From assembly GCA_018897295.1 (NCBI GenBank), contig JAHILA010000014.1, positions 67,891 to 131,890 on the forward strand: a stretch of 64,000 bases of DNA, written 5' to 3'. Under the pieces are notes generated by a model, which saw only the letters and a list, made by a program, of their open reading frames with translations, made no database searches and had not been told where the DNA came from. Within the stretch, counting starts at the first letter, position 1. The number at the start of each line of letters is the position of its first letter. This document shows, piece by piece, positions 1-64,000 of the stretch. The position numbers and the translations under genes were made by a program. Source of the DNA: Patescibacteria group bacterium (GTDB taxonomy: Bacteria > Patescibacteriota > Minisyncoccia > RBG-13-40-8-A).

Positions 1-103
1 CGCTCCTTTTCGGAGAAGTAAAAAGGGCGGCCAATCCTTTCTACAGATAAGTTAATGATAGCAAATTTACGTGGAATAGGCAAGAAATATAAAAAGTGCC
101 ATG

Positions 104-140
104 GGAAATAAAATAACGGCCCTGCAGCTGCGGGGCCGTT
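104..140 (-). terminator. Rho-independent terminator for the minus-strand gene ending at 159: hairpin ACGGCCC-TGCAGCTGC-GGGGCCGT followed on the minus strand by a U-tract
   Basis: Inverted repeat at 116-139 with an A/T run at 104-115 immediately downstream of the minus-strand stop codon. Confidence 0.55.
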
Positions 141-158
141 TAAAGAACATTGAGATTT

Positions 159-542
159 TTAGCCGGTCTTTTGGTGTTTTTTCACCCAGATTTTTCTGGC
201 GTACAAGATTCCAGCTATGGTCAGGACAATGGAAGGGATGAGGCCAATGGTTTTAAATAATCCCCCAACGAACATGAAATGTCCCAGCCAGAGCAAAACA
301 ACGAACGCGATAAGTGTTGGCCAAAAAAATGTAAACACAAGCATTGTTTTACTGATTGTAACTCCTATTATCGGGGAGTAAAGAATCTTTTCTGGTCCCT
401 GGAAAAACGATTGCACAATGCTGGTGGAACTTGTTGAATGGTCGGAGAGATATTGCTCGGTCCCGAGCCAGTACCCGATATTGGCGTAGATTGCCACCAG
501 AAATAAAACCAAAAGAACTTTTCCGATTTTTTTAATGTTCAT
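159..542 (-). CDS. small hydrophobic membrane protein of unknown function
   Basis: 127-aa ORF with several predicted TM segments; no recognisable motif. Confidence 0.45.
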   Translation of the reverse strand: MNIKKIGKVLLVLFLVAIYANIGYWLGTEQYLSDHSTSSTSIVQSFFQGPEKILYSPIIGVTISKTMLVFTFFWPTLIAFVVLLWLGHFMFVGGLFKTIGLIPSIVLTIAGILYARKIWVKKHQKTG

Positions 543-651
543 TTTTAGCGCCTCCTAAACGCTGTTATCATTATATCATAACCGCAGATTTTGTCAACAG
601 TAGGCGCAAAATTCTTTACAAATTATTTTTTTTACTTTACAATAAAATTTT

Positions 652-2001
652 ATGGCTTTTATAGAAAGACAACAAACAGTTGAAAAAGGAAATTTCGTCA
701 GCAAGCAAAAAAGTAAAATCCGGCTGATTGTGCTGGGGATTTTTATTTTATTTATTTTGGCCGGCTCTTTGGATTATCCAGTAATCTGGGATAAAACTGC
801 TAATTGGATAAGTTCACACATCGGAATTAATGTTCCTAAGTTTTATAAGTTGCCATTCAGATTGGGGTTGGATTTACAAGGCGGGACGCATTTAGTTTAT
901 GAAGCAAATCTTATTGGAATAGAAGAAATAGACAGGGATTCATCTATGGACGGAATTAGGGATTTAATTGAAAGAAGGGTAAATCTATTCGGCGTTGCCG
1001 AGCCATTGGTTCAGATTAATAAAGTAGGGGACTCCAATCGTCTGATTGTAGAACTGCCCGGAGTTAGGGATGTTGCTGAGGCAATTGAAATGATTGGTGG
1101 AACTCCGTATTTGGAATTTAAAGAAGAAAACATAGATGGAACAGATTTTATAAACACTTCTTTGACCGGCAGATTTTTGAAAAGCGCGCAATTAGAATTT
1201 GACCAGACCACTTATCAGCCATATGTCACTTTGGAGTTTAATGACGAAGGTGCGAAAATTTTTGCTGATTTGACCAAGAAAAACATAGGAAAGAGATTGG
1301 CTATTTATCTAGACGGAGCGCCAATCAGTATTCCGGTTGTGAATGAAGAAATTCCGAGTGGCAAGGCCCAGATTAGCGGACAATTTACCCAGAAAGAAGC
1401 TAAGCAGTTGGCTGAGAGATTAAATACCGGGGCTTTGCCAGTGCCGATTAATTTAATCGGTCAGCAGAGCATCGGAGCTTCTTTAGGACACGACTCCTTA
1501 ACTAAGAGTTTGAAAGCGGGAATAATCGGATTTTTGGCAATACTTTTATTTATGATTATTTCTTATCGCTTAAGCGGATTTTTCGCTTCCATTTCTCTAA
1601 TAATTTATATTGTATTGCTTTTGGCTGTTTTTAAATTAGTGCCAGTGACTATTACTTTAGCTGGCATTGCCGGTTTTTTGCTTTCAATGGGCATGGCCGT
1701 TGATGCCAATATTTTGATATTTTCCAGAACCAAGGAAGAATTAAAGAGTGGAAGGAATTATCTTGATGCTTTAACCAATGGCGTTAAGAGAGCATGGCCG
1801 TCAATTAGGGACGGAAATTTCACCACTATCTTGGTTGGTTTGATTTTATTTATTTTCGGCACTAGTTTTGTTAAAGGATTCGCCCTTACTCTGGTTGTCG
1901 GTAATCTGGTGAACATGTTTTCAGCAATCGTAATCACTAATTATTTGATTAAGTTTTTCTTCGGCACAAATGGAGAGAAAATTAAAAAGCTTTGGCTATA
2001 A
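652..2001 (+). CDS. secD: protein translocase subunit SecD
   Basis: LGLDLQGGTHLVYEA SecD signature and C-terminal multi-TM domain; overlaps secF by 10 nt. Confidence 0.9.
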   Translation: MAFIERQQTVEKGNFVSKQKSKIRLIVLGIFILFILAGSLDYPVIWDKTANWISSHIGINVPKFYKLPFRLGLDLQGGTHLVYEANLIGIEEIDRDSSMDGIRDLIERRVNLFGVAEPLVQINKVGDSNRLIVELPGVRDVAEAIEMIGGTPYLEFKEENIDGTDFINTSLTGRFLKSAQLEFDQTTYQPYVTLEFNDEGAKIFADLTKKNIGKRLAIYLDGAPISIPVVNEEIPSGKAQISGQFTQKEAKQLAERLNTGALPVPINLIGQQSIGASLGHDSLTKSLKAGIIGFLAILLFMIISYRLSGFFASISLIIYIVLLLAVFKLVPVTITLAGIAGFLLSMGMAVDANILIFSRTKEELKSGRNYLDALTNGVKRAWPSIRDGNFTTILVGLILFIFGTSFVKGFALTLVVGNLVNMFSAIVITNYLIKFFFGTNGEKIKKLWL

Positions 2002-2894
2002 ATATGAATTTTCCTTTTGTAAAATATTATAAAATACATTACTTCTTGATTAGTATTCTCATTATTGCCAGCATAGTTTGCCTGCTTGTTTTTGGATTGA
2101 ATCTCGGAATTGATTTCCTGGGCGGAACAATTTGGGAATTTGAGCTTGAAAATAGGCCAGATAATGCCGTTATCCAGGAAAAACTGAATAAATTCGATTT
2201 AGGCGAAATTGTTATTCAGCCAACAGGAGAAAAGGGTACAATTTTGAGATTTAAAAACATTGATGAAAATATCCATCAGCAAATGCTGTCCAGTTTAAAC
2301 GAAATTTCAAAAGTTGAGGAGAGGAGATTTGAGAGTATTGGCCCGACAATAGGCAGAGAATTACGCAATAAAACAATTGCCTTGATAATTATTTCCATGA
2401 TTTCATTGCTTATTTATATTGCTGTCGCGTTCAGAAAGCTTTCTTGGCCAATCAGCGGCTGGAAATACGGACTGGTTTCTATTATTACTCTGGCAATCGA
2501 TGTTATCATTCCGGTTTTTGTTTTGATTTTGCTCGGTAAATTCAATAATGTTCAGTTTAATATACCAATTGTAGCTGCTTTGCTTACTATTTTAGGTTAT
2601 ACCATTAATGACAAGGTAATTATTTTTGACAGGGTAAGGGAAAACATCTTAAGAACAAGGTCAGAAGATTTTGCTGGGACAATAAATCAAAGCTTGAACC
2701 AGGTAATCAGCCGTTCGCTTAGTACTGGTTTTTGCACGCTTTTGATTCTTTTTTCTATATTCTTTTTAGGAGGCGAAACTTTGAAATATTTTTCCTTAAC
2801 ACTGATAATCGGAATTATTGTAGGGACGTATACTTCGCTTTTTATTGCCAGCGCTTTATTGATAAGTTGGAGTAGAAAAAGAATTGGTTCTTGA
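1992..2894 (+). CDS. secF: protein translocase subunit SecF
   Basis: GIDFLGGT motif and 6-TM SecDF-type C-terminal domain; coupled to secD. Confidence 0.9.
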   Translation: MAINMNFPFVKYYKIHYFLISILIIASIVCLLVFGLNLGIDFLGGTIWEFELENRPDNAVIQEKLNKFDLGEIVIQPTGEKGTILRFKNIDENIHQQMLSSLNEISKVEERRFESIGPTIGRELRNKTIALIIISMISLLIYIAVAFRKLSWPISGWKYGLVSIITLAIDVIIPVFVLILLGKFNNVQFNIPIVAALLTILGYTINDKVIIFDRVRENILRTRSEDFAGTINQSLNQVISRSLSTGFCTLLILFSIFFLGGETLKYFSLTLIIGIIVGTYTSLFIASALLISWSRKRIGS

Positions 2895-2939
2895 CAGACA
2901 ATTTTTATTATAGTATATTAATTCTATAAAAATAAACAT

Positions 2940-3980
2940 ATGAACAAGAAATCAACCATTTCTAAAGACATTTCTAAAAAAATAGAGAAAGCGCTTTTGC
3001 ATTTGAGCAATCCGAGAGTCAGGGAGGTTATTGAGCGCCGATTTGGTTTAAGAAATGGCAAAAGCGAAACTCTGGAAGCTATTGGCCAAAACTATGGCAT
3101 AACCAGAGAAAGGGTCAGGCAATTAGAAGAAAATGGGATAAAAATTCTTAAATCAGAAAAAGTTCTGCCGTTTTTTGAGGCAGCTTTCGATTATTTGAAT
3201 GATTTGTTTTTCGCGCATGGCCATATTATGGGAGAGAATTATTTGTATCATACTGCAACTGGAACAACCGAACCCCATGCTTCAAAGGGCTATATTTATT
3301 TGGCCTTGACCTTAGGCGAGCCGTTCCAGAGAATAGCCAGAGATGAAAAATTCCATCCTTACTGGGTTGCCCATAAATCTGCTCATCAGAAAGCCAAAGA
3401 AATTATTGATTTTTTGATTGACCATTTTAAGAAGCACGATAAAGTTTTTCATGAATCAGAAGTTTTTGATTTGCTTTCCAGAAAGCATTCCAATATTCCT
3501 TCAAAAATGTTTTCCGTTGTTTTGGAAATCTCTAGAGAAATTAATAAGAATATTTTCGAAGAAATCGGCTTAAGTTATTGGCCGGAGATTTCTCCGCAGG
3601 GAGTAAAAGACCGTGCCTATTTAACCCTTAAAAAAGAAGGCGAACCTCGCCATTTTACTGCTATCACTGAGTTGATAAATAAAATATTCGTAGATAAGCC
3701 GGCTTATACCCAGACTGTTCATAATGAATTAATAAAAGACCCAAGATTTATTTTAGTGGGAAGAGGAACCTATGCCCTTACTGATTGGGGCTATGAATCA
3801 GGAACAGTGGAGGAAGTGATCCAGAAAACTTTGGCTGAAAACAAAAAACCGTTAACCAGGAAAGAAATTATTGATTCTGTTCTGACAAAACGGCAGGTTA
3901 GACCAAATACAATCATTTTGAACCTTCACCGGTCTCCAAAAGTGAAGAGATTGGAGGATGGAAAGTATATTTTAGCTTAA
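2940..3980 (+). CDS. sigma-70 region-4-like HTH domain protein with a C-terminal domain of unknown function
   Basis: N-terminal RVREVIERRFGL...GITRERVRQLEENGIKIL matches the sigma-70 region 4 helix-turn-helix; the rest is unrecognised. Confidence 0.5.
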   Translation: MNKKSTISKDISKKIEKALLHLSNPRVREVIERRFGLRNGKSETLEAIGQNYGITRERVRQLEENGIKILKSEKVLPFFEAAFDYLNDLFFAHGHIMGENYLYHTATGTTEPHASKGYIYLALTLGEPFQRIARDEKFHPYWVAHKSAHQKAKEIIDFLIDHFKKHDKVFHESEVFDLLSRKHSNIPSKMFSVVLEISREINKNIFEEIGLSYWPEISPQGVKDRAYLTLKKEGEPRHFTAITELINKIFVDKPAYTQTVHNELIKDPRFILVGRGTYALTDWGYESGTVEEVIQKTLAENKKPLTRKEIIDSVLTKRQVRPNTIILNLHRSPKVKRLEDGKYILA

Positions 3981-4012
3981 AATGGTCTTAAAACAAGCAA
4001 TTTAACTATTTC

Positions 4013-5299
4013 ATGACTGAAATCCTTAATATTTATAGGGATATATTTGTGAGTTATTGGTGGATTATCGCACCAATAGCTCTTTTTTTATTTTTAAGGC
4101 ATTTCTGGGTGAATTATCTTATTGTTAAATATGTACGGGGTTTGGAATGGATTGTTTTGGAAGTAAAATTTCCACGCGACGTGATTAAGACGCCAAAGGC
4201 AATGGAACAATTTTTTGCCGGTATCCATGCTTCCGAAAAGGCAAGAAAGTTCAAGGAGAAATATATAAAAGGCGACCTTCCTCCATGGTTTAGTATTGAG
4301 ATGCTTGGGCATGGCGGGGAAATTCATTTTTATATCAGGACCGAAGTGAAATACAGGAATCTTGTTGAATCTCATCTCTATGCCCAATATCCCCAAGCAG
4401 AAATAATAGATGCAGAGGATTATGTAGATAGTATCCCGCCTGGCACTCCGACCGCGGATTTTGATGCCTGGGGCACAGAATTAATTTTAGCCAAGGAGGA
4501 TGCTTATCCTATTAGGACTTATCCGGTGTTTTTTGAGGAAAAAGAAGCAGAAGAAAGAACTGACCCCATTGCCGGACTTTTTGAATTTTTAAGCAGTTTG
4601 AATCCGAAAGAAAGTATTGCCATTCATATCTTAATCAGCCCAATCAGCCCAGTTACTGACAAACAATGGATAAAAGACGGGGAAAATCTAGTTGGAAAAA
4701 TAATTGGCAGAGAAGTAAAAGAAAGCAAGAAAGGATTAATGATAGTAGAAGAAGCTAGAAGCTGGCTTGAAGCGTTAGGTCAGGGTATTGTAAGATTTTT
4801 CGGTTTGGGTGGCGAGGAAAGCGCTGTTGGCAAAGAAAAGAAAGTCGAAAAAGTTATGCCGTTTTTAACCCCAGGCCAGAAAGAAGTTGTTTTGGCAGTT
4901 GAAAGGAATATTGGGAAAATAGGATTTAAGACAATGATAAGATTTATGTATTGGGCGCCTAAAGATCTTTTTTCCAAAGACAAGCCAACAGTAGTAGCTG
5001 GATTTTTCAGACAATTTAATACCCAAAATCTAAATGGTTTTAAAATTAATAAAAAATCCACTCCTGGCAGGGGGAAAATCTTCAAAAGAAAAAGAGAGCC
5101 GGGACAGAGAAGATTTTTTGTGGGTATTTTCAAGAAAAGATTTTTTCCGTTTCATAAACTTAAGACCAGAGGATTTGTTTTTAATATTGAGGAACTGGCA
5201 ACAATTTTTCATCTTCCTGGAAAGTTTGTTGAAGCTGAAAGATTGTCTAAGATTGAAGCTAAAAAAGGCGGACCGCCTAGCGAGCTTCCAACAATATGA
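4013..5299 (+). CDS. membrane-anchored domain protein, homologous to the N-terminal ~400 aa of the fused ATPase at 12137-14593 (split-gene version)
   Basis: N-terminal TM then a soluble domain; FSIEMLGHGGEIHFYIRTEVKYRN and ELATIFHLPG align with IVLEMAVPFSGTEISFYLAAPRKYET and EVASIFHFPL of the 818-aa paralog; 4-bp overlap with the next gene. Confidence 0.6.
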   Translation: MTEILNIYRDIFVSYWWIIAPIALFLFLRHFWVNYLIVKYVRGLEWIVLEVKFPRDVIKTPKAMEQFFAGIHASEKARKFKEKYIKGDLPPWFSIEMLGHGGEIHFYIRTEVKYRNLVESHLYAQYPQAEIIDAEDYVDSIPPGTPTADFDAWGTELILAKEDAYPIRTYPVFFEEKEAEERTDPIAGLFEFLSSLNPKESIAIHILISPISPVTDKQWIKDGENLVGKIIGREVKESKKGLMIVEEARSWLEALGQGIVRFFGLGGEESAVGKEKKVEKVMPFLTPGQKEVVLAVERNIGKIGFKTMIRFMYWAPKDLFSKDKPTVVAGFFRQFNTQNLNGFKINKKSTPGRGKIFKRKREPGQRRFFVGIFKKRFFPFHKLKTRGFVFNIEELATIFHLPGKFVEAERLSKIEAKKGGPPSELPTI

Positions 5300-6834
5300 A
5301 CGAAAATGAGATAACAATTTTAGGCGAGACCAATTTTCGCAACAAGCGGACCAAATTTGGAATAAAGATGGAAGACAGACGCCAGCACGTATATGTAGTT
5401 GGAAAAACTGGCACAGGCAAATCAGAACTTCTGAAAAATATGGCAATTCAAGATATCCAAAATGGGCATGGCGTGGCAATTGTTGATCCGCATGGAGATT
5501 TTGCTGAAACAATGCTTGATTTTGTTCCGTCTAACAGGGTAAATGACGTAATTTATTTCAATCCAGCTGATTTAGAATATCCTATTACTTTTAATATTAT
5601 GGAGAATGTTGAGCCAGAATATCGCCATTTGGTTGTTTCTGGTTTAATGGGGGTATTTAAGAAAATCTGGCCTGATGTTTGGAGCGCAAGGATGGAATAT
5701 ATTTTAAGAAATGCGATTTTATCATTACTGGAATATCCCGGCTCAACTCTTTTGGGTGTTAATCGTCTTTTAGCTGACAAGGATTATCGCCAGAAAGTGC
5801 TTGGAAAAGTTACTGATCCCAGCGTAAAAGCGTTTTGGACAAATGAATTTGCCAAGTATCCTGACCGATTCAGGGAAGAAGCAGTAGCGCCGATTCAAAA
5901 CAAAATAGGACAGTTTATTTCTACCCCCTTAATTAGAAATATTATTGGACAGGTTAAATCGTCAATTGACATGCGCGAAATAATGGACCAAGGGAAAATT
6001 TTAATTGTTAATCTTTCAAAAGGAAGAGTAGGTGAGGATGTCAGTCAATTATTGGGAGCCCTGGTAATAACTAAGTTGCAGCTTGCAGCTATGAGCAGGG
6101 TAGATATATCTGAATACGAAAGAAAGGATTTTTATCTTTATGTTGATGAGTTTCAGACATTTGCCACAGATGCTTTTGCAACCATTCTTTCTGAAGCGAG
6201 AAAATACCATCTCTGTCTGACTTTGGCCCATCAATATGTTGCCCAATTGGACTCCATGGGAGACAAAGGCAAGAATACTAAAGTAAGAGATGCGATTTTC
6301 GGTAATGTCGGAACCCTGATTACTTTTCGTGTTGGCGCAGATGATGCCGAGTTTTTGGAAAGGGAATTTCTGCCAGTGTTTATTGCCGATGATTTAGTTA
6401 ATCTGACCAAATATACTATTTATTTAAAACTAATGATTGACGGCGTTGCTTCTCGGGCTTTCAGCGCTCAGACCATACCTCCGTTTCTAATTCCTGAAAA
6501 ATCTTTTGAGGATAAAATTATCAAGCTCTCCCGCGAAAGATATACTATATCGCGAAAAGCAGTAGAGGAGAAAATTTCCAGATGGAGTGAGGCAACTGAA
6601 ACAGAAGAAGAAGCGAAAAAATTTGAGGCAGTTTGTTCTGATTGTGGTAAAAAGACCAAAGTTGCTTTCAAGCCGGACGGGGTAAGGCCGGTCTATTGTT
6701 CATCCTGTTTACAAAAAGAAAGAGAGAAAAAACCAAATGTTCAGCTAATTAAAAAGCAAAAACCGGAAATTGATCTTGCTGGCGTCCGCGAAGCAATCAA
6801 AAAAGCAGTAGAGTATAAAAAAGAGGAAAAATAA
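5296..6834 (+). CDS. VirD4/TraG/TraD-like (AAA_10/DUF87-type) P-loop ATPase with C-terminal CxxC-x17-CxxC zinc ribbon
   Basis: Walker A GKTGTGKS, Walker B DFYLYVDEFQ, VDPHGDF and AHQ motifs as in T4SS coupling/VirB4-like ATPases; C-terminal CSDCGKK...CSSC. Confidence 0.65.
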   Translation: MNENEITILGETNFRNKRTKFGIKMEDRRQHVYVVGKTGTGKSELLKNMAIQDIQNGHGVAIVDPHGDFAETMLDFVPSNRVNDVIYFNPADLEYPITFNIMENVEPEYRHLVVSGLMGVFKKIWPDVWSARMEYILRNAILSLLEYPGSTLLGVNRLLADKDYRQKVLGKVTDPSVKAFWTNEFAKYPDRFREEAVAPIQNKIGQFISTPLIRNIIGQVKSSIDMREIMDQGKILIVNLSKGRVGEDVSQLLGALVITKLQLAAMSRVDISEYERKDFYLYVDEFQTFATDAFATILSEARKYHLCLTLAHQYVAQLDSMGDKGKNTKVRDAIFGNVGTLITFRVGADDAEFLEREFLPVFIADDLVNLTKYTIYLKLMIDGVASRAFSAQTIPPFLIPEKSFEDKIIKLSRERYTISRKAVEEKISRWSEATETEEEAKKFEAVCSDCGKKTKVAFKPDGVRPVYCSSCLQKEREKKPNVQLIKKQKPEIDLAGVREAIKKAVEYKKEEK

Positions 6835-6835
6835 T

Positions 6836-8143
6836 ATGGATAATTTGGAAGAAATAAAGAAAATTAGAATACAAAAACTGGAAAATTTGGAAAAAGCTGG
6901 AATTAATGCGTATCCGGCCGAAGTTTTGCGTACGCATACGAACAAGGAGGCGATAGATGAATTTGAAAAACTGGCAAACAAAAAAATAACCCTGGTTGGC
7001 AGGGTGCGTTCAATTAGGGAGCATGGTGGTTCGACTTTTTGCCATATTGAAGATGGTTCTGCACAGATTCAAGTTTATTTTAAAAAAGATGAAGTCAACG
7101 AAAAGCAATATAAGTTATTTTTGGAAAACACGGATATCGGCGATTTCATCCAGGTTTCTGGTAAATTGTTTTTAACAAAGAAAGGTGAGAAAACCTTATT
7201 AGTTTCATGTTGGAAAATTTTAACCAAATCATTATTGCCATTGCCGAGCGAATGGTATGGATTAGAAGATGTTGAAGAAAGATTCAGAAAAAGATATTTG
7301 GATTTGATGATGAATAGGGAAGTTAAAGATAAATTCATAAAGCGCTCGGAGATTATCAGAAAAATCAGGGAGTTTTTGAATGAAAACGGATTTTTGGAAG
7401 TTGAAACTCCCATGCTGCAAACAATGGCTGGTGGAGCAAAGGCCAGGCCGTTCGAAACGCATCTTAATGCCCTGGATATGGATTTGTATTTAAGGATTGC
7501 GCCGGAATTATATTTAAAAAGATTATTAGTCGGCGGATTTGAAAAGGTTTATGAGTTGGGCAGAAATTTCAGAAATGAAGGCATGGACAGGGAGCATAAT
7601 CCGGAATTCACTATGTTGGAATTTTATGCAGCTTATTGGGATTACAATAAAATGATGGATTTTACGGAAAAATTATTGGGTTCATTAGATAAGAAGATTT
7701 TCGGAAAAAGGTTTAAAAAAGTGGAATACAGCAAAGCTGTCGGAAATAAGGATGAAAAAGAGGTTTTTGCAAAAATTAAAGAACCGTGTTTTATCATTAA
7801 TCATCCCATAGAAATTTCGCCTTTGGCGAAAAAACTGGACTTTAAAAAAGCCGCGCGCTTCCAATTAATTGTTAATGGATTGGAAATTGCCAATGGATTT
7901 TCCGAATTAAATGACCCATTTGACCAAACAGAGAGATTTAAAGCGCAGGAAATAGAGAGAAGAGAAGGCAGTTTGGAAGCGCACCAGTATGATAAGGATT
8001 TTATTGAAGCATTGGAATACGGTATGCCGCCAGCCGCAGGAATTGGCATTGGCATAGACCGCTTGGCAGTCTTATTAACTAATTCAAAAACAGTGCGGGA
8101 AATAATTTTATTCCCGACAATGAAGCCGAAAAATGAACAATAA
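6836..8143 (+). CDS. lysS: lysyl-tRNA synthetase (class II)
   Basis: NPEFTMLEFYAAYWDY and GMPPAAGIGIGIDRL class II LysRS motifs; N-terminal OB-fold region. Confidence 0.9.
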   Translation: MDNLEEIKKIRIQKLENLEKAGINAYPAEVLRTHTNKEAIDEFEKLANKKITLVGRVRSIREHGGSTFCHIEDGSAQIQVYFKKDEVNEKQYKLFLENTDIGDFIQVSGKLFLTKKGEKTLLVSCWKILTKSLLPLPSEWYGLEDVEERFRKRYLDLMMNREVKDKFIKRSEIIRKIREFLNENGFLEVETPMLQTMAGGAKARPFETHLNALDMDLYLRIAPELYLKRLLVGGFEKVYELGRNFRNEGMDREHNPEFTMLEFYAAYWDYNKMMDFTEKLLGSLDKKIFGKRFKKVEYSKAVGNKDEKEVFAKIKEPCFIINHPIEISPLAKKLDFKKAARFQLIVNGLEIANGFSELNDPFDQTERFKAQEIERREGSLEAHQYDKDFIEALEYGMPPAAGIGIGIDRLAVLLTNSKTVREIILFPTMKPKNEQ

Positions 8144-8151
8144 ATAAAATT

Positions 8152-9381
8152 ATGATTGATGTTAAATTATTACGAGAAAATCCGGAAAAAGTGAGAAAGG
8201 CCTGCGTAAACAAAGGCGCTAAAATTGATATTGATAAAGTTCTGGAATTAGACAAAAAGAAAAGGGAATTAATTCAGGAAATTGAAAAACTGACAGCTGA
8301 GCAGAGAAAAATGGGTAAAGATCAAATAGGAGAGGCGAAAGAACTAAAAAATAAAATCAAGGAGCTGGAACCAGAATTGAAAAAAGTAGAGCTAAATTTC
8401 AATATATTATTTTCACAAATCCCGAATCTGTCATTAGATGATGTGCCAATTGGAAAAGATGAATCGGAAAATAAAATTATTGGAGAAGTAGGTAAAAAGC
8501 CAAAATTTGGTTTTCAACCTAAAGATTATTTAGAAATCGCAGAGAAATTGGATATTATTGATGTAAAACGAGCAGCCAAAGTTTCGGGTTCGCGCTTTGG
8601 TTATCTGAAGGGCGGGGCAGCACTCTTGGAATTCGGATTAGTTGGTTTGGCCTTAAAAGTTCTTAAAAGGGAAGGATTTATTCCAGTTATCCCGCCAGTA
8701 ATGATAAAGCCGGAAATGGCCAAAGGTATGGGTTATATAGAGCAAACGAATAGTGAGGAAGCATATTATATCAATAGCGACAATCTATATCTTGTAGGCA
8801 CATCAGAACAATCATTGGGCGCAATGCACGCGGACGAAGTTTTTAATGAAAATGAATTGCCAAAAAGATATGTTGGTTTTTCAACCTGTTTTAGAAGAGA
8901 AGCAGGTTCTTATGGCAAGGATACAAAAGGGATTTTAAGAGTTCATCAATTTGATAAGGTTGAAATGTTTAGTTTTTGCAAGTCAGAGGATTCAATAAAA
9001 GAACACAAATTTCTGTTGTCTTTGGAGGAAAAACTGATGAACCTTTTAAAAATACCTTACCGTGTTGTGCAAATGTGCACAGGAGATTTAGGCCATCCAG
9101 CTGTAGCTAAATATGACATCGAGGCATGGATGCCTGGCCAGAATAAATACAGAGAAACGCATTCCACCTCAAATTGCACTGATTTTCAGGCGCGAAGATT
9201 AAACATTAAATATAAAACAAAAAACGGATTGGAATTTGCTCACACCTTAAATGGCACGGCTTTTGCAATCGGTAGAACATTAATTGCGATTATTGAAAAT
9301 TATCAGCAAAAAGACGGAAGCATTAAAATCCCAAAAGCTTTAAGAAAATATACCGGAATAAAATGTATCACTACAAAATAA
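8152..9381 (+). CDS. serS: seryl-tRNA synthetase
   Basis: MIDVKLLRENPEKV N-terminal coiled-coil arm and class II core motifs (FRRE, GSRFGYLKG). Confidence 0.9.
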   Translation: MIDVKLLRENPEKVRKACVNKGAKIDIDKVLELDKKKRELIQEIEKLTAEQRKMGKDQIGEAKELKNKIKELEPELKKVELNFNILFSQIPNLSLDDVPIGKDESENKIIGEVGKKPKFGFQPKDYLEIAEKLDIIDVKRAAKVSGSRFGYLKGGAALLEFGLVGLALKVLKREGFIPVIPPVMIKPEMAKGMGYIEQTNSEEAYYINSDNLYLVGTSEQSLGAMHADEVFNENELPKRYVGFSTCFRREAGSYGKDTKGILRVHQFDKVEMFSFCKSEDSIKEHKFLLSLEEKLMNLLKIPYRVVQMCTGDLGHPAVAKYDIEAWMPGQNKYRETHSTSNCTDFQARRLNIKYKTKNGLEFAHTLNGTAFAIGRTLIAIIENYQQKDGSIKIPKALRKYTGIKCITTK

Positions 9382-9947
9382 GAAAGAAAAAAAGAACAAA
9401 TAAAAGAGCGATAATCTGGATTATCTCTCTTTTTATATTAGCTGGATTGGCTTATATTTTATTTTTCTCATCTATCGGAGAGAATTTATTTAAAAAGAAG
9501 CCAGAAATAAGAGACGAGCAGGAAATAGGTATTATTTGTAAAGAGAATACTGGTAATTGTTTTTATTTTAACAAAGATGGAATTATTTTTAAGGATGCGT
9601 TGCTCACAAGCGGCAGTTTAATTTTACTGATAAAAGATTATTCCGAGAAGGATTATAGATTATGGGACAAGATTTTAGATAAGAGTTTTCTGGATATTTT
9701 ATTGCATGCGAAAGACGAATTATTCTCTAAGATGAGTTTAAGGGCTGCGAGTTTTGATATAGAATCATTTCCAATAGAAATATTGAGGGTTGTGACCAAT
9801 GAGAGTTGGTATATATTATTTAGCTTAAAAAGAGACATAAAAAGCCAGCTTTTGGCTTTAAAAGTGGCTTTAGATGAGAAAATCGAGAATAGGATGAGTC
9901 TGCAGTATATTGATTTGAGAATTGAAAACAGAATTTACTATAAGTAA
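9363..9947 (+). CDS. FtsQ/DivIB-like cell-division protein (POTRA-like), tentative
   Basis: Basic N-terminus, a single TM, and a C-terminal YIDLRIENRIYY resembling the FtsQ beta-domain terminus. Confidence 0.35.
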   Translation: MYHYKIRKKKRTNKRAIIWIISLFILAGLAYILFFSSIGENLFKKKPEIRDEQEIGIICKENTGNCFYFNKDGIIFKDALLTSGSLILLIKDYSEKDYRLWDKILDKSFLDILLHAKDELFSKMSLRAASFDIESFPIEILRVVTNESWYILFSLKRDIKSQLLALKVALDEKIENRMSLQYIDLRIENRIYYK

Positions 9948-11720
9948 TTACGGAATATAATATACAAAAATTGAATTGCCGATAATTGTTACTGGTTCGT
10001 ACTTATTGAGCCAGACATAGTAGTCAGTTCTTATTTCAAATCCTTTTGTCGCTATGGCGCGATTCTGCTGCAGAAAAGTTGCGGAAACAGCTAACCAGCT
10101 GTTTTTTGCTTTTTGCGGATCATAATCCGCATGCCATTCTTCAGCTTTGTCTCCTAAATAATATTTCGCATTTGCCCCGCCGAAATAATCGATTTTAATT
10201 TTCTGGATGTTATTTTTCTCAACCCATTCTGCCAGACGTTTTAAATCCTGGCCCCAGTCGAGATTGGAGTCGGTTACATATATATAACCGTTTTTAGCGC
10301 CGCCAATTAATTCGTTAAAATAAGTGAGGTAATAAGGATAGATTGATAAGGATGAAAACGCATACCATGCCAATAAAGTTCCGAGTAGCAGGCAACAAGT
10401 AATAAAAACTCTTTTTTTATTATGGATTTGATTGAATAATTTTTTTATCTGGCCAGAAACAAGAATATAAACAAATGGAAATGTAGGGAGAATATGACGT
10501 ATGCCGATATTTAAATTGCTGGTAATACTTGCGCCCCAATATATGGCTAGAAAAATCAGCATTGCAATTTCTGTAAAATGGTTTTTCAGAAAATTTTCAA
10601 CTTGCCTCGCTGGCAGGCGGGTTTTACGGAACTTAGTTTGCCAAGCCAGGAACAAAAGAGCAATAATGGTTAATATGTGTAGCACTAATGGTTCCTTTAT
10701 GGCATATACAATAGGGAAATAACTCTTCCAACCCTTATTGGTTACATCTCCCAGGAAATAAGTAGTATTTCCGCCAGTTGCTCTTTGGAAAACCATGAAC
10801 AATCCTAGGGCATACTGGGCATACGGCCTCAAAATCGGCTGTTTAGACATCCAAATTGTCAGGTCGCCGATTGGTTTTACTGGAAATTGCGAAGCAATAA
10901 AAGTTGTGTCGGAAATTTGTTTTTCTTGCGGGTAATTATAAGTATGGAACAGATAAACAGGATAAACAAGAATATAGCCGATAATCATAATCAGGGCGAA
11001 TCTAAAAATATAATGAAAAAATGTTTTCCAGAATTGTCTATTTTCCCGCCATTTGATATAGACCCAAATCAGAATCAAGATTCCAAAATAGGGGACAAGC
11101 AAAATCAAAGAGAATTTTATAAGCTGGGCAATGCCAAAAGCTATTCCTGCCCAAAACAGATTTTTCCCGTTTTGGTTCTTCAAATATTTTATGAAGAAAT
11201 AAGAGGCAAAGAAAAATGCGAAAGCAGCGCCGACATCAGTAGTAACATAACGACCGTGCGCTAGGAATGTTGGAGAAAAAGAAAAAAGGAAAACCGCAAG
11301 CAAAGCAGAAAGTTTTCCGTACAATTCTTTTGTCCAACGATAAATGAAAAAACCCAAAAGAATCAGTAGTAGAAGCATTGGAATTCTGGACCAGAAAATA
11401 ATTTTATCAGCGTTGTTATTAGATTCGTATAGAAATTTAAACCCGAAATCCCACTGACTGTTTACTTCGCTTGTCCAGGATTTTAAATCTTTCGGAAAGT
11501 TGATATCATTCATAAAAAGCGCGGGAATGGCTGATAAATCCTTCAATAAAGGCGGGTGTTCCGGATTCAAACGCATATCTTTTTGGGTTAAATAAGAATA
11601 GCCCGCAGGAGTGTGGGCAACTTCGTCCATAATCGCTGATTCCTGTTTTTGGCTGATAGTTGCCAGGACCAGCATTAATAAAACCAAAACTATAGATAAA
11701 ATTGGCGCTAATTTTTTCAT
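9948..11720 (-). CDS. GT39/ArnT/PMT-like membrane glycosyltransferase (polyprenyl-phosphate-sugar dependent)
   Basis: Multi-TM protein with a DEVAHTPAGYSY...EHPPL N-terminal loop motif typical of the ArnT/PMT_2 family; carries an in-frame GC palindrome (LPARQ). Confidence 0.7.
   Translation of the reverse strand: MKKLAPILSIVLVLLMLVLATISQKQESAIMDEVAHTPAGYSYLTQKDMRLNPEHPPLLKDLSAIPALFMNDINFPKDLKSWTSEVNSQWDFGFKFLYESNNNADKIIFWSRIPMLLLLILLGFFIYRWTKELYGKLSALLAVFLFSFSPTFLAHGRYVTTDVGAAFAFFFASYFFIKYLKNQNGKNLFWAGIAFGIAQLIKFSLILLVPYFGILILIWVYIKWRENRQFWKTFFHYIFRFALIMIIGYILVYPVYLFHTYNYPQEKQISDTTFIASQFPVKPIGDLTIWMSKQPILRPYAQYALGLFMVFQRATGGNTTYFLGDVTNKGWKSYFPIVYAIKEPLVLHILTIIALLFLAWQTKFRKTRLPARQVENFLKNHFTEIAMLIFLAIYWGASITSNLNIGIRHILPTFPFVYILVSGQIKKLFNQIHNKKRVFITCCLLLGTLLAWYAFSSLSIYPYYLTYFNELIGGAKNGYIYVTDSNLDWGQDLKRLAEWVEKNNIQKIKIDYFGGANAKYYLGDKAEEWHADYDPQKAKNSWLAVSATFLQQNRAIATKGFEIRTDYYVWLNKYEPVTIIGNSIFVYYIP
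10601..10622. repeat. GC-rich palindromic element copy (CCTCGCTGGCAGGCGGG), in frame within the GT39 gene
   Basis: GC-rich island in an AT-rich gene; encodes RLPARQ; same core as other copies. Confidence 0.5.
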
Positions 11721-11760
11721 ATAGTTTAATTATATCATCTAATGTGGTACAATAGTAGAT

Positions 11761-12135
11761 ATGGAAGAGATATATAAAAATTTTGAGGCAAAAAAAGCCG
11801 AGGCTTTGCAGCAGCCAGAAAACAAAGAAGGAGAGTTGAGTCCGGAAAAACAAAAAGAAATTTTAAAAGAAGCTATTTCCGAGAGAATAACTACAGCCCA
11901 GCCAGTAATTAGCCAGCAGCAAGTTGCTGCGCAGACAGCGCAGAAATTAAAAGACCAGCCAAAAGACAGACAGATTCAGCTTCTGATTGAAATGGCTTTT
12001 GAAAAAGGAATTGTCGAAGCAGTGGAAGTTGCCAAAAATCTTGACAATCCTTATCTTTTGGATGAATTCCACGATGCCTTGGTAGATGAGTTTTATAAAA
12101 AATTAGTCGAACAAGGAAAATTGAAAGCGATATAA
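11761..12135 (+). CDS. hypothetical protein, translationally coupled to the downstream ATPase
   Basis: 124-aa ORF whose stop lies 1 nt before the ATG of the 12137 gene; TACAAT -10-like box just upstream. Confidence 0.45.
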   Translation: MEEIYKNFEAKKAEALQQPENKEGELSPEKQKEILKEAISERITTAQPVISQQQVAAQTAQKLKDQPKDRQIQLLIEMAFEKGIVEAVEVAKNLDNPYLLDEFHDALVDEFYKKLVEQGKLKAI

Positions 12136-12136
12136 T

Positions 12137-14593
12137 ATGGAGACAATGCAATTTATTTATATTGTCAGCGGATTGATTGTACTTCTAATCGGCGGATTGG
12201 CGTTTATTTTGTTAGTTGAAAGATCGAGGGGCAGGGGATTAATTGTCAGGGCTTTGAATATGAGTTTGTTTTTAATCAAGATACCCAGAGAGACAAAAGA
12301 GGACTTGTCATCTGAAGAAAAGAAAAACAGGATTGCTGTAATGGAGCAATTTTTATCAAATTTGGGCTCTTTGAGGGAAAGGGGCTCAAAAATTCAGTTT
12401 TCCTATGGCCAGCCGTATATTGTTTTGGAGATGGCTGTTCCATTTTCTGGCACAGAAATTTCTTTTTATCTCGCGGCTCCCAGGAAATACGAAACATTTC
12501 TGGAAAAACAAGTTTACGGATTTTATCCAAAAGCCATTGTACAAAAGGTTGAAGATTACAATATTTTCAATCCCCAAGGGGCTTGCGCCGGCGGATTTTT
12601 AAAGCTGGAGAAAAACAGTATTTTGCCGATTAAAACTTATAAAGATTTAGAAATTGACCCATTGGAAAACATTTCTACTGCATTGAGCAAGATAGAAGAA
12701 ACCGGCGAGGGCGGGGCATTACAGATTGTTTTAAAGCCATCTCTGAAAAACTGGGATAAATTCGGATTGTCTATAATCAGAAAAATGAATCGGGGCCAAA
12801 GTTTTAATGACGCCATAAAAGGTAAAGAAATAAAAAAGCCCAAAAAAGACGAACCACAGCAAGTTCAACCGCAAGTTACTCCTGATGCCCAGGAAACAAT
12901 AAAATCTTTGCAATCCAAAATATCAAAAACCGGATTTGAGGTGAATATCCGGCTTTTATTTTCAGGAAAAACACAGGAAAGGTCAGAAGAGCTTTTATCC
13001 CATATGGAAGGTTCTTTTTATCAATTCGGCGCGCCTAATCTTAATTCTTTGAGATTGGGAAAGATGAAAAAAAATGGGCTGAAAAAACTTTGCTTCTACT
13101 TCTCATTCAGAGTATTTAGTAAAAAACAAAAAATGATTTTAAATAGTGAGGAGGTCGCAAGTATTTTCCATTTTCCATTAACTTCGCTTAGTTCTCCCAA
13201 AATGAAATGGCTGAAAGCCAAGGAATCAGTTCCGCCGATAAATATTCCCAAAGAAGGCGTATTGCTCGGCAAGAATATTTTTAGGGGCGAGGAAACTGAA
13301 ATCAGAATGGCTGAAAATGACAGGCGTAGGCATTTTTACGTTATTGGGCAAACTGGAACAGGCAAGACAAAATTAATGATTAATATGATTAAGCAGGATA
13401 TTATTAATGGCAAAGGAGTTTGTTTTATTGATCCGCATGGTTCAGATGTTGATGATATTTTGGGAATGATTCCGCCAGAAAGAGCAGAAGATGTTATTTA
13501 TTTTAATCCAGGAGACATTGAAAGGCCAATGGGTTTAAATATGCTTGAATATGACCCGAAATTTCCAGAACAAAAAACTTTTCTTGCTAATGAAATGATA
13601 AATATTTTCAAGAAAATATTTCCTGAAGCGCCAGAAGGAATGGGTCCTGTGTTTCAGCAATATATGAGAGGCGCGTTATTATTGGTTATGGATGACCCAG
13701 AATCAGGAGCAACGCTTTTAGAGGTTCCCAAGGTTTTGGCTGATGCAGAATTCAGAAAATACAAGCTTTCAAAAACAAACAATATTGTAGTTAAAGATTT
13801 TTGGGAAAAGGAAGCTGAAAAGGCAGGAGGAGAGGCCTCGTTGGCAAACATTGTTCCTTATATCACTTCCAAAACAAATATATTTTTAGCAAATGATATT
13901 ATGCGCCCTATTTTGTGCCAGCAGAAAAGCTCTTTTGATTTCAGAAAAATAATGGACGAAAAGAAAATTTTCTTAGCCAACCTATCAAAAGGCAAGATGG
14001 GAGATTTAAATAGTTATCTATTAGGTTTGATTATTGTTGGGAAGTTTTTAATGGGAGCTTTTTCCAGAGTAGATACCCCAGAAGATCAAAGGCCTGATTT
14101 TTATCTTTATATTGATGAATTTCAGAATTTTACAACAGACAGTATTTCAACAATTTTAGCTGAAGCAAGAAAATATAAATTAAATTTAATTATAGCTCAT
14201 CAATTCATTGGGCAATTAGAAGATAAAATTAAAGATGCAGTATTTGGAAATGTCGGTAGTATGGCTGTTTTTAGGGTTGGAGCCAATGATGCAGAGTTCT
14301 TAGTAAAACAATTTGAGCCGGTTTTTAGCGCACAAGATTTATTAAATATTGATAATTTCAATGCTTACTTGAAGCTTTTGATAAATAATACGACCAGCGT
14401 GCCATTCAATATTAAATGCAATCTTCCGGCAAAGGGAGATTCTCGAATTGCAATGAAAATTAAAGAACTTTCACGTATGAAATATGGACGCGAAAAAACA
14501 ATTGTGGATAAAGAAATTTTTGAAAGATCTAAAATTAAAACGGACAATACTCCTGGCGCTGATGTTTTATCAGAAGAAATAAATTTAAAATAA
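12137..14593 (+). CDS. fused membrane N-domain plus VirD4/TraG-like P-loop ATPase (paralog of 4013+5296)
   Basis: N-terminal TM; Walker A GQTGTGKT, Walker B DFYLYIDEFQ, AHQ and FRVGANDAEFL; collinear with the split pair 4013-5299/5296-6834. Confidence 0.65.
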   Translation: METMQFIYIVSGLIVLLIGGLAFILLVERSRGRGLIVRALNMSLFLIKIPRETKEDLSSEEKKNRIAVMEQFLSNLGSLRERGSKIQFSYGQPYIVLEMAVPFSGTEISFYLAAPRKYETFLEKQVYGFYPKAIVQKVEDYNIFNPQGACAGGFLKLEKNSILPIKTYKDLEIDPLENISTALSKIEETGEGGALQIVLKPSLKNWDKFGLSIIRKMNRGQSFNDAIKGKEIKKPKKDEPQQVQPQVTPDAQETIKSLQSKISKTGFEVNIRLLFSGKTQERSEELLSHMEGSFYQFGAPNLNSLRLGKMKKNGLKKLCFYFSFRVFSKKQKMILNSEEVASIFHFPLTSLSSPKMKWLKAKESVPPINIPKEGVLLGKNIFRGEETEIRMAENDRRRHFYVIGQTGTGKTKLMINMIKQDIINGKGVCFIDPHGSDVDDILGMIPPERAEDVIYFNPGDIERPMGLNMLEYDPKFPEQKTFLANEMINIFKKIFPEAPEGMGPVFQQYMRGALLLVMDDPESGATLLEVPKVLADAEFRKYKLSKTNNIVVKDFWEKEAEKAGGEASLANIVPYITSKTNIFLANDIMRPILCQQKSSFDFRKIMDEKKIFLANLSKGKMGDLNSYLLGLIIVGKFLMGAFSRVDTPEDQRPDFYLYIDEFQNFTTDSISTILAEARKYKLNLIIAHQFIGQLEDKIKDAVFGNVGSMAVFRVGANDAEFLVKQFEPVFSAQDLLNIDNFNAYLKLLINNTTSVPFNIKCNLPAKGDSRIAMKIKELSRMKYGREKTIVDKEIFERSKIKTDNTPGADVLSEEINLK

Positions 14594-14615
14594 TAATTAG
14601 TAAAAATTAAGATTA

Positions 14616-15305
14616 ATGAAAAAAAACGATATTATCGCGGTTTTATTTTTGGGCGAAATTGTTGCCTGGTTGATTCTGGCAGTGGCCAAGGGAATTTTGA
14701 ATCCGGATTTGTACGATAAGATTCACGGATTAATAACTATAATCTTGCCGATAATTTTTCCGATTGCGTGTTTGATTTTTCTTTATTTGGCAAGTATAAT
14801 CAGCAAAAAGATTAAAGTTGCTTATGAGGTGGCAAAATTTATTTTGGTTGGCGGATTGAATACTTTGGTTGATTGGGGAGTATTAAGTTTTCTTATTTTT
14901 GCCTTTAAGCGCTCCGGTATTAATTCGGATAAGGTCCTGTTTGAAGTTTTCTCTATAACAATTATTCTTTTTACTTTATTAAAGGCGACCTCATTTATTA
15001 TTGCCACTATTAATAGCTATATTTGGAATAAACTCTGGACATTTAAAAAGAAAACTACAGAAAAATTAGGCAGAGAATTTATACAATTTATAACTGTTTC
15101 GATTATTGGTTTTTTAATTAATGTCGGAATTGCTTCGTCTATTTTTAAATTCATTCCTGCAATGGGGGGATTGAATATAGAGCAGTGGGCTATTATTGCT
15201 GCAGCGATTGCTTCGGCAATCTCAATGACGTGGAATTTTGTAGGTTATAAATTTATCGTATTTAACAAAAAAGATGGCGGAACTAGTGATTTATCGCAAA
15301 TATAG
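14616..15305 (+). CDS. GtrA-like membrane protein (polysaccharide/lipid-linked sugar translocation family)
   Basis: KFILVGGLNTLVDWGVLSFL GtrA-type motif with 4-5 TM helices. Confidence 0.55.
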   Translation: MKKNDIIAVLFLGEIVAWLILAVAKGILNPDLYDKIHGLITIILPIIFPIACLIFLYLASIISKKIKVAYEVAKFILVGGLNTLVDWGVLSFLIFAFKRSGINSDKVLFEVFSITIILFTLLKATSFIIATINSYIWNKLWTFKKKTTEKLGREFIQFITVSIIGFLINVGIASSIFKFIPAMGGLNIEQWAIIAAAIASAISMTWNFVGYKFIVFNKKDGGTSDLSQI

Positions 15306-16389
15306 ACCTCAGAAATTTTCCGAGGTGATTGGCCAGGACCATGTTATAAAAACCCTGACCAGTGCTTTGAATGGCAATAAAGTTGCCCATGCTTATTTAT
15401 TTGCCGGGCCACGCGGAACAGGCAAGACCACAGTGGCTCGGCTTCTGGCAAAAGCAGTGAATTGCCAGGACAATTTCAGTTTTGAGCCGTGCAACAAGTG
15501 CGAATCCTGTTTGGAAATTATGGAAAACAGGGCAATGGACTTAATTGAAATTGACGCTGCTTCAAACAGGGGAATTGATGAAGTCCGGGAATTAAGAGAA
15601 AGAATCAGATTTGCTCCGAGTCGCGGCAAATACAAAGTTTTTGTTATTGATGAAGCGCATCAATTAACTCCAGCTGCTTTTAACGCTCTATTAAAAACAT
15701 TAGAAGAACCGCCTGCCCATGCCATCTTTATTCTTGCCACAACCGAAGCGCATAAAATGCTGCCAACCATTCTTTCGCGCGTCCAAAGATTTGATTTCAG
15801 AAAATTGTCTTTGTTGAATGTAATTAAAAAACTGGAAATGGTTGCTAAAAAAGAAGGGGTTAAAATCAGTGAGAAAGCATTAAGGATTATTGCTTTGAAT
15901 TCTGAAGGGTTTATGCGGGATGCGGAAAGTATGTTGGGGCAGGTGATTGCGTTTTCCGCCTCATCGGCGGACAAGCCCGGCGATAAGGAAATTTCCGTAG
16001 AAGATATTGAAAATATTTTGGGCATTGTTGATATTAATCTGGCAATAAAATTTATTGATTTATTGGCAAAGAAAAATTCCAGCGAAGCCTTGGGCTTTGT
16101 TGATAAATTTGTGAATCAGGGATATGATTTAGTGCAGTTTATCGAGTCATTGATAAACTATTCTAGAAAATTGATGCTTTTAAGGGTTGATAAAGACCTT
16201 TCAAAACTGATAAAAGAAGAAATAAGCGCGGAACAGTTAAATACTGCATTAAGGCAGTCAGAAGAGTTTTCTTTGGCAGAAATTTCAAAAATGATTGATA
16301 TTCTGCTTGAAACTTTATATCGCATGAAGAGTTCTTCTTTCCCGCAAATAAATATGGAATTAGCAGCAGTAGAGATTTGTAATAGGTAA
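15274..16389 (+). CDS. dnaX: DNA polymerase III gamma/tau subunit, short form
   Basis: YRPQKFSEVIGQ, GPRGTGKTT Walker A, CNKCESC zinc module, SRVQRFDF sensor motif; 371 aa lacking tau C-terminal domains. Confidence 0.85.
   Translation: MAELVIYRKYRPQKFSEVIGQDHVIKTLTSALNGNKVAHAYLFAGPRGTGKTTVARLLAKAVNCQDNFSFEPCNKCESCLEIMENRAMDLIEIDAASNRGIDEVRELRERIRFAPSRGKYKVFVIDEAHQLTPAAFNALLKTLEEPPAHAIFILATTEAHKMLPTILSRVQRFDFRKLSLLNVIKKLEMVAKKEGVKISEKALRIIALNSEGFMRDAESMLGQVIAFSASSADKPGDKEISVEDIENILGIVDINLAIKFIDLLAKKNSSEALGFVDKFVNQGYDLVQFIESLINYSRKLMLLRVDKDLSKLIKEEISAEQLNTALRQSEEFSLAEISKMIDILLETLYRMKSSSFPQINMELAAVEICNR
15955..15982. repeat. possible GC palindrome insertion in dnaX (TCCGCC-TCATC-GGCGGA)
   Basis: Perfect 6-bp-arm palindrome plus GCCCGGCG in an otherwise AT-rich gene; encodes SSADKPGD. 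Confidence 0.3.
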
Positions 16390-16404
16390 AATTGAGTTCA
16401 GTCC

Positions 16405-16475
16405 TGCCGGATCGTCTAATGGTAGGACATGGGCCTTTGAAGCCCAGTATCTAGGTTCGAATCCTAGTCCGGCAG
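16405..16475 (+). tRNA. tRNA-Gln (anticodon TTG)
   Basis: Manual cloverleaf: U1:A72, G73 discriminator, anticodon loop CTTTGAA, T-loop TTCGAAT; no encoded CCA; flanked by a 10-bp leader/trailer helix (TTGAGTTCAG / CTGAACTCAA). Confidence 0.75.
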
Positions 16476-16490
16476 GCCTGAACTCAAAAA

Positions 16491-16625
16491 ATTGTGAATC
16501 TAGGTTTGCCCGCCTAGACTCGACTCGCCTCGCTAAAGCTATGGCGAAGCGGGCGTCTAGTCGAGGCTGGAATCCAAGTCCGGCAGCACGAGTCAGCGCG
16601 TTATCGAGGCAGACCGGAGAGCATT
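16491..16625. repeat. GC-rich structured intergenic block of palindromic-element-like sequences downstream of tRNA-Gln
   Basis: GCCCGCCTAGACTCGACTCGCCTCGC ... GCGAAGCGGGCGTCTAGTCGAGGC ... GTCCGGCAG; shares GCTTCG/CGAAGC/GTCGAG/GGCGGG words with the in-gene elements. Confidence 0.5.
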
Positions 16626-16665
16626 AAAAATCGCCTTTTAGGCAATTTTTTGATAGAATAAAAAT

Positions 16666-17832
16666 ATGGATAAAAAAACAAACTTAAAAACCTTATACTT
16701 CATATCCTTTCTTTTAGCTGTCTCAACAGCTTTTCCTGCATATATTCGTTCTTCATTTATTGAAGAATTCGTAGGATTACAATGGTTAGGTATATTTTTT
16801 ATTGCAGCGATGCTTGTAAGCTTAATCGCTATTTTATTCTTTTCGGGATTAATTAAAAAATTAACTAATTATTATCTAAGCATAATAGTTCTAATAGTTA
16901 ATCTTATATCAATCATATTTCTTGTTTTAACTAGTTCTCCTTATCTTTTATTTTTATCCTTTATTCTTTTTACAGTTACTACTGTTTTAATTTGGATAAA
17001 TATGGATGTTTTTATTGAAAGTTGTTCTTTAGATCGTACAACCGGCAAAACAAGAGGCGTTTATTTTACTGTTCTTAATTTTGGATGGGTAATATCTCCT
17101 TTATTAGCTGGTTATTTAATCGGAAACAATAATTATCGTTTAACTTTTATTGTTGCCGGTTTGTTATTAATACCTGTTGTTTTTACTTTATTGATAAAGA
17201 AAAAGCAATTAAAAGATAATTGTGAATACGAGCATCATAATATTTTGTATGTATTTAAGAAATTTCTAAAGAACAAAAATTTAAAAGGAATATTCTTTAT
17301 TGCTTTTTTACTGCAGCTCTTTTTTGCTGTCATGACTATCTATGTGCCAATATATTTGAACCAATATTTAGGTTTTAGCTGGTCCACGATAGGAATTATG
17401 TTTACTTTTATGCTTTTGCCTTACATTTTTTTAGAGCTACCTGCTGGGATTGTTGCTGATAAGCATTTTAGAGAAAAAGAAATATTGATTGTTGGTTTTT
17501 TAATCTTGATAGCTAGTTGCGCTTTATTCTTTTTTACTAAATCTACTAGTGCTATTGTCTGGGCGTTAATATTATTTTTAAGTAGATGCGGAGCTGCTTT
17601 AATTGAGATAATGAGAGAAACATATTTCTTTAAGGTTGTAGATGTTCAACATATCGATTTTATTAATTTTCTTCGCACTAGCGGACCATTATCTTTTATA
17701 TCAACAATGATTTTATTTACATTACTTCTTAATTTTTTTGCAATTCAATATTTATTTATTTTTGTAGCCATTATTCTTCTTTCTGGCATCTATTTTGCTT
17801 GGGGGTTAAAGGATACGAAGCAATTAGGCTAA
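16666..17832 (+). CDS. MFS-type transporter
   Basis: About 12 TM segments and a GKTRGVYFTVLNFGWVISPLLAGYL MFS-like loop motif; very AT-rich coding sequence. Confidence 0.6.
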   Translation: MDKKTNLKTLYFISFLLAVSTAFPAYIRSSFIEEFVGLQWLGIFFIAAMLVSLIAILFFSGLIKKLTNYYLSIIVLIVNLISIIFLVLTSSPYLLFLSFILFTVTTVLIWINMDVFIESCSLDRTTGKTRGVYFTVLNFGWVISPLLAGYLIGNNNYRLTFIVAGLLLIPVVFTLLIKKKQLKDNCEYEHHNILYVFKKFLKNKNLKGIFFIAFLLQLFFAVMTIYVPIYLNQYLGFSWSTIGIMFTFMLLPYIFLELPAGIVADKHFREKEILIVGFLILIASCALFFFTKSTSAIVWALILFLSRCGAALIEIMRETYFFKVVDVQHIDFINFLRTSGPLSFISTMILFTLLLNFFAIQYLFIFVAIILLSGIYFAWGLKDTKQLG

Positions 17833-17916
17833 CCAGCCCAGAATATAAAAAAGTAATCAAGATCCCAAATTTTGGTGATTGGATTGTATAAATCCGGATT
17901 AAGGGCTAAAATAAAG

Positions 17917-18031
17917 TTATGCCCCGTAGTGAATTTTTGACTGGTCCGACGTCCGTCGGACCAAAATACTACAGGCATACATAATGATTAATTTTTAATT
18001 AGTCAAAAATCTACTACAGGGTATGAGTGTG
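17917..18031 (+). repeat. inverted-repeat leader element copy 1 (upstream of tyrS), ends at the start codon
   Basis: TTATGCCCCGTAGTGAATTTTTGACT ... TTAATTAGTCAAAAATCTACTACAGGGTATG; near-identical copy at 52931-53012; contains an internal perfect palindrome GGTCCGACG-TC-CGTCGGACC. Confidence 0.6.
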
Positions 18032-19207
18032 AAAATAGATGAAAACAAAATAGAAGAGATATTAACCCGCGGGGTAAGCGAGGTAATTGACCTAAAACAC
18101 TTGCGCGGGAAATTGATGTCTGGCAAAAAATTAAGGGTGAAACTTGGAATTGACCCCACCAGCCCCAATATTCATATTGGCAGAGCAGTTACATTGTTGA
18201 AAATGAAGGACTTTCAGGAGCTTGGCCACGAGATTATTTTTGTTATAGGCGACTTTACGGGCATGGTAGGCGATACTTCTGACAAAGATTCCGAAAGGCC
18301 GATGCTTTCCGGAGAACAGGTTAAGAAAAATATGAAAAATTATGTTGAGCAGGCAGGAAAGATTATCAATGTTAAAAAAGCCAAAATCGAACATAATTCA
18401 AAATGGCTTAAAAAACTTAATTTTGGCGAGATTAGTAAGTTAGCAAACCAATTTTCATTAGGAGAATTTATTGCCAGAGAAAATATCAGAAAAAGATTAG
18501 TAGAAGAAAAACACATTTCTCTAAGAGAATTACTATATCCTTTATTGCAAGGATATGACAGTATTGCAATCAAAGCAGATGTTGAACTTGGCGGGACAGA
18601 CCAAAGATTTAATTTATTAGCAGGCAGGACATTGCAAGAACATTATGGCCAGGAAGCGCAGGACATTTTAATGACTAATCTAATTTTGGGAACTGATGGC
18701 AGGAAAATGAGCTCAAGTTGGGGGAATACAATTAATGTTACAGACGAGCCAAAAGATATGTTCGGAAAAGTGATGAGCATTTCAGATGATTTGATTATTA
18801 CTTATTTTGTGCATTGTACCCGCATTGATATGGATAAAATCAGGGAATATGGAAAAAAACTTTTACTGGAAATAACTAACCCGCGCGATATCAAGATGGA
18901 ATTGGCTTTTGAAATCGTAAAAATCTATTGGGGAGAAAAAGGCGCAGAAAAGGGCAAAAAATATTTTGTTTCGGTTTTCCAGAAAAAAGATTTACCGGAC
19001 GAAATCCAGAAATATAAATTAGCAGGAAGGGATATTGTTGATGTTTTGGTTGAAACAAAACTGGCAACGAGCAGAGGAGACGCAAAAAGACTGATTGAGC
19101 AGGGCGGGATTGAAATTGACGGCGAAGAAATAAAATCGATTGACATCACAGTTAATCGAGGAAGCGTAATTCAGAAAGGCAAGAGGTTCTTTGCAAAGAT
19201 AATTTAG
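18023..19207 (+). CDS. tyrS: tyrosyl-tRNA synthetase
   Basis: HIGH-type motif PNIHIGR, KMSSS motif, C-terminal S4-like domain (DAKRLIEQGGIEIDGE). Confidence 0.85.
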   Translation: MSVKIDENKIEEILTRGVSEVIDLKHLRGKLMSGKKLRVKLGIDPTSPNIHIGRAVTLLKMKDFQELGHEIIFVIGDFTGMVGDTSDKDSERPMLSGEQVKKNMKNYVEQAGKIINVKKAKIEHNSKWLKKLNFGEISKLANQFSLGEFIARENIRKRLVEEKHISLRELLYPLLQGYDSIAIKADVELGGTDQRFNLLAGRTLQEHYGQEAQDILMTNLILGTDGRKMSSSWGNTINVTDEPKDMFGKVMSISDDLIITYFVHCTRIDMDKIREYGKKLLLEITNPRDIKMELAFEIVKIYWGEKGAEKGKKYFVSVFQKKDLPDEIQKYKLAGRDIVDVLVETKLATSRGDAKRLIEQGGIEIDGEEIKSIDITVNRGSVIQKGKRFFAKII

Positions 19208-19226
19208 ATATGTTATACTGGTTTTC

Positions 19227-20387
19227 ATGGAGAGAAAGCGATTAACTTTCTTTATTTTAATAGCAGTTCTAATCGGTATTATTCTTGGAATCCTGCTTTG
19301 GAAAATCCTTAGCCCGAAACTGGGCGAAGGAGTTTTTTATTACCGACTTGATGGGAATAAAGCCAATTTGTTCTTATTAGATAATAAAGGCGAAGGCGAA
19401 AAGATTATTACGGTTGCTGCTCAGGAAGTTGATTTAGGCAAATACAAGCCGCCCCGCCATTCTTTTATTTCGCCGGACAGGCGCCAATTAGTTTATTTTA
19501 AAAAATCAAAGGAAGAGCAGATAGGAGATTTAGGCAACGGCATGATAGCAAGCAGGATTTATTATGATCCGATTCTGGTCAATCTAAAAACCGGAACAGA
19601 AAAGAAAATTGAACAGCCGATTGATTCAACCAGCTTGGTTTTTTCTCCGGATAGCAATAGCATTGCATGGATTAAAGAAATTAAAGATTCAACTTATGAG
19701 GAAATAGAGAAGAACGATACGAAGAGGGAGTTATGGATAAGTATAGCAGACGGTGAAAGTCCGCAACTATTAGCAAAATTTGAGGAAAATGTGCTTTTGT
19801 TAAAGCGCTGGAATGAAGATTATGTCTATTTTCAGGGAATTTTTGATGCGAATATCAAAAGCTTGGGTAGAATAAATATAAAAACCAAGAGAGTAGAATA
19901 TATAATTCCAAAAGGCTGCAATACTAATCTGACCAATTGCCAGAATATAGAATTCTCGCCAAGCGGCAAGATGTTTCTTTACGAGATCTACAGCAAGAAA
20001 AACGATAAGGAAATTACTGAGCTTTATTTGGGCGATTTCGAAAAAAGAGACTATAAACCGGTTTTAACCACAGATAGAATCAGTGACAAAATCTGGCTAG
20101 ATACAGAAAAAGGATTTTTTTACACAGAACAAAAGTCAGGTAAAAACAATGAAATAATTGAGACAATCCACTTGGTTGATTTATACAAGGAAACGGATAA
20201 TGAGATATACTCCGGAAGCTATATCAGCCAACTGGCATTTGACGGTTCCAGTAATTCTTTATACTTTCTTGAGAGGTCAGAAGGAGAAGAGCTGAATATG
20301 TTTAATATTATGAGATTAAATGTAAAAATCAAAGAAGCGGAAAAAATGCTGACCGAAAATTATAACAATATTTTAATCGTGCAGTAA
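19227..20387 (+). CDS. membrane-anchored PD40/TolB-like beta-propeller repeat protein, tentative
   Basis: N-terminal TM; repeated FSPD/FSPSG motifs (FSPDSNSIAW, FSPSGKMFLYEI). Confidence 0.4.
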   Translation: MERKRLTFFILIAVLIGIILGILLWKILSPKLGEGVFYYRLDGNKANLFLLDNKGEGEKIITVAAQEVDLGKYKPPRHSFISPDRRQLVYFKKSKEEQIGDLGNGMIASRIYYDPILVNLKTGTEKKIEQPIDSTSLVFSPDSNSIAWIKEIKDSTYEEIEKNDTKRELWISIADGESPQLLAKFEENVLLLKRWNEDYVYFQGIFDANIKSLGRINIKTKRVEYIIPKGCNTNLTNCQNIEFSPSGKMFLYEIYSKKNDKEITELYLGDFEKRDYKPVLTTDRISDKIWLDTEKGFFYTEQKSGKNNEIIETIHLVDLYKETDNEIYSGSYISQLAFDGSSNSLYFLERSEGEELNMFNIMRLNVKIKEAEKMLTENYNNILIVQ

Positions 20388-21553
20388 TGTTAAAATTCCC
20401 AGAAAATTTTTATTGGGGCACAGCTACATCTGCATATCAAGTGGAAGGAGGGATAAAAAATGATTGGACCTGCCTTGCCGGCAGGCAGGGTGTAGCCGGG
20501 GAAAAATTTGATGCTGGAATTTGTTGCGACCATTACAATCGGTTTGAAGAGGATTTTAATTTAGCAAAAGAGATAAATAATAATGCCCACCGATTTTCAA
20601 TTGAGTGGGCTCGTATTGAACCCGAGAAAGGAAAATTTGACCAAAAAGAAATTGAGCATTACAGAAAAGTAATTTTGGCGCTTAAAGAAAGAGGGCTGGA
20701 GCCGTTTGTGACTTTGTATCATTGGACTCTGCCTGTTTGGTTTGCTGAGAAGGGCGGGCCTGCCTCGCCGAGTCAAGGCGGGTGGTTGAATAAAGACGCA
20801 CCAAAAGATTTTGAAAAATTTGTTGAGAAAATAATATTAGAGTACAAGGATTTAGTTAAGTTTTGGATTACTTTAAATGAGCCGAATGTTTATGTTTCGC
20901 ATTGTTATTTGCGCGGCGACTGGCCGCCATTCGAGAAAAATTACAGCAATTCCCAAAAGGTTTTAAACCAGTTGGTCGAAGCGCATAAATTAGCTTATAA
21001 AAAAATTCACGAAATCTCTCCTCGTGCTATAGTCGGCATAGCTAAGAATAATATTTGGTATCGCGGTATCATAGAATTAGTTTTAAATTATAAATGGAAT
21101 CATTGGTTTTTAAACGAGATTAAGAATTATCAGGATTTTATTGGTTTAAATTTCTATTTTAGTTCTTCTTTTTTAAATTTTATTTTTAAAAACAGGAATG
21201 TTAGTGATCTTGGATGGGGAATTGTGCCAGAAGGGATTTATCACGTTTTAAAAGATTTGAAAAAATACCAGAAACCGATTTACATTACGGAAAACGGCTT
21301 GGCTGATGCCAAGGATGAAAAACGGGCAAAATTCATTATTGAGCATTTAAAATGGGTTCATAAAGCAATTGGAGAAGGAGTTGATGTGCGCGGATATTTC
21401 CATTGGTCGTTATTGGATAATTTTGAGTGGGATAAAGGATTTGAGCCACATTTTGGCTTGATTGAAATTGATTATAAAACTCTTCAACGAATTCCGCGCC
21501 CAAGCAGTAAGGTTTACGCGGGAATTTGTAAGAATAATGGAATAAATTTATGA
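20387..21553 (+). CDS. glycoside hydrolase family 1 beta-glucosidase
   Basis: YQVEGG, TLNEPN (acid/base Glu) and YITENG (nucleophile Glu) GH1 motifs; contains two in-frame GC palindromes. Confidence 0.8.
   Translation: MLKFPENFYWGTATSAYQVEGGIKNDWTCLAGRQGVAGEKFDAGICCDHYNRFEEDFNLAKEINNNAHRFSIEWARIEPEKGKFDQKEIEHYRKVILALKERGLEPFVTLYHWTLPVWFAEKGGPASPSQGGWLNKDAPKDFEKFVEKIILEYKDLVKFWITLNEPNVYVSHCYLRGDWPPFEKNYSNSQKVLNQLVEAHKLAYKKIHEISPRAIVGIAKNNIWYRGIIELVLNYKWNHWFLNEIKNYQDFIGLNFYFSSSFLNFIFKNRNVSDLGWGIVPEGIYHVLKDLKKYQKPIYITENGLADAKDEKRAKFIIEHLKWVHKAIGEGVDVRGYFHWSLLDNFEWDKGFEPHFGLIEIDYKTLQRIPRPSSKVYAGICKNNGINL
20468..20500. repeat. GC palindrome copy (CCTGCCTTGCCGGCAGGCAGG) in frame in the GH1 gene
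   Basis: Encodes CLAGRQGVAGE; CCTGCC/GGCAGG arms. Confidence 0.55.
20752..20785. repeat. GC element copy (GGGCGGGCCTGCCTCGCCGAGTCAAGGCGGGTGG) in frame in the GH1 gene
   Basis: Encodes GGPASPSQGGW; shares GAGTCAAGGCGGG with the copy at 25568. Confidence 0.55.
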
Positions 21554-22434
21554 GTTGGATTTTATTAGTAATTTTAGCCCAGTTTTTCTACGCATTAGTT
21601 TTTATACTTGATAAATATATCCTTTCCAGGTCAATGCCGCACCAAGTGGTTTATTCTTTCTATGTTGGGGTTTTAGGCATATTTGTTTTAGTTTTAATTC
21701 CATTTGGATTTGTAATGCCCAATGGCGCGGAAGTTTTTTGGAGTTTAATTGCTGGAGTTGCGCAGATTAGTGCTTTCCTGTTTTTTTATAAAGCCGTAAA
21801 CAGAGAAGAAATTTCCAGGGTCGTGCCTTTTGTAGGCGCCGCAAGTTCAGTATTTGTTTTGATTTTGAGCTCCTGTATTATAAAAGAATTTCTAACATTT
21901 CAACAGATAATAGCTTTTTTATTATTGGTTTTGGGATGTTTAGTTGTAGGGTTTAGGAAAAAGCATTTTATGGGAAATGGGGTTTTGGGATTATCTATTG
22001 TTTCAGCTTTTTTCTTTGCGCTTTTTTGGGTAATCACTAAGTATTTATTTTTAGGAACCAATTTTGTCAGCGGTCTGATTTGGGTAAGGGTTGGGGTAGC
22101 GTTAATAGCTCTAACTTTATTGTTTTTGAAAAAGAACCGAGAGCTTATATTTTCAGAAACGAAACAGGTTAAATCAAAAACAACAAAATTCTTTATATTA
22201 GGCAGGACTTTAAATGTTGCGGGGAGCTTATTCTTGTATCTGGCAGTATTTTTGGGAAGCGTAACTTTGACAACTGCTTTTCAGGGATTGCAGTATGTTT
22301 TTGTTTTGATTTTGGCTTTATTATTATTGAAGAAGATTCCGGTTTTGAAAGAACAGTTTAATAAAGAGGTTCTTATTCAAAAGATCGTCGCCATCATCTT
22401 TATTTGTATAGGATTAAGTCTTTTGGTAATATAA
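21550..22434 (+). CDS. EamA/DMT-superfamily-like membrane protein
   Basis: About 10 TM helices in two halves, typical of drug/metabolite transporter folds. Confidence 0.45.
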   Translation: MSWILLVILAQFFYALVFILDKYILSRSMPHQVVYSFYVGVLGIFVLVLIPFGFVMPNGAEVFWSLIAGVAQISAFLFFYKAVNREEISRVVPFVGAASSVFVLILSSCIIKEFLTFQQIIAFLLLVLGCLVVGFRKKHFMGNGVLGLSIVSAFFFALFWVITKYLFLGTNFVSGLIWVRVGVALIALTLLFLKKNRELIFSETKQVKSKTTKFFILGRTLNVAGSLFLYLAVFLGSVTLTTAFQGLQYVFVLILALLLLKKIPVLKEQFNKEVLIQKIVAIIFICIGLSLLVI

Positions 22435-22438
22435 TATT

Positions 22439-23632
22439 ATGAGTAAGTCAAGGATTTATTTTGATTATGCTGCCACGACATCATTAGATGCCGGAGTTTT
22501 AAAAAAAATGATGCCGTATTTAACTGATAAATACGGTAATCCATCGTCTATACATAAGTTTGGCCAAGAGGGAGGCAGCGCAATTGATGAAGCCAGGAAA
22601 AAAGTGGCTAAGTTTTTAAACTGCAAGCCATTGGAAATTGTTTTTACGGGCTCTGCATCAGAAAGCGATAATCTTGCGATCAGGGGCTTAATAAAGGCTC
22701 TAAAACGTAAAAAACAAGCAGGGGAGAGAATTCATATTATTATTTCAAAAATAGAGCACAAAGCAGTGCTGGAAACCTGCAGGGATTTGGAAAAAGAAGG
22801 AATCAGGATAACTTATCTGCCAGTAGGGCCGGATGGTTTGATAAATTTGGATGACCTTAGGGCTGAGATTACTCCTGAAACTGATTTAGTTTCAATAATG
22901 TACGCGAATAATGAGGTTGGTTCTGTGCAGCCAATTAAGAAAATCGGAAAAATTATTGGCGAAACTAACAAAAACGAAGAGCATCCGACTTATTTCCACG
23001 TTGACGCGGTTCAGGCAGCGAATTGGCTGGACTGCAGAGTTGATGATTTGAAAGTTGATTTGTTAACACTTTCAGCCCATAAGATTTACGGGCCAAAAGG
23101 AGTCGGGATTCTCTATATTAAAGAGGGTACGCCGATTGCGTCGTTAATTACTGGCGGGAGCCATGAATGGAAATTGAGGGCAGGGACGGAAAACGTTGCC
23201 GGTATTGTTGGTATGGGGGAGGCGATTGCAAAAATCAGAAATACGAAAGCCGAAATTCGAAAAATGGAAATATTAAGGAATAAATTAGTAGACGGTGTTC
23301 TAGAAAACGTCCAAGGCAGCAAGGTTAATGGCTCGAAACGACCAGAAGAAAGATTGCCGAACATCGTTAATTTTAGTTTTTTGGGAGTTGAAGGGGAAAG
23401 CCTGGTTATTGCTTTGGACCAAGAAGGGATTGCTGTTTCAACCGGCTCGGCCTGCACTTCAACTACCTTGTTGCCTTCGCACGTTTTAATCGCGATGGGA
23501 TTGCCCGAATTAGACGCGCATTCTAGTTTGAGAGTGAGTATGGGGAAATATACAACAATTAAAGAAATTGATTATTTTATAAAAATTTTGCCAAAGGTAG
23601 TCGAAAAACTAAGAAAAATTTCCGGCCGCTAA
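22439..23632 (+). CDS. iscS: cysteine desulfurase (IscS/NifS, class V aminotransferase)
   Basis: SAHKIYGPKGVGILY PLP-lysine motif and STGSACTS active-site Cys loop. Confidence 0.85.
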   Translation: MSKSRIYFDYAATTSLDAGVLKKMMPYLTDKYGNPSSIHKFGQEGGSAIDEARKKVAKFLNCKPLEIVFTGSASESDNLAIRGLIKALKRKKQAGERIHIIISKIEHKAVLETCRDLEKEGIRITYLPVGPDGLINLDDLRAEITPETDLVSIMYANNEVGSVQPIKKIGKIIGETNKNEEHPTYFHVDAVQAANWLDCRVDDLKVDLLTLSAHKIYGPKGVGILYIKEGTPIASLITGGSHEWKLRAGTENVAGIVGMGEAIAKIRNTKAEIRKMEILRNKLVDGVLENVQGSKVNGSKRPEERLPNIVNFSFLGVEGESLVIALDQEGIAVSTGSACTSTTLLPSHVLIAMGLPELDAHSSLRVSMGKYTTIKEIDYFIKILPKVVEKLRKISGR

Positions 23633-23636
23633 ATTT

Positions 23637-24005
23637 ATGGCTATTTATAACAAACAAATAATGCAGCATTTTACTAATCCCAAGTTTTTTGGTAAAATTA
23701 ATAATCCGGACGTGATTGGAAAAGCAGGTAATCCGCGCTGCGGAGATTTACTGACTTTATATTTAAAAATTGACGAAAAAAGCAGGAGAATAAAAGGTAT
23801 TAAATTCGAAACATTGGGCTGCGCCTCAGCCATTGCTTCTTCAGATATGATTTGTAAGCTGGCAAAAGGCAAGACATTAGAGCAGGCATTAAAAATCGGT
23901 TTTCAGGATGTTTCTGATGAATTGGGAACATTACCTCCATTAAAAATTCATTGTGCTCAGTTAGTCACTGAGGCATTAAAAGATGCGATTAATAAATACA
24001 AGTAA
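23637..24005 (+). CDS. IscU/NifU-type Fe-S cluster scaffold
   Basis: Three conserved Cys (GNPRCGD, GCASAIASS, HCAQL) in a NifU N-domain arrangement. Confidence 0.8.
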   Translation: MAIYNKQIMQHFTNPKFFGKINNPDVIGKAGNPRCGDLLTLYLKIDEKSRRIKGIKFETLGCASAIASSDMICKLAKGKTLEQALKIGFQDVSDELGTLPPLKIHCAQLVTEALKDAINKYK

Positions 24006-24011
24006 TAAAAT

Positions 24012-24935
24012 ATGAAAAAACTTTTAATTCCAATAATTATAATTCTGATTGTTTTGGGTATTGCTCAGGTGCTTTACAGCCAAAAAGGGATATCTTCAAA
24101 AGAGGCCGGAGAGATAGTTATAGATTATATCGATAAAGTATTAGAAGGCCAGGCTACTGCAACATTAGTCGGAGACGTGGTAAAGGAAAATGGGGTGTAC
24201 AAATTAGAACTTAAAGTCGGAGAACAAGAAATGACTTCATATATTTCTCTTGATGGAAAATTAATATTTCCAAGCGGCATAGCAATTACAGAAGACACAA
24301 CTGCCAGTAGCGATGCCAATAGCGATATTCCAAAACAAGACAAAACAAACGCTGATTTATTTGTAATGAGTTTTTGTCCTTATGGCAATCAGGCAGAAGA
24401 AATAATGATAGAGGTCGTTGATTTATTAAAGGATAAGGCGGATATTGAATTGCATTATGTGATTTACGAAAATTACCAAGGCGGCGGCTCTGATTACTGT
24501 GTAGCTAATGGCAAATATTGCTCAATGCATGGGATACAGGAATTAAATCAAGGTATTCGAGAATTATGCGTGCAGAAATATCAAAAAGAAAAATTCTGGG
24601 ATTTTGTAAAGCAAATAAATGCTTCTTGCAATTATCAAGATGTTGATGCTTGCTGGGAAAAAATTGCCAAGAATTCCGGAGTTGATGTTAATAATGTGAA
24701 GACCTGTTTTGCAGAGGAAAAAATTTCTTTATTAGAGAATGAAGTTGAATTAGGAAAGAAATACGACATCAGCGGTTCGCCTCAGCTTATAATTAATGAC
24801 AAGGAATTTACAGGAACAAGAAGCGCAGAAGGGTATAAATCTGCTATTTGCGCAGGATTTAGCACTGCGCCATCAGAATGTTCCACGAGCTTAGGAACTG
24901 ATTCTGGTACAACTTCAACTGGCGGATGCGAATAA
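24012..24935 (+). CDS. secreted Cys-rich protein with a possible thioredoxin/DsbA-like fold
   Basis: Signal/anchor N-terminus; FVMSFCPYGNQ resembles a degenerate CPYC thioredoxin-fold motif; Cys-rich C-terminus. Confidence 0.35.
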   Translation: MKKLLIPIIIILIVLGIAQVLYSQKGISSKEAGEIVIDYIDKVLEGQATATLVGDVVKENGVYKLELKVGEQEMTSYISLDGKLIFPSGIAITEDTTASSDANSDIPKQDKTNADLFVMSFCPYGNQAEEIMIEVVDLLKDKADIELHYVIYENYQGGGSDYCVANGKYCSMHGIQELNQGIRELCVQKYQKEKFWDFVKQINASCNYQDVDACWEKIAKNSGVDVNNVKTCFAEEKISLLENEVELGKKYDISGSPQLIINDKEFTGTRSAEGYKSAICAGFSTAPSECSTSLGTDSGTTSTGGCE

Positions 24936-24942
24936 CCAAGAT

Positions 24943-25848
24943 ATGAAAGAAGCATTACTTTACAAAAAATTAGGTGGCAGTAAAGTTCAATGCAATGCGT
25001 GCAATCACAGATGCGTTATATTGGATAAAAAGCGCGGAATCTGCGGAGTGCGTGAAAATCAAAACGGAAAATTATATAGTTTGGTCTACGGCAAAATAAT
25101 TGCCGAACATATTGACCCGATTGAGAAAAAGCCCCTGTATCATTTTTTGCCAGGGACTTTTTCTTTGTCTTTTGCCACGGCTGGCTGTAATTTTCGCTGC
25201 TTGCATTGCCAAAATGCGGATATATCCCAGCTTGGTCCAGACCGCGGTCCCGATCCAAGTCAGGACTATGGTCGGGACAAAACCCCAGAACAGATTGTTC
25301 AAGACGCCTTAGATGGCAAATGCCCGAGCATTTCTTATACTTATACCGAACCAACTGTTTTTGTGGAATTTGCTTTGGATTGCATGAAATTAGCGCATAA
25401 AAAGGGATTAAAAAACATCTGGGTTTCTAATGGATATATGACTAAAGAATGTTTGGACTTAGTTGGTCCTTATTTGGATGCAATTAATATTGATTTGAAA
25501 GGATTTACAGAAAAATTTTATCAGGAAATTTGTGGAGCGCGGCTTAAGCCGGTTTTAGAAAATTTGACCCGTCTCGCGTCGACGAGCTTCGCGAGTCAAG
25601 GCGGGAAAGTCCATTTGGAAATTACAACTCTGATAATTTCTGGCAAGAATGATTCAGAAAAAGAACTAAAAAACATTGCCGAATTTATTAAAAAAGAATT
25701 AGGAGATGAAATTCCTTGGCACGTTTCGCGCTTTTTCCCGCAATATAAATTGTCGGATATCCCATCTACGCCAGTTGAAAAAATTCATCAAGCAGTTGAA
25801 ATCGGCAAAAGGGTTGGTTTAAGATATGTTTATCCGGGAAATGTGTAG
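24943..25848 (+). CDS. AmmeMemoRadiSam-system-type radical SAM enzyme
   Basis: N-terminal C-x2-C-x-H-x-C then CNFRCLHCQN radical SAM motif; two GC-rich in-frame insertions. Confidence 0.75.
   Translation: MKEALLYKKLGGSKVQCNACNHRCVILDKKRGICGVRENQNGKLYSLVYGKIIAEHIDPIEKKPLYHFLPGTFSLSFATAGCNFRCLHCQNADISQLGPDRGPDPSQDYGRDKTPEQIVQDALDGKCPSISYTYTEPTVFVEFALDCMKLAHKKGLKNIWVSNGYMTKECLDLVGPYLDAINIDLKGFTEKFYQEICGARLKPVLENLTRLASTSFASQGGKVHLEITTLIISGKNDSEKELKNIAEFIKKELGDEIPWHVSRFFPQYKLSDIPSTPVEKIHQAVEIGKRVGLRYVYPGNV
25228..25278. repeat. GC-rich hairpin-forming insertion (GTCCCGA...TCGGGAC) in the radical SAM gene
   Basis: Encodes QLGPDRGPDPSQDYGRD right after the CxxxCxxC motif, where relatives have no such segment; produces antisense ORF artefacts. 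Confidence 0.45.
25568..25612. repeat. GC element copy (CTCGCGTCGACGAGCTTCGCGAGTCAAGGCGGG) in the radical SAM gene
   Basis: Encodes RLASTSFASQGGK; shares GAGTCAAGGCGGG with the copy at 20752. Confidence 0.55.
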
Positions 25849-25878
25849 TATTTTATTTTTGTGATATAATAAAAATGT

Positions 25879-26331
25879 ATGGGGAAAATAATCTTAATCT
25901 TAATAATTTTAGGTGTAGTAATTCCTATTTATCTTTTGGCTGTCCAGCCTCGCGTTGCGCGAGTCGAGGCAGGGTTTCCAAATGATCTACCAGGGCCCAA
26001 AATATCGGCTGACAGTAAATTTTATTTTTTGAAAATCTGGTGGGAGAAGATTGTTATATTTTTCACTTTTGGCGCTGAAAACCGGGCGGAAAGATACAAG
26101 GTGTTTGCGGAAAAGAGAGTTATAGAAGCCAAAGAAATGCTTTTAAAGGGAAATACGGAATTAGCCGAGAAGTTGAATGGTGTTTATCAGTCTTATTTGA
26201 ACAAAGCCAAAGATGCGCTAAACAATGCGATTCAAAAAGCGATAGAAAAGCAAAAAGAAAATTTGAAGCAAGCATTAGAGGAAAAACTTGATGAGATAAT
26301 GCAAAAAATTAAGGACTCACTAAGTATATAA
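25879..26331 (+). CDS. membrane-anchored coiled-coil protein, unknown function
   Basis: N-terminal TM, then a K/E-rich helical C-terminus; carries a GC palindrome at 25945-25975. Confidence 0.4.
   Translation: MGKIILILIILGVVIPIYLLAVQPRVARVEAGFPNDLPGPKISADSKFYFLKIWWEKIVIFFTFGAENRAERYKVFAEKRVIEAKEMLLKGNTELAEKLNGVYQSYLNKAKDALNNAIQKAIEKQKENLKQALEEKLDEIMQKIKDSLSI
25945..25975. repeat. GC palindrome copy (CCTCGCG-TTG-CGCGAGTCGAGGCAGGG)
   Basis: Perfect CTCGCG/CGCGAG arms; encodes QPRVARVEAG. Confidence 0.5.
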
Positions 26332-26335
26332 TTTT

Positions 26336-26563
26336 ATGGTAAGAGTATTTTCAACTCCGAGCTGCCCATATTGCGTGGCTCTCAAGGGTTATTTAAAAGA
26401 ACGCAATATAGAATTTCAAGATATTGATGTTTCGCAGGATTTGGAAGCCCAGAAGGAAATGATTGAAAAGTCAGGGCAATACGGGGTGCCTGTCATAGAT
26501 ATTAATGGGGAAATTATTATAGGATTTAATCAAGAACGCATTAAGCAATTATTAAAATTATGA
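26336..26563 (+). CDS. glutaredoxin-like protein (NrdH/YruB-like)
   Basis: 75 aa with CPYC active site; thioredoxin fold length. Confidence 0.75.
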   Translation: MVRVFSTPSCPYCVALKGYLKERNIEFQDIDVSQDLEAQKEMIEKSGQYGVPVIDINGEIIIGFNQERIKQLLKL

Positions 26564-27471
26564 TATACGATTTAATTATTATTGGTGGAGGGCCGGCTGG
26601 AATAACTGCCGGGATTTATGCTGCTAGGAAAAAATTAAAAACTCTTTTAATTACCAAGGAATGGGGCGGCCAGATAGTTAAAGCTAATGAAATCGAAAAT
26701 TGGCCCGGAACGAAAATTATTTCAGGTACAGAGTTGATTAAACAGATGACAGAACATCTTAAAGAATTCGAAATTGAAATAAAACAGGATAAAGAAGTGA
26801 TTAATCTGGATAAAAAGGGCGACAATTTTTTAGTAAGAGACAATGAACTGGAATATGAAGCGAGAACAGTCATTATTGCTACTGGCAAGATTCCGCGAAT
26901 GTTAAATGTTTCAGGCGAAGAAGAATTTAAAGGAAAGGGGGTGAGTATTTGCGCAACCTGCGATGCGCCGATGTTTAAAAATAAGGATGTGGCAGTTGTT
27001 GGCGGAGGAAATTCCAGCTTTAGCACAGCGTTGGATTTGGTAAAATATGCCAAAAAAGTTTATATCTTGGAATTTTTTGAAGAAATGAAAGGAGACCCGA
27101 CTACCAAGGAAAAATTAGCCAATACAGGAAAAGTAGAATTTATTACAAATGTAGCAATAAAAGAGATTAAAGGAACAAAATTTGTAGATAGCTTGGTTTA
27201 TGAGGATAGAAAAACAAGTAAGGATAATGAAATAAAAGTACAAGGAGTATTTATTTCTGTTGGCATGGAAGCAAAGGTTGGGTTTGCTGAAAAATTAGTG
27301 GAGTTGAATAAAATAGGGGAGATTGTAATTGATAAAAATAATTATACAAAAACACCGGGATTGTTCGCAGCAGGAGATATTACTGATATTAAATACGAGC
27401 AGATTGTAATTGCCTGCGGCGAAGGCGCAAAAGCAGTTTTAGCAGTCACAGATTATTTAGAAAAAAAATAA
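26560..27471 (+). CDS. trxB: thioredoxin reductase
   Basis: GGGPAGITAGIYAAR FAD motif, CATCD redox-active disulfide, GGGNSS NADPH motif. Confidence 0.8.
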   Translation: MIYDLIIIGGGPAGITAGIYAARKKLKTLLITKEWGGQIVKANEIENWPGTKIISGTELIKQMTEHLKEFEIEIKQDKEVINLDKKGDNFLVRDNELEYEARTVIIATGKIPRMLNVSGEEEFKGKGVSICATCDAPMFKNKDVAVVGGGNSSFSTALDLVKYAKKVYILEFFEEMKGDPTTKEKLANTGKVEFITNVAIKEIKGTKFVDSLVYEDRKTSKDNEIKVQGVFISVGMEAKVGFAEKLVELNKIGEIVIDKNNYTKTPGLFAAGDITDIKYEQIVIACGEGAKAVLAVTDYLEKK

Positions 27472-27584
27472 TCCCTTTGATTTTCTATTATCAACTCGTC
27501 ATTGACGGGTTTTTATTATAGGATTATGCTTTAAATACAATAATTAAGGAGGATCGCTCTTTAAAATTCAACAGAGGAGGAAAT

Positions 27585-28058
27585 ATGAAAAAAAGACCGA
27601 GCTGGGATGAAACTTTTATGGCGATGGCTGAGAATATTGCCGATAGATCGGCATGTATTCTCTATCAGGTTGGCGCAGTTTTTGCCAAGGAGAAACAATT
27701 TTTACAAGTAGGATTTAATGGTCCTACCAGAGGGGGAGATAATCATTGTAGTGAAATTGGCTGCGCTAAAAAGGTTAATGATGTGATAATGCCTTCTGGT
27801 TCAAAAAAATGTAGGGGAGCTCATGCTGAGATGAATGGCATTGTGAATGCTGCCAGAAATGGAGTGGGTCTTGAAGGTTCAACTGTTTATTGTACTTTGT
27901 CTCCTTGTTACGATTGTGCCAAACACCTTGTGAATCTTGGAATTAAGAGATTCGTTTACAAAATCAAATATGAGGAGGAATGGCCGCAAGTCAGTAAACT
28001 TTTTCAAGAAAAGAAAATCAAATTGGAAAAATTTCAGAGAGGAGGAAAAAATGATTGA
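27585..28058 (+). CDS. dCMP deaminase (cytidine/deoxycytidylate deaminase family)
   Basis: HAEMNGIVNAA and SPCYDCAKHL zinc-binding motifs; strong SD AGGAGG upstream. Confidence 0.8.
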   Translation: MKKRPSWDETFMAMAENIADRSACILYQVGAVFAKEKQFLQVGFNGPTRGGDNHCSEIGCAKKVNDVIMPSGSKKCRGAHAEMNGIVNAARNGVGLEGSTVYCTLSPCYDCAKHLVNLGIKRFVYKIKYEEEWPQVSKLFQEKKIKLEKFQRGGKND

Positions 28059-28746
28059 CAGATGGAAGTATTTAAGAAAGGGTTTATTCAGGAGTGTAGA
28101 ACCGTTAGTCGAGTTGGTGGCTATCTCTAAGCCGGTTGGAAGGTTTGTTGATTTGTGCATTACCGAAACCCTGCCTGGTTTTACTGCTCGGGTAAGTCAT
28201 GAATCCAAAGGAACCCAGGATGATGATCTGCGGTTGAATCGGGATTTGATCAAAAAGAGGCATCATACGCCTTTGGAATCCGTTTGTTTCACGTTTCTTG
28301 TTTCCGGCATTACGAAAAGCCTTCAGAACCAATGGGTAAGACATCGCATCGGCGTGGGATGGACGTACCGGAGTACAAGATTTGTCCCGGCTAGCGAGAA
28401 CAATTTCATCTACTGTACTTACGACTACGTCAATGATGAACAAAAAGTACGGAAACTCCTGGCAATCGACGAAGAAAAAGCGAAGAAAGCAATTGAAGAT
28501 TACGAAGAAAAACGGAGACTCGGCGCGACCAAGCAAGACAGCAGAAAAATTATGCCAGTTTTCTGGAATACGCCATGCTATTTCTACTGCAATGTCTGTT
28601 CTCTGCGATATTTCTTCAATCTGCGCCTTGCCAAAGATGCGGAATGGGAAATCCGCAGAATGGCCAAGTTAATGTTTGAAATCGTCATCAAGGAAGTTCC
28701 TTCTCTTTTTGAAGATTTCATTGAATTAGCCAGAAAGGAGGACTGA
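28051..28746 (+). CDS. thyX: flavin-dependent thymidylate synthase ThyX
   Basis: RHRIGVGWTYRSTRF matches the ThyX RHR-x7-8-S motif; start chosen at the ATG preceded by GAGGAGGAAAAA rather than the ORF-track 27937 start. Confidence 0.8.
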   Translation: MIDRWKYLRKGLFRSVEPLVELVAISKPVGRFVDLCITETLPGFTARVSHESKGTQDDDLRLNRDLIKKRHHTPLESVCFTFLVSGITKSLQNQWVRHRIGVGWTYRSTRFVPASENNFIYCTYDYVNDEQKVRKLLAIDEEKAKKAIEDYEEKRRLGATKQDSRKIMPVFWNTPCYFYCNVCSLRYFFNLRLAKDAEWEIRRMAKLMFEIVIKEVPSLFEDFIELARKED

Positions 28747-28753
28747 ATTTTAA

Positions 28754-28797
28754 GAAGCTCTATTGGTTAGATAACCAACAGAGCTTCATTTTTTTAT
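28754..28797 (+). terminator. Rho-independent terminator after thyX
   Basis: GAAGCTCT-ATTGGTTAGATAACCAAC-AGAGCTTC hairpin followed by a T7 run. Confidence 0.7.
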
Positions 28798-28824
28798 TGT
28801 TTTGATATAAAATATAATTGAACT

Positions 28825-30288
28825 ATGAATAAGTATGAACCTACAATTGGGCTGGAGATTCACGTTGAATTAAAAACAAAGACAAAAATGTTTTGTTCTT
28901 GTTTGAACGACCCTCTGGAAAAAGAAGCAAATAAAAATATTTGTCCGATTTGTACTGCTCAGCCAGGGAGTTTGCCTGTTATTAACGAAGAAGCAATTTA
29001 CAGTGTAATAAAAGCAGGATTGGCTTTAAACTGCAAAATTGCAGAGAAAACTTGGTTTGAAAGAAAGAATTATTTTTACCCTGATTTGCCAAAAGGTTAT
29101 CAGATTACGCAATTTGAAGCTCCTTTATGTTTTAAGGGAGAATTGAATAATATTAAAATCAGGAGAATACATTTGGAAGAAGATACTGGAAGATTAATGC
29201 ATGACAAAGGCGATCTACCTGCCGGTAGGCAGGGATATTCTTTAGTTGATTATAATCGCGCTGGCATGCCTTTAATGGAACTAGTTACAGAGCCGGACAT
29301 CCATTCTGCTGAACAGACAAAGAATTTTGCCCAAGAATTGCAATTAATTTTAAGATATCTGGGAATTTCCGATGCTGATATGGAAAAGGGACAGATGCGC
29401 GTGGAAGCAAATATAAGTTTAAATATGGGCACAAAAGTTGAAGTGAAAAACCTTAATTCATTCAAGAGCGTTGAAAAAGCAATTGAATACGAGATTATCA
29501 GGCAGCAAAGGATTTTGGAAAAAGACGACCTGCCTGCCGGTAGGCAAGGTAAGGTAGAACATGAAACAAGAGGATGGAATGACGCGAAGCAGGAAACATT
29601 CTCCCAGAGAATAAAGGAAACATCTGATGATTATCGTTATTTCCCAGAGCCGGATTTGCCGCCACTAGACATTAAAGCTGAATTGATTAAGAAATTGCAG
29701 GCAGAAATTCCTGAGTTGCCGCAAGCAAGAAGGAAAAGATTTAAAAGAGAGTATAAATTACCAGAAAAAAGCGCAGAAGTATTGGTGAATTTTAAATATT
29801 TGGCTGATTTTTTCGAGCACGCAGTAAGCGAGCTTAATGCTTGGCTAAAGTCGGGCAAGATTAAAACCGATATCAATAGATTGATAATTTTAAGCTCCAA
29901 TTATATTATTACTGAGTTTCCAAAATTTGTTTCTACAAGTCGGGAGATTAAAATAACTGCGGAAAATTTTGCAGAATTGATTTATTTGACTTTTATCGGC
30001 GAGGTTTCCTCAAGCGGGACGCAGGAAGTTTTAAAAGAAATGTTTAGAACTGGCGCAGACCCTTCGCAAATTATTGAATCTAAAAACCTGAAGCAATTAA
30101 GCAAAGAAGGGGACTTGGATAAGATTGCGGAGAAAATAATAAAAAACAATCCCCAGCCAGTTGAGGATTACAAGCAAGGAAAGGAAACCGTATTGCAGTT
30201 TTTAGTTGGTCAGGCAATGCGCGAGACCAAAGGCAAAGCCAATCCCGAGATAGTTGCCAAGATATTGCGGGATATATTGACAAAATGA
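28825..30288 (+). CDS. gatB: Asp-tRNA(Asn)/Glu-tRNA(Gln) amidotransferase subunit B
   Basis: YEPTIGLEIHVELKTKTKMFCSC N-terminus and C-terminal GatB/YqeY domain; two in-frame LPAGRQG insertions. Confidence 0.9.
   Translation: MNKYEPTIGLEIHVELKTKTKMFCSCLNDPLEKEANKNICPICTAQPGSLPVINEEAIYSVIKAGLALNCKIAEKTWFERKNYFYPDLPKGYQITQFEAPLCFKGELNNIKIRRIHLEEDTGRLMHDKGDLPAGRQGYSLVDYNRAGMPLMELVTEPDIHSAEQTKNFAQELQLILRYLGISDADMEKGQMRVEANISLNMGTKVEVKNLNSFKSVEKAIEYEIIRQQRILEKDDLPAGRQGKVEHETRGWNDAKQETFSQRIKETSDDYRYFPEPDLPPLDIKAELIKKLQAEIPELPQARRKRFKREYKLPEKSAEVLVNFKYLADFFEHAVSELNAWLKSGKIKTDINRLIILSSNYIITEFPKFVSTSREIKITAENFAELIYLTFIGEVSSSGTQEVLKEMFRTGADPSQIIESKNLKQLSKEGDLDKIAEKIIKNNPQPVEDYKQGKETVLQFLVGQAMRETKGKANPEIVAKILRDILTK
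29215..29234. repeat. GC palindrome copy (CCTGCCGGTAGGCAGG) in gatB
   Basis: Encodes DLPAGRQGY. Confidence 0.6.
29527..29549. repeat. GC palindrome copy (CCTGCCTGCCGGTAGGCAAGG) in gatB
   Basis: Encodes DDLPAGRQGK, about 310 nt from the first copy. Confidence 0.6.
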
Positions 30289-30331
30289 TTTTTATAATAT
30301 ATAATAAGAGGATAATTATTAATAAAATTTT

Positions 30332-30700
30332 ATGTTTGAAACCATGGATAGAGATTTTAAAAGAAAACCTCCATTAACTCCCGAAGATAAGGCAAGAATA
30401 GCCAAAGAGCATGAATTGGCGAGAATCAACGAAGAAGCACAAATAACAACTGATTTTCAGAAAGGATCGGATATCGTTATAGAACAGGGAGAGGATATGA
30501 GGGTGGTGCGTGCAGAAAAAAAGGAAAAGGGTGAAAAAGTTCACGCCCTTGATGTTTTGTCTCAGGAAATACAGAACGAGATAATGGTTCAAGCCAGAGA
30601 AGAGTTGATGAAAGAAGCTTATTCTCCGCAAAAAATTGAAGAAATGGCCATGGATAGGGCCAGGAAAATCGCCAAAGAGGAATTCGGAAGCAAGGGCTAA
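30332..30700 (+). CDS. hypothetical charged/coiled-coil protein
   Basis: 122-aa ORF with no recognisable motif. Confidence 0.4.
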   Translation: MFETMDRDFKRKPPLTPEDKARIAKEHELARINEEAQITTDFQKGSDIVIEQGEDMRVVRAEKKEKGEKVHALDVLSQEIQNEIMVQAREELMKEAYSPQKIEEMAMDRARKIAKEEFGSKG

Positions 30701-30708
30701 AATTTTAT

Positions 30709-32580
30709 TCAGGCGAATTTTTTAAACCAGGTAAGCTGGCGCTTGGCATATTGAAGAGTATGGAGTTTAATCGTCTCGATGATTTGTTTTCTGTTCTCGG
30801 AGTTTTTCCATTCTGCGTAGCCAATAGTATTTTTCAATACTGTTGTCCAGCCATATTTTTTGACTAATTTATTCACTTCTTTTTCCAGCCCCATTTTAAT
30901 CATTTTATCAACCCTTTTATCTATTAATTTTTTCAGCTCTGCTGAAGATTTTTCAATTTTAATATACTGGACACTGAATCGGGGACTGCTTTTTAATTGA
31001 GGTATTGGTTTATTGGTTTTAATGATAATCTCCAACGCCCTGATTAATCTGCGTTTGTTTTTAGCATCAATATTTTTTGCTCGATTCGGGTCGAGTTTTT
31101 TTAATTGTTTAAATAATTCTTTCTCGGTTTTCTTTTCTAATTCTTTTCTTAATTTCCAATCAGGTTTAACTTCTGGAATTACTATTTCATTAACCATTGC
31201 CTGAATATAAAATCCAGTGCCGCCGCAAATAATCGGTGTTTTTCCTTGTTTATAAATTTTATCTATTGCTTGTAATGCCAATTTTTTGTACTCTGTGACA
31301 CTAATCTGTTTTTGGGGATTAGCAATATCTATTATATGGTGAGGGATGTCTTGCATTTCTTTCTTCGTGGTCTTGCCTGTGCCAATATCCATTCCTTTAT
31401 AAACTTGCCTTGAATCAGCTGAAATAATTTCACCATTTATTTTTTTAGCCAGTTTGATGGCAAAAGTGGATTTTCCCGAAGCAGTTGGTCCAATAATGAC
31501 AATCAGTTTAGGTTTTGTTTTGGTTAATTTATTTAAAACTCTCCACCTCCTTACCTTTTCTTTCCATAGGACATCGTCTTTAAATCTGCTGGCCAACGTT
31601 CCGGGCCTGGTTGAATATTTATTAATATAAGCCATGTCAAATCCGACTTTTTTGAATAATCCGACTGTATTCTCAAATTGTTTTTTTGTTTCGCCGGGAA
31701 AACCCACAATTACATCTGTGGTAATTTTTGCTTGAGGGATTTTTGCACGGATTTTTCTAATTAAATTAAGATATTTTTCTGTTGTGTATCCGCGATTCAT
31801 CTTTTTCAGAATTTCATTGTCTCCACTTTGAACCGGTAAATGGATTTCTTTGCTGATTTTTGGCGATTCAGTGATTACATCAATCAATTCTGCGGAGAAA
31901 TCTTTAGGATGGGAAGTAAGAAATTTTACTGTAAAATCACCCGGGATTCCGGAAATAAGTTTAAGCAATATTGGAAAAGTAGTTTTGCCACCCTGCGGGT
32001 GGTCAGCCGTGGGCTGATCTTTATATGAATTAACGTTTTGTCCGAGTAAAATAATCTCTTTATATCTATTTTTAATGAGATTTTTTATTTCAAAAATTAT
32101 ATTTTTTGTTGATCTTGAAACCTCTCTGCCGCGGGTGTAGGGGACTGCGCAGTAAGAGCAGAAATTGTTGCAGCCGGTCATTATGGGTACAAATGCTGAT
32201 TTTTGATTTGTCTGCCTCGCTGGCAGGCAGGCCTGCCTGCCAGCGAGGCAGGAGTATTTTGGTTTCATCTCCAGATATTTTTTCCCGAGAAATTCATTGA
32301 TTGATAAAATCTCGTTAAAGAAAGATTTAAATTTAGGTTTATCTGCCTTTAAAACGCAGCCAGTTAAAATTTTCTTTGCCTTGATTTTTGCAAATTTTTT
32401 CTTTAGGCCGAAGATTCTATCAATCGCGCTTTGTCGTATAGAGCAGGCGACAACTACTATCAGGTCAGCATTTTCCATTTTATCCGTATTCCTATAATTT
32501 CGTTGTTCTAAAAATGAAGCGATTCTCTCGGAATCGCTTTCATTCATTTGGCAGCCGAATGTTTTGATGTAATACCTCAT
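30709..32580 (-). CDS. bifunctional fusion: MiaB-like radical-SAM methylthiotransferase (N-terminal, no TRAM domain) plus tRNA dimethylallyltransferase MiaA (C-terminal)
   Basis: N-terminus MRYYIKTFGCQMNESDSE (MTTase N domain) and CNNFCSYCAVPYTRGRE radical SAM motif; C-half GPTASGKST P-loop and ADSRQVYKGMDIGTGK MiaA motifs. Confidence 0.75.
   Translation of the reverse strand: MRYYIKTFGCQMNESDSERIASFLEQRNYRNTDKMENADLIVVVACSIRQSAIDRIFGLKKKFAKIKAKKILTGCVLKADKPKFKSFFNEILSINEFLGKKYLEMKPKYSCLAGRQACLPARQTNQKSAFVPIMTGCNNFCSYCAVPYTRGREVSRSTKNIIFEIKNLIKNRYKEIILLGQNVNSYKDQPTADHPQGGKTTFPILLKLISGIPGDFTVKFLTSHPKDFSAELIDVITESPKISKEIHLPVQSGDNEILKKMNRGYTTEKYLNLIRKIRAKIPQAKITTDVIVGFPGETKKQFENTVGLFKKVGFDMAYINKYSTRPGTLASRFKDDVLWKEKVRRWRVLNKLTKTKPKLIVIIGPTASGKSTFAIKLAKKINGEIISADSRQVYKGMDIGTGKTTKKEMQDIPHHIIDIANPQKQISVTEYKKLALQAIDKIYKQGKTPIICGGTGFYIQAMVNEIVIPEVKPDWKLRKELEKKTEKELFKQLKKLDPNRAKNIDAKNKRRLIRALEIIIKTNKPIPQLKSSPRFSVQYIKIEKSSAELKKLIDKRVDKMIKMGLEKEVNKLVKKYGWTTVLKNTIGYAEWKNSENRKQIIETIKLHTLQYAKRQLTWFKKFA
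32212..32252. repeat. tandem inverted GC palindrome (perfect 41-nt palindrome) in frame in the miaB domain
   Basis: CTGCCTCGCTGGCAGGCAGG-C-CTGCCTGCCAGCGAGGCAG; encodes CLAGRQACLPARQ on the minus strand. Confidence 0.65.
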
Positions 32581-34298
32581 TTTATTTTCTTGATAAATCC
32601 TTCAATTTTCATCATTCCGATATCTCCTTTTTCTCTGGTTCTTACGCGAACAGATTTATTTTTTATTTCTTCATCTCCAACTACAAGCATATAAGGGATT
32701 TTTTGTATTTCTCCCTCGCGGATTTTTTTAGAAACAGTTTCGTTTTCATTCTTTACTTTAATTCTTAAACCATGAGTCATAAGTTTTTCTTTGATTTGCT
32801 CGGCATATTTCGCGTGGCGGTCTCCAATAGGAATAACATAAACCTGGATAGGGGAGAGCCAGAATGGCAAAGCACCAGCATAATTTTCAAGCAAAACCCC
32901 GATGAATCTTTCTATTGAACCAAGCAGGGCTCGATGAACCATATATGGCCTTTGTTTTTTGCCTTTGTCGTCAATATAAGTCAAATCAAATTTTTCCGGC
33001 AGATTAAAGTCAAACTGGACAGTAGTGCATTGCCATTCCCTTCCTAATGAATCTTTGATTTTGATATCAATTTTCGGCCCGTAAAAAACCCCTCCGCCTT
33101 TATCAACTTGGTATTTTAGATTCAATTTATTTAAGACATTTTTTAGAGTATTGGTTGCTTTTTCCCAATTCTTCGGAGTTCCTACATATTTTTCCGGCCG
33201 AGTAGCCAGATAAATATTATATTCTTTAAATCCAAATTCTTTTAGAAGTTTGATGCCGAATTTTACAGCAGCCATCATTTCATCAGCCAATTGGTCCGGG
33301 GTGCAGATTATGTGCGCATCATCCTGGGTAAATCCTCTGACTCGGGTCAAGCCATGCAGAACTCCGGAACGTTCAAACCTATAAACCGTACCGAGTTCTG
33401 CCCAGCGTACGGGCAAATCTCTGTAGCTTCGGCTTTTGGTCTTATAGATTTTCATGTGGAACGGGCAGTTCATCGGCTTGATTAAGTATTTATCGCCTTC
33501 AACTTGCATTGGGCCGAACATATTTTCTTTGTAAAAATCAGTATGGCCTGATGTTTGCCAGAGTTTTATCCGGCCGATATGGGGAGTGTCGATTATTTCA
33601 TAGCCGTTTTTTAGATGTTCATTAACCCAGTAATTTTCAATTACTCCCTTTAAAGCCGTTCCCTTAGGATGCCAGAGGATTAGTCCCGGTCCGACTTCTT
33701 CGTCAATGCTGAATAAATCCAGTTTTTGGCCGATTAAACGATGGTCGCGCTTTTCCGCTTCTTTGATTTGTTTCAGATAAGCATCCAACTCTCCTTTAGT
33801 ATTAAAAGCAATTCCGTAAATTCTTTGCAGCATGGGATTTTTTTCATCTCCGCGCCAATAAGCGCCAGCGATTTTTGTCAGCTTAAATGCATCAGGATTA
33901 ATTTCCTTTGTGGATTTTACGTGCGGGCCTTTGCATAAATCAGTAAAATCTCCGCTAATATAAATAGTTGCGTTTTTGCTGTCGAGGTCTTTTATAAGCT
34001 CCAATTTATATGGCTGGTTTTTGAATAATTTTATAGCTTGTGACTTGGGGACTAATTTTCTTTTGAATTCAATATTTTGTTTGATTAGCTCGCGCATTCT
34101 TTTTTCAATCTTCGGTAGATCTTCTGGAACTAAGGTCGCCCTCGCCTTCGCTCCGCGAGCTTCGGCGGGCAAATGGAAGTCGTAGTAAAATCCGTTCTCA
34201 ATTGTCGGGCCAATAGCAAATTTAGTTCCAGGAAATAATTCCTGAACTGCATATGCCATAATGTGGCTTATTGAATGTCGTATTGTATCAATTTTCAT
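32577..34298 (-). CDS. thrS: threonyl-tRNA synthetase
   Basis: TGS/editing N-region, class II core motifs, anticodon-binding C-domain; 4-bp overlaps with flanking genes. Confidence 0.9.
   Translation of the reverse strand: MKIDTIRHSISHIMAYAVQELFPGTKFAIGPTIENGFYYDFHLPAEARGAKARATLVPEDLPKIEKRMRELIKQNIEFKRKLVPKSQAIKLFKNQPYKLELIKDLDSKNATIYISGDFTDLCKGPHVKSTKEINPDAFKLTKIAGAYWRGDEKNPMLQRIYGIAFNTKGELDAYLKQIKEAEKRDHRLIGQKLDLFSIDEEVGPGLILWHPKGTALKGVIENYWVNEHLKNGYEIIDTPHIGRIKLWQTSGHTDFYKENMFGPMQVEGDKYLIKPMNCPFHMKIYKTKSRSYRDLPVRWAELGTVYRFERSGVLHGLTRVRGFTQDDAHIICTPDQLADEMMAAVKFGIKLLKEFGFKEYNIYLATRPEKYVGTPKNWEKATNTLKNVLNKLNLKYQVDKGGGVFYGPKIDIKIKDSLGREWQCTTVQFDFNLPEKFDLTYIDDKGKKQRPYMVHRALLGSIERFIGVLLENYAGALPFWLSPIQVYVIPIGDRHAKYAEQIKEKLMTHGLRIKVKNENETVSKKIREGEIQKIPYMLVVGDEEIKNKSVRVRTREKGDIGMMKIEGFIKKIK
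34135..34171. repeat. GC element copy in the thrS N-terminal region
   Basis: GCCCGCCGAAGCTCGCGGAGCGAAGGCGAGGGCGAC on the coding strand; encodes LPAEARGAKARATL. Confidence 0.5.
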
Positions 34299-37200
34299 AT
34301 AATTTCTTCTGCATTATCACAGAGGATTTTTAGTTGGTCGTCTTTATCAGTCAGGCGGCCCTCGACCAAGATGACTTTTCCTTCCTGCCAAATGGTCGGA
34401 TTTTTTTCCAAAATTGTGGCAAAGACCAAGATTTCTATCGCGCTGGTCAAGTCCTCCGCTTTTACAAACAGCATCGGCTTGCCGGATTTGGTAATAAATT
34501 TGGTAATCTTGATAATTACCCCTGCAATTTTAACTTTACTATCTTTTTTCTCTTTGAGCAAGTCCCTAATCTGGATTATTTTGCCTTTCAAGAAGCCTTC
34601 GTGGTTTTTAAGCGGATGGTCAGAGATATACATTCCCAGTAAATCTTTTTCCCATTGGATTTCCTCGCTTAACAATTTTCTTTTTCCATTGCCGTTTCCG
34701 TTAGTGAATAATAATTGGTTTTTATTTGTTATTAGTTCTTCGCCGAATAAGCTGGCTTGGCCGTTATCTTTTGTTTTTTGCGATTCTTTAGAGAATTCCA
34801 AGAGTTCCTCTAAATGTTCTAATAATTCTTTTCTTTGGGCAAGAGCATCGAATGCTCCTGCGCGGATTAAGTTTTCCAGAGATTTTTTATTGATAATTGC
34901 TGATTTCCCCGCTTGAGGAGTAAGGCGAGTGAGGAAACCAGCCATGGTTTGAAAATTTCCATTTTGCTTTCTTTCTTCAACAATTGCTGCCACAACATTA
35001 TGACCTACGTTTTTTATTGCTGCTAATCCGAAGCGAATTGATGGAGGCCCGCCTGCCGGCGAGGCAGGGACGAGCGTAAAATTATCAAAACTTTCATTGA
35101 TATCCGGAGCTAAAACCTGGATGCCCATTTTTTTCGCCTCATCAACTAAAATATTAATCCTATCCAGGTCTTTTTGGTCTGCCTGCATTAAAGCAGTGAT
35201 AAATTCCTCTGGATAATTCGCTTTTAAATAAGCTGTCTGGTAAGCAATTAGAGCATAACAGGTTGCATGAGAACGATTAAATCCATATTGGGCAAATGGC
35301 TCGATAGAATCCCATATTTTCTGTGCGATTTCTTTATCAATTCCGTTTTTCACCATGCCGTCAATCATTTTATCGGCCTGCTGTTCAAGTAGTTTTCTAA
35401 TTTTTTTGCCGACTGCTTTTCTCAAAACATCTGCTTCGGACATGGTAAATCCCGCTAAATCTTTTGCAATTTGCATCAGTTGTTCCTGGTAAACAGTAAT
35501 GCCGTAAGTATTTTTCAGGATTGGCTCGAGTTTCGGATGGACATATTTAATTTCTTTTTCTCCGTGTTTCCGGGCAATATAATCGGGAATCAAATCCATG
35601 GGTCCGGGCCGGTATAAAGAAATCATGACAATAATGTCTTCTAAGTCATTTGGTTTTAATTTCTGCAAATATTTTCTCATGCCGGAAGATTCCAATTGGA
35701 ATACCCCGACTGTATTTACTCTTTTGAAAAGTTCAAAGGTTTTTTTGTCGTCTAATGGTATATCATCAATATTAATTTTAATTCCCCGGAGTTTTTCAAT
35801 GAGATTTAAAGCTGTTTCAATAGTGGTTAGATTTTTTAAGCCGAGAAAATCCATTTTTAAGAGTCCAAGCGCTTCAATGCTGTGCATTTCATATTGAGTG
35901 ACAATAGAATTCTCGTCCTGCGGTGCAAATTGGCGCGGAGCATAAAAATCAATCGGATTTTTAGTGATTACAATTCCGCAGGCATGGGTTGAAGCATGGC
36001 GGGCAACGCCTTCTAATTTCGTAGCAATATCAATCAATATTTTTACCTGGTCATCAGTGTCGTAGGATTGGGAAAGTTCGGGAACCTTTTCTAGGGCTTC
36101 TTTTAATCCAAAGCCGAAAGGAATCATTTTAGCAATTTGGTCGCAGAAAGCATAGGTATAGCCGAGAGCTCTGCCAGTGTCTCTGATTGCAGCGCGGCTG
36201 GCCATTGTTCCAAAAGTAATAATTTGGGCAACGTGGTCAGCTCCGTATTTTTTTGCAACGTAATTAACAATTTCATTTCGTCTAATATCGGCAAAATCTA
36301 AATCAATATCAGGCATACTTATTCTTTCCGGATTAAGAAATCTTTCAAAAAGAAGTTTGTATTTCAGCGGGTCGACATTAGTGATATTTAAAAGATAAGA
36401 GACAATCGAACCTGCTGCTGAACCTCTTCCTGGCCCGACGACAATGTTGTTATTTTTTGCCCAATTAACTACGTCCTGGACAATCAGGAAGTACGAAGCG
36501 AAGCCGGTTTTTTCAATAACCCCCAATTCAAATTTCAGTTGTTTTTTTGCCTGGTTGAGATTTTCTCCAAAGTCTCTTTTGCGCAATCCTTTTTCGCATA
36601 ATTTTTTCAGATAAGAATTCGCTGTTTCGTCTTCAGGAAGAGGAAAGTGGGGAAGCTCGATTTTATCAAGCTCCAGTTTAAGGTTGCACATATCAGCGAT
36701 TTTCTGGGTGCTTTCAATCGCTTCCGGAATATTGCGAAATGCGCTAATCATTTCATCGGGCGGTTTCAGGGAATAATCTTCGCCTTTCATAGTCATTCTG
36801 TTTTTTTCACCAACAGTGCGGTTGGTCTGGACGCAAAGCAGAACATCGTGCACATCAGCATCTTCTTTGTTTAAATAATGAACATCATTAGTGGCAACCA
36901 ATGGCAAATTTGTTTCTTTTGCTAGTTTGACAATCTTTTCATTCAGACGGACCTGGTTTAAATCATTCGGATGGTCCATTATTTCAAGATAAAAATTGTC
37001 CTTGCCGAAAAGTTTTGAATATTCTAAGGTAAGTTTTTTTGCTTTGGCAATGTCGTCAGCCAGAAGCGCGGACGGAATTTCTCCTTGCGGACAGGCGGTC
37101 AGAGCAATCAGTCCCTCGTGATACTCTTTCAAAATTTCTTTGTCGATTCTCGGCTTATAATAAAAACCCTCAAGATGGGCTTTGGTTACGAGTTTGATTA

Positions 37201-37510
37201 AATTATGATAGCCGGTTTTGTCTTTTGCCAATAAGATTAAATGATATCTGATATCGGATTTGCCTGCGGTTTTGTCAAAGCGGCTTCCTGGTACGAGATA
37301 GGTTTCAACGCCGATAATCGGTTTTATACCGGCAGAAGTTGCTTTTTTATAAAATTCAACCACGCCGTACATTGTGCCGTGGTCAGTAAGAGCCAAGGAA
37401 TCCATTCCTGTTGCCTTGGCTTTTTCAATTAGTTCATCAATTTTTGCCAATCCGTCCAAAAGCGAATAATGACTATGAACGTGTAAGTGTGTAAACTTTT
37501 GTTCCGCCAT
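34295..37510 (-). CDS. dnaE: DNA polymerase III alpha subunit
   Basis: PHP domain N-terminus HLHVHSHYSLLDG, polymerase core, GPGRGSAAGS, OB-fold C-terminus. Confidence 0.9.
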   Translation of the reverse strand: MAEQKFTHLHVHSHYSLLDGLAKIDELIEKAKATGMDSLALTDHGTMYGVVEFYKKATSAGIKPIIGVETYLVPGSRFDKTAGKSDIRYHLILLAKDKTGYHNLIKLVTKAHLEGFYYKPRIDKEILKEYHEGLIALTACPQGEIPSALLADDIAKAKKLTLEYSKLFGKDNFYLEIMDHPNDLNQVRLNEKIVKLAKETNLPLVATNDVHYLNKEDADVHDVLLCVQTNRTVGEKNRMTMKGEDYSLKPPDEMISAFRNIPEAIESTQKIADMCNLKLELDKIELPHFPLPEDETANSYLKKLCEKGLRKRDFGENLNQAKKQLKFELGVIEKTGFASYFLIVQDVVNWAKNNNIVVGPGRGSAAGSIVSYLLNITNVDPLKYKLLFERFLNPERISMPDIDLDFADIRRNEIVNYVAKKYGADHVAQIITFGTMASRAAIRDTGRALGYTYAFCDQIAKMIPFGFGLKEALEKVPELSQSYDTDDQVKILIDIATKLEGVARHASTHACGIVITKNPIDFYAPRQFAPQDENSIVTQYEMHSIEALGLLKMDFLGLKNLTTIETALNLIEKLRGIKINIDDIPLDDKKTFELFKRVNTVGVFQLESSGMRKYLQKLKPNDLEDIIVMISLYRPGPMDLIPDYIARKHGEKEIKYVHPKLEPILKNTYGITVYQEQLMQIAKDLAGFTMSEADVLRKAVGKKIRKLLEQQADKMIDGMVKNGIDKEIAQKIWDSIEPFAQYGFNRSHATCYALIAYQTAYLKANYPEEFITALMQADQKDLDRINILVDEAKKMGIQVLAPDINESFDNFTLVPASPAGGPPSIRFGLAAIKNVGHNVVAAIVEERKQNGNFQTMAGFLTRLTPQAGKSAIINKKSLENLIRAGAFDALAQRKELLEHLEELLEFSKESQKTKDNGQASLFGEELITNKNQLLFTNGNGNGKRKLLSEEIQWEKDLLGMYISDHPLKNHEGFLKGKIIQIRDLLKEKKDSKVKIAGVIIKITKFITKSGKPMLFVKAEDLTSAIEILVFATILEKNPTIWQEGKVILVEGRLTDKDDQLKILCDNAEEII
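35045..35077. repeat. GC palindrome copy (CCTGCCGGCGAGGCAGG) in dnaE
   Basis: Encodes PASPAGGPPS on the minus strand. Confidence 0.55.
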
Positions 37511-37573
37511 GAACTTATTATATCACAAGATAAATTTGCATTTAAATTTTTTTTCTGATATATTGAAATCAAT

Positions 37574-37888
37574 ATGCCAGTACCAAAACAAAGACATACC
37601 AAAAGCAGAAGAAATAGGCGAAGATCTCATCTTAAATTAAAGAAGAGAACTTTAGGTAGCTGTCCGAAATGTGGAGAGCCGATTTTGCCGCATCATATCT
37701 GCGCTTTTTGCGGATTTTATAATGGTGTAGAAAGAATTGATGTTCTGGCGAAATTAGAGAAGAAAGCCAAGAAGAAAAAGGAAAAAGAACTAAAAGAACA
37801 CGAAGGAGAAGTTAAAGAAACAGCAAAAGCCATGCCTACCGGCAGGCAGGTCAAACCATTAAGTTTAGAAGAATTGTCTAAAAAATAA
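37574..37888 (+). CDS. rpmF: 50S ribosomal protein L32 with a long K/E-rich C-terminal extension
   Basis: [22 protein letters not shown] and CPKCG...CAFCG zinc ribbon; 104 aa versus about 60 typical. Confidence 0.85.
37834..37850. repeat. GC palindrome copy (CCTACCGGCAGGCAGG) in the rpmF tail
   Basis: Encodes MPTGRQV. Confidence 0.5.
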
Positions 37889-37889
37889 T

Positions 37890-38333
37890 ATGTCTTCAAG
37901 GCACATTGCTCGCTCAATAGTCTTGCAATCTTTATACGAACTGGATTTCAACTTCGCCCGTGGGCGAGACAAGCAAGAGAAAAATCTTAATATTGATAAA
38001 GTTATTGAAAGAAACAAACAGGAATTTGGGTTAGGAATTGAAGAAAATGAATTCATAAATAATTTGGCGCACGGGGTTTTAGAGCATCAATCACAGATTG
38101 ATGATATTATTACTAAGTCAGCTCCAGAATGGCCTTTGAACCAGATTACTATTGTTGACAGGAATGTGCTGAGAATCGGGATTTATGAATTATTGTTCGG
38201 CGATAAAGAGCAAGTTCCGCCGAAAGTGGCAATTAATGAAGCAATTGAATTAGCCAAAGGTTATGGCGGGGACAGCTCTGGCAGATTTGTAAATGGAGTT
38301 TTGGGGACGATTTTTAGAGAAATGAATAAATAA
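37890..38333 (+). CDS. nusB: transcription antitermination factor NusB
   Basis: [14 protein letters not shown] and [26 protein letters not shown] NusB motifs. Confidence 0.8.
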
Positions 38334-38338
38334 TATTT

Positions 38339-39040
38339 ATGGCTGCGATTGAAAATCTTAATCAATTAGAGAAGAATTTTAAAATAAAATTTAAGAATAA
38401 AAGCTTGTTGCAACAGGCTTTTATTCATAGATCTTATTTAAATGAAAATCCCGGCTGCGAATCAGAGCAGAACGAACGTTTAGAATTTTTAGGCGATGCA
38501 GTAATTGAATTAGTGGTTACAAATTATCTTTTTAAGAATTATCCCAAGAATCCAGAAGGGGATTTAACTACTTGGCGAGCAGCTTTGGTTAATAGCAAGA
38601 TGCTGTCTGAAGTTGCTAATAAACTGGGATTTAATGATTATTTGATGCTTTCAAAAGGCGAAGGGCAGGACATAGGACGTGCCCGCCAATTTATTTTGGC
38701 TAATACATTTGAAGCAGTTGTCGGGGCGATTTATTTGGATAGAGGATTTGCTAAGGCGGAAAAATTTCTTTGTGAGAACTTAATTTGCGAACTAGAAAGA
38801 GTTTTAAGCGAGAAATTATATTTAGATCCAAAGAGCCATTTTCAGGAAGAAGCGCAGGGCAAGGAAGGGATTACGCCTAATTATGAATTAATTGAGCAGA
38901 AAGGTCCTGACCATGCCAGAAATTTTGTAGTTGGGGTATATTTAAAAGGGGACCTTATTGCTAAAGGCGATGGTCCGTCAAAGCAGGCAGCACAGGAAGA
39001 TGCAGCAAGAAAGGCGTTAAAAGAAAAGGGATGGGAGTAG
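38339..39040 (+). CDS. rnc: ribonuclease III
   Basis: ERLEFLGDAVIELVVTNYLF RNase III signature plus a C-terminal dsRBD. Confidence 0.9.
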   Translation: MAAIENLNQLEKNFKIKFKNKSLLQQAFIHRSYLNENPGCESEQNERLEFLGDAVIELVVTNYLFKNYPKNPEGDLTTWRAALVNSKMLSEVANKLGFNDYLMLSKGEGQDIGRARQFILANTFEAVVGAIYLDRGFAKAEKFLCENLICELERVLSEKLYLDPKSHFQEEAQGKEGITPNYELIEQKGPDHARNFVVGVYLKGDLIAKGDGPSKQAAQEDAARKALKEKGWE

Positions 39041-39082
39041 AGTCGATTGCCAAAATTATTTTTGTCTGTTATATTAAAATTC

Positions 39083-39472
39083 ATGTTAAAAATACGATTA
39101 CAGAGAATTGGAAAAAAGAATAGCCCGAGCTTTCGGGTTGTTTTGGTTGAACACACCATGAGGCCTCAGGGAAAATTTTTGGAACTGCTTGGCTCATATA
39201 ATAAAATTCAGAAACAGAAGAGTTTTAATAAAGAAAGAATCTTGTATCGGATTTCCAAAGGAGCGCAAGTTTCTCCAACCGTGCATAATTTATTAGTTGA
39301 TGAAAAGATTATTGATAAACCAAAGGTAAAAGCATGGAAGCCCAAGAAAAAAACAGTCGAAGAGGCGAAGAATGTTGTACCTCCGACGCCCGCTGAAGGC
39401 GGGGTCGGAGTCCCGACCTCTCCGCCAGATGCGGAGAGCGTCGGGATTGACATAGAACCAAAAAAGGAATAA
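39083..39472 (+). CDS. rpsP: 30S ribosomal protein S16 with C-terminal extension
   Basis: MLKIRLQRIGKKNSPSFRVVLVE S16 N-terminus; start moved to the internal ATG at 39083 (the ORF-track start at 39047 adds a non-conserved leader); the GC-rich tail (39380-39445) encodes PTPAEGGVGVPTSPPDAESVG. Confidence 0.8.
   Translation: MLKIRLQRIGKKNSPSFRVVLVEHTMRPQGKFLELLGSYNKIQKQKSFNKERILYRISKGAQVSPTVHNLLVDEKIIDKPKVKAWKPKKKTVEEAKNVVPPTPAEGGVGVPTSPPDAESVGIDIEPKKE
39380..39445. repeat. double GC hairpin element in the rpsP 3' tail
   Basis: CCGACGCCCGC-TGAA-GGCGGGGTCGG and GACCTCTCCGC-CAGAT-GCGGAGAGCGTC. Confidence 0.5.
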
Positions 39473-39554
39473 AATACATAAAAGATAGTAGCACTGCTAT
39501 CATCTGAAATGCAGAAAGGTCGGCTACTAGTAAATCCGTAATTCATTTAATCTA

Positions 39555-39884
39555 TTGAAAAACATGGCTAAAGCAAAAGATCAGGAATTTCTTGAATCAT
39601 TAGTTGAAGGCATTGTTAACAATCCAAAAGACGTTGAGATTGAAAGAATCGTCGATGAAATGGGCGTACTTTTAACCTTAAAAGTCAATCCGGAAGATAT
39701 GGGTGCTTTAATTGGCCGCGGTGGTTCAACAGCAGGAGCTATTAGAACTCTTTTAAGAATCGTTGGCGCCAAGAATAATGCCCGAGTTAATCTCAAGATT
39801 GAAGAGCCAGAAGGCGGGAAAAGACCCGCAGTTCGAGGCGAGAAAAAGGATGTTGACAGCGTAGTCGACGACCTCAAGATATAA
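39555..39884 (+). CDS. KH-domain RNA-binding protein (KhpA/YlqC-like), with C-terminal extension
   Basis: GALIGRGGSTAGAIRTLLRIVG KH GXXG motif; conserved position between rpsP and trmD. Confidence 0.7.
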   Translation: MKNMAKAKDQEFLESLVEGIVNNPKDVEIERIVDEMGVLLTLKVNPEDMGALIGRGGSTAGAIRTLLRIVGAKNNARVNLKIEEPEGGKRPAVRGEKKDVDSVVDDLKI

Positions 39885-39920
39885 CTTGCCCTGCCAAGGC
39901 GGGGTTCATAGAACTTGTCA

Positions 39921-39949
39921 AAAACCGTGCTATTTATGGCACGGTTTTT
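39921..39949 (+). terminator. Rho-independent terminator
   Basis: AAAACCGTGC-tatttatg-GCACGGTTTTT. Confidence 0.75.
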
Positions 39950-40066
39950 AGTTTGTTTAGTTATATACATTTTTTCTTGATCGTGAAAAAGTGTATATAT
40001 AACAATTATTGTAATTTTCCTTGTTTTTTAGTAAAATTTGTGGTATTTTAAAGTTGAAATAAATTT

Positions 40067-40690
40067 ATGAAGTTTAATATAATAACTATATTTCCGGATA
40101 TATTTGATTCGTATTTTTCCGAATCAATTATTAAACGAGCGCAAGCAAAAAAGCTTGTGGATATTAAAATTCATAATTTACGGGATTATACTGACGATAA
40201 GCATAGGCAGGTTGATGATAAGCCGTATGGCGGGGGGCCGGGAATGGTGATGATGGTGGAACCGATTTTAAAGGCGATCAAGAAAATAAAAAAGGGCAAA
40301 GCAAAAATTATTCTATTTTCTCCGAAAGGAAAGAAATTTAATCAAGAAATGGCGAAACGATTTAGTAAATTGAATCAATTGATTATGATTTGCGGGAGAT
40401 ATGAGGGAGTTGATGAAAGGGTTGCAAAATATATTGCTGACGAGGAAATTTCAATAGGAGATTATATTTTGACTGGCGGAGAAATTCCAGCGATGATTGT
40501 TGTTGATGCAGTAAGCCGTTTTATCCCCGGTGTTTTAGGAAAACATGAATCCTTGGAAGAAATTAAAGGCAGTTATCCGGTTTATACAAGACCAGAATCT
40601 ACCTTGATAAAAAATAAAAAAAGAATTGTCCCGAAAGTTTTATTATCCGGCAATCATAAAAAAATAGAAGAGTGGAGGAGAGGACTTTAG
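40067..40690 (+). CDS. trmD: tRNA (guanine37-N1)-methyltransferase
   Basis: [17 protein letters not shown] and a SPOUT knot region ([22 protein letters not shown]). Confidence 0.9.
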
Positions 40691-40709
40691 CCCGAGCGAA
40701 GTCGAGGGC

Positions 40710-40738
40710 TTGACACGCGAATTAAATTTTTATACTAT
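40710..40738 (+). promoter_or_regulatory. sigma70-like promoter with an upstream GAGGGC motif
   Basis: GTCGAGGGCTTGACACGCGA...TATACT; same extended -35 context as the 16S and 23S promoters. Confidence 0.45.
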
Positions 40739-40842
40739 TTAAACATAAGAGATCCTTATTATTTGCTTCGGCAGTAATAAGTAACGAGAGGCCCCTTTGG
40801 GTCTCTTGTTTTAAGTTCAACATAAGAATATACTAAAATTAT

Positions 40843-41436
40843 ATGGTTTATGATAATAAATTAAAACAAGTTTCGAAAGTCGCTGTTTTTATAGATAACA
40901 GTAATGTATTTAAAATTATTCAGTATTTAAGAAAATCAGACCCTAAATGGATTAGTCTTTACGATCCGTTAAAATTGGCTGAAAAATTGGTAGGAAATAG
41001 AAATTTGGCGTATGTAGGATTTTATTGCGTCCAGCCACCTTCTTACTTATTAGGCGAAGATGAATGGCATATTAAAATATATAAAATTACACAAAAATAT
41101 TATTCCGAAATTGAAAAAATGCCCTTGGTACATGTAAAATATGGAAATCTAAGGGGTCCAAAAGGTTCCTTGCAAGAGAAAAATGTTGATACGCAACTTG
41201 CTACTGATATGGTAGCCATGGCAGCTACTGGTGCATATAATACGGCAATTATAGTTTCTAATGACGGAGATTATGAGAGCGCAGTTAATTTAGTTAAAAA
41301 TACATTTGGCAAAAAGGTGGAGGTGGTTTTTTTCAAGGGACGTCTTTCAATGAACCTAGAAAAGTCATGTGATGTTAAAAGAAGGGCACGACGTTCCTTT
41401 TTTGAATTATTAGATTTTGATAAAAATACATTTTAA
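40843..41436 (+). CDS. NYN-domain (LabA/DUF88-like) protein
   Basis: VAVFIDNSNV, EKNVDTQLATDM, SNDGDYESAV motifs of NYN/LabA nuclease-like domains. Confidence 0.6.
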   Translation: MVYDNKLKQVSKVAVFIDNSNVFKIIQYLRKSDPKWISLYDPLKLAEKLVGNRNLAYVGFYCVQPPSYLLGEDEWHIKIYKITQKYYSEIEKMPLVHVKYGNLRGPKGSLQEKNVDTQLATDMVAMAATGAYNTAIIVSNDGDYESAVNLVKNTFGKKVEVVFFKGRLSMNLEKSCDVKRRARRSFFELLDFDKNTF

Positions 41437-41495
41437 GCGTAAAAAAGAAAATTTTGATGTATTATTAAATAATAGTTAATTTTTAAAAATAATTT

Positions 41496-41765
41496 ATGGA
41501 GAACAATAAAGAAAAATCATTTTTAGTAGATACGACCGATCAACATAAACAAGGAGAAGGTGTTGAAATTTTAAGCGCTAAAATGCCTAAAAAAACAAAT
41601 GATGATCAGAATATAGCAAAAAAATTTCAAGAACATAAAAAAACAGGATTTATTAAAAAAATATTCAGCAATGAATCACACTGGTTTTGGGGATTACTTA
41701 CAATAGCATTTATTATTTATTGTATTTGGGAATCGTTGAAATACGGCAATGAATGGTGGCGTTAG
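41496..41765 (+). CDS. small protein with a C-terminal TM segment, unknown
   Basis: 89-aa ORF; hydrophobic WFWGLLTIAFIIYCIW near the C-terminus. Confidence 0.35.
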   Translation: MENNKEKSFLVDTTDQHKQGEGVEILSAKMPKKTNDDQNIAKKFQEHKKTGFIKKIFSNESHWFWGLLTIAFIIYCIWESLKYGNEWWR

Positions 41766-41808
41766 AAATTTTTAATTTTTTCCTCGTAGTTTAAAAACAA
41801 AGAGGGGC

Positions 41809-41837
41809 TTGACACGTGATTTTAATTGATATATATT
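41809..41837 (+). promoter_or_regulatory. candidate 16S rRNA promoter
   Basis: AGAGGGGCTTGACA-N17-TATATT about 250 nt upstream of the 16S 5' end. Confidence 0.5.
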
Positions 41838-42086
41838 TTAAACACATAATTAATTAACCCCAGTAGTACAAACCTTTGGTTTGACTACGGGGCAAGCATA
41901 ATTCTTATGTAAAAAGAGCGAACAATTAAACGTACTTTAAAACAGAGTTTAGTTTTGGAATTTAGTTCAAAAATTGAGCTCTGTTTTAAATTGTTCTTTA
42001 AAATAGAAATATGTAATTGTACAGTAAGTTTGTGTGAGTTATTAGAGATCGAATCTTTTATAGTTGTTCTGATACAACTAAAATTA

Positions 42087-43560
42087 TTATTGAGAGTTTG
42101 ATCCTAGCTCAGGACGAACGCTGGCGGCGTGGATAAGGCATGCAAGTCGAATGGGTTTAGACCCATGGCGAACGAGTTAGTAACACGTAGGTACATCCCT
42201 CTGACTTGGGCATAACCCCGCGAAAGCGGGGATAATTCCCAATGGTGTCCCGATTTATCGGGACTAAAGGTTCCGGTGCAAATCGGAATCGGTGAGAGAG
42301 TGGCCTGCGGCCTATCAGCTAGTTGGTGAGGTAATAGCTTACCAAGGCTATGACGGGTAGGGGGCGTGAGAGCGTGTTCCCCAACGAGGGCACTGAGATA
42401 CGGGCCTTACTCCTACGGGAGGCAGCAGTCGAGAATCTTCCACAATGGGCGAAAGCCTGATGGAGCGACGCCGCGTGCATGAAGAAGTCCTTCGGGATGT
42501 AAAATGCTTTTATAAGGGAGCAATTTTTTGAGTGTACCTTATGAATAAGGGGTTGCTAAACTCGTGCCAGCAGCAGCGGTAATACGAGTGCCCCAAGCGT
42601 TGTCCGGAATTACTGGGCGTAAAGCGTCTGTAGGGGGTTTGATACGTCTTCTGTTAAATTTCGATGCTCAACATCGGAGCTGCAGGGGAAACGGTCAGAC
42701 TAGAGAGTGTGAGAGGCTGATGGAACTTAAGGAGTAGGGGTGAAATCCGTTGATACTTTAGGGAACACCAAAGGCGAAGGCATTCAGCTGGTGCATTTCT
42801 GACCCTGAGAGACGAAAGCGTGGGGAGCAAAAAGGATTAGATACCCTTGTAGTCCACGCCCTAAACTATGAATACTAGCTGTCTGAAGTATCGACCCTTC
42901 AGGTGGCGAAGCTAACGCGTTAAGTATTCCGCCTGGGAAGTACGGTCGCAAGACTAAAACTCAAAGGAATAGACGGGAGCTTGCACAAGCGGTGGAGCGT
43001 CTGGTTTAATTCGATGATAAGCGTAGAACCTTACCAGGACTTGAAATTCTAGTGAAACCCCGATGAAAGTCGGGTCTTCTACAAGGACACTAGAACAGGT
43101 GCTGCATGGTTGTCGTCAGCTTGTGGCGTGAGTTGCTCCGTTAATTCGGGTAACAAGCGCAACCCCTGTTGTCTGTTATATGTGTCAGACGAAACTGCCC
43201 CGTGATACGGGGAGGAAGGTAGGGATGACGCCAAATCAGCATGGCCCTCTGATGTCCTGGGCAACACAGGCGCTACAATGGCCGATACAATGGGTTGCCA
43301 AGCCGTAAGGTGGAGCCAATCCCATCAAAGTCGGTCCCAGTTCGGATTGGGGTCTGCAATTCGACCCCATGAAGTTGGAATCGCTAGTAATCGCAGATCA
43401 GCTACGCTGCGGTGAATACGTTCTCAAGCTTTGTACTCACTGCCTGTCACACCAGAGAAGCCGGGGGCACCTGACATTCTCGCATTGCGGGACCTAAGGT
43501 GAATTCGGTGACTAGGGTGAAGTCATAACAAGGCATCCGTAGGGGAACCTGTGGATGGAA
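42087..43560 (+). rRNA. 16S ribosomal RNA (3' boundary uncertain; canonical anti-SD not present after helix 45)
   Basis: AGAGTTTGATCCTAGCTCAG 5' end, internal universal blocks, 3' GTAGGGGAACCTGTGGATGGA; 515-site variant GTGCCAGCAGCAGCGGTAA. Confidence 0.9.
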
Positions 43561-43671
43561 AATATTTTTACTTAGTAACCATTTTGGATGCTAAGGAGAG
43601 TCGATTGAATCCGCCTTTGCGTAAAGCTTCGGCGGACAAGAGGGATTTAGATTTTTGTCCAAATAAAAATC

Positions 43672-43704
43672 AGGCCCGCTTCGACTCGCGAAGCGAGGCG
43701 AGTA
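43672..43704. repeat. GC palindrome element downstream of the 16S body
   Basis: GCCCGCTTCGACTCGCGAAGCGAGGCGAG (GCTTCG-ACTCG-CGAAGC). Confidence 0.5.
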
Positions 43705-43734
43705 TCAGGATAACTATAAAAGATTTGATTCAAA

Positions 43735-43761
43735 AAATCCTCCGCGTTGCGGGGGATTTTT
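43735..43761 (+). terminator. terminator-like hairpin containing the only CCTCC near the 16S 3' end
   Basis: AATCCTCCGCG-TTG-CGGGGGATTTTT. Confidence 0.45.
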
Positions 43762-43832
43762 AGTTCTCTATTGCATATTGTATTATTTTAGCTGTATAAT
43801 AGAATTAGTAATTATTAAATAAAAAAAACATT

Positions 43833-43991
43833 ATGGCAGATGTAGCATACTGCGTAAAATGCAGAAAAAAAGAAGAGATGAAAAATGCAGTAGAGGTTAA
43901 AATGAAAGGGAAGGGGGGAGACAGAAGGGCATTGAAAGGAATTTGTCCTGTTTGTGGAACTGGAATGTTCAGGATTTTAGGCAAAGCTTAA
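43833..43991 (+). CDS. small zinc-ribbon protein (52 aa), candidate
   Basis: CVKC-x24-CPVC; below the ORF-track size cutoff; followed by a hairpin AATCCCGCG-ACG-CGGGATT; no SD. Confidence 0.35.
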   Translation: MADVAYCVKCRKKEEMKNAVEVKMKGKGGDRRALKGICPVCGTGMFRILGKA

Positions 43992-44048
43992 AAGATTTTA
44001 AAAAATCTTATCAAAATTAATCCCGCGACGCGGGATTAATTTTGAGAA

Positions 44049-44120
44049 GGGCGTGTAGTTCACCGGTAGAACGCTTCACTGATAATGAAGAAGTAGAAGG
44101 TTCGACTCCTTCCACGCCCA
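44049..44120 (+). tRNA. tRNA-Ile (anticodon GAT)
   Basis: Manual cloverleaf: GGGCGTG/CACGCCC acceptor, anticodon loop CTGATAA, T-arm GAAGG-TTCGACT-CCTTC. Confidence 0.8.
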
Positions 44121-44143
44121 CTCAACTCGTCTTAATTTTGTTC

Positions 44144-44214
44144 GGGCCTATAGTTTAATGGTAGAACACCGCATTTGCAATGCGGAAATAGCAGTCCGAT
44201 TCTGCTTAGGTCCA
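44144..44214 (+). tRNA. tRNA-Ala (anticodon TGC)
   Basis: G3:U70 identity pair, anticodon loop TTTGCAA; T-loop slightly atypical. Confidence 0.7.
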
Positions 44215-44218
44215 CAAT

Positions 44219-44247
44219 TAAAAAATCTCGCTATGCGAGATTTTTTA
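44219..44247. terminator. bidirectional Rho-independent terminator (tRNA cluster / murC)
   Basis: AAAAATCTCGC-TAT-GCGAGATTTTTT. Confidence 0.75.
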
Positions 44248-44262
44248 ATATTTTAATTCATC

Positions 44263-45567
44263 TTATTTTTTCATTTCTTCTCCAATCTTATATACATCTC
44301 CCGCGCCGAGAAAGAGAATAATACTATTTTTATCAGTATTTTGTTCCAAATAGTTTTTTATTTCGTCAAAACTACTGATGTATTTCGCATTGACGGTCTG
44401 CATTGCTTTAACTAAATCTTTGGAATGGATTGTGTGGTCATCTTTTTCACGCGTAGCATAGATATCAGTGATAATAACTTCATTTGCCAAATTAAAACTT
44501 TCTGCAAAATCATTTAATAAAAGTTTTGTGCGCGAATATAAATGCGGTTGGAAAACAACAATCAGTTTATAGTTTGGATATTGTTCGTTGCAGGTTTTTA
44601 AAGTTGCTTTTATTTCTGTGGGGTGGTGGCCGTAGTCATTGTAAAGTAATGCGCCATTTTTTGCATTGCCCATAAATTCAAACCTGCGCCAGGTGCCAGT
44701 ATAATTTTTTAGGATTTTTAAAGCGGTTTTTTCTTCTATTCCGCACAATTTGGCCGCGTCAAACGCGGCTTGCGCATTTTTAAGATTGTGTTCGCCGGGA
44801 ATGGATAATTTAATATCGGCTTTTCCTTCATTATAATCAATTATCTTTGCCAATTGGTTTATTTTTTTTGCTTTTTTAATTGCTTTGTCCGTATTTTCGT
44901 CATTTAAATCGCAGATAATATATTCTTTTGTTTTGGCGATTAATTTTGCAAAAGCATTTTGGATGTTTTCAATATTTTCATAATAATCCAAATGGTCACT
45001 ATCAATATTTAAAATTACGAGAATATTCGGAGTCAGGTTCAAGAATGATTCTTTATATTCGCAGGCTTCAACAATAAAATATTTACTGCTTCCTAAAACA
45101 AAATTATCTTCCTGTTTTTTTAAAAATCCGCCGACAACAACAGTAGGGTCTAAGTTTCCATAAATCATCAATTCAGCAAGCATGGAAGTAGTGGTTGTTT
45201 TGCCGTGGGCTCCGGATATGGCAATGGTATACATATCTTTGGAAATCAATCCAAGGATTTCTGGATACGAATAAATTGGAATGTTTAGCGTTCTGCCATA
45301 AATTAATTCTGGATTATCCTCGGTTATGGCAGGGGAGTAGATAATCATATTTGTATCTGAAGGCAGATTTTCTTTTTTGTGGTCAATAAAAACCTTCCCC
45401 CCGATTTTTTCAATCCGTTCAGTCGTTTTTCCCGCGGAAATATCAGAACCAGTAACCTTTATACCTTTTAACCGCGCCATTCTGGCAATTGCAGACACTC
45501 CGACACCCCCAATTCCGATAAAATGTATTTTCTTAACGTGGTCGAACATAAGTTTAAATTTTATCAC
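44263..45567 (-). CDS. murC: UDP-N-acetylmuramate--L-alanine ligase
   Basis: IHFIGIGGVGVSAIA N-terminal Rossmann, GAHGKTTTTSM P-loop, Mur ligase C-domain. Confidence 0.85.
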   Translation of the reverse strand: MIKFKLMFDHVKKIHFIGIGGVGVSAIARMARLKGIKVTGSDISAGKTTERIEKIGGKVFIDHKKENLPSDTNMIIYSPAITEDNPELIYGRTLNIPIYSYPEILGLISKDMYTIAISGAHGKTTTTSMLAELMIYGNLDPTVVVGGFLKKQEDNFVLGSSKYFIVEACEYKESFLNLTPNILVILNIDSDHLDYYENIENIQNAFAKLIAKTKEYIICDLNDENTDKAIKKAKKINQLAKIIDYNEGKADIKLSIPGEHNLKNAQAAFDAAKLCGIEEKTALKILKNYTGTWRRFEFMGNAKNGALLYNDYGHHPTEIKATLKTCNEQYPNYKLIVVFQPHLYSRTKLLLNDFAESFNLANEVIITDIYATREKDDHTIHSKDLVKAMQTVNAKYISSFDEIKNYLEQNTDKNSIILFLGAGDVYKIGEEMKK

Positions 45568-45629
45568 AGAGAATCTTTGTTGCCAAATTAATTTTGTGCT
45601 ATAATTAATTATGTTATAATTAAATTAAA

Positions 45630-45678
45630 GGTCGACCTGCCTGCAACGTCAGCAAACTGTCTTGCGTGGCGGGCAGGG
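45630..45678. repeat. GC palindrome element in the divergent intergenic region
   Basis: GACCTGCCTGCAACG...CGTGGCGGGCAGGG. Confidence 0.45.
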
Positions 45679-45703
45679 AATTAAGAATTAAAATTATTTT
45701 ATT

Positions 45704-46372
45704 ATGTTAGAAATATTACTTGATTCATTGACGCAAATTTGGCAGAGCTTTATTGAGTTCTTACCGACATTATTGGCATCTTTAATCGTTTTCATTGTAG
45801 GCTGGTTGATTGCTATATTCTTGGGCAAGATGGTTAACCGAATGATAAAAGCTATAAAACTTGATCTGCTTTTAGAAAGGCTTAATTTTCAGAAAGCATT
45901 AGCCAAAGCAAGATTAAAATTGGACTCTCCGAAGTTTTTTGAAGAACTTGTAAAATGGTTTTTCATTATCGTTTTCTTAATGACAGCAGTTGAGATTTTA
46001 GGATTAGTAGAGGTAACTCTGTTTTTAAAGGGCATCCTTTATTACATACCTAATGTTGTGATTGCCGCTATCATGCTTTTGGCCGCAGCTATTGTTGCGA
46101 AGTTTATGCAGAAATTAGTGAAAGCCAGTGCTGATACTGCCGGCCTTTCATCAGCAAATGCGATTTCCGGAGTTGTGAAGTGGGCAATTTTGATTTTCGG
46201 TTTTGTAATTGCTTTAACCCAATTAGGAATTGCCGCAGCTTTAATCCAGACAATCATTATTGGAATTATTGCTATGATTACGATTGCAGGCGGTCTTGCA
46301 TTCGGCCTAGGAGGAAAGGATCTGGCAGCTAATATTCTGGACAAAATTAGGCAGGATTTAAGCGATAGATAG
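45704..46372 (+). CDS. membrane protein with conserved TM-helix repeats (MscS/CmpX-like family, tentative)
   Basis: Repeated hydrophobic helices with G/A-rich faces; no enzymatic motif. Confidence 0.4.
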   Translation: MLEILLDSLTQIWQSFIEFLPTLLASLIVFIVGWLIAIFLGKMVNRMIKAIKLDLLLERLNFQKALAKARLKLDSPKFFEELVKWFFIIVFLMTAVEILGLVEVTLFLKGILYYIPNVVIAAIMLLAAAIVAKFMQKLVKASADTAGLSSANAISGVVKWAILIFGFVIALTQLGIAAALIQTIIIGIIAMITIAGGLAFGLGGKDLAANILDKIRQDLSDR

Positions 46373-46383
46373 TAATAGAGGAC

Positions 46384-46412
46384 TTGACACGCGATTTTTT
46401 ACCATTTACAAT
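46384..46412 (+). promoter_or_regulatory. candidate 23S rRNA promoter
   Basis: GAGGACTTGACA-N17-TACAAT about 200 nt upstream of the 23S 5' end. Confidence 0.55.
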
Positions 46413-47136
46413 GGTAGTGTTGTTAGTTTATATGAGAAAAAACCAAAAACAATTTATAAAAAAGAGCGGTTGATAAAACCAGGTATTTTCATACCCGTGG
46501 ATGTCAAACCGCTAAAAGCGGTTTTTTCAATCCTGAACTTTGAAAATTGAATATGTATAGCAAGTAATAAAAGTAATAATAAGTAGTAGTATCTATAAAT
46601 TGCCAGCTATATTAAGCAGGTTATATATTAAGGGTGTATGGTGGATGCCTTGACATTAGAAGACGAAGAAGGACGTGGCGTAACTGCGATAAGCCTCGGG
46701 GAGGTGTGTAGCGACCTTAGATCCGGGGATGTCCGAATGGGGAAACCCAATATAGTGATAAACTATATTATCCCGACTTTATTGTTGGGAGGTGAACTCG
46801 GCGAAGTAAAACATTTCAGTAGCCGGAGGAACAGAGAAAAACTTTATTCCCCAAGTAGTGGCGAGCGAAAAGGGAAGAGCCCAAACCTGATGGTCCCGCA
46901 TTTGTGGGATTATTAGGGGTAGTAAGATAGTGACGTCGGGAGAAATCCCGGGGAGTGAATACAAAACTAAGACTTCCTTAGTTGAAAGGGATGGAAAGCC
47001 CTACCGAAGAAGGTAATAGTCCTGTAAGCGAAAAGGGTCTTATACTCCTAGTCATTAATCTTGAGTACCGCGAGAACATGCAGTCTCGCGGGAATCATCC
47101 TGAACTATCTAGGAAAGGCTAAATACTTCTAATGAT

Positions 47137-47175
<39 letters not shown>

Positions 47176-48447
47176 GCCCGACAAGGGCAGTGAAATAGTA
47201 CCTGAAATCATACACTTACAAAGAGTCGGAGCCCCGCATTAGCGGGGTGACGGCGTGCTTTTTGCAGAACGAACCAACGAGTTTACCGTAGACTGTTTTG
47301 TCTAAGTCCGTAAAGGACGGAGGCGTAGGGAAACCGAGTGTTAATAGCGCGTTTTATAACAGTATGCGTAAGACCCGAAGCCAGGTGAGCTACCCATGGC
47401 CAGGATGAACCCCGATGAAAATCGGGGGGAGGTCCGAACCCATCGGCCGTGCAATACCGTGGGATGAGCTGTGGGTTGGAGTGAAAAGCTAATCGAACCT
47501 GGTAATAGCTGGTTCTCCTCGAAATATGTTTAGGCATAGCCTCTTATTTTTCTCCTTAGGGGTAGAGCACTAAATGGGCTGAGGTGGCGCAAGCCTACTC
47601 ACTCAATTAAACTCCGAATACTAAGACAGATAATAAGGGAGTAAGACTGTGGGGGCTAAGCTCCATAGTCAAAAGGGAAACAGCCCAGATCGTCATCTAA
47701 GGTCCCAAAACTAAGTTAAGTGGGAAAAGAAGTGCCTCGTCTTATACAGATGGGATGTTGGCTTAGAAGTAGCCATCATTTAAAGAGTGTGTAATAACTC
47801 ACCATTCTATTTATGACGAAGTGCGCTGAAAATGTAACGGGGCTCAAACTTAGTACCGAAGATACGAATTTCTCTCCGATTTATCGGAGAGGAGTGGTAG
47901 AGGAGCATTTCTTGTGCTGTGAAGTCATTTCGTGAGGAATGGTGGAGCGCAAGGAAGAGAGAATGTTGGTATGAGTAACCGCAAGTCTGATGCGAAATCA
48001 GACCACCGAAAGCCCAAGGATTCCTTGGCAATGTAAATCAACCAAGGGTTAGGCGGGCCTAAGGCAATCCCGAAAGGGGTAGTCGATGGACAGTCGGTTA
48101 ATATTCCGACCCTTCTGTATTTTTTTATGGAGTGACGGAGTTTAGTAGATAGGGCAGATTATTGGATTTTTGTCTGTATATTAAGAAGCTAGGCTAGGTA
48201 AATCCGGTTTAGAATACTTCAAGATATGCAGGAAGTTTCGATTTCGATCGGGATTACCCTATTGAGCAGACTTCCAAGAAAAACTTCTAAAATAAGAATA
48301 CAGGATCCGTACCGCAAACCGACACAGGTGGGCAGGGCGAGAAGCCCAAGGTGAACGGGTTAACCCTCGTTAAGGAACTCGGCAAAATAGCGGCCGTAAG
48401 TTCGCAATAAGGCCTTCCCCCGCTTAGCGGGGGACGCAGCTAAAGAT

Positions 48448-48478
<31 letters not shown>

Positions 48479-49347
48479 CCTGCTAACTCGTAAGAGGATG
48501 TATAGGGGCTGACACTTGACCAGTGCTGGAAGGTTAATGGTGGGGGTGTCTCGACCTTGCGTCGGGATGCTCACTGCTTGAAGCCCCAGTGAACGTCGGC
48601 GATAACTATAATCGTCCTAAGGTACCGAAATTCCTTGGCATGTAAGTTATGTCCTGCAGGAAAAGTGTAACGACTGGAGAACTGTCTCAACGAGGAGCCC
48701 GGTGAAAATGCAGTGTCAGTGAAGATGCTGACTACCTGCGACAAGACGAAAAGACCCCAGGAGCTTTACTATAACTTGGTATTGTTTTAATGTTTTTGAT
48801 GCGTAGCGTAGACGGTAGGATTTGAAGGTCGCCTCTCGGGGCGGCTGGATCCGACAATGAAACACCGTTCTTTAAAAATGTTAAAACTAACCCCTCCGTA
48901 ACAGAGAGGGACAGTGCCAGGCGGGTAGTTTTAGTGGGGCGCTAGCCTCCTAAAGAGTAACGGAGGCGTTTATTAAGGTCGACTAGCTCCGGATGGAAAT
49001 CGGAGTGATAGTGTAAAGGCAAAAGTCGGCTTTACTGCAAGACTGACAGGTCGCGCAGTTGCGAAAGCAGAACTTAGTGAACCGACTCTGGTTAATAGAA
49101 TCGGAGAAGATCATCGGACAAAAGCTACCCTGGGGATAACAGGCTGGTAGGCGCTAAGAGTTCATATCGACGCGTCTGTTCGGCACCTCGATGTCGGCTC
49201 ATCTCATCCTGGAGGTGGAGAAGCTTCCAAGGGTTTGGCTGTTCGCCAATTAAAGAGGTACGTGAGCTGGGTTCAAACCGTCGTGAGACAGGTTGGACTC
49301 CTATCTGTCGTAGGCGTAGATACTTGAGAGACTTTGTCCCTAGTAAG

Positions 49348-50104
49348 AATATTGCTACTTCACGAAGTAATTCGTGATGACAATGTGGCTTATAACGGTG
49401 AAGTCTTAATAAAATATGGTCTATTGATAATCATTATTGCATCGGTCCAATAATAATGATACAATTTAATTGAGGACCAGATAATTATTAAGATAATACC
49501 GTGGGAAGTCGATCTAAAATTAATTATGCGTATATTGCAGGATTTCTTGATGGTGATGGAAGTTTAATGTTTCAAATCAAAAAACGGAAAGATGGCAAAT
49601 CTAAAATAAGATTTATGCTGACTATCTGTTTTTATCAAGATTCTAGACATGCAAAACCACTATACTGGATTAAAAGAGTTTTGAGGATAGGTTATATCTC
49701 AAAACGTAAAGACGGAATTACTGAATTAAGGATTAACGGTTTTAAGCAGATTAAGGATATAGTGGGGAATTTAATTCCATTTATCAAATTTAAGAAAGTC
49801 CAAGCAAAAGCAATATATAGCGCTGCGAATCTTTTGAATTGTGTAAAAAACAAGGATTTATCTGAGAAAGATTTACACAGGTTAATAAATTATATTCTGG
49901 TGATTCAGAATAATAATTATGTGACCAAAAAAAAGAAGACTAAAAAAGATTTGTTAAAGATTTTAGATTTGACCCCGTAACGACTTGATCCGATTTCCAT
50001 CGGATCGGAGTTCAGTAGAAATACTGAGCTAATACGCCACTACCCTAATTCCGATTAACGTCGGAATGGGTAAAGATATAGTCTGCGCACATAGTGATAT
50101 GTGA
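49348..50104 (+). mobile_element. intron (probably group I) in 23S rRNA carrying a homing endonuclease gene
   Basis: Insertion between exon sequences CCCTAGTA and CGAGAGGACC; contains the LAGLIDADG ORF; boundaries approximate. Confidence 0.6.
49501..49980 (+). CDS. LAGLIDADG homing endonuclease (intron-encoded)
   Basis: YIAGFLDGDGSLMF LAGLIDADG motif; 159 aa, single-motif type; located inside the 23S gene. Confidence 0.85.
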   Translation: MGSRSKINYAYIAGFLDGDGSLMFQIKKRKDGKSKIRFMLTICFYQDSRHAKPLYWIKRVLRIGYISKRKDGITELRINGFKQIKDIVGNLIPFIKFKKVQAKAIYSAANLLNCVKNKDLSEKDLHRLINYILVIQNNNYVTKKKKTKKDLLKILDLTP

Positions 50105-50405
50105 TAACGTGACGAGAGGACCGGGATGAACAAACCTCTGGTGTACCAGCTGTCCTGCCAAGGGCACTGCTGGGTAGCTATGTTTGGCAGAGATAAATGC
50201 TGAAAGCATATAAGCGTGAAACTCTTCTCAAGATTAAGTATCATAGATTCCTTGAAGACTACAAGGTTGATAGGCTTCAGGTGTAAGTCCTGTAAAGGAT
50301 TTAGCCGAGAAGTACTAATAAATCATTTTGCCTGTTTAATACGGCTGGCAATTTTTGGACACTACACTTTAAAATAATTTTATTTGCAACAAACAAGATT
50401 GCGGT

Positions 50406-50528
50406 CATTGTAAGGGGGTTATACTTGGGGTGCTCCACCTGATCCCATTCCGAACTCAGAAGTGAAATCCTTAAAGGCCGATGGTACCCCGATGAACTTC
50501 GGGGAAGAGTAGGTGACCCTCCTACAAT
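50406..50528 (+). rRNA. 5S ribosomal RNA
   Basis: CCACCTGATCCCATTCCGAACTCAGAAGTGAAA and GGCCGATGGTACCCCG...GGGGAAGAGTAGG conserved blocks. Confidence 0.75.
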
Positions 50529-50799
50529 GCCCGCAATTTAAAGGCGTTGACCCTGCAACACAGGTGAGCTGAGGAAAGAAAGCTTTAATAAGCGAGTAGA
50601 ATCCTACGGGCGTGCCCGTTATAGCACAAAGACCGTGTCGGATTTCCAGAGCGGTTGGAGAGATTCAATTAGTAATAATTGAATGAAATAAGGTGGCAAC
50701 ACGATAAAAATCGTCCTTATGAGATTATCATTTTTGGTAATTTCGTGAGGTCGATTTTTTTTTATTTATTAATTATTAATAAAAGTAAAAATAAAATAT

Positions 50800-52107
50800 A
50801 TGGAAAGAATTTTAATTTCTAAAATTAAAGAAAAAATTGGACAAAAGACCAAAATCATTGGCTGGGTTTATAATATACGCGATATAGGGTCCATAAAATT
50901 TTTGGTCATCAGGGACGTAAGCGGAATAATTCAGGTAGTCGTTAGTGGCGAAGAATTAATAAAAGTTGTTAAACCAATAAGACTGGAATCAATCGTTGAA
51001 ATTATTGGTATAGTTAAAACGGAGAAACAAGCACCAGGAGGAATTGAAATAATGGCAGAAGAAATAAAAATAATTTCAATTCCATTAGAAACGCCTCCAA
51101 TTTCTGTTTTGGAAAAGGAAGAAACAGAAGCGTCTTTGGAAAAAAGAATGGATTGGCGCTGGATTGATTTAAGAAAACCTCGGAAACAATTGATTTTTAA
51201 GGTTTGGACAACAATGGAAATGGCTTTTAGGAAATGGTGGCTTGAACATGGATTTATTCAGATACATTCTCCGAAATTAATGAGTGCGGCGAGTGAAATC
51301 GGGTCAGAACTTTTTCAGATTTCTTATTTTAACGGAAAAGCATATTTGGCTCAATCGCCACAATTCTATAAACAAATGGCAATGGCATCGGGATTTGAAA
51401 AGGTCTTTGAAATCGGTCCTGTTTTTCGGGCAAACCCATCGTTTACTTCAAGACATGATACAGAATTTACCAGTTACGATATTGAAATGTCATTTATTGA
51501 ATCACACCAAAAATTAATCGAGACAGAACAAGAAATGTTTGTTTATATGATTTCTGAAGTTAAAGAAGAGTACGGTGAGGAAATTGAAAAAGAATTTGGA
51601 AGGAAATTAGTTATTCCTACAATTCCGTTTCCTCAAATTACCATGAAGGAAGCAAAAGAAATGCTTTCTCATTATGATATTAAAAACAGAAGGGAGGGGG
51701 ACTTAAGCCCCGAAGAAGAAAGAAAACTGAGTGAAATCATAAAAGAAAAATACGGGCATGAATTTTGTTTTGTTACCGAATATCCGAGCAGCGTTCGGCC
51801 GTTTTATCATATGCGTCCACAAGGAGATTCTAAATTTACAAAAAGCTTTGATCTTCTGTGGAATGGTCTAGAGATTACAACAGGCGCTCAAAGAGAGCAT
51901 CGATACGAGGTTCTGAAAAAACAAGCGATTGAAAAAGGAATCAAAACCGAAGAGATTAAACATTATCTGGAATTCTTTAAGTATGGCTGTCCGCCTCATG
52001 GGGGATTTGCGATTGGCGCGACAAGATTACTTATGAAGATATTCAATATTGGCAATGTCAGAGAAGTTACTTATCTTTATCGCGGCGTTAAAAGATTAAC
52101 TCCATAG
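50800..52107 (+). CDS. aspS: aspartyl-tRNA synthetase, archaeal/compact type (probably non-discriminating)
   Basis: QSPQFYKQMAMASGFEKVFEIGPVFRA, RHDTEFTSYDIEMSF, GGFAIGATRLLM class IIb motifs; 435 aa; gatB present in the window. Confidence 0.7.
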   Translation: MERILISKIKEKIGQKTKIIGWVYNIRDIGSIKFLVIRDVSGIIQVVVSGEELIKVVKPIRLESIVEIIGIVKTEKQAPGGIEIMAEEIKIISIPLETPPISVLEKEETEASLEKRMDWRWIDLRKPRKQLIFKVWTTMEMAFRKWWLEHGFIQIHSPKLMSAASEIGSELFQISYFNGKAYLAQSPQFYKQMAMASGFEKVFEIGPVFRANPSFTSRHDTEFTSYDIEMSFIESHQKLIETEQEMFVYMISEVKEEYGEEIEKEFGRKLVIPTIPFPQITMKEAKEMLSHYDIKNRREGDLSPEEERKLSEIIKEKYGHEFCFVTEYPSSVRPFYHMRPQGDSKFTKSFDLLWNGLEITTGAQREHRYEVLKKQAIEKGIKTEEIKHYLEFFKYGCPPHGGFAIGATRLLMKIFNIGNVREVTYLYRGVKRLTP

Positions 52108-52176
52108 CCACAAAAGAAAAACTGCTTAATTTATAAGCAGTTTTTCTTTTCCTTAAAGTTTGTTATAATATAATTA

Positions 52177-52929
52177 ATGAATCCATATACTAAAAAACAA
52201 TTTATTATCGGATTGGTGTGGGTGGTGATTTTTGCGATTATCATTGGCGGGATTTATTTATTGATAAAATCAGAAACTCCCCCTGTTAATAATGGAAATC
52301 AAAACGAACCAAAGGAAGATTTAATTATTTTATCCCAATCTTTTATTCTGACTACGGAAAATAATTTTGACTTGGTTGCTAAAATTAAAAATTCCAATAA
52401 TGAATGGGCAGCCGAGTCATTTACTTATGTTTTTAACTTATACGACAGCGCTAATCAGTTGATTGGTTCGCGACAAGGTAAATCATACATTCTGCCACAA
52501 GAAACAAAATACATTATTGAACAGAAAGTTTCTTCGCAAAAATCAATCTCAAAAATCGAATTAAAAATTAGTAATGTCTACTGGGGAAAAATAAGCCAAT
52601 TAGGAGGCCTAGAATTAAGAGTGAAAAATACAGAATACCAAATATTGGAAGATGGCAGCAATCTGTTTACAGGCACAGTGGAAAATAAAAGCAGTTATGA
52701 TTTAGACACTATAGAAGTTGCCGGAGTTTTGCTCAATGAAAATAATGAGATTATTGCTGCTGGTAAAACCTCAATGAACACAGTTTTAAGAAATGAGAGC
52801 AGGGGATTTGAAATTTTTTGGCCTTATCCTATTGCGCAGGAAACCAAATCGTTTGACGCCAGGGCTTATACTAATATTTTTTTGAATGACAATTTTATCA
52901 AAACCCAGGGCGAACCGCCAAAAGAATAA
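52177..52929 (+). CDS. membrane-anchored/secreted hypothetical protein
   Basis: N-terminal TM, then a soluble domain without recognisable motifs. Confidence 0.4.
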   Translation: MNPYTKKQFIIGLVWVVIFAIIIGGIYLLIKSETPPVNNGNQNEPKEDLIILSQSFILTTENNFDLVAKIKNSNNEWAAESFTYVFNLYDSANQLIGSRQGKSYILPQETKYIIEQKVSSQKSISKIELKISNVYWGKISQLGGLELRVKNTEYQILEDGSNLFTGTVENKSSYDLDTIEVAGVLLNENNEIIAAGKTSMNTVLRNESRGFEIFWPYPIAQETKSFDARAYTNIFLNDNFIKTQGEPPKE

Positions 52930-52930
52930 A

Positions 52931-53012
52931 TTATGCCCCGTAGTGAATTTTTGACTGATGCTACGGGCATCAAAATAATTTTTAATTAGTCAAAAATCTA
53001 CTACAGGGTATG
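52931..53012 (+). repeat. inverted-repeat leader element copy 2 (upstream of ftsW/rodA), ends at the start codon
   Basis: ATTATGCCCCGTAGTGAATTTTTGACTGATGCTACGGGCATC...TTAATTAGTCAAAAATCTACTACAGGGTATG; matches 17917-18031. Confidence 0.6.
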
Positions 53013-54095
53013 TTCATATATCTTTTGAAAAAGCTTGATTGGGTGCTGATTATCAGCGTGTTGCTGCTGACAATAATCGGATTGATGTCGATTTTCAGCA
53101 CTTCTTTTTCTCACGATAAAAGTTATTTTTATAAACAGACCGCATTTTTAATAATCGGCCTTTTTTTAATGCTCGTTTTCGCTTTTATTGATTATAGGTT
53201 TTTTAGGAATCACTCCACATTGTTGCTGATTTTGTATTTTCTGAGCGTCTTATTATTGATTGCGGTTTTATTTTTCGGGAAAATAAGAGGCGCAGCGAGC
53301 TGGTTTAATTTCGGGATAGTTAATTTTGAACCCGTAGAATTTGCGAAATTGGTAATGGTGTTGATTTTTGCCCAGTATTTCTCTTTGCGTCACATTGAGC
53401 TTTATAGGATAACTCATATTGTCATTTCTGGAGCATATACAATGCTTGTTGCTGGTTTAGTTTTTCTCCAGCCGGATTTGGGTTCGGCAATGGTGCTGAT
53501 ATTTTTATGGTTGGGGGTTATGGTAATTGCAGGAATTAAATTAAAACAACTTTTAATTTTGTTTATTATCGGATTAATTCTTTTTAATATTGCTTGGGTT
53601 GGAGTTTTAAAACCATACCAAAAAGACAGAATTACCAGTTTTATAAATCCGTATCTTGACCCGCAGGGAAGCGGCTATCATCAGATTCAATCAATGATTG
53701 CTATTGGCTCTGGCCAGTTTTGGGGCAGGGGATTGGGGCACGGCCCACAAAGCCAACTGAATTTTTTACCTGAACAGCATACTGATTTTATTTTCGCGGC
53801 AATCGGGGAAGAATGGGGATTTGTAGGATTAATAATTATTTTCATTCTTTATTTTATTTTCTTTTACAGGATTATGAGAATTGCTTTGCAATCGGAAAAT
53901 AATTTTGCCAGATTATTCTGCATTGGCGCGGCGATTGTTTTTATATTCCAGGTTTTCGTGAATATTGGAATGAATCTCGGCCTTCTGCCTATTGCCGGAA
54001 TTTCTCTACCATTTGTTTCCTACGGCGGAAGCAATTTATTGATTAATTTTGTAATGCTGGGAATTGTACAGAGTATTGCAGTCCGCGAGAAGTAG
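53010..54095 (+). CDS. SEDS-family peptidoglycan glycosyltransferase (FtsW/RodA)
   Basis: 10-TM topology and the conserved C-terminal LPFVSYGGSNLL SEDS motif. Confidence 0.8.
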   Translation: MFIYLLKKLDWVLIISVLLLTIIGLMSIFSTSFSHDKSYFYKQTAFLIIGLFLMLVFAFIDYRFFRNHSTLLLILYFLSVLLLIAVLFFGKIRGAASWFNFGIVNFEPVEFAKLVMVLIFAQYFSLRHIELYRITHIVISGAYTMLVAGLVFLQPDLGSAMVLIFLWLGVMVIAGIKLKQLLILFIIGLILFNIAWVGVLKPYQKDRITSFINPYLDPQGSGYHQIQSMIAIGSGQFWGRGLGHGPQSQLNFLPEQHTDFIFAAIGEEWGFVGLIIIFILYFIFFYRIMRIALQSENNFARLFCIGAAIVFIFQVFVNIGMNLGLLPIAGISLPFVSYGGSNLLINFVMLGIVQSIAVREK

Positions 54096-54119
54096 GGGAT
54101 TGATCCCGCAACTGCGGGG

Positions 54120-54148
54120 TTGACAATCTTTTTAAGTGTGTGTAGGAT
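54120..54148 (+). promoter_or_regulatory. sigma70-like promoter (TTGACA-N17-TAGGAT) preceded by hairpin CCCGCA-ACT-GCGGGG
   Basis: GCGGGGTTGACAATC context as in the other promoters; upstream of the 54186 gene. Confidence 0.55.
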
Positions 54149-54154
54149 ATTAGC

Positions 54155-54170
54155 GTAAGAAAAATCTTAC
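54155..54170 (+). promoter_or_regulatory. 16-bp perfect palindrome GTAAGA-AAAA-TCTTAC between the -10 box and the SD (candidate operator or 5' stem-loop)
   Basis: Identical copy at 63824-63839 in the same position relative to another consensus promoter. Confidence 0.5.
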
Positions 54171-54185
54171 AAAAGGAGGAGAAAA

Positions 54186-54638
54186 ATGTATCTTAAAAAA
54201 ATCTTTTTTGTTCTTTTTCTGGTTTTGTTCGTCGTGATGTTCTCTGTTGACTGCAAAGGCGAGCAGTCCGAAGTCGGAGAAAAAGCCCAGTTCGTCGAGA
54301 GAAGCGACGCAAAAGTGTGGCGTGGAGAAATTATGGCCACCCCAATTCGTTGTTTTGGACCATATGCCAAAATCAAAGTGAAAAATCCGGTCGATAACCA
54401 GGATTATCAATTTCAACTTGAGGTCATTTATAAAGCTAATAATGGCCCGGCGCGGATTGGTCTTCAAAACCTGAATGTGGGTGACGAAATTTTGTTTTTT
54501 AAAACTTTCGTCATTGCCAAGACCAAAGAGAGGGCGATGTATTGCCCTATTGGTATCTATTATTCTTATTCTCTTCGTTATAGAGGAGAATCCATTATCA
54601 ATGGCCATAAAGTCGCCAATCCTCCGAAAAAGAAGTGA
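54186..54638 (+). CDS. secreted/lipoprotein-like hypothetical protein
   Basis: SD AAAAGGAGGAG; hydrophobic N-terminus ending in VDC; chosen over the antisense ORF 54150-54647; GC content above the local average. Confidence 0.55.
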   Translation: MYLKKIFFVLFLVLFVVMFSVDCKGEQSEVGEKAQFVERSDAKVWRGEIMATPIRCFGPYAKIKVKNPVDNQDYQFQLEVIYKANNGPARIGLQNLNVGDEILFFKTFVIAKTKERAMYCPIGIYYSYSLRYRGESIINGHKVANPPKKK

Positions 54639-54657
54639 GGAGCACAATGTTCCAACA

Positions 54658-54693
54658 CGCCCCTGCGTTATTTTCCGCGTAGGGGCTTTTTTA
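54658..54693 (+). terminator. Rho-independent terminator
   Basis: CGCCCCTGCG...CGCGTAGGGGC followed by TTTTTT. Confidence 0.55.
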
Positions 54694-54698
54694 TTTTC

Positions 54699-54726
54699 TT
54701 GACAAACTTTATGGATATACTATAAT
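54699..54726 (+). promoter_or_regulatory. near-consensus sigma70 promoter TTGACA-N16-TATAAT
   Basis: Directly upstream of the candidate sRNA. Confidence 0.6.
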
Positions 54727-54732
54727 GGAAAT

Positions 54733-54936
54733 AACAATCAAGGCAGTTCGCAACCAGTATAGGCTGGTGTGCCTAAAACTTTCTACTGTATGTAAAAATT
54801 TCATCCCCCCATGGTCCGGCATGCGAGACCGCGGTATGTTGCGAACCGTACTACTCTCGCCCCTGGACCAGATTATTCTATTTGTTCTTTTCTTCTGCTC
54901 TTTTGGAAAACCCGCCTAACCGCGGGCTTTTTATTT
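54733..54936 (+). ncRNA. candidate ~200-nt small RNA (identity unknown; 6S-like long irregular hairpin possible)
   Basis: Consensus promoter upstream and intrinsic terminator CCCGC-CTAAC-GCGGG-TTTTT downstream; long-range complement GCAGTTCGCAACC / GGTTGCGAAC; the 64-aa ORF here has no SD and odd composition. Confidence 0.4.
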
Positions 54937-55022
54937 ATTCCAAAAAGGCGTATAATAAGGGTGTCTTAAATATTCATTTTTTTTAAAGAGGTTGGAAAAG
55001 GGAAAACAATAAAAATTATTTT

Positions 55023-55583
55023 ATGAACGGACAAAATAAAACAGTTTATGTATTTATAGACGCATCAAATGTTTGGAATGCGGTTAAGTCGGTAAAAAAG
55101 TTTATTGAATACAAAACTCTTAAAGATTATTTTAGGAAAAATTTTAACGCAGACAAGGTTGAAATTTTTTATTATGACGCCTATCCAAAAACCGGAACAA
55201 GAGATTATGATTTGGATGGAAAGCATAAATTCTTTACTTATCTTAAAAAGGGGCTTGGTTTTACCGTAAGAAAAAAAGAATTAAAAAGAATCTCTGTTAT
55301 TAGCGAGAGCGGAGAATCTATTATAGAAAAAGGAAATATGGATGTGGAAATAACGATTGACGCAATGCATAACATTCATAAATATAATATAGCCATTTTT
55401 TTTAGCGGCGACGCTGATTTTCTTGCGCTGGTGAATTATTTGAAAAACGGCGGCAAAAAGGTTTATATCTTTTCGTCAGAAGATAATATTTCTCACGAAC
55501 TAAAAACTGGCGGGGATGGTTATTTTGATTTGAAAGATATACATGAATTTTGGGGTAAAGATTTAAAACATCGTGTAAAATGA
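55023..55583 (+). CDS. NYN-domain (LabA/DUF88-like) protein
   Basis: VFIDASNVWN, GNMDVEITIDAM, SGDADFLALV motifs. Confidence 0.6.
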   Translation: MNGQNKTVYVFIDASNVWNAVKSVKKFIEYKTLKDYFRKNFNADKVEIFYYDAYPKTGTRDYDLDGKHKFFTYLKKGLGFTVRKKELKRISVISESGESIIEKGNMDVEITIDAMHNIHKYNIAIFFSGDADFLALVNYLKNGGKKVYIFSSEDNISHELKTGGDGYFDLKDIHEFWGKDLKHRVK

Positions 55584-55885
55584 TAATATATAAACGAAAG
55601 TCACCCTCAATTAAGAGGGTGACCCTTGGATGTATAACCCTAACAGTTCTATGGATAGAACCGAAAGACATTATCAGTATAGATAAATTAATTAGGTAAG
55701 TCAATAGCAAGTTATCCACAGGTAAAAATAAAAACTAATAAAAATAAATTTATGGATAATAAAATAAAAAAATTGAGAGGAGCGAATGCGGTCTTGAATA
55801 TGAAGATATATTATTGTGTTCTTATCCAACAAAATTAAAAAGATAATTAAGGAAAATGCGGGGCTTGTCCCGCGCAGTCGAGGGG

Positions 55886-55914
55886 TTGACGATAATTTAA
55901 TAAAAGAGTAGTAT
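55886..55914 (+). promoter_or_regulatory. sigma70-like promoter preceded by a hairpin and the GAGGGG motif
   Basis: GCGGGGC-TTGT-CCCGCGC AGTCGAGGGGTTGACG-N17-TAGTAT. Confidence 0.5.
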
Positions 55915-55949
55915 AAAAACATCTGCCAAAGGCAGATAAGGAGGAAAAA

Positions 55950-56096
55950 ATGACTGGAGAATGGTTTTTTTTCGGGGTTGGGTTTATTGTTTTCATATCG
56001 GTTCTTATTTTCTTCGTTGGAAGGAATGTAGGAAAGGAAATCAAGGACCTGAAAAAAACTCCTCAAAATAAATCTTTTGAGGATGGACCAGAATGA
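55950..56096 (+). CDS. small single-TM membrane protein (48 aa), weak TatA-like resemblance
   Basis: 5'UTR hairpin ATCTGCC-AAA-GGCAGAT then SD AAGGAGG; hydrophobic N-terminus and an amphipathic GKEIKDLKK tail; below the ORF-track cutoff. Confidence 0.4.
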   Translation: MTGEWFFFGVGFIVFISVLIFFVGRNVGKEIKDLKKTPQNKSFEDGPE

Positions 56097-56108
56097 ATTT
56101 TTGTAATC

Positions 56109-56140
56109 GGGGGCTGGAAGCAGTCCCCGAGTTTTTTTTT
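56109..56140 (+). terminator. Rho-independent terminator
   Basis: GGGGCTGG-AAGC-AGTCCCC followed by a T9 run. Confidence 0.65.
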
Positions 56141-56150
56141 AAATAAAAAA

Positions 56151-56184
56151 ATGGAGCATGCGGTTTTTTGGACCGATGCTCCAT
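56151..56184 (-). terminator. terminator for the minus-strand gene 56198-56446
   Basis: ATGGAGCATGCGG...CCGATGCTCCAT hairpin with the U-tract on the minus strand. Confidence 0.55.
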
Positions 56185-56197
56185 GAAGAGCAGGGAA

Positions 56198-56446
56198 TTA
56201 AGACTTGAAGAAGGTGCGGACCCACTTCGGGCTTGAGATAGTGACGTACCATCCTCCGTAACTCCAATTGAATTTGAATTGATCTTTTTTGAGTTCTTCT
56301 TTAATGGGTTCCCACATCTTCCTGCTGACGAATGGACCCTTACGTATGATCAGAGTCAACATGTAATGGTTGATGTAGATAAAGCCAAAGCAAAAACGTT
56401 TTCTTTCCGCCATTTTCAGCCACTTCCTCATGTTTATTTTTTTCAT
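56198..56446 (-). CDS. hypothetical protein (82 aa) with strong SD
   Basis: AGGAGGTGATTG-ATG on the minus strand; downstream terminator; no recognisable domain. Confidence 0.5.
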   Translation of the reverse strand: MKKINMRKWLKMAERKRFCFGFIYINHYMLTLIIRKGPFVSRKMWEPIKEELKKDQFKFNWSYGGWYVTISSPKWVRTFFKS

Positions 56447-56521
56447 CAATCACCTCCTGTTCGCATCATAATCGCTTTTTATAATCTTGTCAATGTTCTT
56501 AAATTGTATTATGATAGATGT

Positions 56522-56809
56522 ATGGCAAAAATTATTTTTAAAATTATGAAGGCAGGGGAGAAAGGACGTTCGGAAGTTGAGATAATTCTGGAAACCCGCC
56601 GCAAGCAAAGCAAGCAGGCGGGCCCGTCAAAATACAAAGTTTTTGTCCGGGACACTGATGAAGTACTTTCTGCGCTTGACACGCTATTAAAAAGGAGTAA
56701 AATAGGATTAGAGTCAGTAAAAGATATTAAAATAGAGACTCATAAAGAAGCAGGGCTTACCTCTACGAGGATAATAAAATCAATTGTAAAAGCCCTTTGC
56801 TTCCTCTAA
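56522..56809 (+). CDS. hypothetical protein (95 aa); coding status uncertain
   Basis: Internal ATG of the ORF-track 56279-56809; contains a GC palindrome (RRKQSKQAGPS) and promoter-like TTGACA boxes; may instead be rpoB leader. Confidence 0.3.
   Translation: MAKIIFKIMKAGEKGRSEVEIILETRRKQSKQAGPSKYKVFVRDTDEVLSALDTLLKRSKIGLESVKDIKIETHKEAGLTSTRIIKSIVKALCFL
56594..56626. repeat. GC palindrome copy (CCCGCC-GCAAGCAAAGCAAGCAG-GCGGGC)
   Basis: Sister copy of 60058-60093. Confidence 0.55.
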
Positions 56810-56910
56810 ACTTGACTTGGAAATATAAATAAATTAGTATAGAAAAGCTAGTGAAAGCCCTATTTTAGGGTCAGTTTCTATATTTTAATCGGGTAAAATG
56901 CTGCGTTTTC

Positions 56911-59900
56911 ATGATTAAATATTTTTCAAACTATCCGAAAAAATTATATCCTCTTCCAAACTTAGTTGAAATTCAACTTAATAGTTATAAATTATTTTTA
57001 GAAAAAGGATTGAGGGAACTCTTTGATGAAATATCTCCTATCGTCGATTACGGCGGTAAGGATATTTCTTTATATTTTAAGGAATATTATCTGGATGAGC
57101 CCAAATGTGATGAGATAAAGGCCAAAAAAAATAGTCTTTCCTACGAAGCGCCTTTAAAAATTAAATTAAAATTAGTCAATAAAAAAGCGAACGAGACAAA
57201 GGAACAGGAGATTTTTCTCACTGATTTGCCTTTGATTACTCCCCGCGGAACATTCATTGTCAACGGAGTGGAAAGAGTTGTTATTTCCCAGTTGATAAGG
57301 TCCGCGGGTGTTTTTTTTAAGACAAGTTATATAAAAGGAAGGAAAGTGCATGGCGCAAAAATCATTCCGAACCGAGGCGCTTGGCTGGAATTTGACACAG
57401 AAGCAAACAATTCAATTGTTGTGCGTATTGACAGAAAAAGAAAAATTCCAGCAACAGCATTGCTTAGAATTTTTGGTTTGGATACTGATGAGAAAATTCT
57501 CAAGGAATTCAAAGACATTGACAATGATGCTGATATTCAATATATAAAAGAAACTCTGGCCAGGGATACTTCCAAAACATCCGACGACGCCTGGATTGAA
57601 ATTTACAAAAGAATCAGGCCAGGCGATTTGGCTGCTATTGATAATGCAAGACAGCTGATTGAAAATATGTTTAAGAATTTCGACAGATATGATTTATCGG
57701 AAGTCGGTCGTTATAAATTAAATCAGAGAATAGGAATTAAGACTCCACTGGACCCAGGACACAGGATTTTAAGAAAAGAAGACGTGGTTGCAACTATAAA
57801 AGAAATTATTAAATTGAATAATGATCCGGATTTGGTCGGAGATGATATTGACCATTTGGGAAATAGGCGCGTGAGGTCGCTGGGAGAACTTTTGCAAAAT
57901 AAATTCAGAGCAGGCATGGCGCGGGTGATCAGAATTATTAGAGATAGAATGAGTACCATGGACGCTTATAATTTAGCTCCTGCGCAACTTGTTAATTCCA
58001 GGCCGCTTATGGCAGCAGTCAAAGAATTTTTCACATCATCGCAATTATCCCAGTTTATGAATCAGGTAAATCCTTTGTCAGAACTGGAGCATAAAAGAAG
58101 ATTGTCAGCCATGGGCCCCGGAGGCCTAACCAGAGAAAGAGCGGGATTTGAAGTCCGCGATGTGCATCCCTCCCATTATGGAAGAATTTGTCCTATTGAA
58201 ACTCCAGAAGGCCCGAATATTGGTTTGGTTGGCCATCTGGCAAGTTATGCCAAAATTAATGATTATGGATTTATAGAAACTCCATACAGAAAAGTTGAAA
58301 ACGGAAAGGTGACAAATAAAATTGTCTATATGGGCGCTTCTGAAGAGGAAAAATACAATATTGCTCATGCAGGCATTGTTCTGGAATCCAGTGGTCGCAT
58401 GAAAGAGAAAAGAGTTGAGGCAAGAATTCATGGCGAGCCGGGAATTATAGAACGAGACAAGATTGACTGGATGGACGTTTCGCCATACCAGTGTATTAGT
58501 ATTGCTACTGCTTTGATTCCTTTTGTTGAACACGATGATTCAAACCGCGCATTGATGGGTTCAAACATGCAGAGGCAGGCAGTGCCATTGGTTAATCCAG
58601 AAGCGCCGCTCGTCGGCACCGGAATCGAAAGGAAAGCAGCTGTGGATTCAGGCCAGGTAATGCTTTCACCAAGCGACGGAGTAATCAAAGGCGTCGATGC
58701 TTCCCGTATTACTATTTCTTCAAAAGGAACTTTAAAAACTTATCCTTTAAATAATTATTTGCGTTCTAATGAGTATACCTGCATTCACCAGAGGCCGATA
58801 GTCAGGCCTGGCCAGAGAGTTAAGAAAGGCGATGTTATTGCTGACAGTTCTTCAACTCAGGATGGCGAACTGGCTTTAGGGCAAAATCTTCTGGTGGCAT
58901 TTATGTCCTGGTCAGGAGCTAATTTTGAAGACGCAATCGTGCTTTCGGAAAAATTGGTTAAAGATGACAGATTCAGCTCTATTCATATTGAAGAATTTTC
59001 CTGCGATGTGCGTGATACAAAACTTGGGCCGGAAATAACCACTCCTGATATTCCTAATGTCGGCGAGGACAGGTTAAAGGACTTAGATGAGGAAGGTATT
59101 GTTAGAATCGGCGCTGAAGTCGGGCCGGATGATATTTTAGTAGGCAAGATTTCACCTAAAGGCGAAACTGATTTGACTGCGGAAGAAAGATTATTGAGAG
59201 CAATTTTCGGGGATAAAGCCAGAGATATCAAAGATACTTCATTAAGATTGTCCCATGGCAAGCGCGGAAGAGTGGTCGGCATTAAAATTTTCTCAAGAGA
59301 CAAAGGCGACAAACTGCAGGCCGGAGTAATCAAGACAATACAGGTTGAAGTTGCCCAATTCAGAAAAGTTTCCATTGGCGACAAGCTGGCAGGCAGGCAC
59401 GGAAATAAAGGAGTTATTTCTAAAATTCTGCCTGAACAGGATATGCCGTATCTGGCAGACGGAACTCCGGTTGATGTTGTTTTGAATCCTTTGGGAGTTG
59501 CTTCACGTATGAATCTCGGGCAAATATTGGAAACTCATTTGGGATGGGCAGCAAAAACTTTAGGATACAGGACTTACAGTCCTCCGTTTTCAGGCGTGAC
59601 TGAGGAAGAAATCAGAGGGGAATTGAAAAAAGCCGGATTGCCGGAAAGCGGAAAAGTCATTTTACGCGATGGCAGGACCGGCGAACCGTTTATCAATAAA
59701 GTTACGGTCGGTCAGATTTACATCATGAAATTGAATCACTTGGTTGAGGATAAAATTCATATGCGTTCAATCGGCCCTTATTCATTGATTACCCAGCAGC
59801 CGCTCGGGGGAAAGGCTCAATTCGGAGGCCAGAGATTCGGAGAAATGGAAGTGTGGGCATTGGAAGGATATGGCGCAGCGCATACATTGCAGGAAATGCT

Positions 59901-60096
59901 GACTATAAAATCCGATGATGTTATTGGCCGCGCTAATGCTTATGATTCAATTATTAAAGGCAGGCCGATTCAGGCGCCTCATTTGCCTTCATCTTTTAAT
60001 GTTTTATTAAGCGAAATAAGATCGCTTGGATTCGCGATTAATTTAGTAAAAGATAAACCCGCCGCAAGTCCAAAGGACAAGCAGGCGGGCAGGTAA
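56911..60096 (+). CDS. rpoB: DNA-directed RNA polymerase beta subunit
   Basis: Conserved blocks: [30 protein letters not shown], fork and rifampicin-cluster regions; C-terminal 12 aa and the stop lie in a GC palindrome. Confidence 0.95.
60058..60093. repeat. GC palindrome copy (CCCGCC-GCAAGTCCAAAGGACAAGCAG-GCGGGCAGG) forming the rpoB 3' end
   Basis: Encodes [12 protein letters not shown]-stop; 1-nt spacer to the rpoC ATG. Confidence 0.55.
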
Positions 60097-60097
60097 T

Positions 60098-63000
60098 ATG
60101 GATTTTGAAGAGAAAAAACCAGAAGAATTTAACGGGCTTCAGTTGAAAATTGCAGGACCGGAGGAGATTTTGTCGTGGTCGCACGGAGAAATTACTAAAC
60201 CGGAAACAATTAACTACCGAACGCAACGCGCAGAAAAAGATGGCTTGTTCTGCGAGAAAATTTTCGGCCCGGAAAAAGACTGGGAATGTTATTGCGGAAA
60301 ATACAGAAAAATCAGATATAAAGGAGTTGTCTGTGACCGCTGTGGAGTGGAAGTAACTCGTTCAATTGTTAGGCGTGAAAGGATGGGCCATATAAAATTA
60401 GCAGTGCCGATTTCCCATATTTGGTTTTTAAGAGGCGTGCCGTCAAGAATCGGTTTAATTTTAGATATTTCAGTACAAAAACTGGAGAAAGTTGTTTATT
60501 TTGTTGCATATATCATCACCAATGTTGATGAGAAAGCCAAGGAAAAAGCTTTTAATGATATAGAAAAGGAATTTAAGGCAAAATTAAAAACAATTAAAGA
60601 CAAGGAAGCAAAAAAAGAACTAAAACTTGCCCGCGATAAAGCCAAAGAGGAATTGTCAAAAATAAAGAAATTGGAAATTATTTCAGAACTGACATTCAGA
60701 TATTTATCCCAGAGATACAGCGATGTATTTTCAGCTGGGATTGGAGCTCAGGCATTGAGGGATATCTGCAAGGAACTTGATTTGGAGAAAATAGTATCAG
60801 AACTTGAAGAGCAGTTGAAGAAAGTAGAATCAATTCAGAAGAGAAAAATTTTGCAGAGATTAAGATTGATTAAAGGATTCCAAAGAGCGGGAATTAGACC
60901 AGAATGGATGTTTTTGACAATACTGCCGGTCATGCCAGCTGATTTGAGGCCAATGGTGCAGCTGGATGGAGGCAGATATGCTACTTCTGATGTTAACGAT
61001 TTATACAGAAGAGTGATTAACAGGAATAACCGCTTGAAAAGATTATTAGAATTGAACGCGCCAGAAGTTATATGTAGAAATGAGAAGAGGATGTTGCAAG
61101 AAGCCATTGATGCTTTAATTGATAATTCTGCACGCAGGGGGCAAAAAGCCGTAATGGCTGCAACCGGACAGAAAAGGCAGTTAAAATCTTTGGCAGACCA
61201 ATTAAAAGGGAAACAGGGAAGATTCAGACAAAATTTGCTTGGAAAAAGAGTTGATTATTCCGGTCGTTCAGTTATCGTTGTTGGCCCGGAACTGAAACTC
61301 CATCAATGCGGTATTCCCAAAACAATGGCTTTGGAATTATTCAAGCCATTCATTATCAATAAATTAATAGAAAGAGAAATAGTATTTAATATCAGAGGAG
61401 CAAGAAGGTTGATTGAAGAAGGAGTTGAAGAGGTTTGGGAAATTTTAGAAGAAGTGACTGAAAGATATTATGTATTATTAAATCGCGCTCCTACCTTGCA
61501 TCGTTTGGGCGTCCAAGCATTTAAGCCAATTTTAGTTGAGGGTTTGGCAATTCAGCTTCATCCAATGATTTGTAAGGCGTTTAATGCTGATTTTGACGGC
61601 GACCAGATGGCTGTGCATTTGCCATTGTCGGAAAAGGCCCAGAGAGAAAGCAGGGAAATTATGCTTTCTTCTGTCAATTTATTTAAGCCGGCAACAGGTG
61701 AACCAGTAGTTGCTCCAAGTCAGGATATTGTTCTGGGTTGTTATTTTATGACAAAAATAGAATCAGGGTTTAAGGGTGAAGGAAAAATATTTTCAACTCC
61801 GGAAGAAGCAATTATGGCTTATCAATTGGATGTTATTGATTTGCAGGCTGCGATTAAAGTGAAGATTCCCACCCAGGGCGGGTCCGACTCGGGCGGAGAC
61901 ATCATTGATACATCAGCCGGCAGGGTTATATTTAATACTGTTCTTCCTCCTGAAATAGGATTTAAAAACAAAGAAATGACACAGAAAGAATTAAAGGGTG
62001 TGGTTGAAGAAATTATTAATATTTTAGGAACTGAAAAAACTCCTGAAATTTTGGACAAAATAAAAACATTAGGATTTAAATATGCAACTAAGTCAGGGCT
62101 CAGTTGGGGAATGGATGATATTAGTTTGCCTGTTGAAAAACCGAGGATTGTTGAGGAAGCAATAAGAAAAGTTGAACAAATTAGGAAACAATATCAGGAA
62201 GGACTTTTAACCAGAGCAGAAAGAAGGTCAAAAATTATTGAAATCTGGTCAAAGGTTAAAAACGAAATTTCAGTTTTGGTCTCACAGACACTTGATCCGC
62301 ATGGTTCAATTCACACTATATTTTCATCTGGCGCCCGAGGCTCCTGGGGCCAGGCAGTACAGATGGCAGGAATGAAAGGATTGGTTATTAATCCGGCTTC
62401 CGAGACATTGGAGTTGCCGATTATCAGCAGTTTCAAAGAAGGATTTAATGTTCTGGAATATTTTATTTCCACTCACGGAGGTAGAAAAGGCTTGGCTGAT
62501 ACAGCTTTAAAAACTGCCAGCGCTGGTTATCTTACGCGACGTTTGGTTGATGTTGCCCAGGATGTAATTATTAAAGAAGCTGATTGCAAAGACAAAGAAG
62601 GAATTATTTTTTATAAAAGAGATTTGGAAGATTTGGGGATTTCTCTTGTTGTGCAATTGACCGGCAGGGTCATTCTGGAGGACATTGTTGTTAAAGGTAA
62701 AGTTATTGCCGAGAAAAATGAATTATTGACCAAGAAAAAAGCCCAGGAAATTGAAGTAGCAGGAATTGATAAATTAAGAGTGAGATCAGTTATCTCCTGT
62801 AAAGCCAAATTCGGAGTATGCCAGCAGTGTTATGGCTATGACTTAGGCAGGAATAAATTAGTTGAGAAGGGAGAAGCAGTAGGTATTGTTACTGCCCAAG
62901 CAATCGGCGAACCAGGCACCCAACTTACTTTAAGAACTTTCCATACTGGAGGTGTTGCCGGAGGCGCTGATATTACTCAGGGTTTGCCAAGAGTTGAAGA

Positions 63001-63730
63001 AATTTTTGAGGCCAGGGTTCCAAGAAATAAGGCAGTACTCAGTGAGTTAAATGGAAAAATTATAGATATTAAAGAACATAAAGGGCAAAGAATTATTACT
63101 GTCGACGGCTGGCAGGAATTAAAAAATAAAAAAAGGAAAAAAACTTCTAAAGAATATATTGTATCTCCGCAAGTCGGCGTCTGGGTCCAGAAAGGTGATG
63201 AAGTGAGCCAGGGCCAGCAGTTGTGCGAGGGTTCTGTTGATTTAAAAGATTTATTTAAACTGGCAGGATTAGAAGCTCTGCGCAGATATATTATTAAAGA
63301 AATCCAGGGAATTTACAGTATCCAGGGAGAAGGTTTGAATAATAAACATATTGAATTAATTGTTCGCCAGATGCTTTCTAGGGTCAGAGTTAAAGATGAA
63401 GGAGATACCAATCTTTTGGTTGGCGCGATTATTGAAAAAGACATATTTTTACAAGCCAATGACAAAGCGAAAAAAATGGGTAAAAAACCGGCAACCGCTG
63501 TACAGGTATTAATGGGCATTACCAAGATTGCTTTAAGCACGGAAAGTTTCTTGTCAGCAGCTTCATTTATGGAAACTGTCAGAGTTTTGATTAAAGCAGC
63601 TTCAGAAGGTAGAATCGACAGATTGAGGGGATTAAAAGAAAATGTTATTTTAGGAAGATTAATCCCAGCAGGCACAGGATACAGGGAAATGGTAGAAGAC
63701 AAAGAAAGAGAAAAGGAAGAAAAGAAATAA
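60098..63730 (+). CDS. rpoC: DNA-directed RNA polymerase beta' subunit
   Basis: Zinc-binding CYCGKY...CDRCG, NADFDGD catalytic motif, trigger loop and bridge helix regions. Confidence 0.95.
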   Translation: MDFEEKKPEEFNGLQLKIAGPEEILSWSHGEITKPETINYRTQRAEKDGLFCEKIFGPEKDWECYCGKYRKIRYKGVVCDRCGVEVTRSIVRRERMGHIKLAVPISHIWFLRGVPSRIGLILDISVQKLEKVVYFVAYIITNVDEKAKEKAFNDIEKEFKAKLKTIKDKEAKKELKLARDKAKEELSKIKKLEIISELTFRYLSQRYSDVFSAGIGAQALRDICKELDLEKIVSELEEQLKKVESIQKRKILQRLRLIKGFQRAGIRPEWMFLTILPVMPADLRPMVQLDGGRYATSDVNDLYRRVINRNNRLKRLLELNAPEVICRNEKRMLQEAIDALIDNSARRGQKAVMAATGQKRQLKSLADQLKGKQGRFRQNLLGKRVDYSGRSVIVVGPELKLHQCGIPKTMALELFKPFIINKLIEREIVFNIRGARRLIEEGVEEVWEILEEVTERYYVLLNRAPTLHRLGVQAFKPILVEGLAIQLHPMICKAFNADFDGDQMAVHLPLSEKAQRESREIMLSSVNLFKPATGEPVVAPSQDIVLGCYFMTKIESGFKGEGKIFSTPEEAIMAYQLDVIDLQAAIKVKIPTQGGSDSGGDIIDTSAGRVIFNTVLPPEIGFKNKEMTQKELKGVVEEIINILGTEKTPEILDKIKTLGFKYATKSGLSWGMDDISLPVEKPRIVEEAIRKVEQIRKQYQEGLLTRAERRSKIIEIWSKVKNEISVLVSQTLDPHGSIHTIFSSGARGSWGQAVQMAGMKGLVINPASETLELPIISSFKEGFNVLEYFISTHGGRKGLADTALKTASAGYLTRRLVDVAQDVIIKEADCKDKEGIIFYKRDLEDLGISLVVQLTGRVILEDIVVKGKVIAEKNELLTKKKAQEIEVAGIDKLRVRSVISCKAKFGVCQQCYGYDLGRNKLVEKGEAVGIVTAQAIGEPGTQLTLRTFHTGGVAGGADITQGLPRVEEIFEARVPRNKAVLSELNGKIIDIKEHKGQRIITVDGWQELKNKKRKKTSKEYIVSPQVGVWVQKGDEVSQGQQLCEGSVDLKDLFKLAGLEALRRYIIKEIQGIYSIQGEGLNNKHIELIVRQMLSRVRVKDEGDTNLLVGAIIEKDIFLQANDKAKKMGKKPATAVQVLMGITKIALSTESFLSAASFMETVRVLIKAASEGRIDRLRGLKENVILGRLIPAGTGYREMVEDKEREKEEKK

Positions 63731-63767
63731 GCGCTATAAAATAAATCCTCGTTATGGGAGTAAATGC

Positions 63768-63798
63768 GAAAAATCTGTCAACTATTGACAGATTTTTA
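63768..63798 (+). terminator. rpoC terminator hairpin whose 3' arm contains the next promoter's -35 hexamer
   Basis: GAAAAATCTGTCAA-CTA-TTGACAGATTTTT. Confidence 0.6.
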
Positions 63799-63813
63799 TA
63801 TTGGGTGTATAAT
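63785..63813 (+). promoter_or_regulatory. consensus sigma70 promoter TTGACA-N17-TATAAT
   Basis: Perfect hexamers with a 17-nt spacer. Confidence 0.65.
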
Positions 63814-63823
63814 GTAAATGTAA

Positions 63824-63839
63824 GAAAAATCTTACAAGG
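63824..63839 (+). promoter_or_regulatory. second copy of the GTAAGA-AAAA-TCTTAC palindrome
   Basis: Identical to 54155-54170; followed by SD CAAGGAGGAAAA. Confidence 0.5.
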
Positions 63840-63846
63840 AGGAAAA

Positions 63847-64000
63847 ATGATGAAAGAAATCATTAAGGAGAAGTTCGGCCTGTTTATTGATCTCGGTATC
63901 ATCACGGTGCCGGACGACTACGTCCACAACACCCGGCTGGCCTCGTTCAAAAAAAAGAACCGTAAAAAGTTCTATGGTTGGAACGACGACATTACCGACG
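63847..64000 (+). CDS. hypothetical protein, 5' partial in window; GC-richer coding
   Basis: SD AAGGAGG-N5-ATG; MMKEIIKEKFGLFIDLGIITVPDDYVHNTRLASF...; runs off the window edge. Confidence 0.5.
   Translation, partial: MMKEIIKEKFGLFIDLGIITVPDDYVHNTRLASFKKKNRKKFYGWNDDITD

Follow-up and report, generated by a model that had tools for sequence, protein, structure and literature searches.

Why does a single essential gene carry what appears to be the same short palindrome twice? The question is raised by gatB in the window, the 64,000-nucleotide stretch of Patescibacteria DNA analysed in this study, where two segments encoding the peptide LPAGRQG lie within one reading frame (Table 1). The host gene product has the GatB_N and GatB_Yqey domains and resembles solved GatB over its full length: a search of solved structures aligned it with T. 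maritima GatB (3al0_B; E=4e-132; aligned residues 3-485), and it is 100% identical to an NCBI 'Patescibacteria group bacterium' GatB (P0001), on which Pfam PF02934 and PF02637 were found. The AF2 model of the protein has a pLDDT of 86.

Both copies are read in frame within the 487-aa gatB ORF, copy 1 as G-D-LPAGRQG-Y (aa 130-137 of GatB) and copy 2 as D-D-LPAGRQG-K (aa 235-242). This agrees with the preliminary description, whose ranges of 29215-29234 and 29527-29549 correctly bracket the two elements; the spacing, put there at about 310 nt, was measured as 315 nt, or 105 codons. The description had also held that one and the same palindrome occurs twice. Two copies are indeed present, but they are not identical, and each is an imperfect palindrome, a stem-6/loop-4 hairpin. 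The variants read CTA..CAG GGA in copy 1 and CTG..CAA GGT in copy 2, which belongs to a 'CAA' subfamily, and the flanks of the two copies have nothing in common outside the element. The GC content of copy 1 is 0.67, compared to 0.376 for the whole window, and RNA folding of the two copies gave -14.6 and -15.0 kcal/mol (z about -3). With up to two mismatches allowed, the motif matched six times at four sites, while 0.00 matches were expected from 100 dinucleotide-preserving shuffles of the window.

Table 1. Positions of gatB, its two element copies and related insertions or family members in the window.
Feature	Position	Strand	Remark
gatB CDS, 487 aa; both copies inside	28825-30288	+	ORF list
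Copy 1, 21-nt insertion CTA CCT GCC GGT AGG CAG GGA (LPAGRQG)	29215-29235	+	Hairpin core 29218-29233, exact 16-mer CCTGCCGGTAGGCAGG
Copy 2, 21-nt insertion GAC CTG CCT GCC GGT AGG CAA	29527-29547 (equivalently 29528-29548)	+	Hairpin core 29533-29548, CCTGCCGGTAGGCAAG, one mismatch vs copy 1
Element in opposite orientation, ribosomal protein L32 gene rpmF (AMPTGRQ)	37829-37849	+	21-nt insertion vs L001
Family member CTGCCTTGCCGGCAGGCAGGG, GH1 glycosidase gene (CLAGRQG)	20470-20490	+	Insertion vs L001; Pfam Glyco_hydro_1
42-nt palindrome CLAGRQACLPARQT, 20-bp arms, miaB-miaA fusion gene	32209-32250	-	Missing in L001, L002
18-nt family member CCTGCC-GGCGA-GGCAGG, dnaE (ASPAGG)	35048-35065	-	Insertion vs L001, 94% aa identity
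Diverged member TGCCTCGCTGGCAGGCGGGT, PMT-family glycosyltransferase gene (LPARQV)	10603-10622	-	Member by sequence alone
Related GC-rich hairpin insertion (PASPSQGG)	20759-20782	+	Flanked by direct repeat AGGGCGGG/AAGGCGGG

Comparison with GatB structures and with close relatives identified both segments as insertions, each of exactly 7 aa relative to three solved GatB structures and to syntenic relatives of 78-87% identity. Site 1 is empty in L001 and L005, where it reads GGC GAC/YAT (the slash marks the insertion point), and site 2 is empty in L001, L002 and L004 (GAA GAC/GGN AAA). Relatives L002 and L126-L128 have a filled site 1 and an empty site 2, and L005 has the reverse, with the element at its site 2 present as the reverse complement in an 18-nt insert. 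Two copies are also found in the gatB of L126, the second at a third site and in another frame. Site 2 insertions are limited to P0001 and P0002, plus an insert in the opposite orientation in P0008, while at least five lineages have the element at site 1, in the same position and orientation. Most GatB homologues, including the solved enzyme structures, are without the insert, and on a tree of 120 GatB sequences the bearers are scattered beside empty sisters (bearer/empty neighbours P0004/P0003, P0005/P0017, P0008/P0018 and P0026/P0047-48). Among site-1 bearers apart from the window, the insert DNA is near-identical while synonymous sites around it differ; three synonymous positions set the window's own site-1 copy apart from the other bearers, and the 24-mer GACCTGCCTGCCGGTAGGCAAGGT of its copy 2 has the same letters as site 1 of L002 and L126. 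Target-site duplications were absent from the gatB insertions. Filled and empty sites, the opposite orientation in L005, the unrelated flanks and the copies in other genes support the earlier proposal that the two gatB copies represent independent insertion events.

The surface-loop location proposed for the two segments is borne out by the predicted structure, which puts both sites in loops of low pLDDT. Site 1 forms the tip of a beta-hairpin and is the only GatB segment with a pLDDT below 50 (aa 129-135 of the AF2 model), and homologues carry several other kinds of insertion there too; site 2 is in the loop that joins helix 213-232 to strand 247-252 and has a pLDDT of about 62. Location within conserved catalytic elements was looked at, and neither site overlaps the invariant catalytic columns of GatB. 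Tolerance of the peptide by these gatB loops is supported, and the insert is presumably neutral for GatB function. The companion suggestion of a target-site preference is only plausible, because the same loop was hit in several scattered lineages, and such a preference is inseparable from selection.

The element is no peculiarity of gatB, a point absent from the preliminary description, and belongs to a genome-wide and cross-phylum repeat family. The family core is 18 nt long (CTGCCT-RCCGGY-AGGCAG), its discrete unit is the 20-mer CCTGCCTRCCGGYAGGCAGG, i.e. (CCTG)2-CCGG-(CAGG)2, and the local subfamily is ACCTGCCTGCCGGTAGGCAAGGT. About eight members occur in the 64-kb window, four of them within four mismatches of the 20-mer and approximately four more diverged. 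All of these copies lie within ORFs, and copies with 0-4 mismatches to the core are found in genes unrelated to gatB; the five other window genes concerned are the GH1 glycosidase gene, miaB-miaA, dnaE, rpmF and the PMT glycosyltransferase gene. In-frame insertion relative to orthologs (L001 and other relatives) was found for gatB, miaB, dnaE, rpmF and the GH1 gene, and nearly every insertion of at least 6 aa relative to the syntenic relative L001 is a GC-rich hairpin of 18-42 nt. The rpmF copy, whose host protein matches Pfam Ribosomal_L32p, has one mismatch to the 18-mer on the minus strand. The miaB palindrome is an inverted doubling of the unit CTGCCTCGCTGGCAGGCAGG and folds as RNA with an mfe of -41.5 kcal/mol (z -9.6); miaB of L004 has a single 7-aa unit, CLAGGQA. 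Copies decay via stem-breaking G-to-A changes (CTA, CAA, AAG). The miaB and GH1 genes hold two copies each as well, and at approximately 8 copies per 64 kb a Poisson estimate gives approximately 0.5 genes per window with at least two copies. The presence of two copies in one gene was rejected as significant in itself, since the density of the family makes such a gene unsurprising.

Outside Patescibacteria, the 20-mer was found in Bacteroidota, Omnitrophota, Planctomycetota, Proteobacteria and viral contigs, often in several copies, with 19 of 130 loci containing at least two. The 20-mer ends sharply in 126 hits from many phyla, where the base at -1 is C in 126/126 and the base at +1 is G in 121/126; sequence farther out is close to random. 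A diagnostic CAA variant is common to more than 120 sites. Viral contigs contained the 20-mer in 51 stretches, whereas two control palindromes matched to it in composition occurred in 2 and 15. In the cross-phylum set, 93 of 103 copies (about 90%) lie outside ORFs of at least 250 aa. Within long ORFs the LPxGRQ frame is enriched (9/10 and 28/50), and other proteins contain other frames (CLPVGK, LAYRQAG, PCLPAGR and PACRQAG). Direct repeats of 7-9 nt flank a subset of copies, many in short tandem arrays; by a looser test, direct repeats are found beside copies more often than in controls (14-29% and 1-3%, respectively), while exact-adjacent target-site duplications showed no excess over control. 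The element is rare in annotated plasmids, where most matches represent a single site found again in different Sinorhizobium strains, alongside a few others; a cultured-phage collection gave two weak hits only, and the plasmid and phage matches offered no annotation to borrow. The sharp ends and wide spread raised the question of a sequencing or assembly artefact, which was rejected, as copies are in frame, mutated, and present in independent samples (P0001 from NCBI, P0002 from ENA) and in isolate genomes.

The explanation that we consider reasonably probable is that the LPAGRQG segments are two insertions of a mobile, miniature selfish palindrome, filtered by selection to tolerant loops and to the reading frame. 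The element would be a miniature, non-autonomous, GC-rich palindromic repeat with REP/MITE- or REP/RPE-like selfish behaviour, copied to new sites by a putative trans-acting activity. There is almost no intergenic space in this Patescibacteria genome; therefore, copies would persist only where little harm is done. Those that survive would have a net length divisible by three (18 or 21 nt), would sit in flexible, length-variable surface loops, and would mostly be in the frame giving L-P-A/T-G-R-Q. In addition, the centre of the palindrome falls on a codon boundary, so that the Pro/Gly-rich hydrophilic peptide hardly changes with orientation.

Pfam searches of 30 of the window ORFs, all within approximately the first 53 kb, identified no transposase or RAYT. 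All-against-all clustering of 1650 ORFs from approximately 290 palindrome-bearing loci returned only housekeeping or common families near the copies, with neither a mobiliser nor a parent IS among the neighbouring ORFs. Several observations count against a selfish mobile palindrome. The shared position and orientation at site 1 in at least five lineages is not predicted by random insertion, and an identical 20-mer across phyla is unlike the species-specific REP families; the lack of a mobiliser in these searches, the lack of target-site duplications at gatB and the restriction of direct repeats to a minority of copies elsewhere belong here as well. It is possible, and we suggest it only tentatively, that CCTGCCTRCCGGYAGGCAGG is itself a hitherto undescribed, ultra-small mobile element moving within and between distant phyla, with viral contigs as possible carriers. 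Such an element would use a widespread host or phage activity and would have a site and orientation preference, and this preference would account for the repeated hits at the same GatB loop in separate Patescibacteria lineages. If true, no shorter 'transposon-like' entity would be known from bacteria, and the proteins of streamlined genomes would have in it a general source of loop insertions.

Other explanations do not involve a selfish element. The palindrome could be a signal that the host selects and preserves as nucleic acid, its presence in coding sequence being no more than tolerated. It might be bound by a dimeric protein on DNA, serve in DNA uptake or segregation, or form an RNA hairpin that affects mRNA stability or termination. 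Consistent with this, synonymous positions are near-identical in gatB genes whose proteins are only 58-84% identical to that of the window and whose flanking codons have diverged, the sharp ends are kept across phyla, the hairpins are stable, a consensus scan flagged both gatB copies as terminator-like, and the position of most copies in other phyla outside long ORFs is like that of terminators or REPs. However, the G-to-A decay of copies breaks the stem, presence and absence vary between near-identical relatives, and a density of approximately one copy per 8-16 kb is far below that of typical uptake sequences. A sense-strand terminator in an essential gene would also do harm, uptake signals and operators are lineage-specific rather than common to many phyla, and Rfam gave no match at the gathering threshold in the window or at E<=1 on four multi-copy loci. 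A host signal is unlikely.

We consider it improbable that, with no master element being copied, hairpins arise de novo by mutation (template switching, or snap-back synthesis at stalled forks or breaks) and converge on one sequence. Such an origin would fit the miaB copy, in which the unit present once in L004 is doubled as a perfect inverted repeat, as well as the several unrelated GC-rich hairpins also inserted in window genes, the short tandem duplications that flank many copies, and the 2-nt overlap (AC or GT) of the gatB inserts with their target. Template switching uses local sequence, however, which leaves unexplained why identical 20-24-mers recur at sites that are not homologous, in different genes, genomes and phyla, and why so many sites share the CAA variant; in addition, the precursor half-palindrome is consistently missing from empty sites, which refutes this origin.

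Selection of LPAGRQG as a functional peptide in GatB and other proteins, with the palindrome as a by-product, would agree with the over-representation of the LPxGRQ frame in long ORFs and with its recurrence in the same GatB loop of several lineages. This is very improbable and largely refuted: the DNA is read in other frames elsewhere, most copies in other phyla lie outside long ORFs, the host proteins are unrelated in function, nucleotide identity is higher than a 7-aa motif would require, given codons of 2- to 6-fold degeneracy, and the peptide is missing from most GatB homologues, including the solved structures. Finally, the internal gatB duplication offered as an alternative in the preliminary description, or the descent of both copies from one ancient, vertically inherited insertion, is scarcely credible despite the identical 8-residue peptide in one gene and the shared position and orientation at site 1 in distant GatB lineages, since the likeness of the two sequence variants stops at the element and relatives have one site without the other (which refutes duplication), site 2 is so narrowly distributed, with one insert in the opposite orientation, and vertical descent needs dozens of precise 21-nt losses on the GatB tree.

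No relevant publication came out of literature searches on the LPAGRQG peptide, its DNA sequence, palindromes in CPR bacteria and RAYT in CPR. Palindromes inserted in frame have precedents in Rickettsia (RPEs) and in occasional intragenic REPs; for Patescibacteria, neither the sequence, the peptide nor the phenomenon was found described. If confirmed, a selfish mobile palindrome would make short GC-rich hairpin repeats the dominant source of protein length variation in ultra-small Patescibacteria genomes, with bearing on annotation, alignment-based phylogeny of CPR marker proteins and structure prediction. The repeated hits at one GatB loop would then be a natural experiment on the insertion tolerance of an essential enzyme, and a 20-nt unit common to many phyla and viral contigs would suggest an unrecognised mobilisation or repair activity.

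Among known systems, the element shares with REP/BIME sequences, including intragenic REPs (Di Nocera et al. 2013, PMC3733652), the form of a 20-40 nt GC-rich imperfect palindrome that is multi-copy, non-autonomous and sometimes located in genes; at 18-24 nt with a stem of 6-9 bp, it is such a short GC-rich multi-copy palindrome. However, the terminal GTAG or CGTC tag that defines the two REP superfamilies (PMC3733652) is missing: the element ends CCTG...CAGG, with GTAG only within the loop (GGTAGG) of some copies. REPs are mostly extragenic in most genomes, as the element is in the cross-phylum set, whereas it is intragenic throughout the window. REP sequences are species-specific while the 20-mer is common to many phyla, and no RAYT accompanies the element among the 30 window ORFs or near its copies.

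RPEs are dispersed palindromic repeats found in frame in Rickettsia genes (Ogata et al. 2000/2002, Claverie & Ogata 2003, as cited in PMC3733652). They likewise occur in many unrelated, often essential genes of a small AT-rich genome, vary in presence between close relatives, and are tolerated because they land in surface regions. RPEs are about 100-150 bp long, add 30-50 aa and are confined to Rickettsia, compared to 18-24 nt, 6-7 aa and many phyla here; length and lineage set the element apart from the RPE class. Bacterial MITEs (Correia/NEMIS, RUP, ERIC; reviewed in PMC10969869) are also non-autonomous and consist essentially of two inverted ends or arms, and some copies of the element have 7-9 nt flanking direct repeats. 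MITEs, however, are 70-300 bp long, have terminal inverted repeats recognisably those of a parent IS, and consistently duplicate their target site, whereas the element is about 20 nt long, no parent IS was found near its copies, and its flanking repeats are inconsistent and missing at gatB.

Mitochondria also contain GC-rich hairpin elements, of which the Neurospora PstI palindromes are an example. Mobile mitochondrial hairpins include the yeast GC clusters (PMC4478555) and sponge repetitive hairpin elements (PMC2800124). The mitochondrial GC clusters are organellar, have other sequences and are usually 30-60 nt or longer, and an element-encoded transposase is not known for either group. What the two have in common is the short GC-rich hairpin, mobile in mitochondria and putatively so here, spread through very AT-rich, compact genomes and placed in frame even within coding regions.

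The product of gatB matches Thermotoga maritima GatB (3al0_B, E=4e-132) and shares 100% identity with a protein labelled 'Patescibacteria group bacterium' at NCBI, with near relatives labelled Portnoybacteria. In a window of 37.6% G+C, this gene carries two copies of a short GC-rich hairpin repeat (6-bp stem, 4-nt loop) spaced 315 nt, or 105 codons, apart. A preliminary description had presented them as two copies of the same palindrome; two copies are indeed there, but neither is a perfect palindrome and they are not identical, with one mismatch between the cores and different variants overall (CTA...CAG GGA in copy 1, CTG...CAA GGT in copy 2). No matches resembling CCTGCCGGTAGGCAGG occurred in shuffled sequence. 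As claimed, both copies read LPAGRQG in frame, giving D-LPAGRQG-Y (aa 130-138) and D-LPAGRQG-K (aa 235-243).

Each copy is a seven-residue insertion relative to three solved GatB structures (5-7 residues at site 1), and neither segment is found in most of 120 aligned GatB homologues. A codon alignment with four syntenic relatives (loci L001, L002, L004 and L005; 78-87% protein identity) revealed the empty sites, GGC GAC/YAT at site 1 and GAA GAC/GGN AAA at site 2 (slash, insertion point), with a difference between filled and empty of exactly 21 nt. The L002 gene has only site 1 filled and the L005 gene only site 2, by an 18-nt insert, CTGCCTACCGGCAGGCAG, that is the reverse complement of the window core. 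This insert and the window copies therefore define the core as CTGCCT-RCCGGY-AGGCAG, which reads L-P-A/T-G-R-Q in either orientation because its centre falls on a codon boundary. The independent insertion proposed earlier is thus borne out by relatives carrying either site alone, one in opposite orientation.

In an AlphaFold2 model of GatB from 55 homologues (mean pLDDT 86, pTM 0.82), strands 124-126 and 139-141 flank a beta-hairpin tip where site 1 lies, with the sole segment of pLDDT < 50 (aa 129-135), and site 2 is in the loop that links helix 213-232 to strand 247-252 (pLDDT ~62). Invariant columns bracket both loops (H126, S139, D142, N144 and R145 at site 1; R226, Q227 and E247-W251 at site 2), which vary in length among homologues; the model places both sites in loops, as suggested in the preliminary description. 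Three or more further types of insertion occur at site 1 in homologues, and one of these, SVRTSTTPGVVAIDKS, is also a DNA hairpin, though a different one. The P0012-type gatB (L129:3001-4458) contains ACTACGCC-AGG-CGTAGT within SVRTSTTPGVVAIDKS in this loop, and the L002 gatB (L002:2342-3802) contains another palindromic insert, AGGGAGTCAAACTCCCCA (RESNSP).

On a neighbour-joining tree of 120 GatB proteins, insert bearers are scattered, each adjoining an empty sister (in brackets): P0001/P0002 at sites 1 and 2 (P0003, P0006/7), P0005 (P0017) and P0026 (nearly identical P0047/48) at site 1, P0004 at site 1 shifted two codons (P0003), and P0008 at site 2 (P0018). Inserts were also found at site 1 in P0063 and P0115 and at a fourth site in P0112. 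This pattern is explained more parsimoniously by many independent gains than by dozens of exact 21-nt losses. The site-1 DNA of L126, L127 and L128 is GAC CTG CCT GCC GGT AGG CAA GGN (AAG instead of AGG in L128), at identical position and orientation, with flanking codons that differ at many synonymous positions. In L126, gatB also carries the element at a third site (~K344/I345 in window numbering), where this second copy is read in another frame (T-C-L-P-V-G-K); therefore, two copies in gatB arose twice. The common position and orientation at site 1 reflect either targeted insertion or the only tolerated configuration, which are inseparable here, and so fit both the target-site preference and the tolerance raised in the preliminary description.

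Further family members lie in other window genes. Synteny with L001 extends over 21 kb at 76-94% protein identity, and nearly all window-specific insertions of at least 6 aa relative to L001 are 18-42 nt long, have 63-89% G+C and fold as hairpins; private hairpin insertions also occur in the relatives' own genes. In miaB, the copy is fully palindromic, with arms of 20 bp (-41.5 kcal/mol), and its unit is single in L004. At a density of ~8 members in 64 kb, a Poisson estimate predicts a gene with two by chance about once per two such windows; therefore, gatB is not special in this respect, and its pair is an ordinary consequence of the repeat family. Sequence-unrelated hairpin segments (63-78% G+C, 21-36 nt) were also observed as in-frame insertions relative to syntenic relatives, including PTADHPQGG in miaB, PAEARGAKA in the threonyl-tRNA synthetase gene and LGPDRGPD in a radical-SAM gene. 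Window genes seem to be invaded by more than one family of GC-rich hairpins, several in all.

Positions of gatB, hairpin elements and neighbouring genes in the window
Feature	Position	Strand	Remarks
gatB	28825-30288	+	ORF, 487 aa
Copy 1 core, 16-mer CCTGCCGGTAGGCAGG	29218-29233		exact match
Copy 2 core CCTGCCGGTAGGCAAG	29533-29548		one mismatch to CCTGCCGGTAGGCAGG
Family copy, PMT glycosyltransferase gene	10603-10622
Family copy, GH1 glycosidase gene	20470-20490
Family copy, miaB-miaA fusion gene	32209-32250
Family copy, dnaE	35048-35065
Family copy, L32 gene	37829-37849		opposite orientation
Unrelated hairpin insertion	20474-20503
Unrelated hairpin insertion	20759-20782
Unrelated hairpin insertion	25231-25254
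Unrelated hairpin insertion	25585-25605
Unrelated hairpin insertion	25927-25974
Unrelated hairpin insertion	31987-32013
Unrelated hairpin insertion	34143-34169
Unrelated hairpin insertion	37950-37970
Unrelated hairpin insertion	39395-39415
miaB-miaA fusion	30709-32580	-	single ORF, 623 aa
16S	42086-43570		followed by two tRNAs
Mur-ligase gene	44263-45567	opposite	between 16S and 23S
Mechanosensitive-channel TM-helix domain gene	45704-46372		between 16S and 23S
23S	46618-49342		only 2725 nt vs 2925-position model
LAGLIDADG endonuclease ORF	49501-49980		after annotated 23S end
5S	50411-50525
VirD4/TraG/TrwB-type ORF	5296-6834
VirD4/TraG/TrwB-type ORF	12137-14593
Asp/Asn/Lys-type synthetase gene	6836-8143		class II
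Asp/Asn/Lys-type synthetase gene	50800-52107		class II

The miaB-miaA ORF, with MiaB-like (UPF0004 and Radical_SAM) and MiaA-like (IPT/IPPT) domains called from Pfam of the 79%-identical L001 ortholog, joins two consecutive tRNA-A37 modification enzymes in one protein, a fusion kept in all relatives fetched. The rRNA gene set is broken up by intervening genes (42086-50525). Two ORFs 5 kb apart with VirD4/TraG/TrwB-type coupling-protein ATPase domains, one also with a treble-clef zinc finger, may belong to a machinery for DNA transfer or uptake. The two tRNA synthetase genes in the same window as gatB are relevant to which substrate GatCAB has in this organism, Asn-tRNA, Gln-tRNA or both.

A one-genome-per-species scan with the 18-mer core gave at least 120 matches, and those listed include many Patescibacteria groups, Bacteroidota (including the isolates Winogradskyella echinorum KCTC 22026 and Olivibacter oleidegradans CCM 7765), Omnitrophota, Planctomycetota, Gamma- and Deltaproteobacteria, Bdellovibrionales, Nitrospirota and others. 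Among the matches listed, the preceding base is C in 126 of 126 and the following base G in 121 of 126, and flanks outside this 20-mer are near random; therefore, the unit is a discrete 20-mer. At least two copies within 8 kb were found at 19 of the 130 loci listed. In IMG/VR viral contigs, 51 stretches contained the 18-mer, whereas two control palindromes of identical composition were found in 2 and 15. One 29.5-kb contig classed as viral, IMGVR_UViG_3300037242_000417 (L158/L167/L170), has six copies of the 18-mer and may represent either a phage that carries the element or cellular DNA classified wrongly. Among metagenome matches listed, the CAA variant occurs at many unrelated sites, usually flanked by AAC and TT (subfamily ACCTGCCTGCCGGTAGGCAAGGT). 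Most copies are extragenic, with only 10 of 103 copies listed from genomes with at most 50% G+C inside ORFs of at least 250 aa. Among listed copies in long ORFs the LPxGRQ frame predominates, with 9 of 10 in genomes and 28 of 50 in metagenomes, against one third (p ~4e-4 and ~8e-4, respectively).

Flanking direct repeats accompany 29%, 14% and 24% of copies versus 1-3% in shuffled-pair controls, and many consist of 7-9-nt units repeated in a short array on each side of the palindrome, as in the P0115 gatB (L127:387-2033), (AGTCAAA)n-palindrome-(AGTCAAA)n. Array units vary by locus (for example (AGTCAAA)n, (GGATTTC)n or (AATTATG)n; metagenome loci L226, L218, L294, L242, L261 and L234), and the arrays may be iterated target duplications or hairpin-induced slippage. 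Direct-repeat duplication is absent at the window's gatB sites. The net gain of 21 nt there corresponds to the 23-mer less 2 nt that the target itself supplies (AC at site 1; GT at site 2 and L126 site 3); we take this to reflect selection for events that keep the frame rather than a mechanism. The window ORFs that were scanned yielded no transposase, no protein family recurred near palindrome copies, and no Rfam family matched the element.

The best explanation, which we favor with some reservation, is a miniature non-autonomous palindromic repeat that would spread like REPs or MITEs; in a host genome almost without spacer DNA, copies would persist only as in-frame, loop-located insertions of a presumably harmless, Pro/Gly-rich peptide. 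A DNA or RNA signal selected by the host is an unlikely reading; a consensus scan gave terminator-like calls for the two gatB copies (sense strand at site 1, antisense at site 2), which is weak evidence. De novo formation of the hairpins by template switching is somewhat less likely still. Very improbable is a functional role for LPAGRQG as a peptide motif. Least probable of all, at a nearly negligible level, is an internal duplication or single ancient insertion, and duplication of a gatB segment, the alternative offered in the preliminary description, is excluded by different copy variants, relatives with single sites and flanks that share no similarity beyond the element. Neither the miniature-repeat reading nor any rival fully accounts for the nucleotide constancy at site 1 and for a 20-mer that is identical across phyla. 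The interest lies in the repeat family, above all its cross-phylum spread and its recurrence in a single GatB loop.

No description of the sequence, the peptide or the phenomenon in CPR bacteria was found in full-text literature. Compared to REPs, the element has no GTAG or CGTC end tag and no RAYT was seen; it is far shorter than Rickettsia palindromic elements (RPEs) and MITEs and, unlike known species-specific repeats, is not confined to one species. Nevertheless, it works like RPEs and intragenic REPs (PMC3733652) and resembles mitochondrial GC clusters (PMC4478555).

Follow-up and report, generated by a model that had tools for sequence, protein, structure and literature searches.

An inverted doublet of a dispersed GC-rich hairpin repeat in the MiaB-MiaA gene of a Patescibacteria genome

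The MiaB-MiaA gene and its palindrome

The analyzed stretch of DNA (hereafter, the window) is 64 kb long, has a G+C content of 37.6%, and carries a gene surrounded by those for DnaE, ThrRS, a hypothetical protein, GatB, ThyX, and dCMP deaminase. Pfam analysis of an identical protein, P0001, encoded in contig JAHION010000002.1 of the Patescibacteria MAG GCA_018895295.1, identified PF00919, PF04055, PF01715, and PF01745 (UPF0004, radical SAM, and IPP transferase). Given these domains, the gene encodes MiaB fused to MiaA and lacks a TRAM domain. The coordinates of the gene and of the features described below are listed in Table 1.

The gene contains a perfect palindrome, CTGCCTCGCTGGCAGGCAGG|CCTGCCTGCCAGCGAGGCAG, which is identical to its own reverse complement. 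The two arms abut without a spacer, and the axis of symmetry lies between G32231 and C32232. The first-pass annotation had described a perfect palindrome of 41 nt with an unpaired central C; the perfect symmetry was reproduced, but the length is 40 nt, the outer positions 32211 (T) and 32252 (G) do not pair with each other, and, with the axis falling between two nucleotides, there is no central base. In single-stranded form, the palindrome region forms a hairpin of 18 bp closed by a loop of 4 nt, with energies of −26.2 kcal/mol (z = −8.4) for the DNA hairpin and −41.6 kcal/mol (z = −7.5) for the RNA hairpin. Judging by these energies, the palindrome may extrude as a cruciform or make a polymerase or ribosome pause; the local effect on replication or transcription that the annotation proposed is hypothetical. 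A stem-loop scan with loops of 3–12 nt found no other GC-rich stem of this length in the window; the runner-up, at 44011–44045, has 16 bp, mostly A+T.

A search with the 21-mer CCTGCCTGCCAGCGAGGCAGG divides the palindrome into two units of opposite orientation, designated A and B, as expected from the annotation's statement that it consists of two inverted element copies. With up to three mismatches allowed, this 21-mer has five matches in the window versus none in 100 shuffles, which is far beyond chance. Unit A is the protein-proximal one and encodes CLAGRQA, while the distal unit B encodes CLPARQ(T).

In orthologue alignments, the two units correspond to a codon-aligned insert that preserves the reading frame and adds the peptide CLAGRQACLPARQT (CLAGRQA+CLPARQT) as residues 111–124. 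The insert ends 13 residues ahead of the first cysteine of the radical-SAM CxxxCxxC motif, so that its reported placement in the MiaB part, just upstream of CNNFCSYC, is correct; C137, C141, and C144 of this motif are invariant in the homologue alignment A1. According to an AlphaFold model built from 23 homologues, the insert lies within a coil segment (residues 102–126, pLDDT < 50) that joins the N-terminal methylthiotransferase domain to the first strand of the radical-SAM core, and the model thus shows it occupying a linker that is predicted to be disordered. The enzyme apparently tolerates the insert, and the encoded peptide would have no function of its own, the doublet in the MiaB gene being most likely a tolerated passenger. 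The annotation's description of the gene as essential is overstated; in E. coli, miaB is dispensable.

Table 1. Positions of the MiaB-MiaA gene, the palindrome, its units, and other family units in the window
Feature	Position	Strand	Basis or occurrence
MiaB-MiaA fusion gene, 623 aa	30709..32580	-	ORF and Pfam domains
Codon-aligned in-frame insert, 42 nt (14 codons)	32209..32250	-	Gap in orthologue alignments
Radical-SAM CxxxCxxC motif CNNFCSYC, residues 137-144	32149..32172	-	Read from sequence
Perfect palindrome, 20+20	32212..32251	.	Reverse-complement identity, folding energies
Unit A, 21 nt, reverse of master unit CCTGCCTGCCAGCGAGGCAGG	32211..32231	-	1 mismatch
Unit B, 21 nt, exact master unit CCTGCCTGCCAGCGAGGCAGG	32232..32252	+	0 mismatches
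Family unit in GatB (LPAGRQG)	29215..29235	+	Present in window and L012; absent from L011 and L013
Family unit in GatB (DLPAGRQ)	29527..29547	+	Window only
Family unit in DnaE (ASPAGG on minus strand)	35048..35068	+	Present in window and L012; absent from L011 and L013
Family unit in ribosomal protein L32 gene (AMPTGRQ)	37829..37850	+	Present in window, L012, and L013; absent from L011
Family unit in PMT-type glycosyltransferase gene 9948-11720	10601..10621	-	21-mer and stem search
Family unit in glycosyl hydrolase family 1 (GH1) gene 20387-21553	20469..20489	-	21-mer and stem search
Other GC-rich inserts	MiaB 31987-32013; ThrRS 34143-34169; NusB; S16; 25231; 25585		Syntenic alignments

Units at the MiaB site and elsewhere in the window

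Comparison with MiaB orthologues, proposed as a check by the first-pass annotation, was carried out and revealed sites with none, one, or two units. An insert at this site is present in 3 of 120 homologues, namely, the window protein (14 residues), P0002 (80% identity, CLAGGQA), and P0022 (63% identity, HLTGGQA). In the DNA, the corresponding S|N codon boundary is empty in loci L009–L011 (AAACATTCG|AACCAA), holds one 21-nt unit in L002–L007 and L012 (CCTGCCTCGCCGGCGGGCAGG), and holds a decayed single unit in L008/L013; among the loci compared, two units occur in the window only. Unit A aligns with the single unit of P0002/L012 and P0022/L013 and is, therefore, the orthologous copy, the L012 unit differing from it at two positions. 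Unit B is lineage-specific and absent from the 118 other homologues examined.

Since orthologues carry zero, one, or two units at exactly the same codon boundary, the units were gained one at a time. The alignments indicate that a single unit at the boundary predates the split from the closest relative and that the second, inverted unit was gained in the lineage of the window. The element had been described as a discrete hairpin, and the behavior of the ~21-nt unit at this boundary bears this out; the doublet had also been called the clearest evidence that the elements insert as hairpin units, a claim that does not hold for the doublet itself, which is silent on the mode of insertion.

A relaxed stem search (CCTGCC/GGCAGG, loop of 3–11 nt, up to one mismatch) gave 17 overlapping matches in the window, representing eight units at seven sites, versus 0–2 matches in shuffles. 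Six sites have single units and one has the doublet, and all eight units are located inside ORFs. With every family unit of the window intragenic and abutting doublets common in many genomes, the annotation's description of the palindrome as unusual for its position inside a gene is valid in a relative sense only. The family has thus spread into several genes of the genome, GatB, DnaE, and L32 among them, and it is also present in many phyla and in viral contigs.

In addition, 21 syntenic genes were aligned with those of three relatives (L011, L012, and L013). Family units and other GC-rich palindromic inserts vary codon-exactly among these genomes, which are ~90% identical in protein, and five additional GC-rich inserts, all in frame, are present in some of the syntenic relatives but not in others. 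The window and L012 have four units in common, and L011 has none; the second of the two units in GatB and the second in MiaB occur in the window alone. The window, L011, and L012 form a near-trichotomy with weak support for a grouping of the window with L012 (34, 22, and 25 informative sites). The units of L32 and MiaB are present in the outgroup L013 but not in L011, which implies that units either were lost precisely or were gained repeatedly at one site.

As for the target site, no consensus motif was detected among the empty sites, which differ from one another (TTCG|AAC, GCGAC|CAT, GAAGAC|GGC, CCC|CCA, and AAAA|GTT). A target-site duplication of fixed length was considered and rejected: flanking direct repeats of 5–12 nt were found at just 11 of 79 sites versus 1 of 79 in the control, and some of those at the 11 sites belong to short tandem repeats.

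The hairpin family in other genomes, its gene neighbors, and known hairpin repeats

The family is described by the pattern CCTGCC-N8/9-GGCAGG, with units of 20–21 nt and a loop of about 8–9 nt. Its canonical form, CCTGCCTGCCGGCAGGCAGG, is a perfect palindrome of 20 nt, and reading it by hand in all six frames revealed no stop codon. The 20-mer at the center of the doublet, GGCRGGCAGGCCTGCCYGCC, has at least 120 matches in contigs of a one-genome-per-species collection, and among the matches listed are Patescibacteria (many classes), Bacteroidota, including the cultured Flavobacterium stagni and Aequorivita viscosa, Omnitrophota, Planctomycetota, Ignavibacteria, Caldiserica, and others. Exact 40-nt canonical doublets recur in other genomes, where asymmetric variants also form inverted doublets and units of differing subtypes abut in pairs; among the doublet matches listed in loci with less than 50% G+C, 16 of 68 are inside ORFs of at least 150 aa. 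The canonical 20-mer was additionally found in 35 stretches of viral contigs.

In metagenomes, the exact 40-mer of the window has no matches in 241 million records, and the exact 21-mer CCTGCCTGCCAGCGAGGCAGG was found in 56 stretches, representing about 39 distinct sites, 58% of which are within ORFs of at least 120 aa; the 21-mer is read in several frames and in either orientation. A literature search with the unit sequences and the encoded peptides, including a CPR-specific search, retrieved nothing relevant. The hairpin-repeat family is apparently undescribed, and the doublet of the window is a real and ordinary member of it.

ORFs of at least 100 aa were clustered in the fetched loci with a G+C content of up to 52%. 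The most widely shared ORF family near the units encodes a stand-alone GIY-YIG protein of ~84 aa, and its profile identified 15 ORFs in the fetched loci. In 11 independent loci, the GIY-YIG gene lies within 60 nt of a unit in six cases and within 150 nt in eight, and neither count was reached in any of 5000 permutations. A sample of viral contigs selected by the gene showed family or family-like units within ~130 nt in three of five loci, one of the three (L227) being on a contig previously fetched by the unit pattern. These proteins exhibit weak similarity to TIGR01453, to the N-terminus of UvrC, and to the UPF0213 structures 1zg2 and 1ywl, UPF0213 giving the only PDB matches.

Searching the 64-kb window with the GIY-YIG profile revealed no gene, and Pfam scans of 30 ORFs from its non-syntenic parts revealed no Y1_Tnp or other transposase; the syntenic part consists of housekeeping genes. 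Because the GIY-YIG genes of other genomes are flanked by units, a mechanism can be proposed in which a small stand-alone GIY-YIG nuclease would act in trans on the units, in the form of single-stranded DNA hairpins, and spread or process them. As the window has neither a GIY-YIG nor a transposase gene, it is from those other genomes that we infer a nuclease link for the MiaB doublet.

GIY-YIG genes often adjoin tRNA genes, and a partial 5′ tRNA copy found there carries a unit in the D-loop. The idea that doublets flanked by D-arm sequences (L025 and L116) are tRNA introns was rejected, as ARAGORN detected an intact tRNA-Phe downstream and the interrupted copies are 5′ fragments.

Nuclease-driven spread of the units would, with lower confidence, parallel the systems of Ssn with hairpin repeats and of RAYT with REP or REPIN. 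The Ssn proteins, small nucleases of the GIY-YIG type, cleave single-stranded DNA beside hairpin repeats flanking their own genes, an architecture that the authors of that study likened to insertion sequences and REP/RAYT (PMC11893778). Their hairpin repeats, like the units described here, are 20–50 nt long and present in many copies, and the dRS3 repeat of Neisseria, ATTCCC-N8-GGGAAT (PMC11893778), has the same geometry as CCTGCC-N8-GGCAGG, that is, a 6-bp stem with an 8-nt loop. Ssn likewise occur across many phyla, with high numbers in reduced genomes like those of Rickettsia and Wolbachia (PMC11893778), and a small single-domain GIY-YIG gene flanked by repeats was encountered in other genomes, although not in the window. 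However, the published degenerate motif HGTCWYN(0-2)YYVSBRHN(0-5)WNVSBRGN(0-2)RNCYNB had no matches in the window, in the doublet, or in the canonical doublet, while the NTS used as a positive control was found; the motif, which includes a 5′ GTCWY arm, does not match the units. NTS are seldom intragenic (2%; PMC11893778), whereas all eight units of the window are. Besides, none of the Ssn GIY-YIG genes is present in the window, and the neighboring proteins elsewhere are candidate kin of Ssn (cd10448).

REPs and REPINs resemble the units in being short imperfect palindromes with many dispersed copies and in forming longer hairpins as inverted doublets (PMC3116915, PMC3337134). Their mobilization is thought to occur in trans, through single-stranded hairpins and a single-copy enzyme with flanking repeats (PMC3116915, PMC3337134). 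A REP is a 20–40-nt palindrome in many copies, and with eight units in 64 kb the family corresponds to this description. REPs are extragenic, however, whereas all the units of the window are intragenic; the arms of REPINs are separated by a spacer, which the MiaB doublet lacks; and the partner of REPs is a Y1 HUH transposase, none of which appeared in the Pfam scans of the window. REP sequences are also lineage-specific, in contrast to the cross-phylum hairpin unit.

Rickettsia palindromic elements are ~100–150 bp long and not known outside Rickettsiales. The units described here, 20–21 nt long and cross-phylum, differ from them in size and family, although they share with them the in-frame insertion of palindromic sequence into coding genes. 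The Rickettsia elements are in-frame palindromic repeats in coding genes, including housekeeping ones, of a small AT-rich genome, and the proteins tolerate the translated elements at their surface or in linkers (PMC1166351, PMC1458961). GC clusters and other repetitive hairpin-forming elements of mitochondria are likewise very short GC-rich hairpins of AT-rich compact genomes, occur occasionally in protein and rRNA genes, and have no known transposase of their own (PMC2800124, PMC4478555). They differ in being organellar, in having unrelated sequences, and in that association with a nuclease is unreported for them.

Origin of the doublet

The palindrome is very probably a head-to-head doublet of a GC-rich dispersed hairpin repeat of 20–21 nt, the spread of the units by a nuclease acting in trans being the part of this explanation that deserves lower confidence. 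That the locus has one true unit, whose inverted copy was made by the assembler, is highly improbable. Chimeric reads can indeed yield perfect palindromes, and the three deposits of the protein possibly come from related samples. However, the extra copy is exactly 21 nt long, lies in frame inside a 132-kb contig, and has a sequence known from many sites, and three GenBank accessions, from three contigs of ~132 kb (the longest of 131,987 bp; that analyzed here of 131,944 bp), record this same 623-aa protein. Moreover, six JGI/ENA/Logan assemblies agree on the single-unit state of a relative, which, together with the three deposits, makes an assembly artefact unlikely. A length of 40 nt is below that of the k-mers and reads customary in assembly.

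It is also very unlikely that the hairpin has been selected for a function, whether as an antisense terminator, as an element of mRNA stability or translation pausing, or as a source of cysteines for the Fe-S enzyme. A consensus scan did find the plus (antisense) strand terminator-like, with the tail AGTATTTTGG, but the sense strand has no T-tract, and with a hairpin located mid-gene and a T-rich tail on the antisense strand only, the structure does not conform to an intrinsic terminator. The RNA fold is very stable and the insert places two extra cysteines close to the cluster motif; nevertheless, 117 of the 120 homologues do without it, its peptide varies (CLAGRQA, CLAGGQA, and HLTGGQA, with cysteine replaced by histidine in L013), and in other genes the unit is read in other frames and orientations. 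A role of the insert at the protein level was rejected because neither its residues nor its reading frames are conserved.

As to how the second unit arose, two routes fit the data. It may have inserted beside the resident one, a route supported by the status of the 21-mer as a master sequence and by the existence of heterotypic abutting pairs. The other route, a fair possibility, is that unit B is a fold-back copy of unit A made by template switching during replication or repair. All 20 of 20 arm positions are complementary with zero spacing, unit B mirrors unit A exactly, even though the L012 unit differs from A at two positions, and the absence of the exact 40-mer from the 241 million metagenome records points to a doublet produced locally. 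Against this, the sequence of unit B is the widespread master form, with exact copies at about 39 other sites, and therefore the identity of the arms can be explained without local copying; the borders of the duplication coincide exactly with the unit borders; and heterotypic abutting pairs, which cannot be fold-back copies, are frequent elsewhere (L018, L036, and L194). It is unlikely, furthermore, that the 42-nt doublet is itself a REPIN-like mobile unit with the single units as its decayed halves. REPINs are inverted doublets of REPs (PMC3116915), and perfect doublets adjoin GIY-YIG genes in L025, L037, L059, L097, and L116; on the other hand, the exact 40-mer has 0 metagenome matches versus 56 for the 21-mer, so it is not a repeated unit, the window has six singles per doublet, and relatives with one unit would require the identical half to have been lost twice.

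A broader reading can be put forward only tentatively and is rather doubtful. In this reading, tiny stand-alone Ssn-like GIY-YIG nucleases, often encoded beside tRNA genes, would mobilise a cross-phylum family of ~20-nt hairpins as single-stranded DNA, and the hairpins would enter essential genes of ultra-small Patescibacteria genomes without breaking the frame. Recurrence at an exact site or precise loss, giving zero, one, or two units at one codon boundary, would reflect site-specific action of the nuclease. If so, tiny hairpin repeats would generally contribute to differences in protein length in the most reduced genomes of bacteria and would explain many GC-rich “low-complexity” inserts of Patescibacteria proteins, and the recently described pairing of GIY-YIG single-strand nucleases with hairpin repeats would extend to new phyla, a new repeat sequence, and an intragenic habitat. 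The units can serve as presence/absence markers between close relatives, and they call for caution in the annotation and alignment of these genomes.

The orientation of doublets (24 inverted, 0 direct) was set aside as evidence, as the palindromic search pattern preselects inverted pairs. A direct tandem array of 21 nt is present in L167.

Architecture of the MiaB-MiaA fusion and other window genes

The MiaB-MiaA gene of the window, which hosts the abutting inverted doublet of hairpin units, encodes both parts as a single protein. In the homologue search, the same architecture was found in nearly all of the best 120 of at least 8000 matching candidates. These 120 proteins are for the most part metagenomic, and the few that carry an organism name belong to Patescibacteria. 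Among them, the TRAM domain was detected in a few distant matches only (homologous proteins P0107, P0110, and P0116).

The rRNA genes of the window are dispersed. Between the 16S rRNA gene (42086-43570) and the 23S rRNA gene at 46618 lie, in this order, two tRNA genes, an oppositely oriented gene for a Mur ligase, and a gene encoding a mechanosensitive channel. The 23S rRNA match ends at 49342, and an ORF encoding a LAGLIDADG endonuclease separates it from the 5S rRNA gene (50411). Coordinates of these and other features, including the coupling ATPase and NYN-domain genes, are collected in the table.

Features of the window and of loci in other genomes or viral contigs (L handles)
Feature	Location	Details
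MiaB-MiaA fusion	window 30709-32580	623 aa, single protein, without TRAM domain
LAGLIDADG endonuclease ORF	window 49501-49980
TrwB/TraG/HerA-like coupling ATPase genes	window 5296-6834, 12137-14593	two genes
NYN-domain genes	window 40843-41436, 55023-55583	two genes
GC-rich palindromic in-frame inserts	window 31987-32013, 34143-34169, 37953-37970, 39383-39412, 25231-25254, 25585-25605, 25942-25970, 20744-20785	not of the unit family
35-nt palindrome	window 44011-44045	16-bp stem (TCAAAATTAATCCCGCGACGCGGGATTAATTTTGA)
Small GIY-YIG gene with tRNA neighbourhood	L025 6776-7175; L116 1926-2338; L227 480-900; L226 1230-1600; L229 225-400
Direct repeats at unit flanks	L190, L214, L210, L212, L136, L142, L152
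21-nt unit array	L167 3911-4142	11 perfect tandem copies (CAGGCCATGCCTACCGGCAGG)

Hairpin units near GIY-YIG and tRNA genes

At five loci of other genomes or viral contigs, an intact tRNA gene lies directly 3' of a small GIY-YIG gene, and a partial 5' copy of that same tRNA is located on its 5' side. Hairpin units, either one or two, split the D-loop of the partial copy (GGTA|GAGC). For L229, reading by eye placed units in the region of the variable arm of a sequence resembling a tRNA. This combination of GIY-YIG gene, unit-split tRNA fragment, and intact tRNA looks like a tRNA-targeting GIY-YIG cassette.

About one-seventh of the units have direct repeats of 7-12 nt on both sides (e.g., GAAATTG|unit|GAAATTG), some of which are part of heptamer tandem repeats. 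Such flanks may reflect either target duplication of variable length or a preference for repeat tracts.

Other palindromes and tandem arrays

The GC-rich palindromic inserts outside the unit family lie in frame within genes for MiaB, ThrRS, NusB, S16, and others, are for the most part lineage-specific, and encode peptides such as PTADHPQGG, PAEARGAKA, FARGRD, and PTPAEGGVGV. Their presence in several window genes indicates that several hairpin-repeat families exist side by side in the source genome. The 35-nt palindrome, also without relation to the CCTGCC/GGCAGG family, immediately precedes the tRNA at 44049, and its stem is the second-longest GC-containing stem of the window.

The array in L167 occupies the terminal part of a viral contig, and its repeated unit is the variant that is also inserted in the L32 gene of the window; this may be a genuine array or an assembly loop. 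Six Bacteroidota loci (L045, L048, L092, L096, L110, and L128) contain tandem arrays of CCTGCCTGCC-loop-GGCAGGCAGG hairpins with a period of approximately 37-39 nt and identical loops. With identical spacers, these arrays are not CRISPR-like.

What the first reader, a model, noticed from the sequence alone, without database searches (positions are those of the whole stretch)
30709..32580. MiaB-MiaA fusion protein lacking the TRAM domain
One 623-aa ORF encodes the MiaB methylthiotransferase N-terminal and radical SAM domains, then (where the TRAM domain would be) continues directly into a complete MiaA with P-loop GPTASGKST. Fusing the i6A37 synthase to the ms2i6A-forming enzyme could channel the tRNA substrate, with MiaA replacing TRAM for tRNA binding.
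Basis: partly seen in the sequence, partly recalled or inferred. Interest (0 to 1): 0.55.

Follow-up and report, generated by a model that had tools for sequence, protein, structure and literature searches.

The report
TRAM-less MiaB fused to MiaA
One real, conserved gene in this ultra-small (Patescibacteria) bacterium joins the two enzymes that build the ms2i6A modification next to the tRNA anticodon, and it has lost the RNA-clamp (TRAM) domain the second enzyme normally carries; this is a neat variant of well-known enzymes, not a new kind of system.

Summary
ORF 30709-32580 (-) encodes 623 aa with a MiaB N-terminal domain, a radical-SAM core and a complete MiaA. A 9-residue linker stands where the ~70-residue TRAM domain would be. 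No TRAM is detectable with Pfam, NCBIfam, PDB alignment or a lineage-specific TRAM profile.

It is not an assembly artefact. The identical protein is in three NCBI records. Of the 120 nearest protein clusters, 117 (down to ~50% identity, Patescibacteria/Nealsonbacteria) share the architecture. All six Fe-S cysteines and the MiaA P-loop and catalytic motifs are conserved.

- Fusions that keep TRAM exist (14 of the 20 fused clusters among 50%-identity representatives).
- TRAM-less stand-alone MiaBs are common (34 of 150 representatives). Several have no miaA nearby.
- Bootstrapped trees indicate at least three independent TRAM losses and repeated fusion or fission.

Most likely this is a bifunctional A37 prenylation and methylthiolation enzyme, co-transcribed with dnaE-thrS. 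TRAM loss is a recurrent reduction in this group, and MiaA tethering may help but is not required.

The searchable literature holds no description of it. Databases label it simply MiaA or MiaB. I rate it a new variant of a known kind, of modest interest.

The parts
30709..32580 (-). Whole fused gene miaB(deltaTRAM)-miaA, 623 aa plus stop codon
   Evidence: ORF list; Pfam and NCBIfam domain hits; 100% identical NCBI protein P0001
32314..32577 (-). MTTase N-terminal (UPF0004) domain, aa 2-89, with the auxiliary [4Fe-4S] cysteines C10, C46 and C75
   Evidence: PF00919 E 7.3e-20; the cysteines are conserved in all architecture classes
32212..32251 (-). [quoted passage not shown]
   Evidence: the repeat finder I2, 100% complementary; absent from the 79%-identical homologue P0003 and shorter in P0002; pLDDT <50 for aa 112-125
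31660..32190 (-). Radical-SAM core, aa 131-307, with C137-x3-C141-x2-C144 at nt 32149-32172
   Evidence: PF04055 E 5.7e-28; the cysteines are invariant; Foldseek match to MiaB 7mjz E 7e-30
31990..32016 (-). Second GC-rich in-frame insert (QPTADHPQG, aa 189-197) in a variable loop of the radical-SAM domain
   Evidence: GC-rich island 31984-32021; P0002 and P0003 have a shorter loop, KDNKINF
31522..31659 (-). C-terminal part of the MiaB core (aa 308-353), ending in the helix ...KEKVRRWRVLNKL that normally leads into TRAM
   Evidence: Alignment to 7mjv/7mjz ends at query aa 348-352, chain residue 379-380 of 457; helix 339-353 in the AF2 model
31507..31533 (-). Fusion junction and linker, aa 350-358 (NKLTKTKPK), where the ~70-aa TRAM block is missing
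   Evidence: Junction alignment of BA, BTA, B and BT proteins; spacing from R345 to the P-loop is 19 aa here and 17-38 aa in 109 TRAM-less fusions, against 83-105 aa in 13 TRAM-containing fusions
30712..31506 (-). Complete MiaA (tRNA dimethylallyltransferase) domain, aa 359-623; P-loop GPTASGKS at nt 31468-31491; DSRQVY motif with D389; insertion domain ~aa 470-525; lacks the ~22-aa C-terminal tail found in most relatives
   Evidence: PF01715 1-242/243, E 1.4e-69; TIGR00174 254 bits against a 148.65 cut-off; 3d3q alignment; Foldseek 3foz/2zm5 TMt 0.76; family consensus continues past WFKK
32577..34298 (-). Upstream thrS (threonyl-tRNA synthetase); its stop overlaps the fusion's ATG by 4 nt (ATGA), so the two are probably co-transcribed and translationally coupled
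   Evidence: ORF list and sequence; thrS-miaB synteny is also seen in L001 and L089
34295..37510 (-). dnaE (DNA polymerase III alpha), overlapping the thrS start by 4 nt; probable first gene of the dnaE-thrS-miaBA transcription unit
   Evidence: ORF list; the best promoter-like site on this strand lies upstream at 37546-37517, but the number of such sites is not above the shuffle expectation

Best explanation
This is a genuine bifunctional tRNA-A37 hypermodification enzyme of a Patescibacteria (CPR) bacterium. The C-terminal MiaA domain transfers a dimethylallyl group from DMAPP to N6 of A37 in tRNAs that read UNN codons, giving i6A37. The N-terminal MiaB core has an auxiliary [4Fe-4S] cluster in the UPF0004 domain and a radical-SAM [4Fe-4S] cluster. 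It uses two SAM molecules to add a methylthio group at C2, giving ms2i6A37. The fusion arose from a miaB-miaA gene pair, which still exists as adjacent or overlapping genes in relatives. It mainly couples expression and places the two consecutive activities close together. Loss of TRAM, the non-specific RNA clamp of methylthiotransferases, is a separate and recurrent reduction in this group of bacteria. The remaining two MiaB domains carry the determinants for A36 and i6A recognition, and they evidently suffice, with or without help from MiaA. In this clade the 9-residue linker forces MiaA to sit where TRAM would attach, so it may add tRNA affinity, but that is inferred.

Shown here: the architecture, the absence of TRAM, conservation of the catalytic residues, the distribution of the architecture, and the separability of fusion and TRAM loss.

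Inferred: both activities, the tRNA substrates, and any hand-over of tRNA between the domains.
For: Both halves have the expected domains and motifs. The MiaB model scores 353 bits, against 251 for MtaB and 200 for RimO. The six Fe-S cysteines are conserved in all four architecture classes, and the MiaB and MiaA halves contain many invariant columns across 72 fused proteins. The AF2 model is confident within domains (pLDDT 84.6), and its halves match solved MiaB and MiaA structures. 117 of the 120 nearest clusters are TRAM-less fusions and 3 keep TRAM. Among 50%-identity representatives there are 14 fusions with TRAM, 6 without, 34 TRAM-less stand-alone MiaBs and 90 canonical MiaBs. Split miaB|miaA pairs occur with and without TRAM. 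TRAM-less stand-alone genes lacking a nearby miaA also occur. In the concatenated NJ bootstrap trees, {L005, L088, P0133} has 100% support, {L004, L006, P0132, L084} has 100%, and the query clade has 90%. This indicates at least three TRAM losses and repeated fusion or fission. [quoted passage not shown]
Against: There are no biochemical data for any TRAM-less MiaB. The MiaB equivalog score is just below NCBI's cut-off (353.4 against 355.3), because TRAM is missing. pTM is only 0.59, so the relative orientation of the domains is unknown. The gene-context samples are small: 6 informative TRAM-less and 3 TRAM-containing stand-alone genes. The trees are neighbour-joining only, and the sister group of the query clade is unresolved. 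Whether this organism can make or import DMAPP could not be checked from 64 kb.
Confidence: 0.55

Rival explanations
1. One reading: MiaA has functionally replaced TRAM. The tethered MiaA domain, with its anticodon-stem-loop clamp, holds the tRNA and hands the freshly made i6A37 directly to the MiaB active site (substrate channelling). The TRAM-less core would depend on MiaA in cis, or in trans in relatives where the genes are split.
For: The linker is so short (19 aa from R345 to the P-loop; 17-38 aa in 109 relatives) that MiaA must sit where TRAM attaches. Several TRAM-less miaB genes have miaA directly adjacent, overlapping or one gene away: L001, L003, L005, L084 and L088. The unsupported whole-set NJ tree places the query clade among TRAM-containing forms, some of them fused, so TRAM may have been lost after fusion. 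[quoted passage not shown]
Against: TRAM-less stand-alone MiaBs with no miaA in 3-4 kb flanks exist: P0147, P0163, P0208 and L053. In this small sample, linkage to miaA is no more frequent for TRAM-less genes (2 of 6) than for TRAM-containing ones (1 of 3). Most fused clusters at 50% identity keep TRAM (14 of 20). MiaA and MiaB both need A37 flipped into their own pocket, so simultaneous binding is not obviously possible (inference from the known complexes 2zm5/3foz and 7mjv). The AF2 model gives no confident inter-domain geometry (pTM 0.59).
Confidence: 0.3
2. The MiaB half is a relic or has a changed function. Without TRAM it would no longer modify tRNA, and would either be inactive or act on another substrate, so only the MiaA half would do its classical job.
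For: TRAM is part of the canonical three-domain definition of methylthiotransferases (PMC10702137). The MiaB equivalog score falls just below its cut-off. PGAP names the protein only MiaA.
Against: All six cluster cysteines and dozens of other MiaB-core residues are invariant across fused proteins down to ~50% identity, and also in stand-alone TRAM-less forms. This indicates purifying selection on catalysis. The best subfamily match is clearly MiaB (353 bits, against 251 for MtaB and 200 for RimO). Persistent linkage to miaA fits the i6A-to-ms2i6A pathway.
Confidence: 0.08
3. It is an artefact: two separate genes (miaB and miaA) were joined by an assembly or sequencing frameshift, or TRAM was deleted by misassembly.
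For: Close relatives do have split genes (L001, L003, L005), so a single indel could interconvert the two states. Raw reads were not available.
Against: The identical 623-aa protein is found under three NCBI accessions and on three contigs. 117 independent 90%-identity clusters from JGI, ENA, Logan and NCBI assemblies have the same continuous frame, with differing linker sequences. The linker lengths form a tight class, distinct from that of the TRAM-containing fusions.
Confidence: 0.02

Closest known systems
MiaB (tRNA-i6A37 C2-methylthiotransferase; e.g. Bacteroides uniformis MiaB, PDB 7mjv-7mjz; Thermotoga maritima and E. coli MiaB)
   Same: It has the N-terminal UPF0004 domain with three cysteines and the radical-SAM core with CxxxCxxC. 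It is 36-37% identical to 7mjz over ~390 aligned columns. The MiaB subfamily model is the best match.
   Different: The whole C-terminal TRAM domain (~70-77 residues) is missing and a MiaA domain follows instead. A 13-residue palindrome-encoded loop is inserted between the first two domains.
MiaA (tRNA dimethylallyltransferase; PDB 3d3q, 2qgn/3exa, 2zm5/3foz; yeast Mod5 3eph)
   Same: It is a full-length IPPT domain with the P-loop, the DSRQVY motif and the insertion domain. It is 42-43% identical to S. epidermidis MiaA, with TMt 0.76 to E. coli MiaA bound to tRNA.
   Different: It is attached by its N-terminus to the MiaB core through a 9-residue linker. It lacks the ~22-residue C-terminal tail present in most relatives.
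MiaB-TRAM-MiaA fusions in related Patescibacteria (e.g. P0107, P0110, P0116, P0121; 700-750 aa)
   Same: They have the same domain order and the same two enzymes, at 46-56% identity.
   Different: They retain TRAM, with 83-105 aa between R345 and the P-loop, against 19 aa here.
Stand-alone TRAM-less MiaB of Patescibacteria or Microgenomates (e.g. P0147, P0155, P0177, P0208; L053 from Shapirobacteria)
   Same: The MiaB core ends at the same point (…RRWxILxxLINKK), and the cysteines are conserved.
   Different: They are not fused. miaA is adjacent in some and absent from the neighbourhood in others.
MnmC (bifunctional enzyme for the last two steps of mnm5(s2)U34 synthesis), recalled from my own knowledge and not tested here
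   Same: It is another case of two consecutive tRNA-modification activities on the same nucleotide fused into one polypeptide, which occurs as separate proteins in some bacteria.
   Different: The chemistry and folds are unrelated, and no loss of an RNA-binding domain is involved.

Membership tests
MiaB / MTTase family (radical-SAM methylthiotransferases) | N-terminal UPF0004 (MTTase) domain with three conserved cysteines for the auxiliary [4Fe-4S] cluster | tested here: met
   PF00919 at aa 2-89, E 7.3e-20; C10, C46 and C75 are conserved in the family
MiaB / MTTase family (radical-SAM methylthiotransferases) | Radical-SAM core with the CxxxCxxC motif | tested here: met
   PF04055 at aa 131-307; C137, C141 and C144 are invariant; structural match to 7mjz, E 7e-30
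MiaB / MTTase family (radical-SAM methylthiotransferases) | C-terminal TRAM domain (third domain of the canonical architecture, PMC10702137) | tested here: not met
   There is no PF01938 hit at E<=1. The MiaB profile and the 7mjv alignment are truncated at ~367/437 and ~380/457. A lineage-specific TRAM HMM scores negative. Only 19 aa lie between R345 and the MiaA P-loop.
MiaB / MTTase family (radical-SAM methylthiotransferases) | MiaB-subfamily (i6A-specific) signature rather than MtaB or RimO | tested here: inconclusive
   TIGR01574 scores 353.4 bits, just under its 355.3 cut-off because TRAM is absent. It is still ~100 bits above MtaB (251.4) and ~150 above RimO (199.6). The general MiaB/RimO model TIGR00089 scores 361 bits against a cut-off of 251.
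MiaB / MTTase family (radical-SAM methylthiotransferases) | Catalysis of ms2i6A37 formation on i6A-tRNA | not testable with these tools
   This needs anaerobic reconstitution and LC-MS of nucleosides.
MiaA (tRNA dimethylallyltransferase, IPPT) | Full-length IPPT domain scoring above the curated cut-offs | tested here: met
   PF01715 covers 1-242/243 with 235 bits (cut-off 23.6). TIGR00174 scores 254.1 bits (cut-off 148.65).
MiaA (tRNA dimethylallyltransferase, IPPT) | P-loop GPTxxGK(S/T) and the conserved DSxQ(V/I)Y motif with the catalytic Asp | tested here: met
   GPTASGKS is at aa 364-371 and ADSRQVY at aa 388-394. G364, K370, D389, S390, Q392 and Y394 are invariant in 72 fused proteins. 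The assignment of the catalytic role comes from established knowledge of E. coli MiaA.
MiaA (tRNA dimethylallyltransferase, IPPT) | Core plus insertion ('swinging') domain fold that clamps the anticodon stem-loop | tested here: met
   The AF2 model matches E. coli MiaA-tRNA complexes 3foz and 2zm5 with TMt 0.76 and rmsd ~3 Å over ~281 columns.
MiaA (tRNA dimethylallyltransferase, IPPT) | Prenyl transfer from DMAPP to A37, and availability of DMAPP in the organism | not testable with these tools

The most novel reading that the evidence does not exclude
In these reduced bacteria, MiaA and the TRAM-less MiaB core would form an obligate two-step A37 'assembly line', covalent in this clade and non-covalent where the genes are split. 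MiaA's anticodon-stem-loop clamp would substitute for TRAM and pass i6A-tRNA directly to the radical-SAM site without release. That would be a natural example of tRNA channelling between modification enzymes. It would also be a natural experiment showing that TRAM is dispensable for methylthiotransferase chemistry.
Probability: 0.25. Interest if true: 0.55.

Novelty: new variant of a known kind. Interest (0 to 1): 0.36.

Why it matters
Methylthiotransferases are defined in the literature as three-domain enzymes with TRAM as the RNA-binding module. A large, conserved natural family that lacks TRAM, both fused to MiaA and free-standing, shows the domain is dispensable in vivo. It also offers ready-made constructs for asking what TRAM contributes. 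The fusion is a clean Rosetta-stone link between two consecutive steps on the same nucleotide. It could be used to test whether tRNA is handed over between modification enzymes. In practice, the protein is annotated in public databases as only MiaA or only MiaB, so pathway reconstructions for Patescibacteria will miss one of the two functions. It does not open a new field, because both enzymes and the pathway are well understood.

Tried and rejected
1. Hidden or divergent TRAM. I built a TRAM profile from 107 close relatives and ran it with filters off on the query and on all six frames of the window. It found nothing.

2. A second miaA or miaB in the window. tblastn of the fusion against the window found only the gene itself.

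3. Survey of GTDB species genomes. Only 6 Patescibacteria loci and one Atopobiaceae locus were informative, so it cannot serve as a census.

4. Taxonomy of the TRAM-containing fusions through cluster look-up. None of the records carried a name.

5. Literature. Four searches (MiaB/MiaA/fusion; Patescibacteria + tRNA modification + MiaB; Candidate Phyla Radiation + MiaA; phrases for TRAM-less methylthiotransferases) found no description of this architecture. The MiaB structure paper (Esakova 2021) is not held, so I relied on its summary in PMC10702137.

6. A candidate signature of TRAM loss, Trp at query position 346 (RRW). It is enriched in TRAM-less proteins (21 of 40) but also occurs in 14 of 101 TRAM-containing ones. 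It is neither diagnostic nor proof of a single origin.

7. tRNA substrates in the window. Only tRNA-Gln(UUG), Ile(GAU) and Ala(UGC) are present, and none reads UNN codons, so this is uninformative.

8. The Shine-Dalgarno-like AAGGAGGTG inside the junction helix (codons for KVRRW). No in-frame ATG, GTG or TTG start follows before the P-loop. I treat it as a product of codon choice for the conserved RRW, or as a relic, and not as evidence for separate translation of MiaA (read from the sequence).

9. Sister group of the query clade. It is unresolved in the bootstrapped NJ trees (<60%), so I could not decide whether TRAM was lost before or after fusion in this clade.
Full report
**Observation.** The window has a single open reading frame at 30709..32580 on the minus strand, ATG start, 623 aa.
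- Pfam finds UPF0004 (aa 2-89), Radical_SAM (aa 131-307) and IPPT (aa 392-621, E 1.4e-69). There is no TRAM hit even at E<=1.
- NCBIfam matches the MiaB equivalog TIGR01574 over aa 2-354. This covers only profile positions 1-367 of 437 and scores 353.4 bits against a cut-off of 355.3.
- NCBIfam matches the MiaA equivalog TIGR00174 over aa 359-621, scoring 254 bits against a cut-off of 148.65. MtaB (251 bits) and RimO (200 bits) score far lower than MiaB.
- Against solved structures, the alignment to Bacteroides uniformis MiaB (7mjv/7mjz, 457 aa) ends at chain residue ~380. The alignment to S. epidermidis MiaA (3d3q) begins at its residue 4, at query aa 354.
- So the last helix of the MiaB core (…KEKVRRWRVLNKL) runs through a 9-residue linker (NKLTKTKPK, nt 31507-31533) into strand 1 and the P-loop of MiaA (GPTASGKS, nt 31468-31491).

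**Is TRAM really absent, and is the fusion real?**
- I built a TRAM profile from 107 close relatives that have the domain. With all filters off it scores negative on the query. It finds nothing in the six-frame translation of the window.
- There is no room for a TRAM domain. Conserved R345 and the P-loop are 19 residues apart here.
- Across relatives, that spacing falls into two discrete classes: 17-38 aa (median 21) in 109 TRAM-less fusions, and 83-105 aa (median 93) in 13 fusions that keep TRAM.
- The exact 623-aa sequence is held under three NCBI accessions, named only 'MiaA [Patescibacteria group bacterium]'.
- Of the 120 nearest 90%-identity clusters, 117 are TRAM-less fusions and 3 keep TRAM. 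They come from JGI, ENA, Logan and NCBI assemblies and go down to ~50% identity. Linker sequences differ between relatives while the frame stays open.
- An assembly frameshift is therefore excluded for practical purposes, although raw reads were not available.

**Functional competence.**
- The six cysteines that bind the two [4Fe-4S] clusters (C10, C46, C75; C137, C141, C144) are conserved in every architecture class.
- An alignment of 72 fused proteins has many invariant columns in both halves. These include the MiaA P-loop Gly/Lys, D389-S390-Q392-Y394, and R511/R514/E517.
- An AlphaFold2 model built on that alignment is confident within domains (mean pLDDT 84.6). The inter-domain geometry is uncertain (pTM 0.59).
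- The only long disordered stretch is aa 112-125. That stretch is encoded by a palindromic insert.
- Foldseek matches the two halves to MiaB (7mjz, E 7e-30) and to E. coli MiaA bound to tRNA (3foz/2zm5, TMt 0.76).

**Comparative picture.** I searched 1.84 billion 50%-identity representatives with the fusion and classified the best 150 using profiles for the MiaB core, TRAM and MiaA:

| Architecture | Representatives |
|---|---|
| Canonical MiaB with TRAM | 90 |
| TRAM-less stand-alone MiaB | 34 |
| MiaB-TRAM-MiaA fusion | 14 |
| TRAM-less fusion | 6 |
| MiaA alone | 6 |

- Most of the TRAM-less stand-alone proteins end within 8 residues of the core, at …RRWxILxxLINKK. That is the same point as the fusion junction.
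- Loci from GTDB genomes show the intermediate states. TRAM-less miaB is followed by a separate adjacent or overlapping miaA in L001, L003 and L005. TRAM-containing miaB is followed by miaA in L002, L004, L006 and the actinobacterial locus L058.
- I made unbiased context look-ups for stand-alone genes. Among TRAM-less genes, miaA is adjacent for P0155 and one gene away for P0177. It is absent from the flanks of P0147, P0163, P0208 and L053.
- Among TRAM-containing genes, miaA is nearby for P0138 but not for P0140 or P0143.
- The samples are small, but they show no sign that TRAM loss requires miaA linkage.

**Phylogeny.** Bootstrapped neighbour-joining trees of the MiaB core, of MiaA, and of the two concatenated give the following:
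- {L005 split, L088 split, P0133 fused}, all TRAM-less, has 100% support.
- {L004 and L006 split with TRAM, P0132 fused with TRAM, L084 split without TRAM} has 100% support.
- The query's own clade of seven TRAM-less fusions has 90% support.
- TRAM was therefore lost at least three times, and fusion or fission happened repeatedly. The sister group of the query clade is unresolved, so I cannot say whether TRAM was lost before or after fusion here.

**Mechanism.** The best-supported reading is a bifunctional enzyme that carries out both steps of ms2i6A37 synthesis. It is co-transcribed with dnaE and thrS, whose stop and start codons overlap by 4 nt.
- The MiaB crystal structures show all three domains contacting tRNA (PMC10702137, summarising Esakova 2021).
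- A core that has lost TRAM can plausibly still recognise A36 and i6A37.
It is not required by the comparative data, which show fusions with TRAM and TRAM-less genes without miaA nearby.
- It also faces a steric difficulty: both enzymes must flip the same A37 into their own pocket.
- I give about 0.55 to 'bifunctional enzyme, with fusion and TRAM loss as separable events'. I give about 0.3 to 'MiaA functionally replaces TRAM and channels the tRNA'.

**Novelty.** Four full-text searches found no description of a MiaB-MiaA fusion or of natural TRAM-less methylthiotransferases. The proteins sit in public databases labelled MiaA or MiaB. Both enzymes and the pathway are textbook. I classify this as a new variant of a known kind, of modest interest. 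It is useful as a natural TRAM deletion, as a test bed for hand-over between tRNA-modification enzymes, and as an annotation caveat for Patescibacteria.

**Noticed in passing.**
- The gene carries a perfect 40-nt GC-rich palindrome in frame (32212-32251) and a second GC-rich insert (31990-32016). Both are absent or shorter in homologues that are 79-80% identical.
- The motif CYGGYRGGCARG occurs 8 times in the window against 0.04 expected. It lies inside gatB (twice), a family-1 glycosyl hydrolase gene, the L32 gene and this gene, each time encoding '…AGRQ…'. One further hit, at 59386, encodes [12 protein letters not shown], which I recognise as a conserved RpoB motif and take to be native.
- This looks like a family of small palindromic elements that insert in frame into housekeeping genes, reminiscent of Rickettsia palindromic elements.
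- The rRNA genes are interrupted. A Mur-ligase gene on the opposite strand lies between tRNA-Ala and the 23S rRNA gene.

Noticed in passing
window 32212-32251 and 31990-32016 (inside the fusion ORF); 20469-20489; 29219-29233 and 29526-29548 (gatB); 37836-37850 (L32 gene 37574-37888); 35044-35066 (dnaE); 34130-34174 (thrS): There is a family of short GC-rich palindromes in an otherwise ~36% GC genome, with core CCTGCC…GGCAGG. The motif CYGGYRGGCARG occurs 8 times against 0.04 expected. The elements sit in frame inside housekeeping genes and encode peptides such as LPAGRQG, CLAGRQACLPARQ and MPTGRQV. The copy in the fusion gene is a perfect 40-nt palindrome. It is absent from a 79%-identical homologue and shorter in another, and it maps to a disordered loop (pLDDT <50). 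This resembles the in-frame Rickettsia palindromic elements. A literature search found no description for Patescibacteria. One motif hit (59386) encodes [12 protein letters not shown], which I recognise as a conserved RpoB motif; I take it to be native, not an insert.
   Followed up: partly
window 42086-50525: The rRNA genes are not a compact operon. The 16S gene (42086-43570) and tRNA-Ile and tRNA-Ala are followed by a 453-aa Mur-ligase ORF on the opposite strand (44266-45624). The 23S gene comes only at 46618-49342, and the 5S gene about 1 kb further on (50411-50525).
   Followed up: partly
window 31545-31557 (minus strand, codons for KVRRW at the end of the MiaB core): A perfect Shine-Dalgarno-like AAGGAGGTG lies inside the coding sequence just before the fusion junction. 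No in-frame ATG, GTG or TTG follows before the MiaA P-loop. It may be a relic of the ancestral miaB-miaA intergenic signal, or just codon choice for the conserved RRW.
   Followed up: no
L081 5130-5978 (-), L082 2630-3466 (-), L086 5373-6122 (-): In several relatives with a stand-alone TRAM-less miaB, a conserved ~250-280-aa protein without any Pfam match lies between miaB and thrS on the opposite strand. Its function is unknown.
   Followed up: partly
window 30709-30780 (C-terminus of the MiaA domain): The query and its closest relatives (P0002, P0003) end at …QLTWFKKFA. They lack the ~22-residue C-terminal tail (…DKRIxWIxNxxxAEKLxKxFL) present in most other fused and free MiaA proteins of the group.
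   Followed up: no
window 27585-28746: A dCMP-deaminase-like ORF (27585-28058, judged from its translation only) overlaps a 269-aa ORF (27937-28746). The latter's translation resembles flavin-dependent thymidylate synthase ThyX, and a Thy1 gene is also near thrS in L081. This was not examined.
   Followed up: no
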